Of a stretch of 64,000 nt of DNA, positions 1 through 64,000 are shown in pieces (the stretch's first letter is position 1; each line of letters begins with the position of its first letter). The stretch lies in the NCBI GenBank assembly GCA_014799395.1, contig JAAVID010000003.1:63105-127104 (forward strand), in the 5' to 3' direction. The translations under genes and the position numbers were made by a program. The notes beneath the pieces were generated by a model. That model was given only the letters and a program-made list of their open reading frames with translations. It did no database searches and was not told where the DNA came from. Source of the stretch: Oscillospiraceae bacterium. Its GTDB lineage: Bacteria; Bacillota; Clostridia; Oscillospirales; Ruminococcaceae.

Positions 1-213
1 AAGCCCTCTGTTAGCCCACTGTATCATCAGAGTGTGACCGTTCCCCAAATCAAACCACCGTTTCCTTTGAGGATCATTCAAATATTCTTGCTCTGCTGAA
101 TTGAAGTCCTTTAAGAACGCCTCCCACTCGGCATTGCGCTTTATTTGGCGTTCTCTTTCTTCATTGCAATACTTTTTTATTTCTTCAAGCTCTTCAAGTT
201 CTTCTGTTGTCAT
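1..213 (-). CDS. Hypothetical phage protein, runs off window (MTTEELEELEEIKKYCNEE...)
   Basis: GGAGG RBS before ATG at 213; open frame to window edge; translated by hand. Confidence 0.6.
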   Translation of the reverse strand, partial: MTTEELEELEEIKKYCNEERERQIKRNAEWEAFLKDFNSAEQEYLNDPQRKRWFDLGNGHTLMIQWANRGL

Positions 214-268
214 TGCTTTTTTACCTCCAATATTAGGGCGGCGGTGCGCCGCCCGTTTATCCTTCTTA

Positions 269-436
269 TTACTTGCTAAAAACCTCGTTGTACCATCTCT
301 GACAGTCGCTCCAGCTCATTTTGATAGAGCCCGTAAGTCTTGCCTTTATCTGCATTTCTTTGTTCTCTGCCTTAATAATGCCGCGCGCAATCTGATCTTC
401 TACGCAAGCTGTAATCATTTCTTTTCTTGTCATCAT
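269..436 (-). CDS. Small hypothetical protein, 55 aa (MMTRKEMITACVEDQIARG...)
   Basis: AGGAGG RBS, ATG, stop at 269; below ORF-track cutoff. Confidence 0.65.
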   Translation of the reverse strand: MMTRKEMITACVEDQIARGIIKAENKEMQIKARLTGSIKMSWSDCQRWYNEVFSK

Positions 437-524
437 TGTTATTTCCTCCTGCCTTTTGGTTGTTTCCCTTTCTGTAATTTTATTATATCATATACGCATG
501 TAAAAGATATCGAGCAAAACAAAT

Positions 525-558
525 AAAATCGTCCCCGCAGAATTACGGGGGCGATTTT
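525..558. terminator. Bidirectional intrinsic terminator after the six-gene cassette
   Basis: aaaatcgtccccg...cgggggcgatttt inverted repeat with A/T tails. Confidence 0.75.
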
Positions 559-615
559 CGATTATTATACATTAAGTAATAATCAAGTTGCCGGCAAATT
601 AAAAATAATTCGCTG

Positions 616-1167
616 TCAAACCTTTTCGGCTTTTTTCTTGTACTTCTTGTGCAGCTTGCTCTGCTGTTCCTGAATAAACTCGATTGAGAAATCGACGGAT
701 TTCAAGGTGAGCAGCATACGCTCGGCGCGCTTGAGCTCTTCCTCGGTTTCGCAAAGCCGCTCGCTGATCTCGCATACAGCCGCGTAATCGCCGAGCTCGC
801 CGAGTTCCTTTACAGCCTCATTCAGGAACGCGCAAACACTGCGTTCCCACTCGACCCACTTTTCAAATCCCGTCTTAACGCCCTTTTTGACGTCGGCGGA
901 AGTGACCTCGCTGCGCTTGTAGCCGTACCAGTCTTTCGGGATCGCTCTCGAGTACTCTCCGCTTTCGGGGAGCAGTTTCTGATAGCGGTTCATATAGTAA
1001 CCGTGAAGTTTGCGGTTACACTCGCTCTCGCATTTGCAGTGATATTCGTGCAGGCGCTTGTAGCCGTGAAGGTTCAGAAAATCAAAATACTGCACCATGT
1101 CGTTATGGAACATTATACCGTTAAGGTAGGCATTGGCGATTTTGGAAAATATTTCCTCACAAGTCAT
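616..1167 (-). CDS. Ferritin-like four-helix-bundle protein
   Basis: Helical, with spaced E/H ligand-like residues (GIMFH, RLHEYH..E, WVEWE, ETEEEL). Confidence 0.6.
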   Translation of the reverse strand: MTCEEIFSKIANAYLNGIMFHNDMVQYFDFLNLHGYKRLHEYHCKCESECNRKLHGYYMNRYQKLLPESGEYSRAIPKDWYGYKRSEVTSADVKKGVKTGFEKWVEWERSVCAFLNEAVKELGELGDYAAVCEISERLCETEEELKRAERMLLTLKSVDFSIEFIQEQQSKLHKKYKKKAEKV

Positions 1168-1179
1168 AGGCGACCTCCG

Positions 1180-1584
1180 TTATACCTTGGTCACGACAAC
1201 GCCGATATTATTTACAGTCGCCTCCGCTTCGGTCAAAACGAACGTCAGCGTTGAAGAACTGTTGCAGCACTGAAGACGTACAAGCGCGGGAATAGAGAGA
1301 TTGACCGCCGTATCCGCCGCCGCAACGGTCGCCGAGGCGGTCGCTCCGGGAATCGCCACACCGTCGCAGAGCAGCGAAACGGTGACAGTTCCCGCCGCCG
1401 TCGGAGTAAGCGTTATAGACGCGTCTACATCATAGTAGCCCGAGCCGCTCATTATGATACCGTTACCCGAGAGGTTGATATTGTTTCCGAAACGGCGGAT
1501 AATGGTGCCGAGAGGGATTGTACTGCCGACCGCGACAGTCGTCGCAGTGGCATTTGCCGTATAGATAGCAGATTTACAAGACAT
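1180..1584 (-). CDS. BclA C-terminal/C1q-like beta-sandwich protein
   Basis: Beta-rich Thr/Ala/Val pattern; GTIIRRFG..INLSGNGI...GYYDVDASIT. Confidence 0.55.
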   Translation of the reverse strand: MSCKSAIYTANATATTVAVGSTIPLGTIIRRFGNNINLSGNGIIMSGSGYYDVDASITLTPTAAGTVTVSLLCDGVAIPGATASATVAAADTAVNLSIPALVRLQCCNSSSTLTFVLTEAEATVNNIGVVVTKV

Positions 1585-1665
1585 ATTATCATTTCCTTTC
1601 TTAACAAGAACGGCGGAGACTTCTGCCCCCGCCGTTGAGTTTTAATACCCGGTCGAGATCAGACC

Positions 1666-2316
1666 TTAGATGTTGGCAAAGCCGACGTTATTGCCGTTGC
1701 AGCAACTGTTGCAAAACGGGCTTGTACCTGCGTTATACGACATCGAATTGGGATAACGTACTACGCCGCACAGAGCGCTCTGGAGCTGGAGCTGATTGAT
1801 CTGGTTCTGCATCTGATTGATGCGGTCGTCCTTCATCTCCATACGCAGCCCGCAAATCGCGTCAAGAACCTTCTGGTTGCTTGCTACCGTAGTAGCGTTG
1901 ATCGATGCGGTATTCTGCGCTGCCTCGTAGCGTACCGCGTCAATATTGCGGTTTACCTCGCAGCAGCACTGCGATACCAGCGCCTCGATAGTGTTGAAGT
2001 TGCGGAGCGTCTCGTAACCGAGGTTACAAATGCCGTTGGAGAGCGTCATTGTCTGGTTCTGCTGCTGATCGTTCAGGCGACCAACCGCATTCTCCAGATT
2101 GTTGAAGTTCATGGCATTGCAGAGAGCGCTTTCGGTAACAACGTCCTGTCTGTTGTTACCACCGCCGAACCAACCGCCATTTCCGGTAAACAGTCCTCCA
2201 AGCAAAAGACCCCAGACAATACCGTTGTCTCCGAACATACCACCATAGCCATTTCCGTAGTTGTAACCGTTTCTGCCGGTGACCAAAGCAACATCGCTTG
2301 CCGATAATGCGTCCAT
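1666..2316 (-). CDS. Gly/Asn/Cys-rich protein (CCC motif, coiled coil, Cys-rich tail)
   Basis: Gly-rich hydrophobic N-terminus, QCCCE, NQINQLQLQ heptads, PFCNSCCNG tail; RBS supports ATG at 2316. Confidence 0.8.
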   Translation of the reverse strand: MDALSASDVALVTGRNGYNYGNGYGGMFGDNGIVWGLLLGGLFTGNGGWFGGGNNRQDVVTESALCNAMNFNNLENAVGRLNDQQQNQTMTLSNGICNLGYETLRNFNTIEALVSQCCCEVNRNIDAVRYEAAQNTASINATTVASNQKVLDAICGLRMEMKDDRINQMQNQINQLQLQSALCGVVRYPNSMSYNAGTSPFCNSCCNGNNVGFANI

Positions 2317-2384
2317 AAAGAAACACATCCTTTCAAAGATTTTTTATAATCAATCTTTGTGCGCACAAAAGATGGATTTCTTGG

Positions 2385-2681
2385 TTAATTAAAAGCAGCT
2401 ACTATAGCATCCGGGTCAACACCGTGCTGCCGTGCCGTCTGATAAAACAGCTCCTTCAGTGACATTCCAGAACTGTTCGCCGTTTGCATAAACTGTGCCA
2501 TTTGCGGATTATGCTGTGAAAGCATATTCATTACCGCCTGAGGATCGCGGCTATCATTTATCATGCTCGCCATTTTTTTGATCCTTTCAACCAATGTTCG
2601 GTCAATTGCGGGCTGTGTTGCCTGTTGAGCCTGCCGCTGCGGCTGTTGGTTGTTCACAATTTGCTGATACAGGCTGTTCAT
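2385..2681 (-). CDS. Gln/Met-rich small helical protein
   Basis: ORF track; RBS GGAAAGGAG; DPQAVMNML..NPQM..LFYQTARQHGVDP. Confidence 0.8.
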   Translation of the reverse strand: MNSLYQQIVNNQQPQRQAQQATQPAIDRTLVERIKKMASMINDSRDPQAVMNMLSQHNPQMAQFMQTANSSGMSLKELFYQTARQHGVDPDAIVAAFN

Positions 2682-2970
2682 TGTTCGCGCTCCTTTCCTC
2701 GATCAACGCTTTTAGTGCGTTGAATTCTTCGCGGCTTACAAAATTGGACATGTCAATATTCGCTGCCGGCTTTTCCTGCGGAACTATTTCCGTGTAGCGG
2801 AATGTCCGAAGCGTATACATACCAACGTTATCGCATATCTTGATGTAAAATATGCCCTCGTTTTCTCTGTCCATAAGAACGGCGTTTGTGTTCGGCATAA
2901 GCGGATACGCGTTTGCTCCCGCTATACCCTGCACCCAGTTGATGCCGCCCTGCTGCGGGTAATAATTCAT
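2602..2970 (-). CDS. Hypothetical cassette protein (MNYYPQQGGINWVQG...)
   Basis: GGGGTGAG RBS before ATG 2970; overlaps the next gene by 80 nt. Confidence 0.8.
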   Translation of the reverse strand: MNYYPQQGGINWVQGIAGANAYPLMPNTNAVLMDRENEGIFYIKICDNVGMYTLRTFRYTEIVPQEKPAANIDMSNFVSREEFNALKALIEERSANNEQPVSANCEQPTAAAAGSTGNTARN

Positions 2971-3069
2971 ATTCTCACCCCTCGAGTGTTTCATTTGATA
3001 ATCCCATTATAACGCAAAAAGAGGGCTCCCAACATGTGGGAAACCCTCTTAAATAATGCTTATATTCTG

Positions 3070-3279
3070 TTAGAAATCTGCTTTAATTCTGCGGATTTTC
3101 TTCCTTACGCTTTTCGAGAGCGCGTTTACCTTGCTTTCGCTCCAGAATTTTGCCGTTCCGATCTGGACGTGCGTTTTGTACTTTGCGCGCTCGTTGAAAT
3201 AGAAAAGCTCATCGGGCGTGAAATTGCACATCTCGCGGAACATATCAAGCTCGGGTTTGGTGAGTTCGTATATCTTCAT
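3070..3279 (-). CDS. Small LuxR/GerE- or sigma70-region-4-like HTH regulator
   Basis: 69 aa; FTPDE..YF..RAK.KTHVQI...WSESKVNALSKSVRKKI matches the stand-alone LuxR-type HTH layout. Confidence 0.65.
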   Translation of the reverse strand: MKIYELTKPELDMFREMCNFTPDELFYFNERAKYKTHVQIGTAKFWSESKVNALSKSVRKKIRRIKADF

Positions 3280-3286
3280 TGTGCGC

Positions 3287-4570
3287 TCACCCCTGAACGT
3301 CCTCGGCGTTTACCCAGCCGTACACAGTACAGCCTCCGCCCTCGTTGACAAGGTGAATAGGGTGCGCCGCGCCGTCAACAATGCGCGTGATCTTGGCTTT
3401 GCCGGGCTTGCACGCCGTTCCGCGCGTGGCGGTCGAGCCTGCATAGTGGGTTGTTCCCGTGAAGTTTACGGTATCGCCGACCTTTAACGCCGTAGGAGTA
3501 CTCGCCGTTGTGGGCGGCAGGATAAAGCCTTGGAACTTATACGCTCCAAAGTTGTAGCCGTCGCTTTTCTTGACGGTCGTTGTATAAAAGCGGCTGCCGC
3601 CGTAGGCGCTGTTTGAGGTCACGATATCGCCGTTAGACAATATCTGCTCTACGATTGCAACATGACCCGCGCCGTCGGCTTCGTTGCCGACAACGCCCTT
3701 GCTCCAGCAGATAACCGCACCGAGCGCGGGGATTTGCGAACGCTTATAGCCGTCCGCGGTATTGCCGTACCACATCTCGGCGTTGTTCTTACTTAATTTC
3801 GGCTTCTCGCCGATTATTTCGTAAAAACGCCCCCATGCGTAGCCTACGCAGTTCGGCAGCACCGAGCCGCCGTTGATCTCGATGCAGTCATTCAATCCGC
3901 CTTTGGTCGACTTTATCCAGTGCTTGTCCGCAGCGGACGGCGCTGTCAGGCGCGGAGAGAATTTCGCGCTCGCAGTACCGCTTGTCGTGCTGACAGTACC
4001 ATAAGATTTGACCTTATCCCTAAACCAGTTCATATCCTTCCCGAACTTGGAAAGCCAGTTCTCGGGATCGCCGTGATTACTTGCGTAACCGCGAGCGCAA
4101 GCCTCTTTGTGGGAAACAATATTCTCGAGCTTGATCGACGGATAAGTCTGCATAAGCTCCGCGCAGAACTGCGCCGCCAGATCGAACGCCGCCTCAAAAT
4201 AAGACTTGTCCGTAAGCCCGTCCTCGCAGATCTCAAACTGAATATGTGTATCATTATAGCTGCCGTTTTTGCCCGGGCCGCAGCCCCAGCAACGCATATT
4301 AAACGGAAGCACCTGCGCGAGAGCGACCTTGCCGCTTTTGTCTTTTCCGATCGCCGCGTGAGGTATTCCGTTCTTCTCCTGCTCCTCGACCGTGCCTGTA
4401 CCCCAATAATTTTTGTAAATATTCTCGCCGAGCTGCGCGGGAGAATTTACATAGCGTTTAAGATTGGGATTGTTCGCGCCCGTGCTATGTACGACAATAC
4501 CCGACGGCGAGATCGTTTTCCCCGCCTTGTAGCACTCGCTCCATGTTGCATATGCCTTGATGATCTCCAT
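3287..4570 (-). CDS. Endolysin: amidase_2 + CHAP + C-terminal cell-wall-binding domain
   Basis: IVVHSTG, HIQFEICED, SHKE..HGDP amidase motifs; NCVGYAWGRF..GHVAIVE CHAP motifs. Confidence 0.92.
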   Translation of the reverse strand: MEIIKAYATWSECYKAGKTISPSGIVVHSTGANNPNLKRYVNSPAQLGENIYKNYWGTGTVEEQEKNGIPHAAIGKDKSGKVALAQVLPFNMRCWGCGPGKNGSYNDTHIQFEICEDGLTDKSYFEAAFDLAAQFCAELMQTYPSIKLENIVSHKEACARGYASNHGDPENWLSKFGKDMNWFRDKVKSYGTVSTTSGTASAKFSPRLTAPSAADKHWIKSTKGGLNDCIEINGGSVLPNCVGYAWGRFYEIIGEKPKLSKNNAEMWYGNTADGYKRSQIPALGAVICWSKGVVGNEADGAGHVAIVEQILSNGDIVTSNSAYGGSRFYTTTVKKSDGYNFGAYKFQGFILPPTTASTPTALKVGDTVNFTGTTHYAGSTATRGTACKPGKAKITRIVDGAAHPIHLVNEGGGCTVYGWVNAEDVQG

Positions 4571-4583
4571 AAAATCACACTCC

Positions 4584-4889
4584 TTACGAAATAATGATAC
4601 CTTCGCTGTTAAGCTGCTTGACTGCCGCTTCGATAGCCGCGTTCACACTGTCTGTGTCTACGGTAAAACCATTCTTGGCGAGAAAATCAAGCACATACTG
4701 TTTCTTGTCCGCGCCTTTGCCCGAGCCTTTATAGATCTGTTCCGCTGCGGAAACGGCGATCTTTACCCATGCGACAAGCTCCTCGCGCTGCTGTGCGGTG
4801 GTCTTGGACTTTATCCACGGGATAAGAAACGTGCTCACAATAGCCGCGATCAGTGCGATAACGGCGTTTATAATTACTGTAATGTTCAT
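4584..4889 (-). CDS. Holin (LL-H-like)
   Basis: N-terminal TM helix, AVSAAEQ..G.G..KK.YV, IEAAV pattern; next to endolysin. Confidence 0.8.
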   Translation of the reverse strand: MNITVIINAVIALIAAIVSTFLIPWIKSKTTAQQREELVAWVKIAVSAAEQIYKGSGKGADKKQYVLDFLAKNGFTVDTDSVNAAIEAAVKQLNSEGIIIS

Positions 4890-4899
4890 TTGATACCTC

Positions 4900-5298
4900 C
4901 TATATATTGTTTATGTTGTTTAAATCAACGGAAATCCCCTCTGTTTCCTCGGGGTTGTCCTTTTTGATTTTAACAATATTCTCCGCTTTTGCTTTCCAAC
5001 AATAAAAGCCTATCGCGGCGGCTGTGGGCGTTCCTATGTATGCCAATAATACGCCGAGCTGCGAAAAGTCAATCAACGATACTTTCACGCCGATAAAAAC
5101 GCCCACAAAATAGGTCAACAAAACAAATGTAAGCACAATTTTTGAAAATTCGAGCTTACGCGGGGATTTTAATTTATTTACGGCGGTCTGCTTCCCCTGC
5201 TTTTTGTTTCCCGAATTGGCGATCAAAAACATAATAAGCACCGCCGCCAAGCCGCCAATAACAAGCGCCATAAGCGCTATGATAATATATAACGCCAT
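4900..5298 (-). CDS. Membrane protein in lysis module
   Basis: Three hydrophobic segments; FYCWKAKAEN motif. Confidence 0.7.
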   Translation of the reverse strand: MALYIIIALMALVIGGLAAVLIMFLIANSGNKKQGKQTAVNKLKSPRKLEFSKIVLTFVLLTYFVGVFIGVKVSLIDFSQLGVLLAYIGTPTAAAIGFYCWKAKAENIVKIKKDNPEETEGISVDLNNINNI

Positions 5299-5311
5299 TT
5301 CAAACGCCTCC

Positions 5312-5542
5312 TTAATGTCCTTTGTGATACTGCTTGAGCTCGTTGACATCCTTTTCGATGTCGTCAAGGCGCTGTTCCACAAGCGGCATTCTCCGCGCGA
5401 ATTTGTTGTGTTCCTCGACCTTTTTTTCGAGCTGCTCGATACGGTACGCCGTCAGCTTTGACGACACCACGATACCGCCCAGAGAGCCGCCGAGCGTTCC
5501 GATAAGCGATAATACCGCAACTATGATCGCTGTGAAGTCCAT
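5312..5542 (-). CDS. Holin-like TM + coiled-coil protein
   Basis: N-terminal TM then YRIEQLEKKVEEHN. Confidence 0.7.
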   Translation of the reverse strand: MDFTAIIVAVLSLIGTLGGSLGGIVVSSKLTAYRIEQLEKKVEEHNKFARRMPLVEQRLDDIEKDVNELKQYHKGH

Positions 5543-5556
5543 TCCATCACCCCCAC

Positions 5557-6288
5557 TCAAATATGAATATGCTCGATATCAAACGATTTCACGGGGACAG
5601 CGAACATAGACGGCTTAGTGGTTACGGTATTATTCGCCCCCGCTTTTAAAGTCGAAAAGCCGACATATTTTTTATCCCCGTGCAAAAGCTCGATATAATG
5701 TACGCGGTTAGGAACGGACTGCGCAAAGTACAAAGACTTCGGCAGAACCGCGAGATTTGTTTTAGGCTGTTTGCCAAAGCACCACGGAGCGCCCACGCTT
5801 TCCAATACATTTGGAAACATTCGGGAAGCCGTGGCGGTGTCGTCAAGCAGAGTTGCGGGAGACTCGGCGGTATTCGTGTTGACCATACCCCAGATGATGT
5901 ATTCGCTTCCGTCCTCGTATTTTCCCCATATCACATTAAATCCGTATGACGTTTCGTTAGTAACATCCGTTCTGAAACCTAATGCAACAGTGCCGCGGTC
6001 TTCGGCTTCCAGAATATCAATGAAACTATATCCCGAGCCAATGTTCCACACCTGGCTTAATGCCGTGTATGTCGTTTTGCTGTTACCGACTTTTATTGTC
6101 TCGGCAGATGAGTTTGCTGTGGGCGCAAATTCAAAAAACATCTCACCGTGCGTAAAGCGGGCAGTTTTTCCATCGTCGTCAAACGTATACTCCCATTCGC
6201 TTCCAAGCTCATCCGCCAGCCTGTCAAAAAGCGGTTTTGCGGCAGAGATGCCACTGCCCGATGATGGCTTAAATTCCAAAGTTTTCAT
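5557..6288 (-). CDS. Hypothetical distal tail / receptor-binding candidate
   Basis: Last gene of tail module, beta-rich. Confidence 0.5.
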   Translation of the reverse strand: MKTLEFKPSSGSGISAAKPLFDRLADELGSEWEYTFDDDGKTARFTHGEMFFEFAPTANSSAETIKVGNSKTTYTALSQVWNIGSGYSFIDILEAEDRGTVALGFRTDVTNETSYGFNVIWGKYEDGSEYIIWGMVNTNTAESPATLLDDTATASRMFPNVLESVGAPWCFGKQPKTNLAVLPKSLYFAQSVPNRVHYIELLHGDKKYVGFSTLKAGANNTVTTKPSMFAVPVKSFDIEHIHI

Positions 6289-6292
6289 TTTA

Positions 6293-6670
6293 TCATACCT
6301 CCATTGTCTCTGCCGATTCCGTCAAGAAAACGGGATCGGGCAGGATAAGTCCCATTACCGCACCGTTCATGAACATCGCGCCGCCACCGTCCGCAGACCG
6401 TGACGGCTGTTTAAAATTTACGCCCGAATAGTCCGTGCCCGTGCACTGCACGCGCCCCGTTCCGAGAAGATACAGCGAACCGTGCGTGTCAAACACGACC
6501 TCGCCCGAGCCGCCCGCTATCTCGGCTACGCCGTCGGCTTCCGCCGTTATGCCCGGGGAAGCGCTCGCGTAAATGATACCCGCGCCGAGATTTTTGACGA
6601 TGACATTCTGTCCGCCTATCTCGACTTTAGTTTCGCTGCCGTCGAGGGTTATTGTTTTGATGTCGCTCAT
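6293..6670 (-). CDS. Hypothetical tail-associated protein
   Basis: ORF track; position in tail module. Confidence 0.6.
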   Translation of the reverse strand: MSDIKTITLDGSETKVEIGGQNVIVKNLGAGIIYASASPGITAEADGVAEIAGGSGEVVFDTHGSLYLLGTGRVQCTGTDYSGVNFKQPSRSADGGGAMFMNGAVMGLILPDPVFLTESAETMEV

Positions 6671-8316
6671 GTTTCCTCCTGTTCAAATGCTACTTTTTTG
6701 CCATTTAGCGTTATCGAACTGTTTGACGTGCTGACCTCAAGTATTCCACCGCTTCCTCTATACCGAAGAACGGAGGGGTCAACAACAAATATCTCCACAC
6801 CGTTTTTATCACAAATGGTTAAATTCCCGTTGTCACGGAGCTTGATTTTCGCGCCTTTTCGGTTGATCTCAATATAATCATTCGCGAATGCCGCAGAATT
6901 TTCACCGCTTTTAAAATAAAACTGATCGCCGTAATCGATCTTCTGCACCGAGAACATTTCTTTCCCTTTGTCGTCCAGCGCCACGATTTTTGTCGGATCA
7001 TTCCATTTGAGCACATACGGAGCGCCGAAATTGCCGACAAGTTTTGTCGCGTCGGTTTTGCCTTGCAGTTCCTTTCTCGACTGATCTTTCGGCGGCAGAT
7101 AGTTCAGTTCGTCGGTCGAACGCGCGGAAAACACGCTCACCGCGCTTGCTAGGTTTTCGCCCTCCTGGTCCTCGCCGTCAAAAACTATAGGCACGGAACC
7201 CGCATTCGCTATGACCTGGTGTCCGTGATACACCCATGTGTTATGGGTAATAATTCCTATAAATTTGCCGATATTGGACGACCTTTTGATAGCGCCGCCC
7301 TCCATACAGACGGTGTCTCCGACATCAAGCGCGGGGTCTTGTGCGATCTCGGCACTGAACGGGTAAAAATACGCTCCCGACAGTTCTCTTAATATCGCCG
7401 AAAGAATATCCGCAAGCGGCGTTTCGCTGTCCATTATCAGAGGGTTTTGCTCAAGCTCAACGGTAACTTGCGTGTCCGAGCTTTTGTCAAAGTCGTACCG
7501 CTTTGTTACCAGTACTCCGTCCGCGCCGCGCATAGTAACGCCCGAAATATGTACGCGGTCGTCCGAAAACGTTATGCTGTATCTTTCCGAGCCGCCAATT
7601 GTCCGCGCGGTAAGATACCCAAGGTCGCCCTCCGTCGTTCCGTGCGTTTTTATCTGTACGAATTCCAAGGCTCCCCATCGGTTCACGCGCGCAAAACAGC
7701 CCATTATCTGAGCTATCCACATAATAGCGTCGCGGGCAATCTCTATCTGCTCCGAATCGAAGTTCAGCGGCAGGTCGGAATTTGGGAATTTCGCCAAATC
7801 CCCCGTATCTTGAGCAAATGAAAGTAAACCAACATTGCACAAGTACTGTGCAGCTTCCCAGGCGGTCTTGCCTTTAAGGTCTCGGCGCATTACCGCCGTG
7901 AGCTCATAGTGCAGCAATATCATTCCGTCGTATGCCTTGAAGCCGATATTATTTCCCTCGCGGCTTATCGACATACTGTCGATAAAGAATTTACCCATAG
8001 GTATATCTTCGTATTTATCGCTTGGCAGCTTTAACCCCGTGTACACCCACAGTCTCGCGCCCGAAAATATGTGTGTATCTATTGTCGGACTTTTTACGGT
8101 CATTGTGAGCATTTTTGAAGTCGCGGCGCCAATATCAATAGTGTTGCTTGACGCACTGCCCGACATTGCCTGACTCGTTATAGTAACATCACCGATAATG
8201 TGACTGTCGGTCAGCCTTAAAATCGTGTCATCGCGCAGGTAAATGTTTGCCTGCATTCTGAATTTTCGCGATCTTTCGGCTATCGCGGTTTTATATTCCG
8301 CGCTTACCTTATACAA
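6667..8316 (-). CDS. Tail protein (baseplate hub/Tal-like)
   Basis: IDIGAATSK.L, IPMGKFFI, AYDGM, EIAQDPALDVGD motifs typical of Firmicutes phage tail proteins. Confidence 0.75.
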   Translation of the reverse strand: MYKVSAEYKTAIAERSRKFRMQANIYLRDDTILRLTDSHIIGDVTITSQAMSGSASSNTIDIGAATSKMLTMTVKSPTIDTHIFSGARLWVYTGLKLPSDKYEDIPMGKFFIDSMSISREGNNIGFKAYDGMILLHYELTAVMRRDLKGKTAWEAAQYLCNVGLLSFAQDTGDLAKFPNSDLPLNFDSEQIEIARDAIMWIAQIMGCFARVNRWGALEFVQIKTHGTTEGDLGYLTARTIGGSERYSITFSDDRVHISGVTMRGADGVLVTKRYDFDKSSDTQVTVELEQNPLIMDSETPLADILSAILRELSGAYFYPFSAEIAQDPALDVGDTVCMEGGAIKRSSNIGKFIGIITHNTWVYHGHQVIANAGSVPIVFDGEDQEGENLASAVSVFSARSTDELNYLPPKDQSRKELQGKTDATKLVGNFGAPYVLKWNDPTKIVALDDKGKEMFSVQKIDYGDQFYFKSGENSAAFANDYIEINRKGAKIKLRDNGNLTICDKNGVEIFVVDPSVLRYRGSGGILEVSTSNSSITLNGKKVAFEQEET

Positions 8317-8703
8317 CTATGTCACCTCCGAGTCTTCGATCTGCGTAAACGTCACACTGACATTCCAGCGGTTGTATTTTTCGGTATTCGGCTTTGTTTC
8401 GCTTTTGAGGAGTTCGCACTCCAGGTCGCCCGCAGTCACCCAAACGGTGATATATCGTCCGCGCCAATAGGTAAGTTGGAATTTGTCATAAGCGGTCAGC
8501 ACACCCATAAGCACAGAGTACTCATTCAGACTGAGCTCCGCGAATTTGACCGAGATAACGGCTTTATAATCGCTGAGGTAATCAAGGATACGATCACCGT
8601 TTTCGGCAGTTCCCGCACCCTTTCCCTCGGTTCTCGTAAGGGTAACATTAAAGTCCTGTATCTTTGTCAGCGACATTCTGCCGATTTTGAGCAATGTTAT
8701 CAC
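8317..8703 (-). CDS. Distal tail (Dit-like) protein
   Basis: 128 aa directly after TMP; RWNVSVTFTQ C-terminus. Confidence 0.6.
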   Translation of the reverse strand: MITLLKIGRMSLTKIQDFNVTLTRTEGKGAGTAENGDRILDYLSDYKAVISVKFAELSLNEYSVLMGVLTAYDKFQLTYWRGRYITVWVTAGDLECELLKSETKPNTEKYNRWNVSVTFTQIEDSEVT

Positions 8704-8705
8704 AT

Positions 8706-11700
8706 TTATCTCCCCTTACCGTTAGTAATATACAAATCGACGCTTTCGTTCGGGCTGTACTTCTCAACGACCGTAGTCTGTTCCAGTCTGCCGTTTATGT
8801 AGACGTTCAGCGTGATAGGCGCTTGCTCGTCGCTTTGCGTTTCCGAGTAAGGCGCGGGCTGTGCCGCCATTGCCTTATACTGCGCTGATGTTAGCGGCAT
8901 TTCCGCCGCTGCGCGCATATCGCCGAGCATACCGTTGACGTTAGCCTTGAAATCAAATTCGGTCGGCACGGAGTTCTCGATCTGCTTTCCAACGTCTTTC
9001 ATCGCGTCCTCAAAGCCTCCGCCGAGACCGAGCGCCATATTGTCGCCGATACCCGCGAAAACCGTTGACGGAGAGTGAATGCCGAGCATATTTTTGACGC
9101 CGTTGACAATATCGTCGAAGAACCCGAAAACCTTGTCGCCGAGCCATTCGCCCATACTTTCAAGCCCCTGCCACAGACCCTCTACAAGATTTTTGCCAAT
9201 ATTTAGCATTTGTGGGATTTCTTCGGAAAATCCGCTCACCATAGCGCTGATAAGCTCGGGGATTCGTTTCAAGAGGTCGGGGATAGCCTTCACCAAGCCC
9301 ATTCCGATCTGCACTGTTAAGCCGAATCCAAGCTCTAAAATCTGTGGCAGTGATTCGGTGATTGTGGTCACGAGCCCGCTCGTGATCTGCGGAACCGTTT
9401 CGCCTAAAAAATTTGGCAGAGCAGAAATCAGTCCGTCCGCCAAATTTAAAAGCAAATCTATTCCCAATTCCAAGATAGTCGGCAAATTTTCGTTTATCGA
9501 ACCGACAATGCCGTTTATCACTATCGGCAATGTTTCGAGCAGCTTTGGAATTGCTGTCAAGATACCATTTCCGAGTGTTTTGAGCAAATTCATTCCAAGC
9601 TGTAAAATTGTCGACAGATTATTGCTGTCTGTAAATCCGTTAATGACGGTTTGAATTACCTCAACGGACATCGTCAAGAGCTCGGGCAAAGCGGTACTTA
9701 TGCCTTTAATCAGTTCGTCGAGAATTAGCTGCCCAGATCGCAAAATTTCAGGAAGCGCGGTTTTAAGTGAACTTACGAGCGATTTTATGATCTGCGGCGT
9801 TTTGGCTGTTAATTTTGGGATAGCGCTTAAAATTCCCGTCGTCAATCCTTTGATTATTTGCAAACCTGCCGAAAGCAGCTTGTCCGCATTGTCGACCAGA
9901 GATTGAACGACGGTCATCAGCATATCTACGGCGACCGGCAGCAAAGTCGGCAGAGCGCTTGAAATGCCGTCGGAAAGTGATTTTACCATATTTACAGCCG
10001 ATGTCGTGAGCATTTCGGCGTTTTCCGACAAACTTCCAACGAGCGTCTGAATTATTTCCGATCCCGCAGAAAACAATTTCGGCAAAATATTATTTGCGAT
10101 AGAGTCCACCAACTTCATCGTAATGTCTAATGCCGCACTCGCGACAGCACCGATATTTGACGTAATCCCCTCTACCAAAGCGTCAATAAGACCGATACCC
10201 GCATCGAGGATAGAAGTCAGCAGCTCGTTATCGGTTAAAAGCGGTATAATCTTTTCGGACAGCATAGGTCCAAGCGCCGCAACCGCCTCGGAAATACCCT
10301 GCATTATTTGTTCAAGTCTGGGTATAACGTTTTCGCCGACAGTCACAATGCTTTCAAAAAGGCTGTTCATAAGCTCCGCGACATTGCCGCTTGCTGCAAG
10401 TCCGACCGTAAAATTTTCCCACGCAGACTTTAAAGAAGAAACACTTCCCTCAATCGTCGTACTTGCTTCTTTGGCGGTGGTACCCGTGATACCCATTTCG
10501 GTTTGAATAACATGGATAGCCTCAACTATATCCGCATAAGACGATAGATCGTAATGCACATTGGATATTGCCTCCGCGTCGGCGAGCAAGCGCTCCATTT
10601 CCTCTTTAGTGCCGCCATATCCGAGCTTGAGGTTATCAAGCATTGTATAATTCTGCTTTGCAAAGCCATTATACGCGCTCTGAATGGCGTCCATCGTCGA
10701 ACCCATCTTATTAGCGTTATCGGACATGTCGATAATAGCCATATTAGCAAGCTCTGCCGCTCGCTGTACGCTTTCGCCCGTTTTTTCGCTCGCGCTGTTG
10801 GCGGCTTCGGCTTCAGCTAATCTATCCTTATTTGCAGCCTTTAATTCGGCTAACTGAGCCTTGTTTGCGGCTTTCAGCTCCGAAAGTTCATCTTCGTTAG
10901 CGCGCTTAAGCGCTTTCAGATCTGCTTCTTTTTGCGCTGTCAGCGCGTCAACGTTTGTGCTCTTGTTCTTTTTGGCGAGAGCGATTTTGTCAGCCCAGCT
11001 TTTTTGAATAGCCTTGTATTCGTCGTCAAGCTCCCGCTTTCTCGCCTTGTATTCATCGTCGAGCGCCTGTTTGGTTATGTCATATTCCTCGCCAAGAGCC
11101 GCGTCAAGTTCGTCTATGTCCTGCTGTGCCCCTCTGCCCGTGCTTTGAATAAGCGCGGCAGAAAAACTCGTGACGGTCTCCATGTAGTCGTTTGCGGACA
11201 TTCCCGCCGTCTTAAAGGCATTTTCGGCGTTTTCCATTACCAAGCTCTGCGCGTCTTGCAGTCTTTGGTATTCGTCCGCTATCTCGTCAACGGTTTTTCC
11301 CTGCTCCTCGGCATATTCTTCAAGACTTTTTCCGCCCGTTCCGAAGAGTGTTTCAACGCCGCCGACAAGCTGCTCGTAATTGGCGTACCCCTCAAGCGCC
11401 GTTTTGGACAAAGTGGCGACGGCAGCAGATGCCGCTCCTATTGAAGCACCTATCGCCGCAACACTCGCCGAAACAGCCTTTCCAACACCCTTGAGCATTT
11501 TGCCCAGGTTCTCAAATCCGGAGCCCGATTTCTCTACCTCGGCGGCGGCTTTTTTTGTCTCGTTAGCAAAGTCCTTAACATTGTCCTCCGCATCGTCAAA
11601 GGCTTTCCCCGCGGTCTCAATTGCTCTATTGTTTGAGGCGAGAGTCCGCTGCATATCGTTCAGCTCTGCTTCGGCATTGTTGAGCTGAGTGCGCCACGCC

Positions 11701-11975
11701 TTTGTGCGGTTGTCGTTCTCGCCGAACGAGTTTGCCGCGTTCTCCAAAGCCTTGCGCAGCGTTTCAATCTTGCTTTTCTGCGCGTCGATCTGCTTGTTGA
11801 GCACTTCATTTTGCGCCGTAAGCGATTCGACGGATTTGTCGTTCTTGTCGAACTGCGAAGTTGCGAGCGCCATTTCGGACGTCAGTTCCTTAAATTCGGC
11901 ATTGATATCCTTTATCGCCTTTTTAAAATCGCGCTCGCCTTCAACGCCGATCTTTACGCCTATTTCGTCAGCCAT
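8706..11975 (-). CDS. Tape measure protein
   Basis: 1089 aa; DMSDNANKMG..AYNGFAKQNYTMLDNLKLGYGGT motif; amphipathic repeats; GIHSPS motif. Confidence 0.95.
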   Translation of the reverse strand: MADEIGVKIGVEGERDFKKAIKDINAEFKELTSEMALATSQFDKNDKSVESLTAQNEVLNKQIDAQKSKIETLRKALENAANSFGENDNRTKAWRTQLNNAEAELNDMQRTLASNNRAIETAGKAFDDAEDNVKDFANETKKAAAEVEKSGSGFENLGKMLKGVGKAVSASVAAIGASIGAASAAVATLSKTALEGYANYEQLVGGVETLFGTGGKSLEEYAEEQGKTVDEIADEYQRLQDAQSLVMENAENAFKTAGMSANDYMETVTSFSAALIQSTGRGAQQDIDELDAALGEEYDITKQALDDEYKARKRELDDEYKAIQKSWADKIALAKKNKSTNVDALTAQKEADLKALKRANEDELSELKAANKAQLAELKAANKDRLAEAEAANSASEKTGESVQRAAELANMAIIDMSDNANKMGSTMDAIQSAYNGFAKQNYTMLDNLKLGYGGTKEEMERLLADAEAISNVHYDLSSYADIVEAIHVIQTEMGITGTTAKEASTTIEGSVSSLKSAWENFTVGLAASGNVAELMNSLFESIVTVGENVIPRLEQIMQGISEAVAALGPMLSEKIIPLLTDNELLTSILDAGIGLIDALVEGITSNIGAVASAALDITMKLVDSIANNILPKLFSAGSEIIQTLVGSLSENAEMLTTSAVNMVKSLSDGISSALPTLLPVAVDMLMTVVQSLVDNADKLLSAGLQIIKGLTTGILSAIPKLTAKTPQIIKSLVSSLKTALPEILRSGQLILDELIKGISTALPELLTMSVEVIQTVINGFTDSNNLSTILQLGMNLLKTLGNGILTAIPKLLETLPIVINGIVGSINENLPTILELGIDLLLNLADGLISALPNFLGETVPQITSGLVTTITESLPQILELGFGLTVQIGMGLVKAIPDLLKRIPELISAMVSGFSEEIPQMLNIGKNLVEGLWQGLESMGEWLGDKVFGFFDDIVNGVKNMLGIHSPSTVFAGIGDNMALGLGGGFEDAMKDVGKQIENSVPTEFDFKANVNGMLGDMRAAAEMPLTSAQYKAMAAQPAPYSETQSDEQAPITLNVYINGRLEQTTVVEKYSPNESVDLYITNGKGR

Positions 11976-11987
11976 ACCCTCACCTCC

Positions 11988-12206
11988 TCATATCCCGTCG
12001 GGAATAATCTCGTCAATAAAGTGTTCAACAACAGGCTCCGCCAAGCCGTGGAACTGCTTGTACAGTTCTACCTGGTCGAGCAGATGTCCGATCCCCATCT
12101 CCCAGACCTCCGCCTCGGCACGTCCGAGCAGAGTCACGCCGTAAAAAATAAGCCGCTCGAAAACCGCCTCGTCGGACAGCGAGGCGGCACGGCTTACGCG
12201 TTTTTT
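11988..12206 (-). CDS. -1 frameshift extension of tail assembly chaperone (gpGT-like)
   Basis: Slippery A AAA AAC at 12200-12206, open -1 frame (..LSDEAVFERLIFYGVTLLGR..IIPDGI*). Confidence 0.8.
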   Translation of the reverse strand, partial: KKRVSRAASLSDEAVFERLIFYGVTLLGRAEAEVWEMGIGHLLDQVELYKQFHGLAEPVVEHFIDEIIPDGI

Positions 12207-12559
12207 GACTGCTCGGAAACGATAGAACGCGACGTTCCGCGCGACATTGCGAGCAGAATAGCGTCCTGCATACCTTCCAGATCATCAAGACCTGCCATAA
12301 GCTCCACATCTTCGATGGTAAGCAGAGGCTTTTCCTCTCCGATGTGTGCGCGGTTATAGGTCATAATGGGCTGATTTGCAAGCAATATTATCAGCCATAC
12401 AACGTCATCGATCGTGTCCATTATGTTCGAATTATTCGCCATGGATTCGCCGAGTTTCTCCAAACCGCCGTATTTCTCGCTGATCTCCTTGACCGCGCGG
12501 ACAGACATAAATAAAGGATATTCCTTACCGCCGAGTGTGATTTTAGCCTCGTTTTCCAT
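12194..12559 (-). CDS. Tail assembly chaperone (gpG-like)
   Basis: Between MTP and TMP; ITLGGKEYPL..VKEISEKYGGLEKL. Confidence 0.85.
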   Translation of the reverse strand: MENEAKITLGGKEYPLFMSVRAVKEISEKYGGLEKLGESMANNSNIMDTIDDVVWLIILLANQPIMTYNRAHIGEEKPLLTIEDVELMAGLDDLEGMQDAILLAMSRGTSRSIVSEQSKNA

Positions 12560-12562
12560 AGA

Positions 12563-13198
12563 TTACTCTCCCTTCGACAAAGACTTAGACAGCGACATTT
12601 CGCTTGCGGTACTTACAGTGTTTGCTGCACTTCCAGAAGGTTCGTAAACCTTTTCGTACCACTTATCAATGGTCGGTTTGTTCTCCTTGGTTTCGTCCAA
12701 CTGTGCTTTCCAGTTATGTTTACCATTGATCTCCTTTATGCGCTGCGAGATCGCACCCTCAATTGAAGGCGTTTTGAAATTTATGCTGTCGCCCTTTGTT
12801 TCGTGGCTGTCGGAGGGCGTCGCAAACTTAACGCGATATATCCAGTAATAGCGGTATGTACCGTTAGACTTTTTCGCGCGAAATCCGATTGCAACGTAAT
12901 TTCCCACGTCCTCGCCAGAGGAAATTACAACGCCGTTCTCATCGATGAATGCACCTGCCAAATCGCTAAGTACTTCCGGAGAAAGGTCGTCAATGCCGAT
13001 TGTTATAGTTCCGCCCGCGAATTCCTTAGAGCTTTCGGAAGCGCTGTCATCGGCGTAAAGGATAGCCTCCGCGATCTCTACCGACAAATCAACAGTCATT
13101 GCCTTTGCCAGCTTTTTCGGGGTTCCGTAGTTCTCCTCGCCGTTTTCGTTCTCGGTGATAATTGAATAATACAGCTTATCCAAGCCTATAGTTGCCAT
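12563..13198 (-). CDS. Major tail protein (phi13-like)
   Basis: MATIGLDKLYY..LYADD..VAIGFRAKKSNG.YRYYW..TKGDSINF. Confidence 0.92.
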   Translation of the reverse strand: MATIGLDKLYYSIITENENGEENYGTPKKLAKAMTVDLSVEIAEAILYADDSASESSKEFAGGTITIGIDDLSPEVLSDLAGAFIDENGVVISSGEDVGNYVAIGFRAKKSNGTYRYYWIYRVKFATPSDSHETKGDSINFKTPSIEGAISQRIKEINGKHNWKAQLDETKENKPTIDKWYEKVYEPSGSAANTVSTASEMSLSKSLSKGE

Positions 13199-13211
13199 AA
13201 AATACCTCCTG

Positions 13212-13544
13212 TCAATTAACCCCAGCTACCTCAATGATGTAGTGGTGATAACCCGTGTCTTGTTCATACTCCATATACCGCCGGCTTGAAATTGTGATGT
13301 CGGCGGCTATAAGAGCGTTTGTGACCTCGTCCCGAAAGCCGAGATAATTGCCTTTGCAGTATAACTGGAGCGCCGCGCCCTCAACAAAGTCAAGCGGCTT
13401 GTCGTCCGCGTAAGTAATATCGTCATTTTCGGGAATGATCACAATAAATTTGTTGATTTTGCCGCTGTCGGTCGGGTTTTCCATAACGGATACGGGAACC
13501 CCCGGCAGCGCTAACGCCACGTTAATGCGCTCGGTCAAATTCAT
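13212..13544 (-). CDS. Tail terminator/completion protein
   Basis: Position; YEQDTGYHHY motif. Confidence 0.75.
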   Translation of the reverse strand: MNLTERINVALALPGVPVSVMENPTDSGKINKFIVIIPENDDITYADDKPLDFVEGAALQLYCKGNYLGFRDEVTNALIAADITISSRRYMEYEQDTGYHHYIIEVAGVN

Positions 13545-13972
13545 AATTTATCCACCTTCTTGTCAAAGGTCTCGACCATAGTCTGTACGCACTGCTTTTT
13601 TGTCGCCGATATTGCGGGCTTGAGCCACGGCTTTGCCGCCATATCGGAACGCCCGTGCTCCAGAACCATAGCCTTTAACGCGTTAGGAACGCCGTCGCTG
13701 TCATAGCCGTAAATACCGACCTTGATATGCCAGTCGCCGTTCGCGACCTGATACGCCTTTGTGACCCTGACAGCCTTGATAAGATTACCCTTAGAACGCG
13801 GTTTCGACTTTGTTCCCTTGCCGATAACCTCCTTGAGATTGCTTTCTATCTGCTTTTGCAGCGGCTCTATGCCGTCGGAAAGCATATCCTGTACAATAGC
13901 GTCATACTCCGTTCCCAGCCGCTCCAGTTTTTTCAGCGTTTCCTCCGGGAGCTTTAAGGTCATTCGCGCCAT
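13541..13972 (-). CDS. HK97 gp10-like protein
   Basis: LEHGRSDMAAKPWLKPA motif. Confidence 0.85.
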   Translation of the reverse strand: MARMTLKLPEETLKKLERLGTEYDAIVQDMLSDGIEPLQKQIESNLKEVIGKGTKSKPRSKGNLIKAVRVTKAYQVANGDWHIKVGIYGYDSDGVPNALKAMVLEHGRSDMAAKPWLKPAISATKKQCVQTMVETFDKKVDKL

Positions 13973-14285
13973 AGGTCCACTCCTTTGCCATAACCGTTGT
14001 GATGTTGTCGCGGCGGTTGTTGAGCACAGACGTTATCTCGTAAATGCTGTCACCGCACACCACGCGCATTGTGTTGTCGATCTTCGGATTATACCGAATA
14101 AAAATTTTGACGGTAGTTTCCGCCGTTTCGGTATCCGCCGAGAGATATTCCCGTGACGAAACGGCGGTAATATCCGCCCAAACAGAAAGGACGGGCTCCC
14201 ACTGCTTAGTGACAAAACCGTCCTTGTCCTTATCGCTTTTATACCGCTGAAATTCGGCGCGGTACCGCATTCTGCCTAATTTCAA
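13902..14285 (-). CDS. Head closure protein
   Basis: MKLGRMRYR..VWADI...FIRY..IDNTMRV. Confidence 0.85.
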   Translation of the reverse strand: MKLGRMRYRAEFQRYKSDKDKDGFVTKQWEPVLSVWADITAVSSREYLSADTETAETTVKIFIRYNPKIDNTMRVVCGDSIYEITSVLNNRRDNITTVMAKEWTYGANDLKAPGGNAEKTGAAGNGV

Positions 14286-14578
14286 AAGTAATCACCCCGC
14301 CGTATGCCGAAAAGCAGCGCACGGAGCGACAATGTGAGCTTATCGTGATCCGCCTCCTCGCGGTGCTCGTACAGATAAGCCGACGCGTACAGTATGCCCA
14401 TACGCATCATCTTGACCTCGTGCTCGTCGAGCTCGCCGTCTATCCTCGCGACATCGCGGCACATGGTCTCCGCGGTCTCGTTCAGATGTTCCAGGAATTT
14501 GTCCTCGTCATTGCTGTCAATGCGCAAATAGCCTTTAAGCTCTTCAAGATCGACTATCATTGCCGCTCCTTTCCGCAA
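14282..14578 (-). CDS. Head-tail connector (gp6-like)
   Basis: LEELKGYLRIDSNDED..YLYEHRE. Confidence 0.88.
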   Translation of the reverse strand: MRKGAAMIVDLEELKGYLRIDSNDEDKFLEHLNETAETMCRDVARIDGELDEHEVKMMRMGILYASAYLYEHREEADHDKLTLSLRALLFGIRRGDYF

Positions 14579-15766
14579 TTATGTACCGCTTTTCTCCGCA
14601 GATGTGAATTTCAGTATCTGAACCGCCTCACGCAGCACAAGAATACCGTCAACACGCTGCTGCATAATAAAGCCGACCATTCCCTCGTCTGCAAAGCGCT
14701 CACCAAGACGCTTAATAGAACGTGTGCCGCGGTCACCGATCTTGTAATACCTGAAATCACCGAATGCGATTTTGTCCTTGGGAGCGTCTGTAGAGGTGTA
14801 TAACTTATACCCCATAAGCGTATCGGGCTCTCCGGCTATCATAGACGGCTGCCACATAAATGCACCACTGCCGTCCTTAAGCTTACGCAAAGCGGCTACG
14901 CTCATATCATTCATAATAAGCGAGGCGTTCTTGCGATACGGGCGCTTGAGCGCATAAATAAGGTCGAGAATATTATCGGAATCGACACTTTTCCCAGCAG
15001 CGGTTACAGCAAGTGTACCGCCCTTTGCTGTATCAAAGATACCGGTCGGACCCTTTACTCCGTCGCCGTTAAGAAACTTCTCCTCCTCGGCATTTCCGAT
15101 TGCCGACGCAAAGGAGTCCATAAGCTCCCCCTCGAGATTGTAAGCATTATCCTGAAGAAGTTCTTCGGAAACCTTTACCGCAACCGTAAGTTTGTGTGCG
15201 TCAAGAATAACCTCTCCGAACTTCGCCTCTCCGAAATCAATCTTGCCGCCCTCATCTGTCCAAGCAGCAACGGGCTTTTCCGCAAGAAACGGTATTTTGC
15301 GTTCGCCACTGGTCGTAACTATGGTTCCGAGCATACGCATTATATTTTCTCCCTCAAGTGCCTTGACTAAGTTCTTATCCCACTCATCGGGCACAAGATA
15401 TCCGCCGTCCGCTGCAACGCCTTCCTGCAACACATTTTCAATAGCGCGGAAGTTAGAACGAACCGCGTTGAAAAATGCCGCCTTATACTCGTTGGACGCT
15501 CTGCCCGTCTTTTCGGGCGCGTTCTTTGCCGACGGAGTAGTCAAAATCGGCGAGCTCGTAGGCTTTGCAAGCTCCGCGTCGATTCTCTCCTGCTGTTCAA
15601 GGCGCTTTACCGCCTTGTTGATGTCCTCAAGTTCAGCCTCCATTTTGGCATATGTAGCATCGTCCTCCGCGGACAGCGTTCCCTTTTCGGTTGTGTGCGA
15701 ATTGAGAAACCCCTTCATCGAATCCCAGTGTTTCGCGCGCTTTTCCAGCATTTCATTAAGTGTCAT
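14579..15766 (-). CDS. Major capsid protein (HK97 fold)
   Basis: Coiled-coil delta domain, DGGYLVP, VSEELLQD, GAFMWQP, FGDFRYY. Confidence 0.95.
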   Translation of the reverse strand: MTLNEMLEKRAKHWDSMKGFLNSHTTEKGTLSAEDDATYAKMEAELEDINKAVKRLEQQERIDAELAKPTSSPILTTPSAKNAPEKTGRASNEYKAAFFNAVRSNFRAIENVLQEGVAADGGYLVPDEWDKNLVKALEGENIMRMLGTIVTTSGERKIPFLAEKPVAAWTDEGGKIDFGEAKFGEVILDAHKLTVAVKVSEELLQDNAYNLEGELMDSFASAIGNAEEEKFLNGDGVKGPTGIFDTAKGGTLAVTAAGKSVDSDNILDLIYALKRPYRKNASLIMNDMSVAALRKLKDGSGAFMWQPSMIAGEPDTLMGYKLYTSTDAPKDKIAFGDFRYYKIGDRGTRSIKRLGERFADEGMVGFIMQQRVDGILVLREAVQILKFTSAEKSGT

Positions 15767-15779
15767 ATTGTTATCCTCC

Positions 15780-16490
15780 TTAAAAATAATTCTTGATCAT
15801 ATCCAGCCGTGCGGAAAGTTCATCAACGCGCCTTCCGCCGTCCTTTTCTTCCGCGCAGAGCTTATTTACCAGCGCGTTATTTACTGTTTTCTGCGAGAAC
15901 ATCACCGAATTTTCAGCCTTGCTCTCACCGCCGATTATCTCATCTGCAAACCCAAGCTCGACCGCCTTGTTTGCGTTCATCCAGGTCTCCTCGTCCATCA
16001 GCTTGGACAGGCGATTTCTCGCAAGACCCGTTTTACGTTCGTAAGCGTTGATAATGCTCTCCTTGCATTCGTCAAGCATTTCGATCGCTCTCTGCATATC
16101 CTTGTGATCGCCCCAGGAAATGGTTGACGGATTATGTATCATCATCATACCGACGGGCGACATCTGCACAACATCGCCCGCCATTGCTATAACGCTCGCC
16201 GCCGATGCCGCGATACCGTCGATCTTGACCGTAACCTTGCCCTTGTAATCCTTGAGCATATTGTATATCTGCGCCGCCGCGAAACAGTCGCCGCCCGGGG
16301 AATTTATCCATACGGTAATATCTCCCACACCTTTTTCCAACTCCGCCTTGAAAAGCTCGGGCGTGACGTCATCGTCAAACCAGCTATCCTCCGCGATAGC
16401 GCCGTCAAGGTAAAGTGTGCGTTCTTCGGTATCCGCGCCAATATCGTTGTTCATCACTTTGACGCTTTTCCAGTTCCAGAATTTCTTCAC
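15780..16490 (-). CDS. ClpP-type prohead protease
   Basis: INSPGGD, DGIAASAASVI, MIHNP, ETWM..AVELGFAD. Confidence 0.95.
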   Translation of the reverse strand: MKKFWNWKSVKVMNNDIGADTEERTLYLDGAIAEDSWFDDDVTPELFKAELEKGVGDITVWINSPGGDCFAAAQIYNMLKDYKGKVTVKIDGIAASAASVIAMAGDVVQMSPVGMMMIHNPSTISWGDHKDMQRAIEMLDECKESIINAYERKTGLARNRLSKLMDEETWMNANKAVELGFADEIIGGESKAENSVMFSQKTVNNALVNKLCAEEKDGGRRVDELSARLDMIKNYF

Positions 16491-17749
16491 TCGTTCTCCT
16501 CCTCACCTTTGTTATAAGCCGCTCCCGCGCTGTTCAGAGGGAGCATATTGCCGTTGACGAGATACAGATCGCCGCCGTCCTCTGCGGGTATCCTGTCGAG
16601 ATTTTCCAGCTCGCGGATATCGTTTGCGGACATCCAGCCGTTTTGTCTCGCGATAGCGTAGCCGTTCATGCGGCTTTCATAATCGCCGCGCATAAGCCCG
16701 TCAACATTGAATTTAATGGAATGGTCGCGCTTTTCCGAGGGCAATAAAAGAGCTCTTGCCAAACCTTGTTCCCAGCGCACTATCCACGGTTCAAGTGTAA
16801 ACTTGACAAATCCGATAGATTGCTGTTCGACATTTGAAAACGTCGCTTTTTCAAGGTCGCCTATCATATGTGGCGGCACTCTATATATACTCGCAATCTC
16901 GCTGCGCTGAAATTTACGCGTTTCGATAAATTGTGCCTGATCGGGCGGTATCGAGATCGGGGAGTACTTCATTCCCTCCTCCAGAACAACGACCTTTCCC
17001 GAATTGCCCGAACCGCCGTAAACGCTCTGCCAGCTTTCACGCAGCTTATCTGGATTTGTAATAGTTCCGGGGTGTTCAAGAACTCCGGCGGGTGCCGCTC
17101 CCTTTTCAAAGAACCGAGCGCCGAATTCATCACACGCGATATTCATTCCGATAGCGTTCTTAGCCATTGCAATCGGCGAATATCCGACCAGCCCGTCAAA
17201 TCCAAGCCCCGGGATATGCAGCACGTCGCGCGGCGACAAGCGGTAAACGCCGTTCGGCATTGTTTTTGCGTCGTCCGCGTATTTCGTATATTCATAATAC
17301 AAACGCCCGTCGCTGTCGCGGTCGACCGTCATTCTGTCCGGCATAAGCGGATACAGCGCCACAACCTCGCCGCGCCCGTTGCGTATGATCTGCGCATACG
17401 CGTTCCCCCACAATAACAGGTGTGTCATAAGCGTTTCAAAAAACACTATGCTTGTCATCTCGGGGTTGGGCTCATTGTGCAGCAGATAAAACAAAGGATT
17501 GTTTATATCCTTTGTTTTGCTGCCGTTCGCCTCGAGCCGATAAACGTTAAGCGGCAGACTTGCCACGCCCTCCGCCAAAACGCGGACGCAGCTGTAAACC
17601 GCCGACACCTGCATTGAGGTTCGCGCGTTTACCCGTTTTCCGCTTGTGCTCATTCCGGGATAGAACATATACGCCGAGCCGCTCGTGCTGTCGGTCACGG
17701 GGTGATCTCTCGACCGAAAGAGATTACTGAAAAAATCCTTAAAAGCCAT
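16487..17749 (-). CDS. Portal protein (HK97 family)
   Basis: AVYSCVRVLAE, LLLWGNAY, VLHIPGLGFDGLVGYSPI, VPPHMIG. Confidence 0.96.
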   Translation of the reverse strand: MAFKDFFSNLFRSRDHPVTDSTSGSAYMFYPGMSTSGKRVNARTSMQVSAVYSCVRVLAEGVASLPLNVYRLEANGSKTKDINNPLFYLLHNEPNPEMTSIVFFETLMTHLLLWGNAYAQIIRNGRGEVVALYPLMPDRMTVDRDSDGRLYYEYTKYADDAKTMPNGVYRLSPRDVLHIPGLGFDGLVGYSPIAMAKNAIGMNIACDEFGARFFEKGAAPAGVLEHPGTITNPDKLRESWQSVYGGSGNSGKVVVLEEGMKYSPISIPPDQAQFIETRKFQRSEIASIYRVPPHMIGDLEKATFSNVEQQSIGFVKFTLEPWIVRWEQGLARALLLPSEKRDHSIKFNVDGLMRGDYESRMNGYAIARQNGWMSANDIRELENLDRIPAEDGGDLYLVNGNMLPLNSAGAAYNKGEEENE

Positions 17750-17788
17750 AGTTAAACTCCTTTTGGTTCAAACAAAACTGTTTACTTC

Positions 17789-18091
17789 TTATTTCCGCTT
17801 AAAATCATTACATTTACAATCTAAATCGCATGCAGGATTATTAGGGTAATAAGAGCCCATATACCAAGTACCGCCATTGTCAATGGCGTGCTTGCAACTT
17901 CTGCAATATCCCGTACACACCCTATCACCTTTGAGTGTCTTTCTCAGCAACGCTATCTCGTTATCTTTGAGCCTGCAATTTTCTTTGTTGTTTACGAGGT
18001 CATTTTCGAGTTGACTTATTTGCAAGCTCTTTTGATCGATAATGCGTTCAAGCTCTTTGATTTTGGATTTTAACGCAATTTTGCTCTCCAT
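17789..18091 (-). CDS. AT-rich hypothetical protein between terL and portal
   Basis: ORF track; coiled coil plus Cys cluster. Confidence 0.65.
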   Translation of the reverse strand: MESKIALKSKIKELERIIDQKSLQISQLENDLVNNKENCRLKDNEIALLRKTLKGDRVCTGYCRSCKHAIDNGGTWYMGSYYPNNPACDLDCKCNDFKRK

Positions 18092-18122
18092 ATAAATCCT
18101 CCGTTAATTTAGAAAAAATTTA

Positions 18123-19715
18123 TCAAAACGTAATAAGCCCGCGCTCATCATAAACGCTATTCTCGGCGACTCCTCCGCATTTCAGCGCCCTGTCAAGCGC
18201 CATTACCGTCGCGACAGCTCCGTCGATCTTCTCGGTGGATTTCTCCTTATCGGGCTTGATATTGCCCGCGGGGTCCTTACGGATACAAATATTATCCATA
18301 TTCCAGCGGAGAATAGGGTGTCCGCCGTGCGCGAGCCGTTGGCTCAACGCAAGATTCATAAGTTCCTTTGTCGGCGGCGACATATCCTTGAAGCCCTGAC
18401 CGAAACGAATAACGGTAAAACCGAGTTTTTCAAGATTCTGAACAACGTGCTCTGCGCCCCAGCGGTCAAACGCTATCTCGCGGATATTGTACTTTTGCCC
18501 GAGTTCTTCAATGAATTTCTCTATGTACTCATAGTGAATTACATTGCCCTCCGTCACCTGCAAAAAGCCCTGTCGCGCCCATAGGTCATAAGGAACATGA
18601 TCGCGCCGCACTCTAAGGTCAAGCGTTTCCTCGGGAACCCAGAAAAACGGCAGTATCTGATACTTGTCGTCCTCGTCCTCGGGAGAAAACACCAGCACAA
18701 AAGACGTAAGGTCGGTCGTCGTCGAGAGATCAAGCCCGCCGTAGCACGCCCGACCCTCAAGATTTTTGCAATCGATTGCAAAAGCACATTTATCCCAGAT
18801 CTCCATCGGCATCCAGCGAACCGCTTGCTTGACCCACTGATTAAGTCGGAGCTGACGGAATGCGTTTTCTTCACTCGGCTGTTGCCGCGCCGATTCATAA
18901 GCCGCTCGGACCTTATCGATATTGATTGTCTTTCCGAGCGAGGGATTAGCCTTTTTCCAGACTTTCGGGTCGGACCAGTCGTCGTTTTCGTCCGCGCCGT
19001 AAATTACGGGATAAAACGTCGGGTCGATTTTCCGACCCGCGATTATATCCTTAGCCTTTTGATGAACCTCGTAGCAAATGCTGTTGGTATTGTCGCCGGC
19101 GGTGGTTATCAAAAAGAAAAGCGGCTGCATACGCGCGTCGCCCGAGCCCTTTGTCATTACGTCGTACAGCTTGCGGTTCGGTTGAGCGTGAAGCTCGTCG
19201 AATACTACGCCGTGAACGTTGTAGCCGTGCTTACTCGCGACCTCCGATGAAACGACCTGATAGAAGCTGTTTGTCGGCTTATATGTGATCCTCTTTTTGC
19301 TGTCCGAGATAATACAGCGCTTTTTCAGCGCGGGGCAAAGATTTACCATTTCTTTCGCGACGTCAAAGACTATCGCGGCCTGCGCTCTGTCTGCGGCGCA
19401 GCCGTAGATCTCCGCGCCCTGTTCGCCGTCGCCGCAAAGCAGCAGCAAAGCAATGGCCGCCGCGATCTCGGATTTACCGTTCTTTTTCGGTATCTCGACA
19501 TAAGCGAAATTGAACTGCCTGTATCCGTCCTTTTTTACAACGCCGAAAATATCGCGGATTATCTGTTCCTGCCAATCGAGGAGCTTAAAATGCTTTCCGT
19601 ACCATATACCCTTGGTATGGCAGAGATTTTCAATGAATTCAACGGCAAAATCGGCTTTTTCCTTGTCGTACACCGATGATTTGAGTTTGAATTTAGTCGG
19701 CTTATACTTTGCCAT
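18123..19715 (-). CDS. terL: Terminase large subunit
   Basis: Walker A IPKKNGKS, Walker B VVFDELH, GGLDLS, IAFDRWG, KIDGAVA. Confidence 0.97.
   Translation of the reverse strand: MAKYKPTKFKLKSSVYDKEKADFAVEFIENLCHTKGIWYGKHFKLLDWQEQIIRDIFGVVKKDGYRQFNFAYVEIPKKNGKSEIAAAIALLLLCGDGEQGAEIYGCAADRAQAAIVFDVAKEMVNLCPALKKRCIISDSKKRITYKPTNSFYQVVSSEVASKHGYNVHGVVFDELHAQPNRKLYDVMTKGSGDARMQPLFFLITTAGDNTNSICYEVHQKAKDIIAGRKIDPTFYPVIYGADENDDWSDPKVWKKANPSLGKTINIDKVRAAYESARQQPSEENAFRQLRLNQWVKQAVRWMPMEIWDKCAFAIDCKNLEGRACYGGLDLSTTTDLTSFVLVFSPEDEDDKYQILPFFWVPEETLDLRVRRDHVPYDLWARQGFLQVTEGNVIHYEYIEKFIEELGQKYNIREIAFDRWGAEHVVQNLEKLGFTVIRFGQGFKDMSPPTKELMNLALSQRLAHGGHPILRWNMDNICIRKDPAGNIKPDKEKSTEKIDGAVATVMALDRALKCGGVAENSVYDERGLITF
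18766..18781. promoter_or_regulatory. Palindrome TTGCAATCGATTGCAA copy 1 (inside terL)
   Basis: Perfect palindrome, 20 bp with flanks. Confidence 0.7.
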
Positions 19716-19754
19716 TTCGTCACCACCGTAAATCTCCTTTCCGCGAATATAAAA

Positions 19755-19771
19755 GCCGCTCAAAAAGCGGC
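19755..19771 (-). terminator. Terminator-like hairpin just upstream of terL
   Basis: - strand GCCGCTTTTTGAGCGGC followed by TTTTAT. Confidence 0.55.
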
Positions 19772-19918
19772 ATAAACTGTACGACAGACCGCACGGAGCG
19801 CGGCGGTTATTCAGACAATATCAATAGTTGGCTCTGTGTCCGTTCCGCACTCCGAACGGCTGCGGTCTGTACCCGCAAACGCGGATACACAGCGCGGCCG
19901 TTCAAGCCGTCCTGATTT

Positions 19919-19934
19919 TTGCAATTGATTGCAA
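19919..19934. promoter_or_regulatory. Palindrome copy 2 (TTGCAATTGATTGCAA), intergenic upstream of terL
   Basis: Direct sequence match. Confidence 0.7.
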
Positions 19935-19942
19935 AACCGATT

Positions 19943-20152
19943 TTATTTCGTCCTCAGATGTATGATCTGCTGTAATTTGTTGTGAATAGTCTCCGCCTGG
20001 GATTTCCAGCGCTCGATCATCTCGATATGTACCGTAGTTTCGGTATCGATCTTGCCTTTGCGCAGTTCCTCAATCTGCAAGCCGTATGAATACGCCTGCT
20101 TGACCGCTAACGTATCAAGCGCTATTATTTCCTCGTCCGTGAATTCGGGCAT
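19943..20152 (-). CDS. Hypothetical protein
   Basis: ORF track, coupled to VRR-NUC gene. Confidence 0.65.
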   Translation of the reverse strand: MPEFTDEEIIALDTLAVKQAYSYGLQIEELRKGKIDTETTVHIEMIERWKSQAETIHNKLQQIIHLRTK

Positions 20153-20514
20153 TACAATTTTCCCTCCAGATAGTTTATAATATCGCGCCGCGCCTCGTCA
20201 AAGCCAAAGCATATACACGCCGCGTAACCTCTCGCCTCCAGAACCGAAAGCCATTTCGCCTGATTATCTGTGGGCTTGCCCTTTGGTGCTTTCAGCTCGA
20301 TAAACAGTCCGTGAAATCCGCCGCGAGGAACAGGAAGAAACAGATCGGGAACTCCCGGCTTTACTCCCATGCGCTTAAACCTAGCCGCCTCGCGCGCGTC
20401 ACGCTTTCCGCCGTTTGGGATATGAAAGAGCGACATCAGCTCGGGATATTTGCCCGACTGCATTGCCGCCCAATCAAAAAGATGTATCTGCTCGGTGTCC
20501 TCAATATGGTTCAT
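20152..20514 (-). CDS. VRR-NUC domain nuclease
   Basis: HIPNGG.R..GVKPGVPDL..FIELK..QAKW. Confidence 0.92.
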   Translation of the reverse strand: MNHIEDTEQIHLFDWAAMQSGKYPELMSLFHIPNGGKRDAREAARFKRMGVKPGVPDLFLPVPRGGFHGLFIELKAPKGKPTDNQAKWLSVLEARGYAACICFGFDEARRDIINYLEGKL

Positions 20515-20723
20515 TATTCTGCACCTCTTACATTATCTTTAAAGCGCGCCAAATTCCCACAGCAAGGACACTTGCTATAAAAACATATGGAGCAATTTTC
20601 CATATAGGGATCGTACTCGCCCTTATCGGCTTCAAAAACACAGCCGCACTTGTCGCATTCAAAACGCTTTAAGCAACTTACCGGCTTAAGTCTGTTAAGG
20701 TCTCCCTCTTTGATAATTGTCAT
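20514..20723 (-). CDS. Small Zn-ribbon protein
   Basis: CDKCGC and CPCCG pairs. Confidence 0.7.
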   Translation of the reverse strand: MTIIKEGDLNRLKPVSCLKRFECDKCGCVFEADKGEYDPYMENCSICFYSKCPCCGNLARFKDNVRGAE

Positions 20724-21181
20724 GTCGCACAACCTCCATAGCAATTAAACGGCGATCCCATTACCAAACCCCACGAACCAAGCCCCATTCTGTTCATTAT
20801 AATGCGGTGCAGTTTTGCTATAACGCTTTGAACCGTTTCGTCATTACGACATGAATTATTCGATTGAGTAAAAAGACTTAATCCGTATGCCGATAAAGCT
20901 GTATAGAGTGTTTTCATCTCCTCGTCTGAGAACTCGTAACCGCCGCCCATCTCCGAAACAGCTTTTGCAACAACCTCACGCGCACTGAGAACCTTCGATT
21001 TAAGCGCGTCTAAGTTTTCAAGGTTCTCATCAAGAGCATTCAATACCGCACGCCGTTCTTTTTCTACGAGAACAAACTTTTCGTTTGTCTCCTCAATCCG
21101 CTTGGCCTGTTCGTCGGTGACCTCCACCTCGTAGATCACACCGTTAAGCTTTAATGCTGCTTTCATTTGCATATCCTCCAA
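20720..21181 (-). CDS. Hypothetical protein
   Basis: ORF track; GGAGG RBS. Confidence 0.65.
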   Translation of the reverse strand: MEDMQMKAALKLNGVIYEVEVTDEQAKRIEETNEKFVLVEKERRAVLNALDENLENLDALKSKVLSAREVVAKAVSEMGGGYEFSDEEMKTLYTALSAYGLSLFTQSNNSCRNDETVQSVIAKLHRIIMNRMGLGSWGLVMGSPFNCYGGCAT

Positions 21182-21199
21182 ATTTATTTGATGTAACCG

Positions 21200-21484
21200 C
21201 TATCTCTTATCAACATAATCCCTTACTATTGCAGTTACTTCGGATCTGTCGATAAATTTATCACAATCCTTACACGGGCAATGTCCGAGCCCCTTGTTGA
21301 AATAGGAGCAAGTCGGAACGTGAGCGCCCATATCCGGAATGCTTTCAAAGAAATAGCAATTTTCTTTGTGTTCCTGAATCAAATTCCCGAAACAAGCCCC
21401 ACAGCCGGGAATATATTCACCAACCGCGGACGGATAGCGAATCTTATCGACAGGCAATACGCCTTTCACAAAATTGTCCATCAC
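21200..21484 (-). CDS. Cys-rich hypothetical protein
   Basis: ORF track; GAGG RBS. Confidence 0.65.
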   Translation of the reverse strand: MMDNFVKGVLPVDKIRYPSAVGEYIPGCGACFGNLIQEHKENCYFFESIPDMGAHVPTCSYFNKGLGHCPCKDCDKFIDRSEVTAIVRDYVDKR

Positions 21485-21501
21485 ATTACCTCACTTATTA
21501 T

Positions 21502-23028
21502 TCATATGTTCATATCGCTTACATCGATTTTTCCGCTCATAAGGTCTGGGAGCATTGCGTCGCGCAATTCTGCCAAAAGGCGGTTTTCTTCGGAGTTTAA
21601 ATATGAAATATGCTGCTCCCACATCAACAAGAAAAAATTGATAATGTTGGACAAGATTTCCTTGTCTTGATTTTCAATTTTAAACTCATTTTTGTTTTTT
21701 GATAACGTTATATACCGTCGGCTTTCATATTTTCCTCCCAAAATTTCAAACGTTTTGTTAAGATCAATATCGCTCGCCTTTTCCTCTTGAGATACCAGTT
21801 TGTCTAATTTGAGGCTCTTTGCCAGCGTTTCGTTACAAGTGATCTTAATTACACTGCGCTCTCTGGAAATACGGTTAATATCCGCCATAATATCCTCATA
21901 TGGGCGGTGTTGAGCCTCACGTCGCTCAAATTTAATATATCTTGACGGAACCAATATGTATTCTTTTTCAGCAATTTCTTCCGTGTTCACCTCGCGGGAA
22001 AACTCGGCAATATCCTCGCACTCGCCGCATACGCTTTCAATCACATCATCGGGAAGAATGTTGACGGTCTTGTGATACGTCCTGTTCTCGTGGCTAGCGC
22101 CTCCGAACTGCCCGTTTTGATCGCGCTGCTCTTGTACCGCTTTGCGGCGGCAATCGTAAAATTTTACTGTTTTGTTGCTGGCAGAGAACACAATAATGCA
22201 AGTCGGAATAGATGTCGCCTCAAACATCTTATCGGGGAGAGTTATAACGCGCTCGATCATACCCGAATTTATCAGATGTTCACGCATATCTTTCTCAACA
22301 TCAGATGACAAAACCCCGTTCGGGAGCACAAATGCACACCGCCCGTCCTGTTTCATTCTGCTAAGAGCAGTCAGAACAAACGCGAAATTAGCATTCGAGC
22401 TCGGCGGAATAGGTTTGCCTTGAAATCTTTCATCAGCCAACAGCGGCGCGGGAGCTTCCCACTTGATGTTATAAGGCGGGTTTGAAACAACTTCGTCCGC
22501 CACAATATCGGGAACGTTGTTAATTACTGAAATATCCGAAAAATTTTCACCGCTTATGAGTCGATAACACTTAACGATTTCCAATGTCAGCGCATTTCGA
22601 TTTATAACATAGCCTGAAATGTTGCGAACCGCCAAATTGAAAAGCAATATCGGTATTACTCTATCGTCAAGCTCCTCGCAAATAAAGGTTTTTGCTTTAT
22701 TTTCTACCCACTTCTGAATTGTCAGTGCTCCGCTCCCAGCACAAAGATCATATACGGTATCGCAATTTGTCCGCGTTTGCGCAGCGCATAACTTGGCAAT
22801 GCTCTTTGGCGTATAATCTTGACATTTCTCTTTTCGGTCTGCATAATGATATTGGAAAATCTTTTGCAGATTATCGGTTAATAAATCGCCGCCTACTAAC
22901 TCCACATAAGCGGACAGAATGTCATTTTTACGCTCTGAAAACAGTATATTCCCGATAGATTCAAACAAATTATCCTTTTCTGCGCCAATAAGGTTTAAAA
23001 AAGAATTTGTTAATTTAGACAATTCCAC
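21502..23028 (-). CDS. Orphan N6-adenine DNA methyltransferase (HsdM-like)
   Basis: QDYTP, YDLCAGSGAL (SAM binding), VVSNPPY (catalytic), FVLPNGVL. Confidence 0.92.
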   Translation of the reverse strand: MELSKLTNSFLNLIGAEKDNLFESIGNILFSERKNDILSAYVELVGGDLLTDNLQKIFQYHYADRKEKCQDYTPKSIAKLCAAQTRTNCDTVYDLCAGSGALTIQKWVENKAKTFICEELDDRVIPILLFNLAVRNISGYVINRNALTLEIVKCYRLISGENFSDISVINNVPDIVADEVVSNPPYNIKWEAPAPLLADERFQGKPIPPSSNANFAFVLTALSRMKQDGRCAFVLPNGVLSSDVEKDMREHLINSGMIERVITLPDKMFEATSIPTCIIVFSASNKTVKFYDCRRKAVQEQRDQNGQFGGASHENRTYHKTVNILPDDVIESVCGECEDIAEFSREVNTEEIAEKEYILVPSRYIKFERREAQHRPYEDIMADINRISRERSVIKITCNETLAKSLKLDKLVSQEEKASDIDLNKTFEILGGKYESRRYITLSKNKNEFKIENQDKEILSNIINFFLLMWEQHISYLNSEENRLLAELRDAMLPDLMSGKIDVSDMNI

Positions 23029-23031
23029 AAT

Positions 23032-23907
23032 CTACCCTCCCCTTTGCTTAAGCAGCCGCTCCATAGGATCGTCCGAATTGCCGAGAACGCTCTCGCCGCA
23101 GCTTTCCTTGACGATCTGATATATCTGATACCAAATTTGATTGACTTGTTTCATATAATCCTGCGACATACGCACATACGGCGACGCCATTGCCTGCCCC
23201 GTCGTAGGGTGCTTGGCGAGAAATCCGCATTCGGATATCAACTCCTCTGTCTGTATCCAACGCGCTACCGACATAGCGTACTGTTCGACAAGTTGCTTTG
23301 AGACCGCACCATCGCATTTGATCTTTTTAAGCCATTTCATAGTCTGCGCAACGATACGATCCGCCTGTAAACTCTTACCGCATTGCTGCTGCGCCCGAAG
23401 AAACTCGTCAACGGGCGGAACGTCCGCCCCCACAAGCTCGGGAATATCATTATCCGCCGTATCAGCGGACTTTTTAACGCTTTTCCCAATCGCCGCCGAA
23501 GATACCGATTTCTCCTGCACCTTTCCCGCCGACTTTGCAGTCGAAGTCACCGACGATTTCGCTTTTGCCGCCGTTTTAGACCTTGAAGTGGATTTCGTTC
23601 CGGAAGATGTTGATTTTTCCTTGGTTTTTGACGTTGTTTTAGACTTTGAGGTCGTTTTCGAGGCGGTTTTCGGTGATTTTTTGCCCGTTTTGACCTCTTT
23701 TCCGGACGTTTTTGACCCCAAATCGGCACTTTTTGCGCACTTTTCGGCACTTTTTTTGCCGTTTTTGACCTCAAAATCGTCCTTTTCAGCGTCAAATTCT
23801 TCGTCAAAATTGATCAAAGGAGGCGCTTTTTTGGTTGTTTTCGGTCCAGAACCAATTCGCGCGCCGCCCCTTCTGGTGCCGTCTTTAGCCACTTTTTCTA
23901 CCCCCAT
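23032..23907 (-). CDS. terS: Terminase small subunit (P27-like) with long Lys/Ser/Thr-rich insertion
   Basis: AKDGTRRGGARIG N-terminus; YAMSVARWIQ.E, GFLAKHPTTG, DDPMERLL. Confidence 0.88.
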   Translation of the reverse strand: MGVEKVAKDGTRRGGARIGSGPKTTKKAPPLINFDEEFDAEKDDFEVKNGKKSAEKCAKSADLGSKTSGKEVKTGKKSPKTASKTTSKSKTTSKTKEKSTSSGTKSTSRSKTAAKAKSSVTSTAKSAGKVQEKSVSSAAIGKSVKKSADTADNDIPELVGADVPPVDEFLRAQQQCGKSLQADRIVAQTMKWLKKIKCDGAVSKQLVEQYAMSVARWIQTEELISECGFLAKHPTTGQAMASPYVRMSQDYMKQVNQIWYQIYQIVKESCGESVLGNSDDPMERLLKQRGG

Positions 23908-23929
23908 TCATACATCGGATAAAAAACAG

Positions 23930-24015
23930 GGGCATATACCCCCTTTGAACTTCCATTCACGCGCGTGAAGGGTTACGCCCGTTGCACGAGCAAGAGGGTC
24001 ACAGAGATTTAACCT
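23930..24015. other. Probable cos/packaging initiation region
   Basis: Between HNH and terS; GGGGAGGTTAAATCTCT..CAACGGGCG..CACGCGCGTGAA layout typical of HNH-P27 cos phages. Confidence 0.55.
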
Positions 24016-24368
24016 CCCCCTACCCCTCGCCGCAGACCCAGATGTATGCGGGAGTGGCACGCTTTACACAGCGCCATAAGATTACTTTCGGCATTTGTTC
24101 CGCCGTCCGTCAGCGGCACAATATGGTGTACGTGCTCGGCGGGTACCGCAAGCCCGCGGCGCAGACATTCCTCGCATAACGGGTGCGTGGAGATGTAACG
24201 CTTTCGTATCGCTCGCCATGCGGTACCGTAGCGCTTAGCTGTCGCGGGGTCACGCTTGGTTTGCTCGTACCGCTTGTTCATCAACCGCTCGTGTTCGTCA
24301 CAATATCTCCCGTTGGTCAGTCGCGGACAGCCCTGATACGCACACGGACGCTTTGCCTTATACGGCAT
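24009..24368 (-). CDS. HNH endonuclease (packaging-associated)
   Basis: HPLCEEC, HVHHIVPL..GGTN..NL..LCKACH. Confidence 0.93.
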   Translation of the reverse strand: MPYKAKRPCAYQGCPRLTNGRYCDEHERLMNKRYEQTKRDPATAKRYGTAWRAIRKRYISTHPLCEECLRRGLAVPAEHVHHIVPLTDGGTNAESNLMALCKACHSRIHLGLRRGVGGG

Positions 24369-24490
24369 TATGATCCCTCCAAACAAAAAGACCCGACGTC
24401 ATTGCCGAGCCTTTAAATTATTATCACAATTATATTGTACCATATCTCAATTGAGCATTCCGAGCAAACCGAGCAAGTTTTCAAAAAAAT

Positions 24491-24916
24491 TTATTCGTCA
24501 ATGTGTTTCTTGATGTACCGGGAGCACATGAAACGGACACTATCGAATGTGTTTCTGCCGCCGAGCTCGTCGGCGATCGTGCCCCAGTCCTTTCGGTCGT
24601 AAAAACGCTTTTCAAATATCATGCGCGTAAGGAGATCGTCAATGCTGTCGATATAAAGCTCGACGCGGGCTTTCTGACGCCTGTATTCGGCTCTCTGTGC
24701 GCGTATCTTGCCGTATTTCTCGATATTGTCTATGTACGCGTCCTCTATTCTGTTGCGGTGTGAGGGCGTGGAAACAACGCCGTCAAGTCTCGGCGAGCGA
24801 TACATTCCCGTTTCTATTTCTTTCAGTCTGTCGTCGCAGTCTTTTATAGCGACCTCAAGCAAATAGTAGCTGTTGAGCTCTTTATACTGTTTTTCATACA
24901 ATTCCTTACGCGTCAC
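24491..24916 (-). CDS. ArpU/RinA-like late transcription activator
   Basis: Last gene before packaging module; IFEKRFYDRKDWGTIADELGG C-terminal HTH. Confidence 0.75.
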   Translation of the reverse strand: MTRKELYEKQYKELNSYYLLEVAIKDCDDRLKEIETGMYRSPRLDGVVSTPSHRNRIEDAYIDNIEKYGKIRAQRAEYRRQKARVELYIDSIDDLLTRMIFEKRFYDRKDWGTIADELGGRNTFDSVRFMCSRYIKKHIDE

Positions 24917-24950
24917 TTCATTTTCCCCCTTGATTTTTTCCGTTGACCGC

Positions 24951-25052
24951 TTGACTTTTTCTCGGCAATGCGGTATAATAGGAGTGAGGGTAAGTCTCAT
25001 ATAATCCATATTTTCCTTTAGCCGCTCGACTGTTGCCGCAGTCGGGCGGTTT
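24951..25052 (+). promoter_or_regulatory. Antisense sigmaA promoter + hairpin unit A
   Basis: TTGACT-17-TATAAT (24951-24979); hairpin 25021-25049. Confidence 0.65.
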
Positions 25053-25072
25053 GTCTTATGAACATTTCTTGT

Positions 25073-25246
25073 TCAAACCTTAGTGCCCACATACCAGACA
25101 GTTAAAGAAGGGCTTGCAATTCCAAGAACCACATGAAAAAAGCTCTCATATATCGAGTCAATACGACCGTCTTTTTTTCTTATGCGCGCCCATTTTCTTT
25201 TTCGGCAGCCATCGAGCTTAACAAGCCTTAGCTTTGTTTTCTTCAT
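25073..25246 (-). CDS. Small basic hypothetical protein (57 aa)
   Basis: GGAGG RBS, hand-translated. Confidence 0.5.
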   Translation of the reverse strand: MKKTKLRLVKLDGCRKRKWARIRKKDGRIDSIYESFFHVVLGIASPSLTVWYVGTKV

Positions 25247-25258
25247 AATCCGCCTCCG

Positions 25259-26182
25259 TCAGCTTATATCCACTATCGGAGTTCCCGAGCCCTGATATTT
25301 GGGGAGCTCACCGTTCCAGTTCTCGTACTTGATCTTTTCGATCAGCTCGGGAGTGAGCGACTGCGCGATCTTTCTGTTTGCCTCTGCCTCGGCATCGGCG
25401 GCGATCTTCTTTGCGTCAGCCTCGCCCTGCGCCTTTATTTTCGCCTGCTCCGCCTGTATCTGCGCCGCCTCTTTGTTCTTCTCAGCCTCGATTATGGCGA
25501 CCTTCTTGTCCTTTTCGGCTTGCACGGTCGCGGTCTCCGCCTGGATATTCGCGAGTTCAAGCTCCTGCTGAGCCGTTACCTTACGCTGAATTGCGGCGGC
25601 GGTCTCGTCGTCAACGGAAATATCCGTGAAGTTTACCGTGTCGATCACAATGCCATACGGCTCGAATCTGTCCTTTAAGTAACTGTCAAGCGCGGCGTTG
25701 ATCTCCGTTCGCTTGTCGCCGAATATCTCCGTGACGGGATATTTCGCCGATACCTCCTGCGTCCAGGCTATTATTTTGGGCTTAATGAACGTGTCCTTGA
25801 CGTTCTCGCCCGATTTGCCCTTGAACTGTACAAACGTATCGGTAACGCGGTCGGGATCGAACCTGTACGAGAACTCCAGATTTACCTTGACGGTCTTCCC
25901 GTCGGAGGTGGGAATGTTGAAACTTTCGTCATTTTTGGAGTCGCCCTTGTCTTCGGCAGTCAGATAAGACTGCTCTATCCCGATAGAATATACGGTCACT
26001 TTCTTTGTGGGCGCCGTGATATGCCAGCCCTGGGCGAGCGTTTCACCGTCAACGCCGCCCGACATATTGTAGACTACTCCCACATAGCCCGCGGGAATTC
26101 TTACCGCGCACATCGCGATAAGAATTATCACCAGAACCATTGCCACTCCGAGCGTTATAGCTCCTATCAAACCTTTTTTCAT
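25259..26182 (-). CDS. SPFH/prohibitin (band 7) family protein
   Basis: TM, RIPAGYVGVVY, AAIQRKVTAQQE, AEA repeats, KWNGELP-like tail. Confidence 0.92.
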   Translation of the reverse strand: MKKGLIGAITLGVAMVLVIILIAMCAVRIPAGYVGVVYNMSGGVDGETLAQGWHITAPTKKVTVYSIGIEQSYLTAEDKGDSKNDESFNIPTSDGKTVKVNLEFSYRFDPDRVTDTFVQFKGKSGENVKDTFIKPKIIAWTQEVSAKYPVTEIFGDKRTEINAALDSYLKDRFEPYGIVIDTVNFTDISVDDETAAAIQRKVTAQQELELANIQAETATVQAEKDKKVAIIEAEKNKEAAQIQAEQAKIKAQGEADAKKIAADAEAEANRKIAQSLTPELIEKIKYENWNGELPKYQGSGTPIVDIS

Positions 26183-26355
26183 TACTTGTCCTCACTTTCA
26201 TTTTTTGTTGTATTGTCACTGTCCTGTTCCATTTGGTTCATTGCGTCCGTATAGATTCGGTACACAAATTTGCCTAACGGAATAAAAACAAATGATAACA
26301 AAAACCATAATACGACCGCTCCTAAGAGAACCAATATCACAAATGCAGGGTTCAT
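26182..26355 (-). CDS. Small membrane protein coupled to SPFH gene
   Basis: MNPAFVILVLLGAVVLWFLLSF TM helix; stop/start overlap. Confidence 0.75.
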   Translation of the reverse strand: MNPAFVILVLLGAVVLWFLLSFVFIPLGKFVYRIYTDAMNQMEQDSDNTTKNESEDK

Positions 26356-26894
26356 TGCGCCTCTCCTTTTATGTCGACTGTATAAACATTCCAACCTTTT
26401 ACACTGCTGCGTTTAGCGTGTATATCCGAGGCGGGATAATGCTTTCTGATCCTTGATAAATGCACTTCTGCACCATCATAACCTGGAGGATCGTAGAATG
26501 TGTACTCCCAGACCCCGTCACTTCGGCGTTTGTAGATAGTTGCGTCGCAGTGTCTGCAAATCGCCGTGCGCGTGTGTTCTGTGCCGTTCAATTCCATAAA
26601 GAATATTTCGTCGTTCCTGCCGCAAAAGGGGCATTTCGAGAGGTTATCTTTCCCTTTCGTCAGCCGCTCCAGAAGATTTCCTATCTCGGTATCGCACCGA
26701 GGGCAGATATTCAGTATATCGTTGCTCTTGCCCAGATTAGCGCCATATAGATGGAACCGTCCGCCGCAATAGCTGCCTTTAAAAATCGCGGGGTCGGGCT
26801 CCATGTAGGGAACTTCGTATGTATACTCGTCGCCGCATATATCGCACTTTTGTGTACACTTTACGCTGTCAAACATATCGGTCTCCTTTCTCAC
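26352..26894 (-). CDS. Hypothetical protein with several CxxC motifs
   Basis: CDIC, CPRC, CPFC, CRHC. Confidence 0.7.
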   Translation of the reverse strand: MRKETDMFDSVKCTQKCDICGDEYTYEVPYMEPDPAIFKGSYCGGRFHLYGANLGKSNDILNICPRCDTEIGNLLERLTKGKDNLSKCPFCGRNDEIFFMELNGTEHTRTAICRHCDATIYKRRSDGVWEYTFYDPPGYDGAEVHLSRIRKHYPASDIHAKRSSVKGWNVYTVDIKGEAQ

Positions 26895-27838
26895 TTAACG
26901 CCGTTCTTCGCCGCAAGCGTTTTATAGCAGTGCAGCGTCGCCAGAGCGTCGGCGAGGCTGTTGTGAGCGTTGCCGCGCCACTCGTAGCCGCAGTACTCCG
27001 CGCATTTAACAAGGCTCTGCCATTTGTATTTGTTTTGCTCCCAGTCCCATTCACCCGCGATCGGCGTGAATATTGCCTGAACGTCAATCACCTTTATATC
27101 CACTCGGAACTCAACTCCCGCTTTTTGCAGAAAAGCTAGATCAAAGCCCGTATTATATCCGATAATCGTTCCGCATTGCGCGAATATCGCGTTTAACTGC
27201 GGCACAGCCTGCTTGAACGCGATCTCCCTTTTCACCATACTCGGCGTGATGTGGTTGATCTCTTCCGCCTTTTCCCAGCTTTCGTGCCGCTCGGGACGGA
27301 AAAGTCTGTCGCATATGATACAGCCGCTCTCATCGACGATTGACAGCTGGAGTATTTCGTCCTCATCGGGGTTTAACCCCGTGGTTTCCGTGTCGATAAC
27401 GTAAAAGCGCTCGGTTTTTAACAGCGGATCGGGATTATCGTAAATATTGCTGATAACCACGAGATCGCGCCCGGGAACAGTGATATTGCGTAATCTGAAC
27501 CACTCGTTTTCCGCCAGTATTCCGAATTCGCCGTTCTTATATTCAACCACTCCTCGGTTATACTCAGCGCCATCGTCACCGATAAAAGCATAAACCGTAC
27601 TGTCGCAATAAAAACTTTTGAATACGCAAATATCTCCCTCGAAAACCTTCTTACCGTTTATATCGGTCTCGCCCGAGCACGCTCCGAGAGTTGACGTGTC
27701 TACCTCGTAGCTCTCCATAGTTGTCGGCTCGTGAATTATGGCGCGGTTCTCCTTTTTGCTGTAATCGCTCAGATAGCCCTCCACAAAATACGATTTCCGG
27801 AGAGGCTTGCCGCGCCAGATACCTCTATTCTCGTCCAT
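26891..27838 (-). CDS. YopX domain fused to DEDDh 3'-5' exonuclease
   Basis: YopX (WRGK..DINGKKVFEGDI..NIYDNP) then IDTETTG, GYNTGFD, HNSLADA. Confidence 0.85.
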   Translation of the reverse strand: MDENRGIWRGKPLRKSYFVEGYLSDYSKKENRAIIHEPTTMESYEVDTSTLGACSGETDINGKKVFEGDICVFKSFYCDSTVYAFIGDDGAEYNRGVVEYKNGEFGILAENEWFRLRNITVPGRDLVVISNIYDNPDPLLKTERFYVIDTETTGLNPDEDEILQLSIVDESGCIICDRLFRPERHESWEKAEEINHITPSMVKREIAFKQAVPQLNAIFAQCGTIIGYNTGFDLAFLQKAGVEFRVDIKVIDVQAIFTPIAGEWDWEQNKYKWQSLVKCAEYCGYEWRGNAHNSLADALATLHCYKTLAAKNGVK

Positions 27839-28058
27839 TGTCCTGTCTCCTTTCATTCTCTTGATTGTGCAAAACCTCCGCCAGCCTCAAGCATATTCCG
27901 TCATGATAGCCGGCACAATTCTCGCCGATACAAGGATAAAAACTTTGCGTGACTATATCGCCTTGACCGACCATTAGCGCCTTGTGTTCTTCCGTAAAGA
28001 TTCTGTAAGGACAAGCCTTGAGTTCGCCTTTGTCATCTATACAGTTCGCGTGGCTCAT
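27825..28058 (-). CDS. Small Cys-rich hypothetical protein
   Basis: ORF track. Confidence 0.65.
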   Translation of the reverse strand: MSHANCIDDKGELKACPYRIFTEEHKALMVGQGDIVTQSFYPCIGENCAGYHDGICLRLAEVLHNQENERRQDNGRE

Positions 28059-28416
28059 TTGCCCTCACCGCCCTCTGTTCTTTCTTCTGCCCTTTCCAGT
28101 GGTTTCCCAGCTCCAGCGCCATATATAAATTGCCGAGGAAATCTTGATTGCGGTCTTTTTCGAGTGCCATTACGACCATTCCAATCAATTTTGGAAATAC
28201 TTCAAGTTCGTCCTGCTTGTATTTGGAAATGATTTTCTGATATTCCGTTTCGCGCACAGCGGCGTTTTGCTCGTCAACGCAATTCGAGATCGATATCGCC
28301 GCCAGTGATACGAAATCCGCCCAGACCTCCCAAGCTGCCCTCGAAGTCATAAGGCTGTTGAACGTTTTGACGAACTCGGCGGAATCCTCGTTTATGTGCC
28401 TGATTGTTTTCGCCAT
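28033..28416 (-). pseudogene. Truncated N6 DNA methyltransferase (N-terminal part only)
   Basis: DFLGNLYMALELGNHWKGQ is not followed by the usual FFTP and catalytic domain. Confidence 0.75.
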
Positions 28417-28425
28417 ATCATCACC

Positions 28426-29391
28426 TCACACAACATACTTTTTATGGCTCGCCTTGACGTTCTCCATATCCGACTGCGCGTAAATCGTAGTAGTGCCGAT
28501 AACGGCATGACCCAGCATTTTTTGAACCTGGTCTATCGGCATTCCGCGGTTGAGCGCGATTGTCGCCGCCGTTCTCCGAAAACGGTGCGGATGACATTTT
28601 TCAACGCCCGCCTTTAAGCCGAGTTCACGGAAAAGCTGCTCTACCGTTCCGTGTTTCAGCCGCTCGTGCGGTTTTCTTAATCCAACAAACAGCGCGGGAT
28701 CATTATCGGTTCTCTCGGATAAATATTCGCTTATTGCGAGCTGAGATTTGGCGTTCAGATAACAAACGCGCTCTTTGCCGCCTTTGCCGAATACCGTTAT
28801 TTCGTTTCCGTCTATGTTTTTACGCTCCATTCCGCAAAGCTCGCTCACGCGACAGCCTGTGGAATACAGCGTCTCCAATATCGCAAGGTCGCGTTTGTTT
28901 CCGACGCTTTTGCGGAGCTTTTCAAGCTCGATTTCGGAAAATGCCTTTTTAATGCGCTGATCGCGCTTTATGGGCTTGACGTTCCTTGTCGGGTCTTTTT
29001 CTATGTAGTCCTCGGAGGTACACCAGCCGAAAAAGCTTTTCAGAACGTGCAGCTCGTTGTCCTGCGATACTTTGCTCAATCCGTCACGTTCGGAACGGAT
29101 AGCGATATAGTACCGTATCACGTCGGAAGTTACCGTCTCGAGATTGCAATTAGCGTCGGTGAAAAATCTTTTCAGAACGCCCCGATAGTACGTTATTGTC
29201 CGCGGAGAACAGCCCTCGACGTGCTTTGTGACGAAAAACATTTGCAGAGCACGGGCGCGTTTATCCTCAATCACGGCCAGCTCGTTTGACTTTTTGGTGA
29301 TCTCATAGCCGTTAAGCACTATGCGCAGATTGTTTTCCGTCATTCCGCCCAGAGCAGTTACCTCGCGGATTATGTCCTCTGCTGAGCTCAT
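28426..29391 (-). CDS. Tyrosine recombinase (XerD-like, SAM-like N-domain)
   Basis: STGCRVSEL, GKGGKER, HPHRFRRT, LGH..IGTTTIY. Confidence 0.93.
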   Translation of the reverse strand: MSSAEDIIREVTALGGMTENNLRIVLNGYEITKKSNELAVIEDKRARALQMFFVTKHVEGCSPRTITYYRGVLKRFFTDANCNLETVTSDVIRYYIAIRSERDGLSKVSQDNELHVLKSFFGWCTSEDYIEKDPTRNVKPIKRDQRIKKAFSEIELEKLRKSVGNKRDLAILETLYSTGCRVSELCGMERKNIDGNEITVFGKGGKERVCYLNAKSQLAISEYLSERTDNDPALFVGLRKPHERLKHGTVEQLFRELGLKAGVEKCHPHRFRRTAATIALNRGMPIDQVQKMLGHAVIGTTTIYAQSDMENVKASHKKYVV

Positions 29392-29771
29392 TCCGTTTCC
29401 TCCCGTTGATTCTCCTTGCCGTCCATTACCGCGCCGCAGTGAGGGCAAAGCTCATAATCCAAACCGCGTGAATACGTTGCGTCACTTACCTTACGGCTGC
29501 ATTCCGAGCATTCGTAATTCATTGCCACGCCTCTCCGCTTATCACTGTCGTCATCATAAAGCGGTATCCAATGTCCGTATACCACGGCGCGAGCGTCAGC
29601 GGCAGGGAGAGCGTTTACGCAATTTAAAATATACGCGGCGGTGTCATTAGCGCCCTCCATGCTTTCCGGCGAATATTTTAGATCATAGTCGTGATCGTCG
29701 TCAATCTTTCTTTGACACTCGACGAGTATCGCAATAACATCGGCTTTTTTCACAAATTCCGTATCAGCCAC
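29388..29771 (-). CDS. Hypothetical Zn-ribbon protein
   Basis: LPAADARAVVYGHWI, CSEC, CPHCGAVMD. Confidence 0.75.
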   Translation of the reverse strand: MADTEFVKKADVIAILVECQRKIDDDHDYDLKYSPESMEGANDTAAYILNCVNALPAADARAVVYGHWIPLYDDDSDKRRGVAMNYECSECSRKVSDATYSRGLDYELCPHCGAVMDGKENQREETE

Positions 29772-29782
29772 TATTTACCCTC

Positions 29783-30283
29783 CTACTGTATCATATATTT
29801 TGCTCGCTGCATTTCTTTGTTTAACTGCACATACATCTTTAGCGCGTCTGCCGCTTGCAGAATATCCGCGCTGTTGTCATGCTTGGAATACAAATCGAGC
29901 GCCAATCCGATTACAGTTCCGCAAGCCTCGCCGAATGAAGAACAGGTGTTAGGATTCTCACATTTGAACGCCTCAGCCAAACCCACAATTGCCGTGCCTA
30001 AATCGGATATAACCTTGAAGAGTTCATCTTTAAAGCCGTAGTTAAAATCGTGCTTCATCTGCTCTGCTTCTTGTTTCATTCGGTGCATTTGCTCTTGCAA
30101 AGCAGAAGTAATTGTGGTGACCTCGCTTTCGGATAAATCAATTGTTAAATTGCACGATTTTGACCCGTGTTCTTCATCATAATCGCGTTTGCGGTTTAAT
30201 TTCTCGGTGAGCTTATTTAAAAGCGGAGAAAGCTCGCTGCTAATGTATAATTTCCGATCTTTAACCAATTCTTCAGCGTCCAT
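29783..30283 (-). CDS. Hypothetical protein
   Basis: GGAGG RBS before ATG 30283. Confidence 0.65.
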   Translation of the reverse strand: MDAEELVKDRKLYISSELSPLLNKLTEKLNRKRDYDEEHGSKSCNLTIDLSESEVTTITSALQEQMHRMKQEAEQMKHDFNYGFKDELFKVISDLGTAIVGLAEAFKCENPNTCSSFGEACGTVIGLALDLYSKHDNSADILQAADALKMYVQLNKEMQRAKYMIQ

Positions 30284-30500
30284 TGTTATCCTCCTTATCA
30301 GTTCTCCTGTTGAAATTCCCGACGGGATTTTCCGCCTCGCGACCGTTGGAGCTGATCTGCTTATCTCCGCCAAAGCTGACGATTGCACGGCACTCCTTGT
30401 GGGTGCACATGAAATACGTCACATTATACAGTCCGTTTATTATTTTTACCTCTGCGCCGCAGAACGGACACGGTTTCAAAGAAATTCTAGACTTCATCAT
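30273..30500 (-). CDS. Lar-family restriction alleviation protein
   Basis: LKPCPFCG..C...C..(W/F)NRR signature. Confidence 0.8.
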   Translation of the reverse strand: MMKSRISLKPCPFCGAEVKIINGLYNVTYFMCTHKECRAIVSFGGDKQISSNGREAENPVGNFNRRTDKEDNNGR

Positions 30501-31104
30501 TTCCCTCCAGTTTCAGCTGTTCGTCGATCATCTCGCGCATTTCCGAGAGATGATAAATATACTTGTCCTTGACGGCGTTGATGATCCCGCCCAGTTCGTC
30601 AAACAAATCGTGAAGTGCCTCTTCGGTGAATTTAACACCCAGAATGACCGCCTCGGGCAGGAATCCCTTTTTAACGCAAAGCGCCGTGTGAACACCGTGC
30701 GACGTGCGGAATGTCCGCATAAAGTAAGTGGTCTGATCGTCGGCGACTATCGGCTTGAGATACGCGCCGTCGATAAACAGCAGTTTTGTTCCCGTCTCGA
30801 ATATCAGATATTCCTCGTTTTTGATAATAACCCGTTTGGGCGGCGTTTCTATCTGAATATCGGTGCTGTTGTGCTCGGCAAATAAATCGTCGGTAACTCT
30901 CGGCTCGGTAAAAGAGATCTCCCTGATGTTCTTTTCGGTATAATCCAGCATTGACGCCAGACTGTCAAAGGACATAGGCTCGATTCCCGCGAGTATGTAA
31001 AACGCGCTGCTGTCGCCGATCCACTGCTCGCCGCCCTCCGTCGTATGCGACGCCAATTCTTTTTGCGAACGGCATATCGCCGCTACGCGCTTTTTCTTTA
31101 TCAT
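30487..31104 (-). CDS. Conserved phage hypothetical protein
   Basis: ORF track; QWIGD..AFY, YLKPI. Confidence 0.75.
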   Translation of the reverse strand: MIKKKRVAAICRSQKELASHTTEGGEQWIGDSSAFYILAGIEPMSFDSLASMLDYTEKNIREISFTEPRVTDDLFAEHNSTDIQIETPPKRVIIKNEEYLIFETGTKLLFIDGAYLKPIVADDQTTYFMRTFRTSHGVHTALCVKKGFLPEAVILGVKFTEEALHDLFDELGGIINAVKDKYIYHLSEMREMIDEQLKLEGNDEV

Positions 31105-31415
31105 GACAACGCCTCCTTCATTTTTCCGACCATAGCCGTTATTGCCGCAACGGGCTTTTCGCGCTCCTCCTCGGGCAGCGCGTTCAATGCTTCCAATGCT
31201 GCGTTAAAATTGCGCAGACATTCCTCAACATGGAATTTCACACGCTCCTTTTGCGTGCTGGGAGGCGTCTTTTTTGCAAGCGATTGCAAAGCGGCGTTTT
31301 CGGTTTCCAGCCGCTCGAGTTTCTCCGCGTTCGCGTTGATCCGGCTGTCAAGAAATGCCGCGAGGTTTTCACGCAAGTCTGTGTCCTGCGCCTTTGTCAT
31401 CTTGTTGTTGTCCAT
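31101..31415 (-). pseudogene. Probable internally deleted DUF3102-type protein
   Basis: LDSRINANA (domain start) joins directly to the C-terminal coiled coil. Confidence 0.45.
31274..31289. promoter_or_regulatory. Palindrome copy 3 (TTGCAAGCGATTGCAA), intragenic
   Basis: Direct sequence match. Confidence 0.65.
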
Positions 31416-31418
31416 ATT

Positions 31419-31685
31419 TTACGCTCCTATCCTGATTCGATTTTCCGTATCGCCCGGTTCGAGCGACCATGCGCGCTCCTGCTCCTCGCTGATATCCGCA
31501 CAGCCGCCCACAGCGAGCTTTCTACCTTTGTCGTGGCAGAACTTCCAGCAGCCCGCCAGCGTCAGCTTTTTGCCCTCGATATCCTCCTCGTTCATCGTGG
31601 TGAGGATAGGCTCAATATACGCGAGTGTGCGTTTCTCGAACGCTGTTTTTGCTTCTCCGAGTATCTTTCTTGTTTTATCTGTCAT
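31419..31685 (-). CDS. PcfK-like protein, probably truncated or fused
   Basis: KKLTLAGCWKFCHDKGRKLAVGGCADI; no PcfJ gene follows. Confidence 0.55.
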   Translation of the reverse strand: MTDKTRKILGEAKTAFEKRTLAYIEPILTTMNEEDIEGKKLTLAGCWKFCHDKGRKLAVGGCADISEEQERAWSLEPGDTENRIRIGA

Positions 31686-32518
31686 GGTGATTTTCCTTTC
31701 CTGCGTACCGCTTTATAGAGCGATACATAATGTCTGTATTTTTTCTTTCTGACGAGCTTGAACCGCGCGAACGGTCTGCCCGTGATCTCGTTTGTGCCGA
31801 TGTAGTAACTGACCAACGCCCAGCCTATGTACAACCGCTCGACGTACTTTTTCACCTCGTCGTTCCGCGCTGCGTCCTGCATCTTGCGCATACGTTTCTT
31901 GGATACGCTGTTGTCATCGGTAATCGTATCGGGACGGAGCAGGTTTGTTGAGCAGTTCCACGATCGCTCGAACTTGGCCGCTCTCTTGAATTCCTTTGAG
32001 ATGTACTCGCACAGCGCCTCGCAAAGCTCTCCGCCGTCATCGGGCTGCATACGCCGCGATTGAGTAAGACCCAGCTTCCACAGCCGCTCAATATCGTCAC
32101 GGTTGATACCCGTACCGCTGTTGATGACAACATGAAAGTGCGGCCGCGTTCCCTTGCTTCTGCCCTCGTAGACGTAAAGGTACTTCAAATCCAAACCGAG
32201 TTTAACATAAAGCCGCCGTAAACGCTTGATGTAGTTGGCGAAGTCCTTCTGTGCTTGCTTTTTGTTGGTGGGATCGGCAAACGTCAATGTTACGACGTAA
32301 TCTCCCGCACGGAAATTGTTGTGAAACAGCCAGCGGAAGTATTTCCTGGAGTACTCGTCGTTCATGTCCTTGACCTTTGGTGGAGAAGCGCGGGTTCTGC
32401 TTCGACGGGGTTTTCTTACCGCCTCTTTTTCCTCCTCGGAGTACTCGTACCAATCGACCTCCTTGTACCGACAATTATGTCGGCTGAGAGATTTTTCCCG
32501 AATGAAGGTATGCTTCAT
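31682..32518 (-). CDS. HUH rolling-circle replication initiator (inovirus Gp2/G2P-like)
   Basis: Motif I TLTF, motif II HFH, motif III YISK. Confidence 0.85.
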   Translation of the reverse strand: MKHTFIREKSLSRHNCRYKEVDWYEYSEEEKEAVRKPRRSRTRASPPKVKDMNDEYSRKYFRWLFHNNFRAGDYVVTLTFADPTNKKQAQKDFANYIKRLRRLYVKLGLDLKYLYVYEGRSKGTRPHFHVVINSGTGINRDDIERLWKLGLTQSRRMQPDDGGELCEALCEYISKEFKRAAKFERSWNCSTNLLRPDTITDDNSVSKKRMRKMQDAARNDEVKKYVERLYIGWALVSYYIGTNEITGRPFARFKLVRKKKYRHYVSLYKAVRRKGKSP

Positions 32519-32648
32519 AAATTACGTATCACTCTCCTCTGAAAATCCAAAAACGGCAGAGTTGTCAATACTCATTACAAGCCCGTCAAGCGGCAGTGTG
32601 AACGCCTTTTTTTACGGCGTTCTTGCCGCATTTTTTTGAATTTTCCTA

Positions 32649-32765
32649 TTGACTTTTGAGCGGGAAAGTGATATAATATTTATAGGGTGATTTTGCAATC
32701 GATTGCAAAATGAATTTTTTCACTTTCCTGCTTTGTTCCCGCCGGCTTTGGCGGGGATTTTTTTA
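32649..32765 (+). promoter_or_regulatory. Antisense sigmaA promoter + terminator unit B
   Basis: TTGACT-17-TGaTATAAT (32649-32677); hairpin 32737-32757 plus T run. Confidence 0.7.
32693..32708. promoter_or_regulatory. Palindrome copy 4, just downstream of the unit B -10 box
   Basis: Perfect 20-bp palindrome 32691-32710. Confidence 0.7.
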
Positions 32766-33605
32766 TGCCTTTTCCGGGAAAAGACAACGCACGATCGACG
32801 TGCCGCCGAAATCGGTGAAATGCTCGCACTTAAAACAATGTTCTTGACAGACCGATGTCTTATATTTCGGACATTGCGCCCAGCTGCCGTTTTCTTTGTG
32901 CGTTTTTCCGCAGATCGGACACGGAAGCGGAAGCGTTTTTTCGCCTCGCGTTACCCTTTTCAACAAATAGTTGTAATATTCCTCGAGGAAACGCTTTAAC
33001 GCCGTTTCGCCTCCGTCAAAGCCCGCGCTGTACAGCTTGCCATCGAGGGCTCTCACGCCGAATATCTCTCGGTCCCCTATCTGTTTGCGACAAAGAGCGA
33101 TCTTTGAGAACTTCGCCTCGCCGCCCGGTTCTCTCGGCGGTGCAGCGCACGCGAATACCGTTTCCCACTCCGAAGTATTCGCCACGACTGCCGTTTTCGG
33201 CGGCTCGGGGGGCTCGTCCTGCGGAGCTTCGGGAATATTCTCCGGGTATCTTCTCGCCAGGTCGGCAAGCTCCGCGCCAAAGCCTTGACTTTCGCTGCCA
33301 AAGCTAATATTATATTTATCGCACAGCTTGTGCAGTTCGTTATATAAATCGCATTTCGGCTTATCTTTCGGCACGTCGGGAACTTCTTGAGACTGTATAT
33401 ACAATGGTTTCAAAAGGCTGAACTCCGTGCGTTCGCTGCCTTTTTTCAATATGTGGTTTATAGCCCTTTTTGCACCGACTTCACTTTTGTACCTATGCAC
33501 TCGGCTATCGAGCGTTCCCATAACAGGGCGATCATCCGAATCATCGCCATAATAATAAACATTATCCTTACTGTCATAAACTACCCATTTGTTTTCTATC
33601 AGCAT
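32763..33605 (-). CDS. Hypothetical protein with C-terminal Cys/His cluster
   Basis: ORF track; CPIC..H..C..C..HC..C. Confidence 0.7.
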   Translation of the reverse strand: MLIENKWVVYDSKDNVYYYGDDSDDRPVMGTLDSRVHRYKSEVGAKRAINHILKKGSERTEFSLLKPLYIQSQEVPDVPKDKPKCDLYNELHKLCDKYNISFGSESQGFGAELADLARRYPENIPEAPQDEPPEPPKTAVVANTSEWETVFACAAPPREPGGEAKFSKIALCRKQIGDREIFGVRALDGKLYSAGFDGGETALKRFLEEYYNYLLKRVTRGEKTLPLPCPICGKTHKENGSWAQCPKYKTSVCQEHCFKCEHFTDFGGTSIVRCLFPEKA

Positions 33606-33619
33606 TTTTCACACTCCTC

Positions 33620-34078
33620 TCAAAACGGATAATCGTCGCTGCCTGTGTCGGTAAAGTCGGGCGAAGGGGGCTTTGACTGCTGCGCCGTGGTGTTATTATT
33701 CGCGTACTGCGGAGGCTCTGGCGGCAATGGCGGCGGTTCTGGCGCGCTGCTTTTCTCGCCCGTAAAGCTAAGCCGTTCCGCCATTATCTCGTACCATGTC
33801 GCGGGGGTTCCGTTCTTGTCGGTGTACTGCCGCGTCTGCATTTCGCCCTCGACTAAGATCATTCTGCCCTTTGCGAAATATCTCACAACGAATTCCGCAG
33901 CCGCTCGCCACGCGACGACGTTAAAGAAATCCGTCTTTTTCTCCTCGCCCTTGACCTGATAATTGCGGTCAACGGCGATACGGAACGAGCAGACACTCAA
34001 GCCTGTCGGTGTGGTCTTTAATTCGAGATCGTTGCATATCCTGCCCATCATTATTACTTTGTTAAACATTGCTTTCAC
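33620..34078 (-). CDS. ssb: Single-stranded DNA-binding protein
   Basis: NKVIMMGR, FRIAVDR, KGRMILVEG, acidic DDYPF tail. Confidence 0.95.
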   Translation of the reverse strand: MKAMFNKVIMMGRICNDLELKTTPTGLSVCSFRIAVDRNYQVKGEEKKTDFFNVVAWRAAAEFVVRYFAKGRMILVEGEMQTRQYTDKNGTPATWYEIMAERLSFTGEKSSAPEPPPLPPEPPQYANNNTTAQQSKPPSPDFTDTGSDDYPF

Positions 34079-34343
34079 CGCCCTTTACATTGTCTTTTGG
34101 TTCGGGGAAAAGTTGAGCCTCGATTTTGTAAATCTTTTTTATCACCTCACAATAATTTGTTATGCGATTATACAGCTCAACACTTTCCTTAAGCGAATCC
34201 ATTGCGTTTAACGCCTTTTTAAAAATCGGCTCGATAGCCTTCCCGACGTATTCAGCAAATCCGTAAATAGCGCCTTTGAAACTTTTCGCCTCAATAATCA
34301 CGAATGAGTCATTAACGCCGTAAATAATTAAATATTCACACAT
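34062..34343 (-). CDS. Hypothetical protein
   Basis: ORF track. Confidence 0.6.
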   Translation of the reverse strand: MCEYLIIYGVNDSFVIIEAKSFKGAIYGFAEYVGKAIEPIFKKALNAMDSLKESVELYNRITNYCEVIKKIYKIEAQLFPEPKDNVKGGESNV

Positions 34344-34656
34344 TGCTCTTGCCGCCCTTTCCGCCCATTTTCGCGCCGCAATTTGGGCAAAATTTCGTTA
34401 CATACCACAACAGGTGTCCGCAGTCGGAACAACGAAATGTATCGTGCCTATCACCTTTGCAGCGGAATCGCTCCCACCGCCCGCGCCTTTCGGGGCGAAC
34501 ATCGGCAGCGGGAGCGTTTTCAACTATCCCAATAGCCTTGTTTAAACCTCTGTTTATTCCCTCGTTAACGTACAAATCGCCATCGGAGCTGATTAAATCA
34601 ATGAAACGGCTTTTTATTTCAGAGAGAACCTTTTCGCGCTCTATGCATTCAGCCAT
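34336..34656 (-). CDS. Hypothetical Zn-ribbon protein
   Basis: PAADVRPERRGRW, CSDCG, FCPNCGAKM. Confidence 0.75.
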   Translation of the reverse strand: MAECIEREKVLSEIKSRFIDLISSDGDLYVNEGINRGLNKAIGIVENAPAADVRPERRGRWERFRCKGDRHDTFRCSDCGHLLWYVTKFCPNCGAKMGGKGGKSNV

Positions 34657-34699
34657 TATTCCATCACCTCCACCCTCTCAAACTCGATAACCCACACCC
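34656..34699 (-). pseudogene. Gene remnant: only C-terminal VWVIEFERVEVME* survives
   Basis: Matches the (NP)WVWVIEFER tail of a common phage protein; no start or upstream body. Confidence 0.5.
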
Positions 34700-34711
34700 T
34701 CAGACCTCCCG

Positions 34712-35074
34712 CTATCTCTTGTAATAATCGCCGGTTCTGTAGGTGTTGTAATCGTTTTCCGTAACCTCGAACGTATATTCAACGATTTTGCCGTCCTTGT
34801 CGCCCTTGATCGTAAAGTAATAGGTCGCGGGGTGATATTCGATTACTGGCATAGTCATACCGTCGGAAATACGGCGATCCGTTGTTTTTGAATACGCTGC
34901 GTTGTAGTTTTTGTCAACAATAACGCCCTCGCTTATTCTATTGTGCTCGTTCGCTGTCACGCCGCATATAATCAGCGTCATCATAACAACAACTGCCGCG
35001 ATTATAAAAGTATGAAGTATGTTTTCTTTTATGATCGCGCCAATACTCGAGAGATATTTTTTCACTTTTTTCAT
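34712..35074 (-). CDS. Membrane-anchored hypothetical protein
   Basis: TM then EGVIVDK..Y. Confidence 0.7.
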   Translation of the reverse strand: MKKVKKYLSSIGAIIKENILHTFIIAAVVVMMTLIICGVTANEHNRISEGVIVDKNYNAAYSKTTDRRISDGMTMPVIEYHPATYYFTIKGDKDGKIVEYTFEVTENDYNTYRTGDYYKR

Positions 35075-35946
35075 TCCACGTCCTCCAAAGTAATCTGTCT
35101 GGGGTCGTCGCCGACCCACCAGCGCATAACGTCCTCGCCTGTTTCCCAGCTTGTGGGTAAATTGCGGCGTTTGCGTTCTTTAAGCATACGGTCAAAGGCT
35201 CTGACGTAATTCAAACGGTATTTGGGATATTTCGCGAAATCGGCTTTCATACCCTTGAAGCCCTGCATAGGGCAGCCGATACAACCGATACGCCCCTCGC
35301 CACATTGATACAATGGATTTGCATTACAGCTGTAATGATGAAGAAACTCCCATACATCATCATCTGACCAGTCAATGATCGGGTTTATCATGGTCGCAAT
35401 AGTACGGTAACAATACTCAACAAGCCGACGCGCGGGGTCGTTATCCATATTCATAACCAAGCCGCCCTTATCCGTCACACGGTAATCCGCGCCCATTTCT
35501 TCGGCGGCTTTTTGGGTAGTCTTAGGCTTGCCGAGAACCTTAACCAAATCAGAACTTTCGGCACGTGCGTGACTTTCCGCTTTGCGAACGCCCGTTATTT
35601 TCAAGCGACCTCGACCACCACGCTCTTTCAATTCCTCGCAACAGTAGCGAACCCAACGAGTTGGCGGCATTAACTTCTCGGGGATAAGCTCCCACATTGA
35701 TTTTTCGGGCTCGCTGATATCAACATTAGGTATCGACCTTACATAATAGACCGTTTCGGGCGCGTCTACCGTTGTAAGATTATGAACTATATCGTGCTTA
35801 ACGCCCGCGAGCGCGGCTAATATGCGTATGCAGTCGCTGTCCTTGCCGCCGCTGTAACAGAGATAATAACCCTTGCCGTCTCTCGGCTCGAATGATTTCA
35901 AATGCTTGATTGCACGGCGTTCCTTTTCTGCTAAACCGTCATTCAT
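35071..35946 (-). CDS. PAPS reductase family protein
   Basis: YSGGKDS, RYCCEELKE, GVRKAES.R, RIGCIGCPM. Confidence 0.9.
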   Translation of the reverse strand: MNDGLAEKERRAIKHLKSFEPRDGKGYYLCYSGGKDSDCIRILAALAGVKHDIVHNLTTVDAPETVYYVRSIPNVDISEPEKSMWELIPEKLMPPTRWVRYCCEELKERGGRGRLKITGVRKAESHARAESSDLVKVLGKPKTTQKAAEEMGADYRVTDKGGLVMNMDNDPARRLVEYCYRTIATMINPIIDWSDDDVWEFLHHYSCNANPLYQCGEGRIGCIGCPMQGFKGMKADFAKYPKYRLNYVRAFDRMLKERKRRNLPTSWETGEDVMRWWVGDDPRQITLEDVE

Positions 35947-35962
35947 CTCTTGACAAATCCTC

Positions 35963-36883
35963 CTATCCTTTATAATTCTTGAAATCAGGGCAGTTGCGGA
36001 ATATCTGCCGCCCGTTGCACCACCGCTGTAACCGCCGTATCTCGCGCGGAGCGGTTTCTTTTTGGTAGATCATCACATACGGATTATATCCAAGATCGCG
36101 CAGAGTGTATATACGATATAAATCCTCTTCGAGAGTGCTGTTGAAATTAGTCAATACATACACAGACCTACTTCGCTGCCCCTTTACCGTCGTAAGTTCC
36201 GCAAACCGTTTGAAATATTCGGTTAGATCATCTCCGGGATTATCCCATGCAAAGTGCAGCACTGGCGTTTTTACAGCGTTCAACAGCTTGATATTGTCGG
36301 GATTAGTTAATCTGATATCAAGCCCCTGCGTGAAGTCGATTTTAGCACTGCTGTCTGCCAGATCATGGAGTAACTGTTCGTGATTTGCACATGCGAGAAT
36401 GTTCGGATCAAGTAGCTTTATCAACCGCTGACCGCGCCAGAATTCCGAAAGCTCTGCGACCTGCCGTGAACAGCGTCCCTCTTTCTTCCCGACAATGCAG
36501 AATTCACACCCACGCGGACAACCCCGTGTCAGAAATCCGACCGCGAAATCATACTCGGGGTACAGATTGTAATCGGGATAAATATGCTCTATCTCTGGCG
36601 GCAACGGTGTATTTAGGCTCTCGTCAAAAATTTCCTTACCGTCCTTTATCGTGATACAGTAGCCCGTTCCGCCGCGACGCAATTCATCTGCGCGGACAGC
36701 GTACTCATTGTCAATATCCGCAGTAAAGCTAAACGTCTTGGACGAGTACACAAGATCGTATTCCTCCATAGGCGAGTACAGTGAAACACAATCGCCAAGC
36801 GATTTATGATATGCCGACAGTTTCATCAACGGTAGCGACGGAAAATTGTGGCAGTCGCTCCATAGACCGATTTTTGTTTGCAT
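35963..36883 (-). CDS. Radical-SAM-like Fe-S protein
   Basis: LTRGCPRGCEFC (CxxxCxxC); NFPSLPLMKLSAYHK N-terminus. Confidence 0.85.
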   Translation of the reverse strand: MQTKIGLWSDCHNFPSLPLMKLSAYHKSLGDCVSLYSPMEEYDLVYSSKTFSFTADIDNEYAVRADELRRGGTGYCITIKDGKEIFDESLNTPLPPEIEHIYPDYNLYPEYDFAVGFLTRGCPRGCEFCIVGKKEGRCSRQVAELSEFWRGQRLIKLLDPNILACANHEQLLHDLADSSAKIDFTQGLDIRLTNPDNIKLLNAVKTPVLHFAWDNPGDDLTEYFKRFAELTTVKGQRSRSVYVLTNFNSTLEEDLYRIYTLRDLGYNPYVMIYQKETAPREIRRLQRWCNGRQIFRNCPDFKNYKG

Positions 36884-36887
36884 TTAC

Positions 36888-36975
36888 TTGACAAATCGCC
36901 TCCTGTATGCTATAATAAAATTGTCTTATTAGGTTTGCCGCTTACCGAGTTCGCTCGGGGCGGCGTTTTTTATTT
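36888..36975 (+). promoter_or_regulatory. Antisense sigmaA promoter + terminator unit C
   Basis: TTGACA-17-TGcTATAAT (36888-36916); hairpin 36940-36968 plus T run. Confidence 0.7.
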
Positions 36976-37652
36976 TGTCCACTGGTTCGCCATTGCCTCG
37001 GCGATACCCGAAAAGGTTTTTGAACGTATTTTTGCAGTTAGAGGGTTATTCCAACCGATAATTTTACCAGTTTCATCTGTTGCATATAAAGCCGCGCCAG
37101 AATAAGCCTTACCACCTGAATATTTTTTATCGGGTACAACGATATTTGTAGGTTGCAATTTCGGCAAGCCTTTCAACCATAAACATGTTTTCTTACTTAC
37201 CTTGTGCCCGTATTCATAAGGCTGAATAATCTGATCCGCCTTTCGGTAATGAGTATTCATATAACCAATAGGGTTTTCAACAGCAATTTTATTACAATCA
37301 GCATTTATGAATTTCATAAAAAATTCCGCTGCTTTGTTGCGTTCTTTAAATCGCTGCAATGCTTTTCGCCGTATTTCTTCACATTAAACCACCTGTTTCC
37401 GCTTACTGTCAGATATGTACACGGCGGGTGCGCTATCAGCAAATCCCATTTTCCGTCGATTTTATGAACCGAGCCGTCCATTGTCGTAAACTCGCAGTTG
37501 CCGTTGATGATCGGCAGAACGTCGCCGAGAATATGCCATTTGGGGTGACCGCCCGACGGCTTCTGAATATCCGCGCTGTACGCCTCGTGACCGCGCTCGC
37601 GCATTGCTTTACACACCGTCTGGCTCTCCTCACATGCTATCAGTATCTTCAC
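36970..37652 (-). pseudogene. C5-cytosine DNA methyltransferase-like gene split by a frameshift
   Basis: ILIACEES and AHPPCTY in 37314-37652; IAVENPI, KKTCLWLKGLP, RSKTF in 36970-37359; shift at A4 run 37363-37366. Confidence 0.8.
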
Positions 37653-38059
37653 TGCTTGTCCTCCTTTAACGGTAATGTAGTCACATCGGGGAGTTCCGCG
37701 GTAACTTTAAGCATTTCCTCCCAATGTTTCCTAGTAAATTCAATCGAGCTTTTACCCGCTCCCGTTCTTCCGTGAGTAATGCGAACAAATCTATCATCAT
37801 CGCGGTCGTCGTCCTCCGTGAAGAATTCCACACCATCAATGATTAAGCGCTTTCCGTGACTGCGTTCACGCCATTTGTTCGTGCCATCGCTGCACGCTTT
37901 GAAGTACTCTGTTTGATAGTCCGCACCCTCTGTATAATCATCGTGTTCAAAATCCATGCACTCGCCACAACCTAATTCAATAGAAGCTCTCGTACAAGCG
38001 CCATTGCGATAATGCACGCATTTTGTCATATCACACTCTACCACTGTCATTATCATCAA
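37649..38059 (-). CDS. Hypothetical Cys-rich protein
   Basis: ORF track. Confidence 0.65.
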   Translation of the reverse strand: MMIMTVVECDMTKCVHYRNGACTRASIELGCGECMDFEHDDYTEGADYQTEYFKACSDGTNKWRERSHGKRLIIDGVEFFTEDDDRDDDRFVRITHGRTGAGKSSIEFTRKHWEEMLKVTAELPDVTTLPLKEDKQ

Positions 38060-38399
38060 CCTCCTCGAAAAATTCTCGCAAGCCGAGGATAACCATTCCG
38101 TCCTTGCAGAATTGCGGATTAGCCAGAATATACGTTATTGTGAACAGCTTGCAAGCTCCCGTATAATAGCCACCCTCAGCCTTGCGCGGCTCAGTGTTAT
38201 TTATAATCGCCGCGAACCTGCGAAACGGAGCAAAGAAATCAGTCATATCTTTCTCAAACTGCTCCTCGGGAATAAACTCGTTGACCGCAAGAATATCGCC
38301 GACCTCGTAAGGACGGTCGTTTTTGCGTACCTCAAAGGTTTTATCTCCTGCCGCCAGAGCGCTGTAATATTCGGGATATGCTTTAACTGCGTGAACCAT
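38031..38399 (-). CDS. DUF3850/ASCH-like protein
   Basis: HAVKAYPEYY..GDKTFEVRKNDRPYEVGD. Confidence 0.85.
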   Translation of the reverse strand: MVHAVKAYPEYYSALAAGDKTFEVRKNDRPYEVGDILAVNEFIPEEQFEKDMTDFFAPFRRFAAIINNTEPRKAEGGYYTGACKLFTITYILANPQFCKDGMVILGLREFFEEVDDNDSGRV

Positions 38400-38811
38400 T
38401 GTCGTCAGCTCCTTTCAGCAGCTCGGGATTATCATGGATATTGCCGATTATTTCGCATTCAGCGTTAAATACATCGGTACCGAATATATAGCTGTATACT
38501 CCGTCATTAACAACAAACGCTCCACTGTATCTGTCATATTCAACAAAACCGACAATGGTTTCCGAGCCATATTTGAACTTTATAATATCTTCTTCAAAAG
38601 AGAGTATATCATTCTTGTCGAGAAATCCTGTACATTCGCCGAGGGTTGAGGGGTCTACCCAATAACTTTCGTAGTCGCGTTCAACATAAACTTGTGCAGA
38701 ATTCAAATCGTCAACACCTTTGCCAGAACGATACGAAAGAAGTCCTGTCACCCAACCTTCGCCACTAATGCGCTTCCCACGCCAAAGCCCGCGCATATCA
38801 TTCATTGACAT
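38383..38811 (-). CDS. YopX family protein
   Basis: WRGKR..GWVTG..VDPSTLGECTG..DKND..EEDI..IGNIHDNPELL. Confidence 0.9.
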   Translation of the reverse strand: MSMNDMRGLWRGKRISGEGWVTGLLSYRSGKGVDDLNSAQVYVERDYESYWVDPSTLGECTGFLDKNDILSFEEDIIKFKYGSETIVGFVEYDRYSGAFVVNDGVYSYIFGTDVFNAECEIIGNIHDNPELLKGADDNGSRS

Positions 38812-39052
38812 CTTCGTCCACCTCGCTTTCGTCCTCGAATTCCAGATTTCGCCCCATAATCGTTCCGATCAGCATTAGGATAATACCTACAACGCCCTTT
38901 CCCAGCGCGAACCACAGTTCCTCGATTCCGTATGTAATACGCTGCTCGTTCAGATAGTCAAGGCGACCCATAGAGCATAATAACACTAAAATGCCAAACC
39001 AGAACAGAACGTTCGTGATGATAAGCCGACGCTTGGTTTGTTTTTCCGTCAT
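38798..39052 (-). CDS. Two-TM membrane protein
   Basis: Two hydrophobic segments. Confidence 0.7.
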   Translation of the reverse strand: MTEKQTKRRLIITNVLFWFGILVLLCSMGRLDYLNEQRITYGIEELWFALGKGVVGIILMLIGTIMGRNLEFEDESEVDEDVNE

Positions 39053-39720
39053 GGCTTTTCCTCCGCGCAATAATAGGATTTAAGCATTTTTATAATCTCT
39101 CCGCCGAATGCGTTCTCGGTCAATTTGATGAATTCCTCGACCGTCATACCGGAATCAAGATCAACGTCGTGTTCCTTTGCAAACTGGCTTCGACCCATTT
39201 CACATGAACCCGTGAGTTTGTTGTGCCAATCATAAAACAGCCTATTGGAATAGACCGTATTGGGCTTGAATTCCTCACAAAACACTTTGATACGCTCCTC
39301 AACGGGCATATCTGCGAAAAGCTTGTCGTTAAGCGCTGCCATGGCCTCGCGAAGCGTTTCGCCATGTGCAAAAGTATTACCGCGCTTGACTACATAACAT
39401 GGTGTGAGTGTCAAATCATCGTTTACGATCGCGCCTTTGGCACAATCCTTATGAACGCTATATATAATGGTTGCGACTCCATCTATATTATGTATCTTAT
39501 GTGAATTTAAAACAGCGCCGAATAAGGAGCCGGAGCCGTAGCCGTAGCCGTAGCCGTCGCCGGAGCCGTAGCCGTAGCCGGAGCCGTAGCCGTCGCCGGA
39601 GCCGTCGCCGGAGCCGGAGCCGTAGCCGGAGCCGGAGCCGGAGCCGTCGCCGGAGCCGGAGCCGTAGCCGTAGCCGGAGCCGGAGCAAACCTCGACAAAC
39701 TTTCGAATCATCTCTTCCAT
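39049..39720 (-). CDS. G-[S/Y/D] dipeptide-repeat protein with globular C-domain
   Basis: 26 G-x pairs then IDG..CYVVK..FAHGET..HNKLTGSCEMGR. Confidence 0.85.
   Translation of the reverse strand: MEEMIRKFVEVCSGSGYGYGSGSGDGSGSGSGYGSGSGDGSGDGYGSGYGYGSGDGYGYGYGSGSLFGAVLNSHKIHNIDGVATIIYSVHKDCAKGAIVNDDLTLTPCYVVKRGNTFAHGETLREAMAALNDKLFADMPVEERIKVFCEEFKPNTVYSNRLFYDWHNKLTGSCEMGRSQFAKEHDVDLDSGMTVEEFIKLTENAFGGEIIKMLKSYYCAEEKP
39527..39686. repeat. 6-nt tandem repeat array (GCCGTA/GCCGGA/GCCGTC)
   Basis: Directly visible. Confidence 0.95.
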
Positions 39721-40007
39721 ACTTTCACACCCTCAATAACATTGCGCGCTTTATCCGTTGCAGGAATGAGCTCGATAACGTCAAAAAGTCCCAAAGTCTC
39801 AACGGGCATAGTAAATTTGCAATTATTTGGTGCTACGGTTCCGTCAACCGCTATCTGAGATATCGAAGCCGCACCGTCCCACCACCAAAGGCGGCGAACA
39901 TCTTTCAGAATAACCGCCTGACCTTCGTGCTCTGCGACCGTGCCCGCAAAAACTCCGGCGCGATTAGACCTTACCACACAATACTTGTCCACAAAACTGA
40001 AATTCAT
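39708..40007 (-). CDS. DUF6948-like protein
   Basis: VVRSNRAGVFAG..RRLWWWDGAASISQIAVDG. Confidence 0.8.
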   Translation of the reverse strand: MNFSFVDKYCVVRSNRAGVFAGTVAEHEGQAVILKDVRRLWWWDGAASISQIAVDGTVAPNNCKFTMPVETLGLFDVIELIPATDKARNVIEGVKVWKR

Positions 40008-40041
40008 AATTTCCTCACTTTCCTTGCTTTCGCAAAACAAT

Positions 40042-40197
40042 TTATTGTTGATTTTCGCCCTTGTGGTCGGTGACGAGCCACGAGAGCGATACCTTGAACA
40101 CGTTCGCTACCATTGCCAATTCGGAGAACGTCCACAGTCTTGGATTTCGCTTGCGGCGGTTGTAGCAATCGCGTTTCATTCCGAGCTTGTCCGCCCT
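40042..40197 (-). pseudogene. N-terminally truncated XRE-type HTH gene
   Basis: ADKLGMKRDCYNRRKRNPRLWTFSELAMVANVFKVSLSWL with in-frame stops immediately upstream. Confidence 0.55.
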
Positions 40198-40215
40198 TTA
40201 AACTTCCTATTCAAA

Positions 40216-40413
40216 TTACTTCACGCCCCGAACCGCTTTTCGCGCCTCGTCCTCAGCCCATATTCTAGCAATATTATCCAGATGTTTCCGAATTTTTGCG
40301 GGATCGTGTTCAACGTAATTATCCGCTATATAACCTATAACTCGTCCGTTCTCATCGTAACAAGTCTGTACTATGTGCGGTTCATCAAGCGGCTTAATTC
40401 CTCTTTTTGCCAA
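40216..40413 (-). CDS. Small hypothetical protein
   Basis: GGAGG RBS, TTG start. Confidence 0.65.
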   Translation of the reverse strand: MAKRGIKPLDEPHIVQTCYDENGRVIGYIADNYVEHDPAKIRKHLDNIARIWAEDEARKAVRGVK

Positions 40414-40479
40414 ACGATCACCTCCCGATTCATTCTATGCAAAGACGGATTGTACAGTTTCCGCCGTCAGCATCATAGT

Positions 40480-40761
40480 CTACGCGTAGCCGCAGGTCGT
40501 TCCGATCTGCTCCCAGTAGTCGCCGTGGTTTCCGTATTTGTAGATCTCGCCGTGATGTGGTGTCTCCGCGATAACCGTTACCGTGCCCCACTCTTTGCAC
40601 ACCTTGACCTTGCTCAACGGCAGATCGCTGCCAATGTAGGTGTCTACCTTTTTGTCGCGGATAACCTTTATGAAGTCGCTAAGTATGACCTCGCGCGGGT
40701 TTTCTATCTTTTTGGGGAATGTTTCATTCATTAGGGTGTCCTCACTTTCCTTGCTTTTCAC
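40480..40761 (-). CDS. Hypothetical protein
   Basis: ORF track; start possibly 40731. Confidence 0.65.
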   Translation of the reverse strand: MKSKESEDTLMNETFPKKIENPREVILSDFIKVIRDKKVDTYIGSDLPLSKVKVCKEWGTVTVIAETPHHGEIYKYGNHGDYWEQIGTTCGYA

Positions 40762-40788
40762 CGACCTATGCGGTATAATAGTCGGCGT

Positions 40789-41113
40789 TTATAATACTTC
40801 CGTAAGAATGCGGAAATCCACGAAAGAGTTTTTGTCAATAGTAATTTCCACAGGTTTTCCAACAAGTTCGGAAACATAATTGACCTTTGCCGCTTTTAAA
40901 ATCTCCGCTACCTTTTCAACGGTAGATGTGATAGTTCCTTCACGACTATGTTCATTCCATTTACATGCGCTGGATATGTTAACGGTGTATTTCCCCCCGT
41001 CCATTACTCCAGAGCCGCTCATAGAAAAGCCCAACTGAATACCGATTAAGAAAGGATGGTCCTTAACAGTGCCGTACTCTGCAAAGTCGATTTTTCCTAA
41101 AACTTTTTCCATT
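40789..41113 (-). CDS. Hypothetical protein (MEKVLGKIDFAEYG...)
   Basis: GAGGTG RBS within repeat copy. Confidence 0.7.
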
Positions 41114-41222
41114 GGTCTCACCTCGCTTTCGTTTTGGGTTCAGCCGCTCGGGGGCGGTTAGGCTTTTCGTCTTGTATTTCACCGACCTTTGTGCTATAAT
41201 GAAAGCGAAAGGGGGTGAGTTT

Positions 41223-41405
41223 ATGGAAAAATCCTATTGTCCGTTAGTGGGCGGTGCCTGCCGCAAAGACTGTATGTTCCGCCTTTCCAATTCGGACGCG
41301 CTGGAGCTTAACAAGAAATGTCAGCTCTTTAAGGTCGTTGAGAATGTCGAGTATCTCATTGACCATGATATGCTTACAGATTGTCGTCAACATAGCGATC
41401 AATAA
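41223..41405 (+). CDS. Small Cys-containing moron protein (60 aa) with own promoter
   Basis: TTGTAT-17-TGcTATAAT at 41172-41200; GGGGGTG RBS. Confidence 0.75.
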   Translation: MEKSYCPLVGGACRKDCMFRLSNSDALELNKKCQLFKVVENVEYLIDHDMLTDCRQHSDQ

Positions 41406-41553
41406 TCTTTAATGCCTCATCGTATGCCACCGTCGTCGCGTGTAAAACGGTTGTTTCCAAATCCCTTATCAGCCACTTCACATCTTCAGCGGTGGCATTG
41501 TATTTTTTAAGAACCTGCAATATTTCTGTCACCGCTTTAATTCTGTCAGTCAC
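41374..41553 (-). CDS. Small hypothetical protein (59 aa, GTG start)
   Basis: GAGGTG RBS in repeat; overlaps the + strand gene tail-to-tail by 32 nt. Confidence 0.65.
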   Translation of the reverse strand: MTDRIKAVTEILQVLKKYNATAEDVKWLIRDLETTVLHATTVAYDEALKIIDRYVDDNL

Positions 41554-41597
41554 GCTCTCACCTCGCTTTCGTTTTGGGTTCAGCCGCTCGGGGGCGG

Positions 41598-41816
41598 TTA
41601 GGCGGTTGCGGGTTCGCTCTTGGTGAAGAGGTAGATGAAATCCATCTCGGGGAAAAGATTGATTTTTATGTTCATAGCCTGTTCAACCGTGAACCCACAC
41701 TCCGAGCGCCCATTGATCTTCGATCTGAATGTCGGCTCGGGTATTCCCGTCGCGGCTGCCGCCGCAGTTACCGATATTCCTTTTCTTTTCAGTTCCCTGC
41801 TAAGATTTTCGTACAT
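41598..41816 (-). CDS. Cro-like HTH regulator
   Basis: MYENLSRELKRKGIS..AAATGIPEPTFRSKING..FTVEQAMNI. Confidence 0.88.
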   Translation of the reverse strand: MYENLSRELKRKGISVTAAAAATGIPEPTFRSKINGRSECGFTVEQAMNIKINLFPEMDFIYLFTKSEPATA

Positions 41817-42060
41817 TCTAACACTTCCTTTCTTAAATTGTGTCCGCATTTGCGGACTTTGTACATTCATTATATCCCATTTTGCGTACATTGTCAAGTG
41901 GTTTTGTACAAATTTGCGTACTTTCTCCATTTTGTACATAAATGCGTTGATTTTTTGTACATTTGTACAGTTTTGCGTACATTTCTTATATAACGCGCGG
42001 AAATGTATTGACATTCGGATTTTTATATGGTATAATCATAAATAGTAAGGGGGTATTTAA
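41817..42060. promoter_or_regulatory. Lysis/lysogeny switch with divergent promoters and operators
   Basis: Repeated TGTAC..TGCGTAC half-palindromes; TTGACA..TATAAT toward cI at ~42008-42036. Confidence 0.8.
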
Positions 42061-42429
42061 TTGGGCTTTGGAAAGAAACTAGAGGAAAAAATGTCCGCAA
42101 AAGGCTTGAAACAAGCCGATATAGTCAGAGCGACGGGCATTTCAAAAACAACGTTAAGCAGCATGATCAGCCGAGATAATACAAAGGTTGATGTAGAAAT
42201 GTTTATCCGTATCTGCGATTTGCTTGAATGCGATCCTATGGATTTTGCAAGTGAAGTCCGACAAACGGCTAAAGAACCGGCTATGTATACCGCCGACCAA
42301 GAATATGTGATAGAAACTATGAATGAACTGAATGAGGACGGTATGAAAGAGCTGGTCAACTACTGCGAATTTCTGCGAATGAAAGGGTGCTTTAAAAAAG
42401 TGCCCGATAAGAATGCTTCCGAGGCGTAA
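42061..42429 (+). CDS. CI-like XRE repressor without peptidase domain
   Basis: LKQADIVRATGISKTTLSSMI HTH; divergent from cro; 122 aa. Confidence 0.88.
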   Translation: MGFGKKLEEKMSAKGLKQADIVRATGISKTTLSSMISRDNTKVDVEMFIRICDLLECDPMDFASEVRQTAKEPAMYTADQEYVIETMNELNEDGMKELVNYCEFLRMKGCFKKVPDKNASEA

Positions 42430-42481
42430 ATAAAAAAGCCGCTCCAAGGAGCGGCAAATAACATCTGAGGAGAACGACAAA

Positions 42482-43396
42482 ATGAACAAATCGAAAAAAG
42501 CACTTTTGGCGGCGCTGTTTTGCGCTGCGGTTTTAAGCGGTTGTACGCCTGGGGAAACTTCGGGCTCAAATATAAGCACAAGCTCCGATAACTCAACATC
42601 TTCAAGTTCCGAGCAGTCATCAAGCACAAAATCCGAGGAAAGCTCAACGGACAGCGAACCAGCTCCCGAAAGCTCCGTCCCCGTTAAAGAGGCAAATATA
42701 AAAGTCGCGTCCTGGAAACTGTCAACGGATTACAGCGGCAAGGACGTGCTCGTTATTGAATACGAATGGACGAACACTAAGGACGATACCGCGAACTTTA
42801 TGACAACGTTCATTGATAAGGTCTACCAGAACGGTGTCGAGTGCGACAGTGGCGTTATAGGCTGTGATGATGTTGACTCCCAAAAGCAGATGAACGACAT
42901 CAAGCCCGGAGTTACTTACAATGTAGCGGTCGGTTATCTGCTCCAGGATAAAACCAATGTGAATGTTGTTGTAAATGAATTCCTCGGCGACGAGCTGTTG
43001 AACGAGACTATCGAGCTTGGCGGCGGCGAGGGTGCGGCTCCCGGCGGAGAGATCGCCGAGACTTCGATCAAGATCGCAAACCATTCGATTTCAAAGGATT
43101 TTGAGGGTGCCGACGTGCTTGTTGTAAATTACGAGTTCTACAACGGCGAGGACAGCGCAAAAGGGTTCAGCTTTATGTTTACCGATAAGGCGTTCCAGAA
43201 CGGCGTAGAATGCGACAGCACGGTCATAGGCTGTGATGAAGTCGACGTTCAGACGCAGCTCAACGAGATACAACCCGGGGTAACGTATACGGTGTCCGTC
43301 GGGTATCACATTGAGGATATGTCCGAGGTGGAGATCGAGGTAAAGGATTTGTTCGGTACTAAGGATTATCTGAACGAGAAGATTTCTCTTTCGTAA
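42482..43396 (+). CDS. Lipoprotein with two DUF5067-like domains
   Basis: Lipobox LSGC, Ser-rich linker, duplicated (Y/F)QNGVECD..IKPGVTY.V.VGY. Confidence 0.8.
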   Translation: MNKSKKALLAALFCAAVLSGCTPGETSGSNISTSSDNSTSSSSEQSSSTKSEESSTDSEPAPESSVPVKEANIKVASWKLSTDYSGKDVLVIEYEWTNTKDDTANFMTTFIDKVYQNGVECDSGVIGCDDVDSQKQMNDIKPGVTYNVAVGYLLQDKTNVNVVVNEFLGDELLNETIELGGGEGAAPGGEIAETSIKIANHSISKDFEGADVLVVNYEFYNGEDSAKGFSFMFTDKAFQNGVECDSTVIGCDEVDVQTQLNEIQPGVTYTVSVGYHIEDMSEVEIEVKDLFGTKDYLNEKISLS

Positions 43397-43401
43397 ACAA
43401 T

Positions 43402-43431
43402 AAGCGGCTGTTCGTTATCAAAACAGCCGCT
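43402..43431 (+). terminator. Hairpin terminator after lipoprotein gene
   Basis: agcggctgtt..aacagccgct. Confidence 0.6.
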
Positions 43432-43433
43432 CT

Positions 43434-43449
43434 TTGCAATTGATTGCAA
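43434..43449. promoter_or_regulatory. Palindrome copy 5, abutting ATG of TM2-HIRAN gene
   Basis: TTGCAATTGATTGCAA ends 2 nt before the 43451 start. Confidence 0.7.
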
Positions 43450-43450
43450 A

Positions 43451-44542
43451 ATGACTTTTGAGGAGATTTACAAAATGACCGATAAAAATAAAACGCTGAC
43501 ATTGATATTGTGTGTGCTTTTCGGCTATCTCGGTATGCACCGCTTTTATGTAGGAAAAAATAAATCGGGAATAGTATGGCTTTTGACAGGCGGGCTTTGC
43601 GGAATAGGCTGGATTATTGATATAATTTTAATATGCACGGATAAGTTTGACGGGGTTACGGGAACGCAAAACACATCTGTATCTCAACCTATCCAACAAC
43701 CTTTACAATCGAAGAGCGCGTCCATACCGCAACCTGTTCAACCGCCAACTGCTCCGATGCAGGAAACGGTTCAGGTGCAAACACCACAGCCGCAAGCCGC
43801 TCCGATACCGAAAGCTGTTCAAGTGCAAATACCACAGCCGCAAACTGCTCCAATACCTAAAGCCGTTCAAGCACAAGTACCACAGCAGCAAGCTGCTCCG
43901 ACTTTGGTTTCCACCTATGTGCCTATGCCCTGCTTTTTACCGATCACCGACGGCAAGGGGTTAAAATACGAGTATGAAAACGATTTGTGCATGATAAATA
44001 CTACAGCGGCGGAGCTTAACGCAGAATTGGGTGGAGAGGTCACGTTCAAGCAAGAACCCGAAAACGCCAATGACGCAAACGCGGTCGCAGTATGGCAGAA
44101 CGAACGCAAGCTCGGCTATATCTATCGCGGACAAAGTCAAGAAATGGCTAACCGTTGGTTGAAAAGCAACGATCCATTAATGGGATTTATAAGCCACGTG
44201 GATATTGTGCAGAATAAGGTCAAGTACAAAATCGGATTTTACAGACCGCTTGAGGAAATGGAAAAGGGTAAATTCAAGCTCGCGGGTATACGGCAAAAGG
44301 ATAATTTAGGCGATCTGCGGCAGGATAATTTAGAATGCTGCAAAGAGGGAGAGACGCTTTCAATTGAGTTCGACGACGAAACGGAAAAATATATCGTTTG
44401 GGGCGGTGGCGGCGAAATCGGCGTGCTGCCGAAAAAAGCAGAAGATTTTCTCGGTTCAAAAGACAGAGCCGTCGGCATTCTGACAAAAATGGAGTGTGAC
44501 GATGACGGCAAATATAACGCCGAGGTTGAAGTGTATATATAA
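43451..44542 (+). CDS. TM2 (NINE) membrane protein + P/Q repeat linker + tandem HIRAN-like domains
   Basis: FGYLGMHRFYVGK..GIVWLLTGGLCGIGWIID; EPENANDANAVAVW..KLGYI; second repeat GEIGVLPK. Confidence 0.8.
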   Translation: MTFEEIYKMTDKNKTLTLILCVLFGYLGMHRFYVGKNKSGIVWLLTGGLCGIGWIIDIILICTDKFDGVTGTQNTSVSQPIQQPLQSKSASIPQPVQPPTAPMQETVQVQTPQPQAAPIPKAVQVQIPQPQTAPIPKAVQAQVPQQQAAPTLVSTYVPMPCFLPITDGKGLKYEYENDLCMINTTAAELNAELGGEVTFKQEPENANDANAVAVWQNERKLGYIYRGQSQEMANRWLKSNDPLMGFISHVDIVQNKVKYKIGFYRPLEEMEKGKFKLAGIRQKDNLGDLRQDNLECCKEGETLSIEFDDETEKYIVWGGGGEIGVLPKKAEDFLGSKDRAVGILTKMECDDDGKYNAEVEVYI

Positions 44543-44551
44543 CACAATATC

Positions 44552-44567
44552 TTGCAATCGATTGCAA
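44552..44567. promoter_or_regulatory. Palindrome copy 6, 21 nt upstream of integrase ATG
   Basis: TTGCAATCGATTGCAA. Confidence 0.7.
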
Positions 44568-44588
44568 AACCACATTTGAGGTGATATA

Positions 44589-46172
44589 ATGGAACGCTAC
44601 GCAATGTACCTCCGCAAATCCCGAGCCGATCTGGACGCGGAGGCTCACGGCGAGGGCGAAACCCTCGCCCGGCACAAAGCCGCTTTGCTTGCATTAGCAA
44701 AGCGGCTGAATTTAACGGTCTCGGAAATATATCAGGAGATCGTATCAGGTGAAACAATAGCCGCTCGTCCGATGATGCAGCAGCTCCTCCAGGAGGTCAG
44801 TGAAGGAAAATGGACGGGAGTTATCGTAATGGAAGTTGAACGTCTCGCCCGCGGTGATACTATGGACCAGGGTTTTGTTTCGCAGACATTCAAATACAGT
44901 GGAACGAAAATCATCACACCGCTGAAAATATACGATCCGTCCAACGAATTCGACGAGGAATATTTTGAATTCGGTCTGTTTATGAGCCGCCGCGAATATG
45001 TCACTACAAACCGCCGCCTACAACGCGGACGCGCCGCCTCTGCCCGTGAGGGTAAATTTGTAGGAAGTATCGCTCCGTTTGGATATAAGCGCAAAAAAAT
45101 CGAAAACGACAAGGGATATACTCTTGAAATAGTTCCGGAGCAAGCGGAGATCATCAAAATGATTTTTGACTTCTACGTCAACGGTACAGATGTTAACGGC
45201 GAACACAAGCGACTTGGTTTTCAAGCAATCGCACGCAAGCTCAACGAGCTGAAAATTCCGCCAATACGTCACGACTATTGGCAAAAGGAATCCATCAAAG
45301 ATATCATAACAAATCCCACATATGCCGGAATGATACGCTGGGGATACCGCAAAGTAAAGAAAACGGTCACTCCGCAGGGAAAGAAAACGTCGCGCCCGAT
45401 AACATTGGACGATAATTGCATCATAGCCAAAGGGTTACATGAGGCTATAATTCCGAAAGATATATTCGACAGAGCTCAGGAATTTCTTGCAGAACAGCCG
45501 TCACCACCGGTCGGATATAAAAGCGAGATTAAAAATCCTCTGTGCAGTCTTGTCATTTGTGCGAAATGCGGTCGAAAAATGGTGCTAAGGCGCGGCACGG
45601 ACAAAAAGCCGGATTACATTGTATGTCACGCGCGCTCTTGTACGGTAGTATCAACTCCGCTTTATTTGGTTGAAGATCGTGTGCTTAATATTTTAAAACA
45701 ATGGGCGAATGACTATGAAGTAATCTCAAAGAATATGGATCTACAATTCGGAGCCAATATTGCCGATTATACGACGGTCAGCGAAAATCTTCAACAAGAG
45801 TTAAACGTTCTTGAACGCCAACAGCGCACGATATATGACCTTGTCGAACGCGGATTGTACACCGACGAGGAATTTAAAAAACGAATTACCGAAATCAAAC
45901 AGCGCATAGAAAATGCCAAAAACGGCTTAAAAAAGCTTGGTCTCGATAGAGAAATAGTGGAGAGAAGAAAAAAAGCAATTGAAGAATTCGCTCCAAAGGT
46001 CGAACATATCCTTGAGATATACTCCACTCGAACGTCTGCCGCCGCCAAAAACGAGATACTGAAAGAGGTACTTGAACGTGTTGTATATGATAAAGAAAAA
46101 AGCGGCGCGCTCAAGGGCTGTTCAGCAGATGATTTTACGCTGATTGCATATCCCAAATTGCCAAAACTATGA
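44589..46172 (+). CDS. Large serine recombinase (prophage integrase)
   Basis: YLRKS catalytic Ser, ERLARGD, recombinase domain, Zn ribbon CAKCG..C, coiled coil. Confidence 0.96.
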   Translation: MERYAMYLRKSRADLDAEAHGEGETLARHKAALLALAKRLNLTVSEIYQEIVSGETIAARPMMQQLLQEVSEGKWTGVIVMEVERLARGDTMDQGFVSQTFKYSGTKIITPLKIYDPSNEFDEEYFEFGLFMSRREYVTTNRRLQRGRAASAREGKFVGSIAPFGYKRKKIENDKGYTLEIVPEQAEIIKMIFDFYVNGTDVNGEHKRLGFQAIARKLNELKIPPIRHDYWQKESIKDIITNPTYAGMIRWGYRKVKKTVTPQGKKTSRPITLDDNCIIAKGLHEAIIPKDIFDRAQEFLAEQPSPPVGYKSEIKNPLCSLVICAKCGRKMVLRRGTDKKPDYIVCHARSCTVVSTPLYLVEDRVLNILKQWANDYEVISKNMDLQFGANIADYTTVSENLQQELNVLERQQRTIYDLVERGLYTDEEFKKRITEIKQRIENAKNGLKKLGLDREIVERRKKAIEEFAPKVEHILEIYSTRTSAAAKNEILKEVLERVVYDKEKSGALKGCSADDFTLIAYPKLPKL

Positions 46173-46199
46173 GAACAATAACTGTAAAGCCGCATTATC

Positions 46200-46250
46200 T
46201 CTATAGATGTTAACGTGTGTGTTCTGTTTCATCGGCGCACTCTCCGCTGA
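46200..46250. other. Hybrid att site (prophage right junction) inside asnB
   Basis: asnB homology ends after GAT GAA (46228-46233); next codons ETEHTR* are phage-derived. Confidence 0.8.
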
Positions 46251-47358
46251 GCGCCACGGGAAAGCCCGCGTTCTTGATCTCGCGGCAGAACAGCCACAGC
46301 GAGCTGTCAACGTCCGCCATTCCGGGGAGATCGCGCGCGTACGTCGAATCGTTCAGCGCCTCGGCGAGCGCGGGAGTATCCAGCACGACATTGGTGTGCT
46401 CCGAGCCGATAAACCTTGCCATTTCCTCTACATACGGCGCGTCCTCGTCGGGCTGAAACGCGCTTGCCTTGAAGTTCTCGCGGTTGTTCTTGTAATCTAT
46501 CGAAAACGTATGCAGGCGCTCGCCGCGCTTGGCGAATTCCGCCGCCGCTATCGCAGAGATGACCGAGCTGTCCAGCCCTCCCGACAGGAACGTACACAGC
46601 GGCACGTCGCTTACGAGCTGACGTTTCACAGCGTCGAAAATAAGCTCGCGGACGCGGCTCGCGGTCTCGGTGAAGCTCTCGTTGTGCGGGGAAGCCGTCA
46701 GTTTCCAGTAGCGCTTTACGGTCATTCCTTTGCGCGAGAACTCGGCGCAGTGCGCCGCGGGAATGTCGTGTATATCGCGGAACACGCCGCCGCCGACTAT
46801 CCGCGCGGGACCTATAAGCATTATCTCCGCCGCGCCCTCCTCGGTTATCACGGGCTTGACCCCGGGGTGCTTCAAAAGCGCCTTTATCTCGCTCGCGAAC
46901 ACCAGACCGTTCTCCGTTTCCGCGTAGAACAGCGGCTTTACGCCTATCCTGTCGCGGGCGAGGAACAGCGTCTGTTCGCTCCTGTTCCAGACCGCAAACG
47001 CGAAGATGCCGTTGAACATTTCAAGACACTTCTCGCCGTACTCGGCGTAGGCTTTCAGCACCACCTCGGTATCGGAATGTCCGAGGAAACGGTAACCGCG
47101 CTTTTCGAGCCCTCCGCGTATCTCCGTGGTGTTGTACAGCTCGCCGTTGTAGACGAGCGTGAGGTCTCCGAAGGTCATGGGCTGAGCGCCGTTTTCGGGG
47201 TCGATTACGATAAGCCGCCTGTGCGCGAGACAGACGTGCTCATGCTCGAAAAATCCGTCCGCGTCGGGTCCGCGCGGCGTAAGCGCACGGCTCATCTCGC
47301 GTATTATTTCGTTATTGATCTGCGTTCTGAAATTGATCTCTCCTGCAATTCCGCACAT
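46210..47358 (-). pseudogene. asnB: 5' part of glutamine-hydrolysing asparagine synthetase (AsnO-like), interrupted by prophage
   Basis: MCGIAG, RGPD, HRRL, LSGGLDSS, ARDLPGMADVDSSL, ends at SGECADE; full-length enzymes are ~600 aa. Confidence 0.92.
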
Positions 47359-47615
47359 AATGATCGCTCCTTTCGTGCTGCATTATATGCGTTTTCCGGA
47401 AATTTGACAGCGCGTTTATTCGTCGTTTTCCGACGGCAAAAAGTCCCAAAAATTTTACATAAATTCAAAATTGCGGCTATGACTTTGTGCAAGTTGCCTA
47501 TTGAAAACGATTAACTTTTGTGGTATTATATACATAAAGAACAAAAACGATCTGTCTATATTTCAAATGACAGACCAAAAAGCGTTTTCGTCAATTTTAT
47601 TAGGAGGCGAACACC

Positions 47616-48611
47616 GTGAATATCACTATCAAAGATGTTGCAAAAGCCGCGAACGTGTCCGTCGCAACCGTTTCGCGCGTGCTCAACAACAAGAACAACG
47701 TATCCGAGGAGGCTGTACAAGCGGTAAACCGCGCCGTTGAGGAGCTCGGTTACAGCCCGAATTTCCTCGGGCGCGACCTGCGCAAAAGCGAAACCAAGCG
47801 CATTCTCGCGATAATCGGCTCTACGGAGCAGAGCTTTTACAGCGACGTTCTGCGCGGTATGCAGGACGCGGCTTTCGTCGACGGCTACGATATTCTCATA
47901 GCCACCACGCGCAACGACCCCGAGCACGAAATGCACCTGCTCGGTATGCTGTTTTCACGCGCGGTGGACGGCGTTGTGCTGCTCGCGCCAAAGCTCGACA
48001 GCAAGACCATAAGCGACCTGTCCAAGCGCTACCGTATCGCGATCTGTCTTGAAAGGCTCGACATCAGCGACATTCTCTGCGTGACTATCGACAACGAGCG
48101 CGCGGGCTTTGACGCCACGAGCTACCTTATCGGCAAGGGCAGACGGCGTATCGGTCTGATAACCACGGAGGTTCGCAGTCAGTCCTCTGTCGACCGCGAA
48201 AACGGCTATATGCGCGCTCTCAAGGCGGCAAATATCCCGTTCGACCCCGATCTGGTGTTTTACGGCGACTACGACGCCGACACGGGAACGCGCGGCTGTG
48301 AAGCGCTTATGAGCCTCCCGAACAAGCCCGACGCGATCTTCTCCATTTCGGACACCATCTCGATAGGCGCTATGACCTACGCCGTTCAGCACGGCATAAC
48401 CGTCGGCAAGGATCTGCTGTTCTTCGGCTTTGACAATATCGCCTACTCGCATATGTTCATACCGCGGCTCTCGACCGTCGAGCAGCCGTGCTATCTGCAA
48501 GGCAAAACGGTAGTGGAAAAGCTCATCGCCAATATGAAGACCGATGAGCCCGATAAATCTACATATATGCTCCCGCACAGCCTTATCCTGCGCGAGTCCA
48601 CGGGAGATTAA
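47616..48611 (+). CDS. LacI-family transcriptional regulator
   Basis: TIKDVAKAANVSVATVSRVLN HTH plus sugar-binding domain. Confidence 0.96.
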   Translation: MNITIKDVAKAANVSVATVSRVLNNKNNVSEEAVQAVNRAVEELGYSPNFLGRDLRKSETKRILAIIGSTEQSFYSDVLRGMQDAAFVDGYDILIATTRNDPEHEMHLLGMLFSRAVDGVVLLAPKLDSKTISDLSKRYRIAICLERLDISDILCVTIDNERAGFDATSYLIGKGRRRIGLITTEVRSQSSVDRENGYMRALKAANIPFDPDLVFYGDYDADTGTRGCEALMSLPNKPDAIFSISDTISIGAMTYAVQHGITVGKDLLFFGFDNIAYSHMFIPRLSTVEQPCYLQGKTVVEKLIANMKTDEPDKSTYMLPHSLILRESTGD

Positions 48612-48617
48612 AGCGGG

Positions 48618-49754
48618 TCAAATAACGCTCTGACCGCGCTGATTTGCCACGCATTCGGCGATAATATCCGCCGCCGCGGTTATCTCCTCCTCGGTATTGT
48701 TGTCCGAGAGAGTGAGCCGAAGCGTTCCGTCAAGCAGGCTTTCGTCAAGCCCGAGCGCCGCGAGAACGTGCGAGCGGTGCTGTTTCCCGGCGGAGCAAGC
48801 GGAAGCTGTCGAGGCGCACACGCCCATAAGGTCGAGTGTCATCACAAGCGCCTCGCCGTCAATATCCGAAAACGAGAAGTTCACGTTTGAGCAAAGCCGC
48901 TCCGAGCGGCTTCCGTTCAGACGCGAATTCGGTATTTTTTCAAGCTTTTCGATAAGCATATCGCGAAGCCGTGACAGTTTTTGACAGCGTTCGGGAATAT
49001 CGCGGCAGACTTCCGTAATAGCTGCGCCGAGAGCCGCAATCGCCGCGACGTTCTCCGTGCCCGAGCGTATCCCCCGCTCCTGACCGCCGCCGAATATCAT
49101 CGGCGTTATCGGAGCTCCCTTGCGTACATACAGCAGCCCCGCGCCCTTTATCCCGCCGATCTTATGCGCCGAGACCGTCAGCATATCAACGGGAAGCTCA
49201 CGCATATCGAGAGGGATATTCCCGACCGCCTGAACCGCGTCGGTATGAAATAAAACGCCCCTCCGACGGCAGAGCTCGCCTATCTCCGCGACAGGCTGAA
49301 GCGTTCCTATTTCGTTGTTCGCCGTCATTACGGAGACAAGCGCGGTGTTATCGTCGATAGCCGCCGCAATGTCCTCGGCGTGAATTACGCCCTCGCTGTC
49401 GGGCGAAATTTGTACAACCTCAAATCCCCGCCGTTCAAGCTCCGAACAAGCGTTCAGCACGGCGGGGTGTTCTATTGCCGTAGTCACGATTTTTCGCTTA
49501 TGGTGAACACTCAGCGCCGAAAAAACCGCCAGATTATCGCTCTCCGTGCCTCCGCTCATGAAGAATATCTCCTCGGGGAGCGCTCCGAGAGCTGCCGCGC
49601 ACTGTTCCCGCGCTGCGATCACCGCGAGCCTTGCCTCGCGTCCGGGCGTGTGGACGGAAGACGGGTTCGCGAAATTTTCCGTTATAAACGGCATAGCAGC
49701 GGCAAGCGCTCTCGGGTGAACGGGAGCGCTTGCCGCGTTGTCAAGATATATCAT
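48618..49754 (-). CDS. iscS: Cysteine desulfurase (IscS/NifS family)
   Basis: YLDNAA, HTDAVQ, SAHK, RSGTEN, SACS. Confidence 0.9.
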   Translation of the reverse strand: MIYLDNAASAPVHPRALAAAMPFITENFANPSSVHTPGREARLAVIAAREQCAAALGALPEEIFFMSGGTESDNLAVFSALSVHHKRKIVTTAIEHPAVLNACSELERRGFEVVQISPDSEGVIHAEDIAAAIDDNTALVSVMTANNEIGTLQPVAEIGELCRRRGVLFHTDAVQAVGNIPLDMRELPVDMLTVSAHKIGGIKGAGLLYVRKGAPITPMIFGGGQERGIRSGTENVAAIAALGAAITEVCRDIPERCQKLSRLRDMLIEKLEKIPNSRLNGSRSERLCSNVNFSFSDIDGEALVMTLDLMGVCASTASACSAGKQHRSHVLAALGLDESLLDGTLRLTLSDNNTEEEITAAADIIAECVANQRGQSVI

Positions 49755-50143
49755 TCTCCAAGTGCCTTTCTCAGATCGCGCAGATACGCCGCCTGCTGTT
49801 TTTTCAGATACCCTTTGACAAACGGTCTCATTATCAATTTTTTTGGCGTGATATACTCGGTGAAGTCAATGGCGGTTCTGCCATTTTTCGCAGACAGCTT
49901 TCCTGTCCAATGTCCCGATATATTGTCATTGTCAATATCGAACTCATACAGCAAATAAGGTTCAAATACGGTTATAGTGAAGTGCGTTTTAAAGCCGCTT
50001 TTGTCGACCTCAACGAAGTTCTTTTCGTCAAGACGCTCTATCCCGCGAAGATCGCTGCGCCACGCGCCGTCAAACGATGTGATGAGCGTCCACACTTTTT
50101 CTATATCCGCGGACAACTCCGCTTTGATATTTGATACAGCCAT
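49751..50143 (-). CDS. SRPBCC/polyketide cyclase-like protein
   Basis: ADIEKVW..WRSDL..FDIDN pattern. Confidence 0.75.
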   Translation of the reverse strand: MAVSNIKAELSADIEKVWTLITSFDGAWRSDLRGIERLDEKNFVEVDKSGFKTHFTITVFEPYLLYEFDIDNDNISGHWTGKLSAKNGRTAIDFTEYITPKKLIMRPFVKGYLKKQQAAYLRDLRKALGE

Positions 50144-50146
50144 ACT

Positions 50147-50578
50147 TTACTCCAGTATTATTGTGAACGGTCCGCTGTTCACAAGCTCCACGCGCATTTC
50201 CGCGCCGAAAACTCCCTTTTCAACGTGTATTTCGCGACTGCAAAGCTCGCAGAAATACTCGTACAGCCGCTCCGCTTCTTTCGGTTCTTTCGCCATAAGG
50301 AAGTTCGGGCGGTTTCCCTTTCGGCAGTCCGCGTACAAGGTGAACTGCGAGATTATCAGCAGACTTCCGTTCACGTCTTTAAGCGAAAGGTTGGTCTTGC
50401 CGTTTTCGTCCTCGAAAATGCGCAGTCCTATCAGCTTTTTCGCCAGTCTCTCGCAGTCGGCTTCGGTATCCTCCGCACCGACGCCGAGCAGCACCAGAAA
50501 CCCCTTTCCTATCGCGCCGACTTCTTTTCCGTCAACGGATACGCTTGCGCGTTCCGTTCGTTGTATTACCAGCTTCAT
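50147..50578 (-). CDS. dtd: D-aminoacyl-tRNA deacylase
   Basis: VIQR..ASV, SQFTL, GVFGAEM, NSGPFT. Confidence 0.95.
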
Positions 50579-51429
50579 TATCTGTGACGACCTCCGCCTC
50601 CGCCGTGACCTCCGCTGCGGTGACTTCCTCCACCGCCGCCGTGATGTCCTCCGCTATGACCGCCGCCGCTGCTACTGCTGACAACGTGGCTTGTGGTGTA
50701 CTCGCGGACGAAACGGTCTACCTGACGGGTAATGCGCGTGCGGCTTTGATCCAGGTAGTTCGCCGCGCTTATGGGAGCGCGCTTTTTGTAGCTTCTGACA
50801 ACGCTGCTGACGATAACTACCGTGAGTATCGTCGCGATAACAAGCCCTATCGTGCTTCCGCCGAATATCGTGCTTATCAGCTTATCGTCCACCATAAGGC
50901 TCGCCGTGCCGCCCGAGCCGCTGCCGTAGCGCTCCGCGACGGAGCAGAAGTTCCTGCACGCGGCGTAAAAGCCCGAGCTGTCAAGCCCGTCGTACACCTT
51001 GTTGAACATAGCGTTTATATGGCTGTCATATTTGTTGCGCCCCATTCCGCTTGTGGAAATACGATCCTCGTAACTCGCATACGCGGGATTGTCGTATGTA
51101 TTCAGCAGCATAAGCACGACAAACGAGCTTCCGTTGCCGAACGCCGCGTCGCCGAATTCGTCCGCGAACTTTACGTCCGACATACCGTTAAGGTCGCGCG
51201 TTATTACTATCCCGACGTTGCAGCTCGCCTTGTCTGCCGTTTCCTGCATAAGCTGACGGAGATCGTATTCCTGCTCGTCGGTAAGGCAGTCGTCTAAATC
51301 GGCGAGCGCCGCCGAAAAACTGCCGTCCGTACCCGCGAAAGCGGTCATGCCGAATACGGGCAGAATAAGCAGCATTACCGATACTACCACCGTAAAATAT
51401 TTTATTTTAAGCAACGCACAGCCCTCCAA
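50578..51429 (-). CDS. TPM-domain membrane protein
   Basis: [13 protein letters not shown], Gly/His/Ser-rich tail. Confidence 0.8.
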
Positions 51430-52498
51430 ACAAAGACCCCAATACCAGTGTGAGCAGGAATATCCCCGCGCCGAAGAAAAACGTTCTCAGCTTGCTGACG
51501 GGCAGCTCGCCGAACATTTTCTCAGTCTGCCCGTTCATAACGAACGCGTAGTCCTTTCCGCGGTACCGATAATTCAAAAACCAAACGGGAAGCAGCGCGT
51601 AGACGTATTTCTGCTGACGGTAAACAAAGCTCGTGCGCACCGATTCCAGCGAGGTGTACACCGAAGCCATCCGCCGTATCTCAGCCTCGGCGGCGGCAAG
51701 CACGCGCTGGTCTATCCGCACGGCTGCCTGTTCCTTGGAAACGTCGTACTTTTCCGCGGCGCAGCCCGACAGATAGGACATAGAAAACGGCTTGAGACCG
51801 CTGTATGTAAACGGCTCTATGCTCTCCATAAGGCTGTCGTCGATACGCTTTGAGCCGTCGCACGGCACGCGTATAAACGACAATTCCGCGTCGCGCTCCA
51901 CATCATAGACCTTGGTGTGGGTGTACTGTCTGTCGCCCGTTCTCCAGGTGCGCACCGTCTTGCCCGTCGCGGTGAGCTGAACGTCCGCCAGACCGCTTTT
52001 CAGCCAGTACGGAACATACAGCGCCGAGATGTTGCTTATCTGCGCCTCGGACTTGAATCCTCTCGGCAGCAGGAATTTACCCTTTATGTACTCCTTGAAC
52101 CTCTGTTCCGCGCGTTCTCTCGTCGTGGAGAACGGGATTATCATATTCGGCTTGAACTCGCCCGAGAGCCTTCCCGAAAGAATTACGGGCGTATGGCAGA
52201 AGTGACATCTCGTAGACGACGTAAGACTGTCGCAGATAACGCCCGCGCCGCAGTTCGGACAGGTGTACAAAGCGCTCTGCCCCGTAAATTCCTCCGACCG
52301 TTCCTGCGATTCGTCAAGCTCGGGCTCCGCCGTATCGAGGTTTACCTCCTGCTCGTTGTGCTTGAAGATATTCCGTATCTCGTAGTCCGAGAACGTGCTG
52401 TCGCAGTAAAAGCACCTGAACCCGCCGCTCGCGTTGTCGTATTCCAGCGCAGCGTTGCAGTTCGGGCACTGATAAGTAATAGTCTGAACCGTTTCCAT
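51407..52498 (-). CDS. Double Zn-ribbon membrane protein
   Basis: CPNC..CFYC, CPNCGA..CHFC, YVPYW, LLPVW, MNGQT. Confidence 0.8.
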   Translation of the reverse strand: METVQTITYQCPNCNAALEYDNASGGFRCFYCDSTFSDYEIRNIFKHNEQEVNLDTAEPELDESQERSEEFTGQSALYTCPNCGAGVICDSLTSSTRCHFCHTPVILSGRLSGEFKPNMIIPFSTTRERAEQRFKEYIKGKFLLPRGFKSEAQISNISALYVPYWLKSGLADVQLTATGKTVRTWRTGDRQYTHTKVYDVERDAELSFIRVPCDGSKRIDDSLMESIEPFTYSGLKPFSMSYLSGCAAEKYDVSKEQAAVRIDQRVLAAAEAEIRRMASVYTSLESVRTSFVYRQQKYVYALLPVWFLNYRYRGKDYAFVMNGQTEKMFGELPVSKLRTFFFGAGIFLLTLVLGSLFGGLCVA

Positions 52499-52507
52499 TT
52501 TTACTCC

Positions 52508-53221
52508 TTACCTGACCTCAATATCGGCAAACACCTTGCCGATACTGTCGCTTATGACCAGCTCCGCGTTTTTGTCCGCGTTGGTTGGGGATCGGTTTAT
52601 CACAACAAGGTGCTTGCCGTTGAAGTAATTCACAAACCCCGCCGCGGGGTACACGACAAGCGAAGTACCGCCGATCATCAGCGTATCGGCGTTCATTATC
52701 TCGTTTACCGCGCGGTTTATATCGTCGCCGTTAAGACTCTCCTCGTACAAGACCACGTCGGGCTTTATGCGCCCTCCGCACTTTTCGCAGTACGGCGTGC
52801 CGTCATAATTTATTATGTAGTCGAGCGGATACGGTTCGGCGCATTTAAAGCAATAATTCCGGTGAATACTGCCGTGAAGCTCGATAACGTTCCTGCTCCC
52901 CGCCGCCTGATGAAGCCCGTCGATGTTCTGCGTTATCACCGCCGAGAGCTTCCCCGCGCGTTCAAGCTCGGCGAGCTTTAAATGCGCGGCGTTCGGCTTC
53001 GCGTCCGAGAATATCATCTTGTCGCGGTAAAACCTGAAAAACTCCTCGTAATCGCGCTCGTAAAAGCTCCTGCTGATTATCGTTTCGGGAGGATATTTGT
53101 ACTTCTGATTATACAAGCCGTCCTGACTTCGGAAGTCGGGGATACCGCTTTCCGTGGACACCCCCGCGCCGCCGAAGAACACTATCCGCTTGCTGTCGTC
53201 GATTATCTCCTGCAACGTCAT
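52508..53221 (-). CDS. cobB: Sir2-family NAD-dependent deacylase
   Basis: GAGVSTESGIPDFRS, TQNIDGLH, LHGS, KPDVVLY. Confidence 0.93.
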   Translation of the reverse strand: MTLQEIIDDSKRIVFFGGAGVSTESGIPDFRSQDGLYNQKYKYPPETIISRSFYERDYEEFFRFYRDKMIFSDAKPNAAHLKLAELERAGKLSAVITQNIDGLHQAAGSRNVIELHGSIHRNYCFKCAEPYPLDYIINYDGTPYCEKCGGRIKPDVVLYEESLNGDDINRAVNEIMNADTLMIGGTSLVVYPAAGFVNYFNGKHLVVINRSPTNADKNAELVISDSIGKVFADIEVR

Positions 53222-53233
53222 TCTATCCGCTCC

Positions 53234-53902
53234 TCACTGTAAAATTTTCCCATCGGATATTCTCACGAGCCGCTGAGCCTTTTTCGCCGTGTCCTCGTTG
53301 TGAGTTATCATCACGACCGTTTTTCCTTTGCGGCTGAGCTCCGAGAGTATATCGAGCACCTCCGCGCCCGAGCGGCTGTCGAGGTTGCCGCAGGGCTCGT
53401 CGGCGAGTATCATCGCGGGGTCTGCGGCTATCGCCCGAGCGATAGCAACGCGCTGCTGCTGACCTCCCGAAAGCTCCGTCGGACGGTGCAGCGCCCTGTC
53501 CGAGAGCCTTACGCTGTCAAGCGCCCTCATCGCGATCTCGCTGCGCCGTTTTTTCGGCACTTTCCTGTACAGCAGCGGCAACTCGACGTTCTCCAGAGCG
53601 GTCAAGCCCTGTATAAGATTAAAGCTCTGAAAAATAAATCCGATCTTCACGCTGCGAATATCGGACAGCGTGTTGTCGGAAAGCGTCGCGACGTTCTCGC
53701 CGTCGAGCAGATAGCTCCCCGCGGTAGGCGTGTCGAGACAGCCGAGGATATTCATAAGCGTGGACTTTCCCGAGCCCGACGTTCCGACGACCGTGACGTA
53801 TTCTCCGTCGTCAATATCCAGCGAAACACCGTCCAGCGCCTTTATCGTATTCGCGCCGACGGTGTAGTATTTTTGCAGCTCCCGTACATATATCATTGCC
53901 AA
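53234..53902 (-). CDS. ABC transporter ATP-binding protein (LolD/MacB-like), no adjacent permease
   Basis: [23 protein letters not shown]. Confidence 0.92.
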
Positions 53903-53953
53903 ATTCCTCCCAAAACAGAAAATTATTACTATTTTGGGCGGAATAAGTAAAAT

Positions 53954-54784
53954 TTATTCACCGTTTGAGCCGTCAATGATCTCGGCGATATAAGCGTACT
54001 CGGGGAACTCCGCGAGCAGCCGATTTCTGCACTTCCGTAAAAAATCGCTGCGCAGCTCGGGGTGGTCGCGCATTGCCTGCTTAGCGCCCCACAGGTGTGT
54101 GAAATCGCTCTGAGGATAGAACAGATTATCCTTGTCGAGAAGCGTTCTCACGGGCGTTCCCGTGTAGTCCGCGCACATTGCGGCAAGTCTTTGCTCGGCG
54201 AACACCATATATTTAAGATAGTCGCCGCACTTTACCGCCGACTTCATAAACGAGATAGCCTGGCCGGTGTAAAATTCCTTAAAATCGTTGTCGGGAACGT
54301 ACAGAAACGCCGTGTTGAGCGGCAAAACCTCCTCGCTGAAGTCGGGGAGGATATGGTCTCCGACGTTGAAAGATCCGAGCGGCGGATATATCCCGTCCGA
54401 GATGTCCTCTCGGTGAGCGGCAATAATTTCATCTCCGAATCGAAGCGTTTTCCATACGATAAAATCCGTGTCCGTCATCACCACGGGAGCCTCGACCTCG
54501 CGCAGCGCGAGCAGCTTTCCGCCCGCCCAGAACATCAGCGGGTCAATGCCCTCCAGATCGTCCGCGACGCATACTTTAATATCGTTCCAAATATCGGTAA
54601 TGCCGAGATTTTTGTAATATTCGGCGCTGCGGTTGTCGCAGCACAGTGTGATGTTCCCGTTGAATTTTCTCCAGCACAGCGCCGAAAGCGCCATACAGTA
54701 CAAGTCGAAATCCTCGGTACGGAGCTCCGTTTTTCCCTTTGCGAACGCGGGCGCGGAGCTTGCGATATGTATAGCGTTCATCAA
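53954..54784 (-). CDS. DUF6734-like protein (possible GT-A fold, DTD motif)
   Basis: FWAGGKLLAL..PVVMTDTDFIVW..NTAFLY..FAEQRL. Confidence 0.6.
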   Translation of the reverse strand: MMNAIHIASSAPAFAKGKTELRTEDFDLYCMALSALCWRKFNGNITLCCDNRSAEYYKNLGITDIWNDIKVCVADDLEGIDPLMFWAGGKLLALREVEAPVVMTDTDFIVWKTLRFGDEIIAAHREDISDGIYPPLGSFNVGDHILPDFSEEVLPLNTAFLYVPDNDFKEFYTGQAISFMKSAVKCGDYLKYMVFAEQRLAAMCADYTGTPVRTLLDKDNLFYPQSDFTHLWGAKQAMRDHPELRSDFLRKCRNRLLAEFPEYAYIAEIIDGSNGE

Positions 54785-55431
54785 TATCCGCCCGAAAGGA
54801 TTTTGCGGAGCACAATAAACGCCGTGCCGCCGATACCCACCACCAGAAGCACTATGGAAATGATAAGCGCGGCGGTAGAGTTGCTCCCGTCATTGCCAAC
54901 GTTTATCGTGTAGGCGACAAGGTTCGTGGGGTCGCCGCCTATGTCGCTTATGTACTCCTGAAACAGCTTTAATCCGTCGCCTTTAAGCTGGGTTACCTTG
55001 CCCTGTATCTTTAAGGAAGTCCACTCGGGGAGCTCCTTGTCGTTGATAAGGTAGTCAAACGTTTCGTCCACTATCTTGTCCGCAATGCTCTGCGTCGCGC
55101 TGTCGGGTATGGAAAGCGAAACGAATTTCGGTTCGTAGTCGTCATATGTAGCGGGGAGCGGCATAGCGTAATATCTCGACGTTACCTTTGTATTGTACGA
55201 TATACCGAAAACGGTGTCGGATTCCTCCATAACGGCGTAGTTATCCCAAAGCTCGTATATCTCGCCCTCTACAAAGCGCCCGTTGTAAAAATCGCTTGCT
55301 TTCATAGTTTCGAGATCGCCGCGCGGTTTTCCCAGCTCGACTTTATCCTTTATCGAACCGATAAGCAGCGCGATACCGAGTATAATAAGAACGATAAAAA
55401 CTATCAGCAATCTGATACTTGACATTTTCAT
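54781..55431 (-). CDS. Membrane protein (N- and C-terminal TM)
   Basis: Two terminal hydrophobic segments. Confidence 0.75.
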   Translation of the reverse strand: MKMSSIRLLIVFIVLIILGIALLIGSIKDKVELGKPRGDLETMKASDFYNGRFVEGEIYELWDNYAVMEESDTVFGISYNTKVTSRYYAMPLPATYDDYEPKFVSLSIPDSATQSIADKIVDETFDYLINDKELPEWTSLKIQGKVTQLKGDGLKLFQEYISDIGGDPTNLVAYTINVGNDGSNSTAALIISIVLLVVGIGGTAFIVLRKILSGGY

Positions 55432-55510
55432 AACTTTTTTTCTCCTAAAAGATATTAAAACACGCCGGAAACGCGCGTTTTGTACATAATTACCAACACC
55501 GAGCAAATAT

Positions 55511-56209
55511 TTAATACCCCGTGCTCTCGCGGTGCTTTTTTAACGCGAGCAGGACGATACCGCCCGCCCCGACCAATGTTACGACCGCGCCGATTATTAT
55601 CAGCAAAAAATCTTTGCCGCCGTTTCTTTGAACATAGAAAACATACGGGCTGATGTGGTTGAAACCGTTTGTGTAGGTGGGCATGGTAAGTGCCGGGTCT
55701 CCGACGAGATCCACCAGCGCCTCGTCTTTGATGAGTTGTGCGTGAAATATGAAATAATTCGACATTTTTTCAACAAAAGGAGGGTCCATATCCCCGAGCA
55801 CGCCGCTGACCGCGAGCGGAGTTCCCGAGCCTGCGGCGGACAGGTTTTCCGAACGCAGTTCGTCCATCGCCTTAACGTCCTCCTCATCGGTAACGCATAT
55901 CAGCATATAGTCCTGCTCGGGCGGCGAAAATATCTTTCCCGCGGGGATAACGTAATAATGCTGCGTTATCGGGTCGCCGTATGCGACGTCGAAAATTCTC
56001 CGTCTTGTCGACGTCGTAAAGACTTTGCCGAACTGCCTGTCGACGTTCGAGTTCACAGACATTCCCACGACATACTGCTGACACGGAACGCTTGCCAGCG
56101 ATACGGGCAGGCTGTTGTTACCCGCGTTCTGCTGTATGCCCGCAAACAGCAGAAACACGCCCGCGTATGTCACAAGTCCAAGAAATACAAAGGCAATGAT
56201 ATATTTCAT
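55511..56209 (-). CDS. Membrane protein, same architecture as neighbour
   Basis: Two terminal TMs; shared YY..P motif. Confidence 0.72.
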   Translation of the reverse strand: MKYIIAFVFLGLVTYAGVFLLFAGIQQNAGNNSLPVSLASVPCQQYVVGMSVNSNVDRQFGKVFTTSTRRRIFDVAYGDPITQHYYVIPAGKIFSPPEQDYMLICVTDEEDVKAMDELRSENLSAAGSGTPLAVSGVLGDMDPPFVEKMSNYFIFHAQLIKDEALVDLVGDPALTMPTYTNGFNHISPYVFYVQRNGGKDFLLIIIGAVVTLVGAGGIVLLALKKHRESTGY

Positions 56210-56248
56210 ATGTATTCTCCGAATTGCTGTAAATTATTGTGAATTTTG

Positions 56249-56956
56249 TCAGATGTTGTGTATTCCGTAGCCGAAACGGTCGAGAGGACATCTCATCAGT
56301 GTTTCGAGCATAATTCTGTCATACTCGTCAAGCAAATTGAAATCGTTTACAAAAGGCAAATAAAGACTGCCGACGGGATAACCGAACCGCCAAAAGCTCC
56401 CGAATGAGCCGCCCGCAAAGCTTCCCGAGCGGAACACCTCAAACAGCCATTCCCACTCCCATTCGTGAAAGCTTGTAAAGCTGCCGGCAGTAAACGAGCC
56501 GCTTTTGTAGAGGTTGAACAGCCACTCCCATTCCCACTCGTGCATACCGCTGCCGAAGAAGTAGCTCCCGAAGCGGAACGAACCGCCGAACAGCGAGTTC
56601 CAAGCGCTTCCGAACGAGCCTGGCGCGAGACTGTACGAGCCGTTTGACCCCATACCGATAAAACTGCGCGGCATACTGCCCGAGCAGGGGGGCGCGTTTG
56701 GCGCGGGGGTATCGGTGCCGAAGCGCTTGCCTTCCGCAGAGCCGCCGAATATTTTCGCGAGCTTTTCATTCAGCTCGGGGTCGTCGGGGCGGAGCTTTGC
56801 GAGCTTTTTCGCGCAGCGCTCGCCGCCGTGTTCCCGCAGCCAGCCGACAAGGCTTCCCGCGAGGAAATAACCGCGCAGAGACGCTATATCGGGATTTCCG
56901 GCGATTTCGTCCGCGGAGTAGATTTTCCGCCTGTTGAGCCACAGCGCGCAGTCCAT
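56249..56956 (-). CDS. Protein with GSF-rich and duplicated HEWEWEW repeats, GYGIHNI tail
   Basis: ORF track; GGGGGCGG RBS; low-complexity C-half. Confidence 0.78.
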   Translation of the reverse strand: MDCALWLNRRKIYSADEIAGNPDIASLRGYFLAGSLVGWLREHGGERCAKKLAKLRPDDPELNEKLAKIFGGSAEGKRFGTDTPAPNAPPCSGSMPRSFIGMGSNGSYSLAPGSFGSAWNSLFGGSFRFGSYFFGSGMHEWEWEWLFNLYKSGSFTAGSFTSFHEWEWEWLFEVFRSGSFAGGSFGSFWRFGYPVGSLYLPFVNDFNLLDEYDRIMLETLMRCPLDRFGYGIHNI

Positions 56957-57174
56957 AAGCCCGCCCCCTATCGATTTACTTCTTGTATATTTTACATTAA
57001 ATTTTTTACAAACAGTTTAATACATAATAATTATATCACAAAAATTCAAAGTTTTCAACATATTTTAAGAATTTTTTCAACTTTTTTATACGATTGGTAA
57101 AATTTACTTTTGGGGGTTGCAATATTGGTGGTTTTAGGTTATAATAAAAGGTAGTAAAGTAATCGGCTCGCAGC

Positions 57175-57821
57175 AAAAACGGGATTCCAAAGGGGCTTGC
57201 CCCTTTGGCGGAATGCAAGGGCAGAGCCCTTGCTAGGTCCGGGCAAAGCCCGGATAGCCGTGCGTAAGCACGGCTGTTGCGCACGAAGTGCGCAACGCGG
57301 CGCGTAGCGCCGAGCCCCCACAAGCGCTAAAAGGGTTTGAGGAAAAACAAGGACACCAGTGCCACGTTTTCCCCAAATCGGTGAATTTGCTAACAGGCAA
57401 ATGCGCCGATCAATCACTTTTTTCTGCCGGTGGCAGAAAAAAGTGATCCCCGCTCCGAACAAGACTATACAAGGAGAGCAACTTCAAGCCGAATGAATTA
57501 TCGGCTACCTGCAACGCCGTATACTAGCTCATAGCGCGGTTGAGAAAATATGCCCCCGGCATATTTTCTCAATAGTCGACGATTACGCCTGACGGCGCAA
57601 TCGCTGACGCGGAGCTCTGCTCCGCACCTCGCTGGGGGAAAACTCTTGTTTTCCCCCAGACCCCTTTAGCGCTCCGGGGGCTCGGCGCTACGCGCCGCGT
57701 TGCGCACTTCGTGCGCAACAGCCGTGCTTCGCACGGCTATCCGGGCTGCCGCCCGTACCTGCGCAGAGGCTCTGCCTCTGCACTCCGCCAAAGGGGCAAG
57801 CCCCTTTGGAATCCCGTTTTT
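57175..57821. repeat. REP/MITE-like composite element with ~145-bp inverted arms
   Basis: 57175-57319 is largely the reverse complement of 57676-57821; many internal hairpins. Confidence 0.85.
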
Positions 57822-57868
57822 TTAGCCGTAAAGACGACTGTCAATTTTATCCGAAAGGAGTTTCTATA

Positions 57869-59638
57869 ATGAGAAGAACAAAGATCGTATGCACGCTCGG
57901 TCCCTCCACTCAATCCGACGAGGTTCTGCGCTTGCTTATCGAAAACGGTATGAACGTCGCGAGGCAGAACTTTTCCCACGGCTCTCACGAGAGCCACAAG
58001 GTCACTCACGACCAGATCGTCCGCGTCGCAAAAGAGCTCGGAAAACCGGTCGCTACACTGCTCGACACCAAAGGACCCGAGGTTCGCTTGAAAAAGTTCA
58101 AGGATAACCAAAAGGTCGAGATCAAAACCGGCAGCACCTTCGTGCTTACCACCGCCGAGGTCGAGGGCGACAACACGCGCGTTTCCATTTCCTACAAGGG
58201 TCTCCCCGACGATATTCAGGTCGGAACGCGTATCCTTATCGACGACGGCAACGTTACCGTTCGCTGCTCGGACATAATCCACAACGCGGACGGCACCGCG
58301 GATATTGTCTGCTCGGTCGTGAACGGCGGCGTTTTGTCCAACAACAAGGGCGTGAATATCCCCGGCGTAAAGCTGTCTATGCCGTACCTTTCCGAGGTCG
58401 ACATCTCCGATATACGCTTTGCGGCTCAGGAGAGCTTTGACTTCATCGCGGCTTCGTTCGTCACCTGCCCCGACGACGTTCTTGCTATCCGCAAGATACT
58501 CGAGGAGGAAGGGCGCGGCGATATACGCATAATCTCCAAGATCGAGAACGGCGAGGGCGTAAAGAATATCGACGATATTCTCCGCGTTTCGGACGGAATT
58601 ATGGTAGCGCGCGGCGATATGGGCGTTGAGATACCGTTCGAGGAGATACCTCAGATACAGAAAATGCTCATTACAAAGGGCTATAACGCGAATAAGCAGG
58701 TCATTACCGCGACCCAAATGCTCGAAAGTATGATACACAACCCGCGCCCCACAAGAGCCGAGACCACCGACGTCGCCAACGCCATCTACGACGGCACGAG
58801 CGCTATTATGCTGTCGGGCGAGACCGCGGCGGGCGAACACCCCGTTGAGGCGGTAAAGACTATGGCGCTCATCGCGGAGACCACCGAAAAGGCTATCGAC
58901 TACAAGGAGCGCTTCTACAAGCAGGAAACGCGCGATAATGTAAACGTTTCGGCGGCTATTTCGCACGCTACGGTCAGCGCGGCTATGGACTTGGGCGCTA
59001 CGGCGATAATCACCGTTACAAAGACGGGTACGACCGCGCGTATGATCTCGCGTTACCGCCCCGAATGTCCGATAATCTCCTGCACGACAAGCGAAGTCGC
59101 ATGGAGACAGGCGGCGCTTTCGTGGGGCGTTATCCCGCTTATGGCGGAGGAAATGATGACGAATACCGACGACCTTATCCACCACGCGGTCGCAAAGGCT
59201 GTCGACGCGGGGCTGCTCAAAAACGGCGATCTTACCGTGATCACGGCGGGCGTGCCGCTAGGCGTTTCGGGTACTACCAACCTTATGAAAGTTCATATCG
59301 TCGGCGACGTGCTTGTTACGGGAACGGGCATTACCAAGGGCACCGTCACCGCGCCCGTATGCGTGGCGCAGACCGAGGAGGACGCGCTGGAGCGCTTTGA
59401 GTCGGGGCAGATACTCGTTATCCGCAAGACCTCGAATAAGGTGCTGTCTCTGCTGAAAACGGCGGCGGGTATCATCACCGAGGAGAGCGGCGCGGATTCA
59501 CACGCGGCTATCGTCGGAATGGCGCTTGATATTCCCGTTATCGTCGGCGCGGAGAACGCCGCGGCTATACTGAGGAGCGGCACTGCCGTAACGATCGACG
59601 CGGACAAGGGCATAGTTTCCTCGGGCGCGGATAACTGA
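57869..59638 (+). CDS. pyk: Pyruvate kinase with C-terminal PEP-utilising mobile domain
   Basis: RRTKIVCTLGP, DTKGPE, MVARGDMGVE, ATQMLES, MLSGET. Confidence 0.97.
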   Translation: MRRTKIVCTLGPSTQSDEVLRLLIENGMNVARQNFSHGSHESHKVTHDQIVRVAKELGKPVATLLDTKGPEVRLKKFKDNQKVEIKTGSTFVLTTAEVEGDNTRVSISYKGLPDDIQVGTRILIDDGNVTVRCSDIIHNADGTADIVCSVVNGGVLSNNKGVNIPGVKLSMPYLSEVDISDIRFAAQESFDFIAASFVTCPDDVLAIRKILEEEGRGDIRIISKIENGEGVKNIDDILRVSDGIMVARGDMGVEIPFEEIPQIQKMLITKGYNANKQVITATQMLESMIHNPRPTRAETTDVANAIYDGTSAIMLSGETAAGEHPVEAVKTMALIAETTEKAIDYKERFYKQETRDNVNVSAAISHATVSAAMDLGATAIITVTKTGTTARMISRYRPECPIISCTTSEVAWRQAALSWGVIPLMAEEMMTNTDDLIHHAVAKAVDAGLLKNGDLTVITAGVPLGVSGTTNLMKVHIVGDVLVTGTGITKGTVTAPVCVAQTEEDALERFESGQILVIRKTSNKVLSLLKTAAGIITEESGADSHAAIVGMALDIPVIVGAENAAAILRSGTAVTIDADKGIVSSGADN

Positions 59639-59738
59639 CACCGTATTTTCACATAATATCCCCTTGACAAACCGTGAAAAAAATGTCATAATATTGTTGG
59701 TTCACAATATCTTAATTTACCAAAGGAGTTAATGCATT

Positions 59739-61082
59739 ATGAAGAAAATTTCGGCAATGGCGCTGTGCGCGGCGCTGATATTGTCAATGACGGCTTGTAC
59801 GGACAGCGGCTCGAGCTCAAGTTCGAGTTCAAGTTCGAGCAGCTCGGAAAGCCAAAGCTCGCAGTCGAGCACCGAGACGGGAAGCGCTCCCGAAAATTCC
59901 GATAACAACAGTACCGAACCGAGCGGCGACAGTACGCCCGAAATAGAGGAGGTGGCTTATACGCTTGGAGGAGAATTAACGCCTACCATGATCGCGAATT
60001 CGCGCTATAACGTGGGCAATCAGGTGCGTCTTGCGAATGTTATCAAAAAATTACAGGCGGGCGAGGACGTTACCGTGGTCTATCTCGGCGGCTCGATAAC
60101 GCAGGGTACTTCGGCGGGCGACGACCTCTGCTACGCGCGTCTTACCAACAACTGGCTCGAGGAAAAGTTCCCCGACGCGAACATAACCTATGTAAACGCG
60201 GGTATCGGCGCTACGGGCTCTTATATCGGCGTTCACCGCGCTGACAAGGACGTGCTGTCCAAAGACCCCGACCTTATCTTTATCGACTTCTCGGTAAACG
60301 ATACTACCGAGCGCACCGAGATAAACAAGGAGACCTACGCGAGCCTTCTCAGAAAGCTCTGGAACCATTCGACCAACCCCGCGATAATCACCGTGGCTAT
60401 GACGCAGGAGAACGGCACGAGCTTTATCAATTATCACGGCGAGATAGTAAAGAAGTTCGACATTCCGATGATCTCCTATAAGGACGCTATCCTTGACGTT
60501 ATCGACAAGGGTTATATCAAGTGGACGGATATTTCGGGCGACAATATCCACCCGAACGTGCCCGGACACGCTATTCTCAGCGAACTTATCACGAATTACA
60601 TTCAGTCTGTGATCGACGACCTCGACAACATTTCGGGCGCGGAGAGCGACTTCGCTTCCGTTACCGATATCGGAAACACCTATGTGAACGCCAAGCTCCT
60701 TATGTCCGACAATACCGAGCCCACAAAGCTCGGAGCGTTTGAAATGAAAGAGACCAACTTCGGTAACTTTATGAATCCTTGGATTGCCAAAGTAAACGAC
60801 GGACAGTTCACCGATGACGACGCTATCGAATTCGAGTTTGAGGGCACAAACGTCGGTATTCTGTACGGAAAGCTCACCAAGAACAGCTGCGCGGTCGACG
60901 TTTACCTTGACGGCGAGCTCGCGGCTACCATTGACGCGGCGTTCCCCGACGGCTGGGGCAACTATGTCGAGTTCGAGCAGATAAAGACGGGCTTGAGCGA
61001 GGGCAAGCACACCTTGAAGATCGCGCCCAAATCGCAGGACGGTCCCGCAATGTTTTATGTATCGGCTATCGCGATAAGCTAA
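59739..61082 (+). CDS. SGNH/GDSL hydrolase lipoprotein
   Basis: Lipobox MTAC, GGSIT, NAGIG, FSVND, DNIHP. Confidence 0.88.
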   Translation: MKKISAMALCAALILSMTACTDSGSSSSSSSSSSSSESQSSQSSTETGSAPENSDNNSTEPSGDSTPEIEEVAYTLGGELTPTMIANSRYNVGNQVRLANVIKKLQAGEDVTVVYLGGSITQGTSAGDDLCYARLTNNWLEEKFPDANITYVNAGIGATGSYIGVHRADKDVLSKDPDLIFIDFSVNDTTERTEINKETYASLLRKLWNHSTNPAIITVAMTQENGTSFINYHGEIVKKFDIPMISYKDAILDVIDKGYIKWTDISGDNIHPNVPGHAILSELITNYIQSVIDDLDNISGAESDFASVTDIGNTYVNAKLLMSDNTEPTKLGAFEMKETNFGNFMNPWIAKVNDGQFTDDDAIEFEFEGTNVGILYGKLTKNSCAVDVYLDGELAATIDAAFPDGWGNYVEFEQIKTGLSEGKHTLKIAPKSQDGPAMFYVSAIAIS

Positions 61083-61103
61083 AAAAACAACAAATAAAAC
61101 CGC

Positions 61104-61131
61104 GGCGGATTTTTCGATCCGCCGCTTTTTT
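61104..61131. terminator. Bidirectional terminator
   Basis: gcggcggat..atccgccgc followed by T run. Confidence 0.75.
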
Positions 61132-61134
61132 GTA

Positions 61135-63306
61135 TTACTTTACATTATCCTTTCGTCGAAGAACGCCAAGCGCAATATCGGTCAAAATCAGAACCGCGGT
61201 ATATCCCCAAGCGTCATCGATTATCTCCCTGTCGACGGAAAACGGCATACATACCGGAAGCACGAACTCCGCGCCCGCGAGATACAGCATAACGGGAAGC
61301 GCGAACACCGCCATACTTATCAGCAGAGCCGCCGAAACGTTATTGCACTTTGACGAAATAAACAGAATCACCCACCCGCAAAGTATGAGCGAGAGCGTTC
61401 TCAAAACGCATAGTAAGGCGATATACGCGGCTATCGGAATATCGAAAAAGCGCTCGAATTCGGGTATGCAGCGTATCGAAAATTCCGCGCCGTCGGTCTT
61501 GTAAAGCGACAGGATACCGGTTATGCGGGGAACGTTCACCGCTATTGAGATCAGCGCCGAAGCTATAGCGGAAACGGCTGTATTGCGGCGGAAATATCCG
61601 CGCTTGCCGTGCGGATTTGTGTACAGTAAATACCCCAATCTTCGGCGGTTGTCGTAGGCGATAAGCGGCGAGATACCAAAGCAGATACCCAGCGCGGCGA
61701 AGAGGGTAAGCTGCATATCCTCCGCGTATCCGTCCGCGCCGAAAAGTCTCCGCCAGCCCGTCTGATAAAACATCGCCTTGTTATTGCTGTCCAGCGCGGA
61801 GATGTACCTTTGCTGTTCGTATGCGCGCTTGAAGCCGTCCTCCGCGCTCAGCTCGTCGTGAATTTCCTGCATTTCGGCTAAGTCGGCGGTGAGTATGCGT
61901 TCGTGAAGCTCCTCGAAACGCCGCTTTTCCGTCTCGGCGAATTCGTCCGCCTGTTGTTCCGTCATCTGCGAGAACTGCACGCAGTAGGCGCGGTAACGCA
62001 TATCGTCCGTGTTGAATTCGATACGGTAATTAGCCGCCAAATAAATTTGCACACCCAAGATAAGCAGAATTATCAGCGCGCCATTGTGCGTTGCGAATTG
62101 CTTATAAACCGCATAAGAAAACGGTTTCTTCGGGATATATCGAATTGACGGGATGATCCGTCGGGTCTTGAAATCTTTAATTGCAATTCTCGAAAACAGG
62201 AAATTTTGCAGAATAAAAAAGCCGATAATTCCAACGGCGAGCGAAATAATAGTCACAAAAATTATATTGCAAGGCTCGCCGAAAATATTTATGTTGAGGT
62301 AGTTTTTGAATACGCCCGCGCTTTGAGAAAACGCCGCGAGATTTATTTTTCCGAAAACCGCCGCCCAAGAATTGCCGTCGATAATAACGAACATAATTAC
62401 TTCAGCCGCTGTAATCACCGCCGCCGCGATATACGCGTAAATAGAATAAAGCGCGGTGCAGAGGCACTCGAAAATAAGCGCGGCGAGGAACGCGGCTGCG
62501 ATCTTCACAATGAAAATCAGCGCCATTGCCGTACCGATATTTATCGGCAGATTGCACCCGATAAATCCACTCAGCGACTGAACGGGAAGCGACAGATCGC
62601 CAAGCCCGAACCGCGCCGCGCCGACCGCAAGAGCGCTCCCGTAAAGCAAAATTCCCGTGACGATTATGCATAGCAGGACCGCCGCCGATTTTGCCGAGGC
62701 GAGGTGCGCGCGCCCGTGACGAAGCGGTTTTATCAGCGCGGTTATTCCGGATTCGCGCTCCTTGACTATCAGCACGACGACCGCCGTTAAAGCGCAAAAA
62801 ATCAGCATAATATCGCAGGAGGGATCGTCAATGGCGAGACGAATCCCCTCCGAGCGCGAGTACGCGGGCGCGACCCCGCGAACCGCGTTATAAGCGGCGG
62901 GAGTGCGCGTGATGTTCTTGTACGCGAAGCTGTCCTTTTTGGCGAAGATAGACACGCTTGTCATTCGCTCAGCCGAAGCGTCTATTTCGGAGAGGTAGTT
63001 TTTATAGTCGGCGATAAGCTCCGCCTGTTCGAGCTCTCCGCGCAGAAAATAGAGCCGGTTTACCATATCAAATGTGTATTCGCCGTTGTAAAGCTCGTCG
63101 ATTTTCGCGCTTATCGCCGCGGTCTTTTCGGCGTCGGATATTCCGTCAAGCTCGTCGAAAAACGCTCTGTACTGCTCGTCCGAGACTTCAACCGGGTCAG
63201 CGGTAAAGCACAAATACAAATTAAGAATTACCGCCGCCGAGACGATAAAAATAAAAATTCCCGACGAAAAAATCTTCCGCAGCTCGCAAAACAATACTCT
63301 CATCAT
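61135..63306 (-). CDS. ABC transporter permease (duplicated ABC-2-like)
   Basis: Multi-TM, two similar halves, follows ATPase. Confidence 0.8.
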   Translation of the reverse strand: MMRVLFCELRKIFSSGIFIFIVSAAVILNLYLCFTADPVEVSDEQYRAFFDELDGISDAEKTAAISAKIDELYNGEYTFDMVNRLYFLRGELEQAELIADYKNYLSEIDASAERMTSVSIFAKKDSFAYKNITRTPAAYNAVRGVAPAYSRSEGIRLAIDDPSCDIMLIFCALTAVVVLIVKERESGITALIKPLRHGRAHLASAKSAAVLLCIIVTGILLYGSALAVGAARFGLGDLSLPVQSLSGFIGCNLPINIGTAMALIFIVKIAAAFLAALIFECLCTALYSIYAYIAAAVITAAEVIMFVIIDGNSWAAVFGKINLAAFSQSAGVFKNYLNINIFGEPCNIIFVTIISLAVGIIGFFILQNFLFSRIAIKDFKTRRIIPSIRYIPKKPFSYAVYKQFATHNGALIILLILGVQIYLAANYRIEFNTDDMRYRAYCVQFSQMTEQQADEFAETEKRRFEELHERILTADLAEMQEIHDELSAEDGFKRAYEQQRYISALDSNNKAMFYQTGWRRLFGADGYAEDMQLTLFAALGICFGISPLIAYDNRRRLGYLLYTNPHGKRGYFRRNTAVSAIASALISIAVNVPRITGILSLYKTDGAEFSIRCIPEFERFFDIPIAAYIALLCVLRTLSLILCGWVILFISSKCNNVSAALLISMAVFALPVMLYLAGAEFVLPVCMPFSVDREIIDDAWGYTAVLILTDIALGVLRRKDNVK

Positions 63307-64000
63307 TCGTCACCATAGCACTGCATATACAGATTTTCCAGCGTTTTCTCCGCGTCCTCCACCTTTTCGCAAAGCTCTGCAACGCTTCCGTTTTCGATAA
63401 TTTCTCCCGATTTTATCATCACTATCTTGTCGGCGATAGTCTCGATATCCGACACGATATGCGTTGAAACAATGATTATTCTCCCCTCGGAAAGCGAACC
63501 GATAAGCCGCCGGATTATCACGCGCTGTTTCGGGTCAAGACCCGCGGTCGGCTCGTCGAGAATTATCAGCTTCGGGTCGCCGAGAAGCGCCTGCGCTATA
63601 AGAACGCGCTGCTTCATTCCTCCCGAAAAACCGCCGATTTTTTTATTCGCGCAGTCCGATAACTCCACGAGTTCAAGAACCCGCGCGGCTTCGCCTTTAA
63701 TTTCTTTGGGAGGAATACCCTTTAAAGCCGCCAGATAACCGACAAACCGCTCCGCCGTAAACGTCGGATACAGCTCCTGCTGCTGCGGCATAAACCCGAT
63801 AAGACTGCGGAATCTCACGCCGAGCGACGACGTTTTTTCGCCGTTCCAGAATATCCCGCCGCCGATGTCCGCCGGGATATTCTGCGTGACGATATTCATA
63901 AGCGTGGACTTGCCCGCGCCGTTGGGTCCGAGCAAACCGTAAATGCCGTCGGTAAGCGTTATGGAAACGTTATTCAGCGCGGCTTTTTTGCCGTAGTGCT
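63303..64000 (-). CDS. ABC transporter ATP-binding protein (5' end outside window)
   Basis: GPNGAGKST, FSGGMKQR, LDEPT. Confidence 0.92.
   Translation of the reverse strand, partial: HYGKKAALNNVSITLTDGIYGLLGPNGAGKSTLMNIVTQNIPADIGGGIFWNGEKTSSLGVRFRSLIGFMPQQQELYPTFTAERFVGYLAALKGIPPKEIKGEAARVLELVELSDCANKKIGGFSGGMKQRVLIAQALLGDPKLIILDEPTAGLDPKQRVIIRRLIGSLSEGRIIIVSTHIVSDIETIADKIVMIKSGEIIENGSVAELCEKVEDAEKTLENLYMQCYGDE

Follow-up and report, generated by a model that had tools for sequence, protein, structure and literature searches.

Genes that are interrupted by an element and restored by its removal in the mother cell include sigK, spsM, gerE, spoVFB, spoVR and yabG, and are known mostly from Bacillus and from a few pathogenic clostridia. 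In the phage SPbeta of B. subtilis, sprB encodes a small directionality factor, lies in the early operon and has its own sigmaE/K-type promoter near the start codon (PMC4191935). The skin element of C. difficile has a constitutive recombinase and encodes a 72-aa factor, CD1234, whose gene carries a sigmaE promoter together with a SpoIIID box, TGTAACAAT (PMC5025042). PhiS63 is a functional sigK-intervening phage of C. perfringens (PMC5553647), and gin, in gerE of Bacillus cereus ATCC 10987 (GirC/GirX), is a non-phage island that interrupts a sporulation gene and encodes a large serine recombinase (LSR) (PMC5595907). We found no report in the searchable literature of an asparagine-synthetase-family gene as the target of such an element.

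Here we analyse a 64,000-nt stretch of an Oscillospiraceae genome (the window, to whose positions all plain coordinates refer), in which a prophage divides an AsnO-type gene. Like SPbeta in B. subtilis spsM (SprA/SprB), the element is an apparently complete temperate phage with a terminal LSR that splits a candidate mother-cell gene; unlike SPbeta, its target is of AsnO type rather than spsM, its host is a gut Oscillospiraceae, and its candidate directionality gene has no detectable family similarity. Like skin in sigK (B. subtilis SpoIVCA/Skr; C. difficile CD1231/CD1234) and PhiS63, it is an LSR element inside a predicted mother-cell gene, except that the target is an enzyme gene and not a sigma factor, and that the elements at this one codon vary in size from whole phage down to a 2.4-kb unit. 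The cargo-bearing elements of 2.4-6 kb that occupy the split codon in genomes L044, L041 and G203 are gin-like, whereas the element in the present host (genome G000) is a prophage, and its gene, recombinase lineage and phylum branch all differ from those of gin.

The divided gene and its prophage

The 5′ part of the divided gene, which encodes an AsnO-type glutamine amidotransferase, is located at 46210..47358 on the minus strand. It is a 382-aa ORF that contains GATase_7 and Asn_synthase HMM positions 2-130, and it matches positions 1-366 of the 517 positions of TIGR01536 in a profile search. The translation of the ORF (47358..46210, minus strand) reads MCGIAG...ALSGECADE and then TEHTR. Specifically, residues 1-377 are host-encoded (47358-46228) and are followed by five phage-encoded codons (TEHTR) and a stop. 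The preliminary description had placed the end of asnB homology at SGECADE, with phage DNA beyond it, about 55 bp past the integrase stop; this is confirmed, the LSR stop (46172) lying 56 bp from the last host base of the split gene. The 3′ half that it had proposed to look for at the far junction is also present, with IFGGYPW, at a distance of 46,807 bp.

Across the 2.76-Mb genome, PF00733 occurs as two pieces only, corresponding to HMM positions 2-130 and 130-354. The second piece lies at C3:61856-62527 (minus strand), some 0.6 kb to the left of the window, in the 3′ half of the split gene (C3:61,832-62,528, minus strand) that reads ..HVCSC up to the junction and EIFGGYPWYH..VK from there to the stop. 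The joined flanks form one open frame for a 607-aa protein, which aligns over its full length with the intact orthologue, also of 607 aa, from a sister species of the same genus (78% identity, 1 gap). The MCGIAG start with its N-terminal Cys2, GATase_7 and PF00733 are all present across the two halves.

On the gene-sense strand, the two junctions read GCGCCGATGA/AACAGAACAC and GTTCTTGTGA/GATATTCGGC, with the core TGA common to both, and the empty site would join ..GCCGATGA to GATATTCGG.. on the same strand. Comparison of the two junctions in G000, G203, L041, G174 and L044 places the crossover core (TGA, gene strand) of the integrase-side junction at 46229..46231, with the host arm running from 46232 upwards and the phage arm from 46228 downwards. 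The rebuilt attP shows dyad symmetry, its arms matching at 17 of 24 positions around this small common core; an exact 22-nt search of viral contigs returned no free attP. At the junction, the G+C content changes abruptly, from about 0.44-0.48 to 0.55-0.57. Junction mapping, the G+C step and the phage genes together delimit an integrated prophage, which fills 1..46228 of the window and extends leftward to about 577 nt outside window base 1, the whole element being C3:~62,529-109,332 (46,807 bp). The precision with which this prophage splits the gene into two halves is far beyond chance.

The site-specific recombinase is encoded within the element, next to a junction. This LSR (527 aa; 44589..46172, plus strand) points towards the 5′ half of the divided gene and consists of Resolvase (PF00239), Recombinase (PF07508) and Zn_ribbon_recom (PF13408) domains according to Pfam. 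It matches the PHROG 95 integrase (E=4.5e-100) and is 36-46% identical to integrases from phages of spore-formers, among them the integrase of PhiS63 (37%).

The remaining gene content is that of a temperate tailed phage, with terminase, portal, major head, tape measure, lysin and a lysogeny module. The late genes (3287..19763, minus strand; PHROGs 9, 12, 10, 58 and 15001) include, on the basis of PHROG matches, the terminase large subunit (18123-19763), portal (16487-17749), major head (14579-15766), tape measure (8706-11975) and endolysin (3287-4570). The early/replication region (28426..37359, also on the minus strand) contains a tyrosine-recombinase-like gene (28426-29448), a replication initiator (31682-32518), SSB (33620-34078) and a methyltransferase fragment (36970-37359), which matches only the C-terminal half of its family, so that at least one early gene is truncated. 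A Cro/CI-type HTH protein (42061..42429, plus strand; Pfam HTH_26) is the likely prophage repressor. Divergent from it lies a 138-aa ORF (41598-42014, minus strand), the first of the early operon, and the lysogeny module between repressor and integrase is completed by a DUF5067 lipoprotein (42482-43396, plus strand) and a TM2+HIRAN protein (43451-44542, plus strand). Judged by these genes, the element is a temperate siphovirus-type phage that appears complete.

The target gene in its host

A genome search revealed Spo0A, SigE, a SigF-like protein, SigG, SigK, SpoVT, SpoIVA and SpoIIID, the last of which was found only via TIGR02844, as sequence-pattern searches gave no match. By gene content, the host is thus an endospore former, and the spo0A and sigE that a sporulation switch requires are both there with the rest of the core set. 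The host's own spoIIID promoter reads TCATA-N16-CATAATAT with GGACAA boxes; in the spoIVA upstream region of the host, no box occurs within 260 nt.

The product of the split gene has a hydroxyamidotransferase (7YLZ) as its closest solved structure. In a tree whose reference sequences are Bacillaceae paralogues and not the B. subtilis proteins, the split gene groups with an AsnO-like 615-aa Bacillaceae paralogue with a support of 96/95. This paralogue bears SGECADEIFGGYPWF, and we take it to be AsnO from its length and motifs; the AsnB-like paralogue has 633 aa and falls in a separate clade. The placement fits the earlier suggestion that the gene belongs with AsnO rather than with the housekeeping AsnB clade. 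A protein homologue search made to name the clade returned close relatives only. The split gene shares with B. subtilis AsnO the length class and a clade-level signature (SGECADEIFGGYPW, LLDRKDRMSM), orthology having been tested via the paralogue from a Bacillaceae MAG only. The B. subtilis asnO gene is under the control of sigmaE, SpoIIID and sigmaK, and its mutant is sporulation-defective (PMC517825).

The supply of asparagine that the name asparagine synthetase implied is doubtful as the role of the enzyme. AsnA and AsnRS are absent from the host genome and GatB is present, indicating that the host uses GatCAB, that the enzyme is not a housekeeping source of asparagine and that it is not needed for growth. 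Unlike in B. subtilis, asparagine for translation is therefore unlikely to be its product. Free asparagine cannot be loaded onto tRNA in this host, and this makes the sporulation role of AsnO-type enzymes a direct question.

Upstream of the split gene, a CATATAAT box (47382..47389, minus strand) lies 23 nt from the ATG. This box is identical to the sigmaK -10 box of C. difficile sigK P2, the C. difficile sigmaK consensus being AC at -35 and CATATAAT at -10 (PMC3789822). The -35 region of the split gene in G000, GTCAAA, is imperfect, and only the -10 box is a good match. Among orthologues of the target gene, the promoter type is a sigmaK/sigmaE-like AC-N17-CATAnnnT. Specifically, CATAnnnT is present upstream of 34/39 orthologues and 7/20 paralogues, against a host background of 15%, and the full AC-N15-18-CATAnnnT upstream of 20/39 orthologues and 0/20 paralogues (p=3e-5; host background 3%). 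The five orthologues without the CATAnnnT box include the intact gene of the same genus. Across the host genome, the strict promoter pattern has too few matches to validate a regulon. CATAnnnT contains the sigmaA-like TAnnnT, so the sigma assignment is one from sequence only; with this qualification, the boxes suggest that the target gene is transcribed in the mother cell from a sigmaK/E-type promoter. Furthermore, SpoIVA is encoded in 67/69 genomes that carry an AsnO-clade gene, compared with 198/232 of the others.

A candidate directionality factor

The early leftward operon contains a 65-aa ORF with a TTG start (40216..40413, minus strand), which we propose as a candidate recombination directionality factor. 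It belongs to no family in Pfam or PHROGs and has no match in a tblastn search of phage records. An HMM built from seven members of its group detects relatives in 43/83 genome loci and 40/80 viral loci; these are 57-66 aa long and lie almost always upstream of the LSR on the opposite strand. The small ORF is also retained in mini-elements of 2.4-6 kb, and it is this retention, together with the synteny, that makes the 65-aa ORF a candidate for the directionality role.

The ORF is preceded by a two-block promoter-like motif (40432..40458, minus strand) and then by an RBS. In particular, an AC block (40458-40457) is followed by the SpoIIID-box-like TGTACAAT (40456-40449) and by a CATAGAAT box (40439-40432) that ends 18 nt before the start of the ORF. 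The pairing of TGTACAAT with CATAGAAT resembles the arrangement ahead of the C. difficile skin factor CD1234, and an early-operon ORF with a promoter-like CATAGAAT box near its start resembles SPbeta sprB. The motif G[GT]ACA-N9-15-[ACG]A[TA]A...T is present at 23/43 small-ORF loci, compared with 1.8% of host gene upstream regions. Alternatively, the two-block motif may be an operator of the phage.

Proposed excision in the mother cell and its alternatives

We favour, as a reading with a somewhat better than even chance, that the 46.8-kb phage is excised in the mother cell during sporulation and the gene thereby rebuilt, in the manner of skin and SPbeta. A temperate phage would have integrated, via its LSR, into a mother-cell-expressed AsnO-type gene at the codons ..GECADE/IFGGY... 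This gene would be silent and unnecessary in growing cells, so that the lysogen would bear no cost. RNA polymerase carrying sigmaE or sigmaK, probably aided by SpoIIID, would transcribe the 65-aa phage gene, and its product would serve as the directionality factor that, together with the LSR, recombines both junctions in the terminally differentiating mother cell. Recombination would remove the 46.8-kb element and restore the 607-aa open reading frame, the restored gene would then be expressed from its own sigmaK-type promoter, and the forespore chromosome would retain the prophage. Because the 65-aa gene also belongs to the early lytic operon, it would drive excision on induction too, which is the logic of SPbeta sprB. 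In this scheme, we infer which sigma factor reads the motifs, what the 65-aa product does and that excision takes place in the mother cell.

The insertion is a recurrent one. Related LSR elements split the same codon in more than 20 other genomes, with sizes of 2.4 to 47 kb; the largest are whole prophages, certain elements carry cargo genes only, and the smallest (2.4 kb) consists of an LSR, with all three Pfam domains, and two small ORFs. In G300 and G012, a different LSR lineage occupies a second site of the gene. About 25 halves, spanning 43-87% identity, contain no stop or frameshift, and dN/dS between split copies is 0.10-0.16.

Ordinary lysogeny, in which a conserved stretch of the gene serves simply as a convenient attB, bacteria in the gut can do without the gene, it stays broken while the prophage remains, and excision occurs only on lytic induction, is an unlikely but serious account of the locus. 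Many LSR phages integrate inside genes, often genes with no developmental role. The host needs no free asparagine for translation, so loss of the gene may cost little, and no contig of the assembly spans an attB or attP junction, as excision products would. However, this account leaves unexplained why both halves are intact in more than 20 genomes, including those whose elements are stripped of every phage gene, why mother-cell-type promoter boxes mark the target clade and not its paralogue, and why the small ORF linked to the LSR has a conserved CATAnnnT/GGACAA motif.

The same promoter boxes bear on a switch that answers to a non-sporulation cue, such as stress or host niche, and excises the element reversibly and without lysis. 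The model for such a switch is the Listeria comK prophage (A118/phi10403S, 'active lysogeny'), likewise an LSR phage in a host gene, where the cue is phagosome escape, excision is reversible and restores comK, and the cell lives on. As the recombinase gene is apart from the small ORF, any signal acting on the latter could take control, and LSRs are able to re-integrate. Unlike in the comK prophage, the motifs here would all point to a terminal mother cell: boxes of mother-cell type precede both the target gene and the small ORF, and the AsnO gene clade tracks SpoIVA. We regard a switch on another cue as very unlikely. That the gene is dead, a pseudogene pair left by an old insertion with the mini-elements as decaying, immobile remnants, is barely credible, for although the truncated methyltransferase in the prophage and the elements reduced to cargo genes fit such decay, the uninterrupted frames of the halves, the low dN/dS and LSRs with all three domains even in the 2.4-kb element do not.

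If excision in the mother cell holds, the AsnO-type gene would be a new target for intervening elements of this kind, and the phenomenon would extend to abundant uncultured gut commensals. The graded series at one codon, from whole phage to 2.4-kb unit, would then show phage domestication, the small ORFs would provide a candidate directionality-factor family, and their promoter signature could allow the timing of excision to be predicted from sequence. Sets of an LSR, its att site and its directionality factor are also of practical interest as recombination tools. More tentatively, and with the odds somewhat against it, the AsnO-type gene may be developmentally rearranged across gut and rumen Oscillospiraceae and related Clostridia, by two unrelated LSR lineages at two sites, with the 57-66-aa ORFs forming a new and widespread directionality-factor family wired to SpoIIID and sigmaE/K. 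In that case, a single mother-cell excision module would be common to hundreds of clostridial LSR elements, and the enzyme of hosts lacking AsnRS would not make asparagine for translation but would be a mother-cell amidotransferase that acts on some other substrate, such as one in the spore envelope.

Two further loci of the host were considered. A second LSR (C6) lies at a polysaccharide deacetylase gene, with no adjacent 5′ half. For sigK, no second junction indicative of a splitting element was found in the host assembly; the sigK contigs branch and share 144 nt with one mismatch. In G174, the junction in the AsnO-type gene is followed by host-like genes.

Anatomy of the split gene and of the inserted element

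The AsnO-type amidotransferase ("asparagine synthetase") gene is interrupted by an element that carries a large serine recombinase (LSR). The 5′ fragment is a 382-aa ORF on the minus strand (window 47358–46210) that begins with MCGIAG, reads up to ..ALSGECADE and ends with TEHTR and a stop codon. The LSR ORF (44589–46172, plus strand, 527 aa) stops 56 bp short of the last homologous base of the split gene. Across the complete assembly of 2.76 Mb in 112 contigs, Pfam Asn_synthase matches exactly two pieces: one covering HMM positions 2–130, which is the 5′ fragment, and one covering positions 130–354, located on the minus strand at C3:61856–62527, ~0.6 kb to the left of the window, which spans C3:63105–127104. 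The latter has the sequence ..HVCSC|EIFGGYPWYH.. and runs on for 230 residues up to a stop codon. On the gene strand, the junction sequences are GCGCCGATGA|AACAGAACAC and GTTCTTGTGA|GATATTCGGC; they share a TGA core (window 46229–46231) and bound an element of 46,807 bp, whose rebuilt phage site (attP) is dyad-symmetric at 17 of 24 positions. Joining the host flanks by script gives a protein of 607 aa; its end-to-end alignment with the intact orthologue of a same-genus genome, likewise 607 aa, has one gap and shows 78% identity. The G+C content is ~0.44–0.48 within the element and 0.55–0.57 outside. It is certain that the element lies inside the gene and divides it in two. The preliminary description, which placed the split after ..ALSGECADE, is right in every detail, and the 3′ half starting at IFGGYP that it proposed to look for at the far junction is there. 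Downstream of the split gene, the next host gene (L001, a stretch of the same contig, 392–1174, minus strand; C3:60747–61529) encodes a 260-aa APH-family phosphotransferase with a CotS-like fold.

In gene content the element is, in outline, a tailed temperate phage, with late genes for the terminase large subunit, portal, major head protein, a 1089-aa tape measure and endolysin, early genes for a replication initiator and SSB, and a lysogeny module composed of a Cro/CI-type HTH gene, a DUF5067 lipoprotein, a TM2+HIRAN protein and the integrase. The integrase carries all three LSR domains and is 36–46% identical to those of cultured phages infecting spore-formers, among them PhiS63 of C. perfringens and prophages of C. 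tetani that are inserted in sigK (PMC5553647). No contig of the assembly contains the empty site (attB) or the circle junction (attP), and an exact 22-nt search of viral contigs returned no free attP. One early gene, for a methyltransferase (36970–37359), matches the C-terminal half of its family only. A tyrosine-recombinase-like gene with Phage_integrase and SAM-like N-terminal domains (28426–29448, minus strand) lies mid-prophage, despite the serine integrase at the end, and a 223-aa early-region ORF (39049–39720, minus strand) consists mostly of GSGSGDGSGSGY repeats, overlapped on the opposite strand by RSRSRS repeats (39471–40073, plus strand).

Clade, promoter and host background of the interrupted gene

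With the 5′ half as query, two clades answer among 301 same-family genomes, clade 1 at 45–75% identity in ~68 genomes and clade 2 at 30–39% in many more; the genome under study holds clade 1 only. The tree separates the two with support of 96/95 and 99/95, and their motifs are SGECADE[IL]FGGYPW and SGEGADE.FGGYN[IV]Y, respectively. A Neobacillus MAG contributes a paralogue to each: one of 615 aa to clade 1, 52% identical to the intact G051 orthologue and 49% identical to the joined protein, and one of 633 aa to clade 2. B. subtilis AsnO and AsnB have 614 and 632 aa, and the 615-aa sequence bears what we take to be AsnO motifs, which is a lead towards AsnO, not a test. The split gene groups with this putative AsnO, apart from the 633-aa paralogue, as the earlier comparison with the AsnO clade would predict. 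A MAG labelled Neobacillus (L045 and G301:C692:5428–7266) has an intact AsnO-like gene and also a 4.7-kb contig on which an LSR of the same clade as ours adjoins a 3′ half represented by its first 32 residues, either a second copy or a mis-binned contig.

The nearest solved structure to the encoded protein is the hydroxyamidotransferase 7YLZ (431 bits, versus 159 bits for E. coli AsnB). The genome has no AsnA and no AsnRS above the curated cut-off (best score 89.8 versus 342.6 bits), and GatB is present (548 bits). With this gene set, Asn-tRNA is most likely made by transamidation and free asparagine would be of no use in translation, which would explain why the split is tolerated and makes a specialised role of the enzyme more likely than asparagine supply. 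In B. subtilis, AsnB amidates the mDAP of peptidoglycan, and AsnO and AsnH are not needed for growth (PMC5485061); asnO belongs to the σE regulon, is activated by SpoIIID and can be read by σK, and its mutant sporulates poorly (PMC517825).

In the host, NCBIfam models identify Spo0A, adjacent SigE and SigG, a SigF-like factor, SpoVT and, for SigK, its N-terminal part; SpoIVA and a homologue of SpoIIID (106 bits) are present as well. The spoIIID promoter, TCATA-N16-CATAATAT with GGACAA/TTGTCC boxes on its flanks, shows the σE pattern and SpoIIID autoregulation known from C. difficile and acts as a positive control within this genome for such motifs on the split gene and the small ORF discussed below. 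SpoIVA occurs in 265 of the 301 family genomes, including 67 of 69 AsnO-like-clade carriers versus 198 of 232 others (p = 0.006); the two carriers without it are 78% and 83% complete. Related loci come from Oscillospiraceae, Ruminococcus or Clostridia MAGs of mouse, goat, rabbit and human gut. The host sigK crosses two contig ends with a 101-nt overlap (C111:1–473 and C9:1–294), and a third contig (C110:1–144) shares the first 144 nt of the sigK contig end, with one mismatch, before unrelated genes; this branch could be a skin-like element junction in part of the population or a strain variant.

The target clade appears to carry a mother-cell-type (σE/K-type) promoter. CATAnnnT is found within the 150 nt that lie upstream of the start codon in 34/39 orthologues versus 7/20 paralogues (Fisher p = 7e-5) and at −70 to −15 in 26/39 versus 2/20 (p = 3e-5), while the full AC-N15-18-CATAnnnT is found in 20/39 versus 0/20 (p = 3e-5); across all gene upstreams of the genome the three features occur at 15%, ~6% and 3%. 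The split gene has, at 47389–47382, exactly the −10 element of the C. difficile sigK P2 promoter, CATATAAT, with an imperfect −35 region; in that species σE and σK have the −10 element in common and differ at −35, ATA versus AC (PMC3789822).

A small ORF as candidate directionality factor

Within the early operon that runs leftward, 4.2 kb away from the integrase, a 65-aa ORF (40216–40413, minus strand) has no match in Pfam, PHROG or phage records. Its homologues are small ORFs in six related loci (L031, L035, L037, L040, L041 and L044), and in L041 and L044 it is among the few things retained besides the LSR. A seven-member HMM matches the family in 43/83 genome loci and 40/80 viral loci, nearly always 0.1–3.3 kb upstream of the LSR on the opposite strand. 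From this synteny and retention, we infer that the protein is a candidate directionality factor.

The region ahead of the ORF keeps a common form across loci. Upstream of the ORF lies AAC-TGTACAAT-CCGTCTTTG-CATAGAAT, followed by 18 nt including the RBS and then TTG. L031 has CATACAAT at the equivalent place, and many other loci have (k)(m)ATAGGACAA-N11-12-(C/A)ATAnnnT, in which ATAGGACAA presumably fits the B. subtilis SpoIIID box, WWRRACAR-Y. The pattern G[GT]ACA-N9-15-[ACG]A[TA]A...T precedes 23/43 small-ORF loci versus 1.8% of host gene upstream regions. The arrangement mirrors that of CD1234 of the C. difficile skin, a 72-aa factor without database relatives, which has a σE promoter whose start site lies 14 nt ahead of the start codon, a SpoIIID box TGTAACAAT (C. 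difficile consensus KRTAACARK) and a constitutively expressed partner recombinase (PMC5025042). It also mirrors that of SPbeta SprB, which has its own σE/K promoter 20 nt upstream and on induction is also read from a distant σA promoter (PMC4191935).

Recurrence of the split and its probable explanation

Elements at the same codon were sought in relatives, as had been suggested, and related LSRs indeed occupy it in G203 (Ruminococcus sp. UBA1366; a 6-kb element with metH-like cargo), L041 (5.7 kb, with different cargo), L044 (Oscillospiraceae UBA11209; 2.4 kb, the LSR and two small ORFs only) and G174, where the LSR adjoins the 3′ half on another contig. Among the best 80 LSR relatives in species-representative genomes, ~20 have a gene half that ends or starts exactly at residue 377|1 beside the LSR, all at ≥ ~51% LSR identity, as do 4 of the best 80 viral-contig relatives (50–55%). 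At a second site, ..MATLL[DE]|RKDRMSM.., the gene is split by a different LSR lineage, whose two members are 39% identical, in G300, a same-genus genome with a 4.4-kb element, and in G012, with G281 as a probable third. In the family sample, 6 of ~68 orthologues are split.

Plain lysogeny in a dispensable gene is a possible though less likely account. The mini-element LSRs keep the full domain set, and elements free of phage genes with an intact recombinase and intact gene halves are the pattern expected if excision and the rebuilt gene are under selection. The best explanation, and a probable one, is that the AsnO-type gene is under an excision switch that works in the mother cell, as with SPbeta, skin and gin; the promoter, clade and small-ORF evidence shifts the balance towards a tie to sporulation. 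Our literature search found no paper linking an asparagine-synthetase-family gene to an intervening element. A switch tied to some other cue is improbable. That the gene is dead is highly improbable: the halves of the split copies examined contain no stops or frameshifts, and dN/dS between split copies is 0.10–0.16.

Several features of the related loci deserve mention. The G174 5′ junction (L015, G174:C16:16000–30798, 1150–7000; L022, G174:C180) has a genuine phage-type arm, dyad-symmetric with the 3′-junction arm, and tsaD-, mreB- and CCA-adding-enzyme-like genes within 150 bp of it; either the element has housekeeping-like cargo or the region is rearranged. In loci whose LSR is next to the 3′ half (L022 1489–1503, L044 3761–3775), the phage arm copies 12–13 bp of the host arm (..TGTGCTGATGAA), and the 3′ half therefore opens with an in-frame ATG/GTG (MCADE|IFGG, MCANE|IFGG). 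The L044 mini-element encodes a 56-aa cysteine-rich DUF1540 protein (1478–1648, minus strand). The second-site mini-element of G300 (L017, G300:C24, ~5420–5543) has a 40-aa ORF that overlaps the start codon of the LSR (ATGA) and may be coupled to that recombinase as a partner. The genome under study has a second LSR (L243, C6:22000–34000, 3516–7702), which belongs to the second-site lineage, is 39% identical to the G300 enzyme, and adjoins a 611-aa protein and a 144-aa ORF similar to a polysaccharide deacetylase C-terminus, with a CATATATT box upstream; the vicinity of this LSR showed no 5′ half to match. A third LSR gene (L244, C29, 8245–9915, minus strand, 556 aa) has AAC-N16-GCATAAATT ~100 nt upstream.
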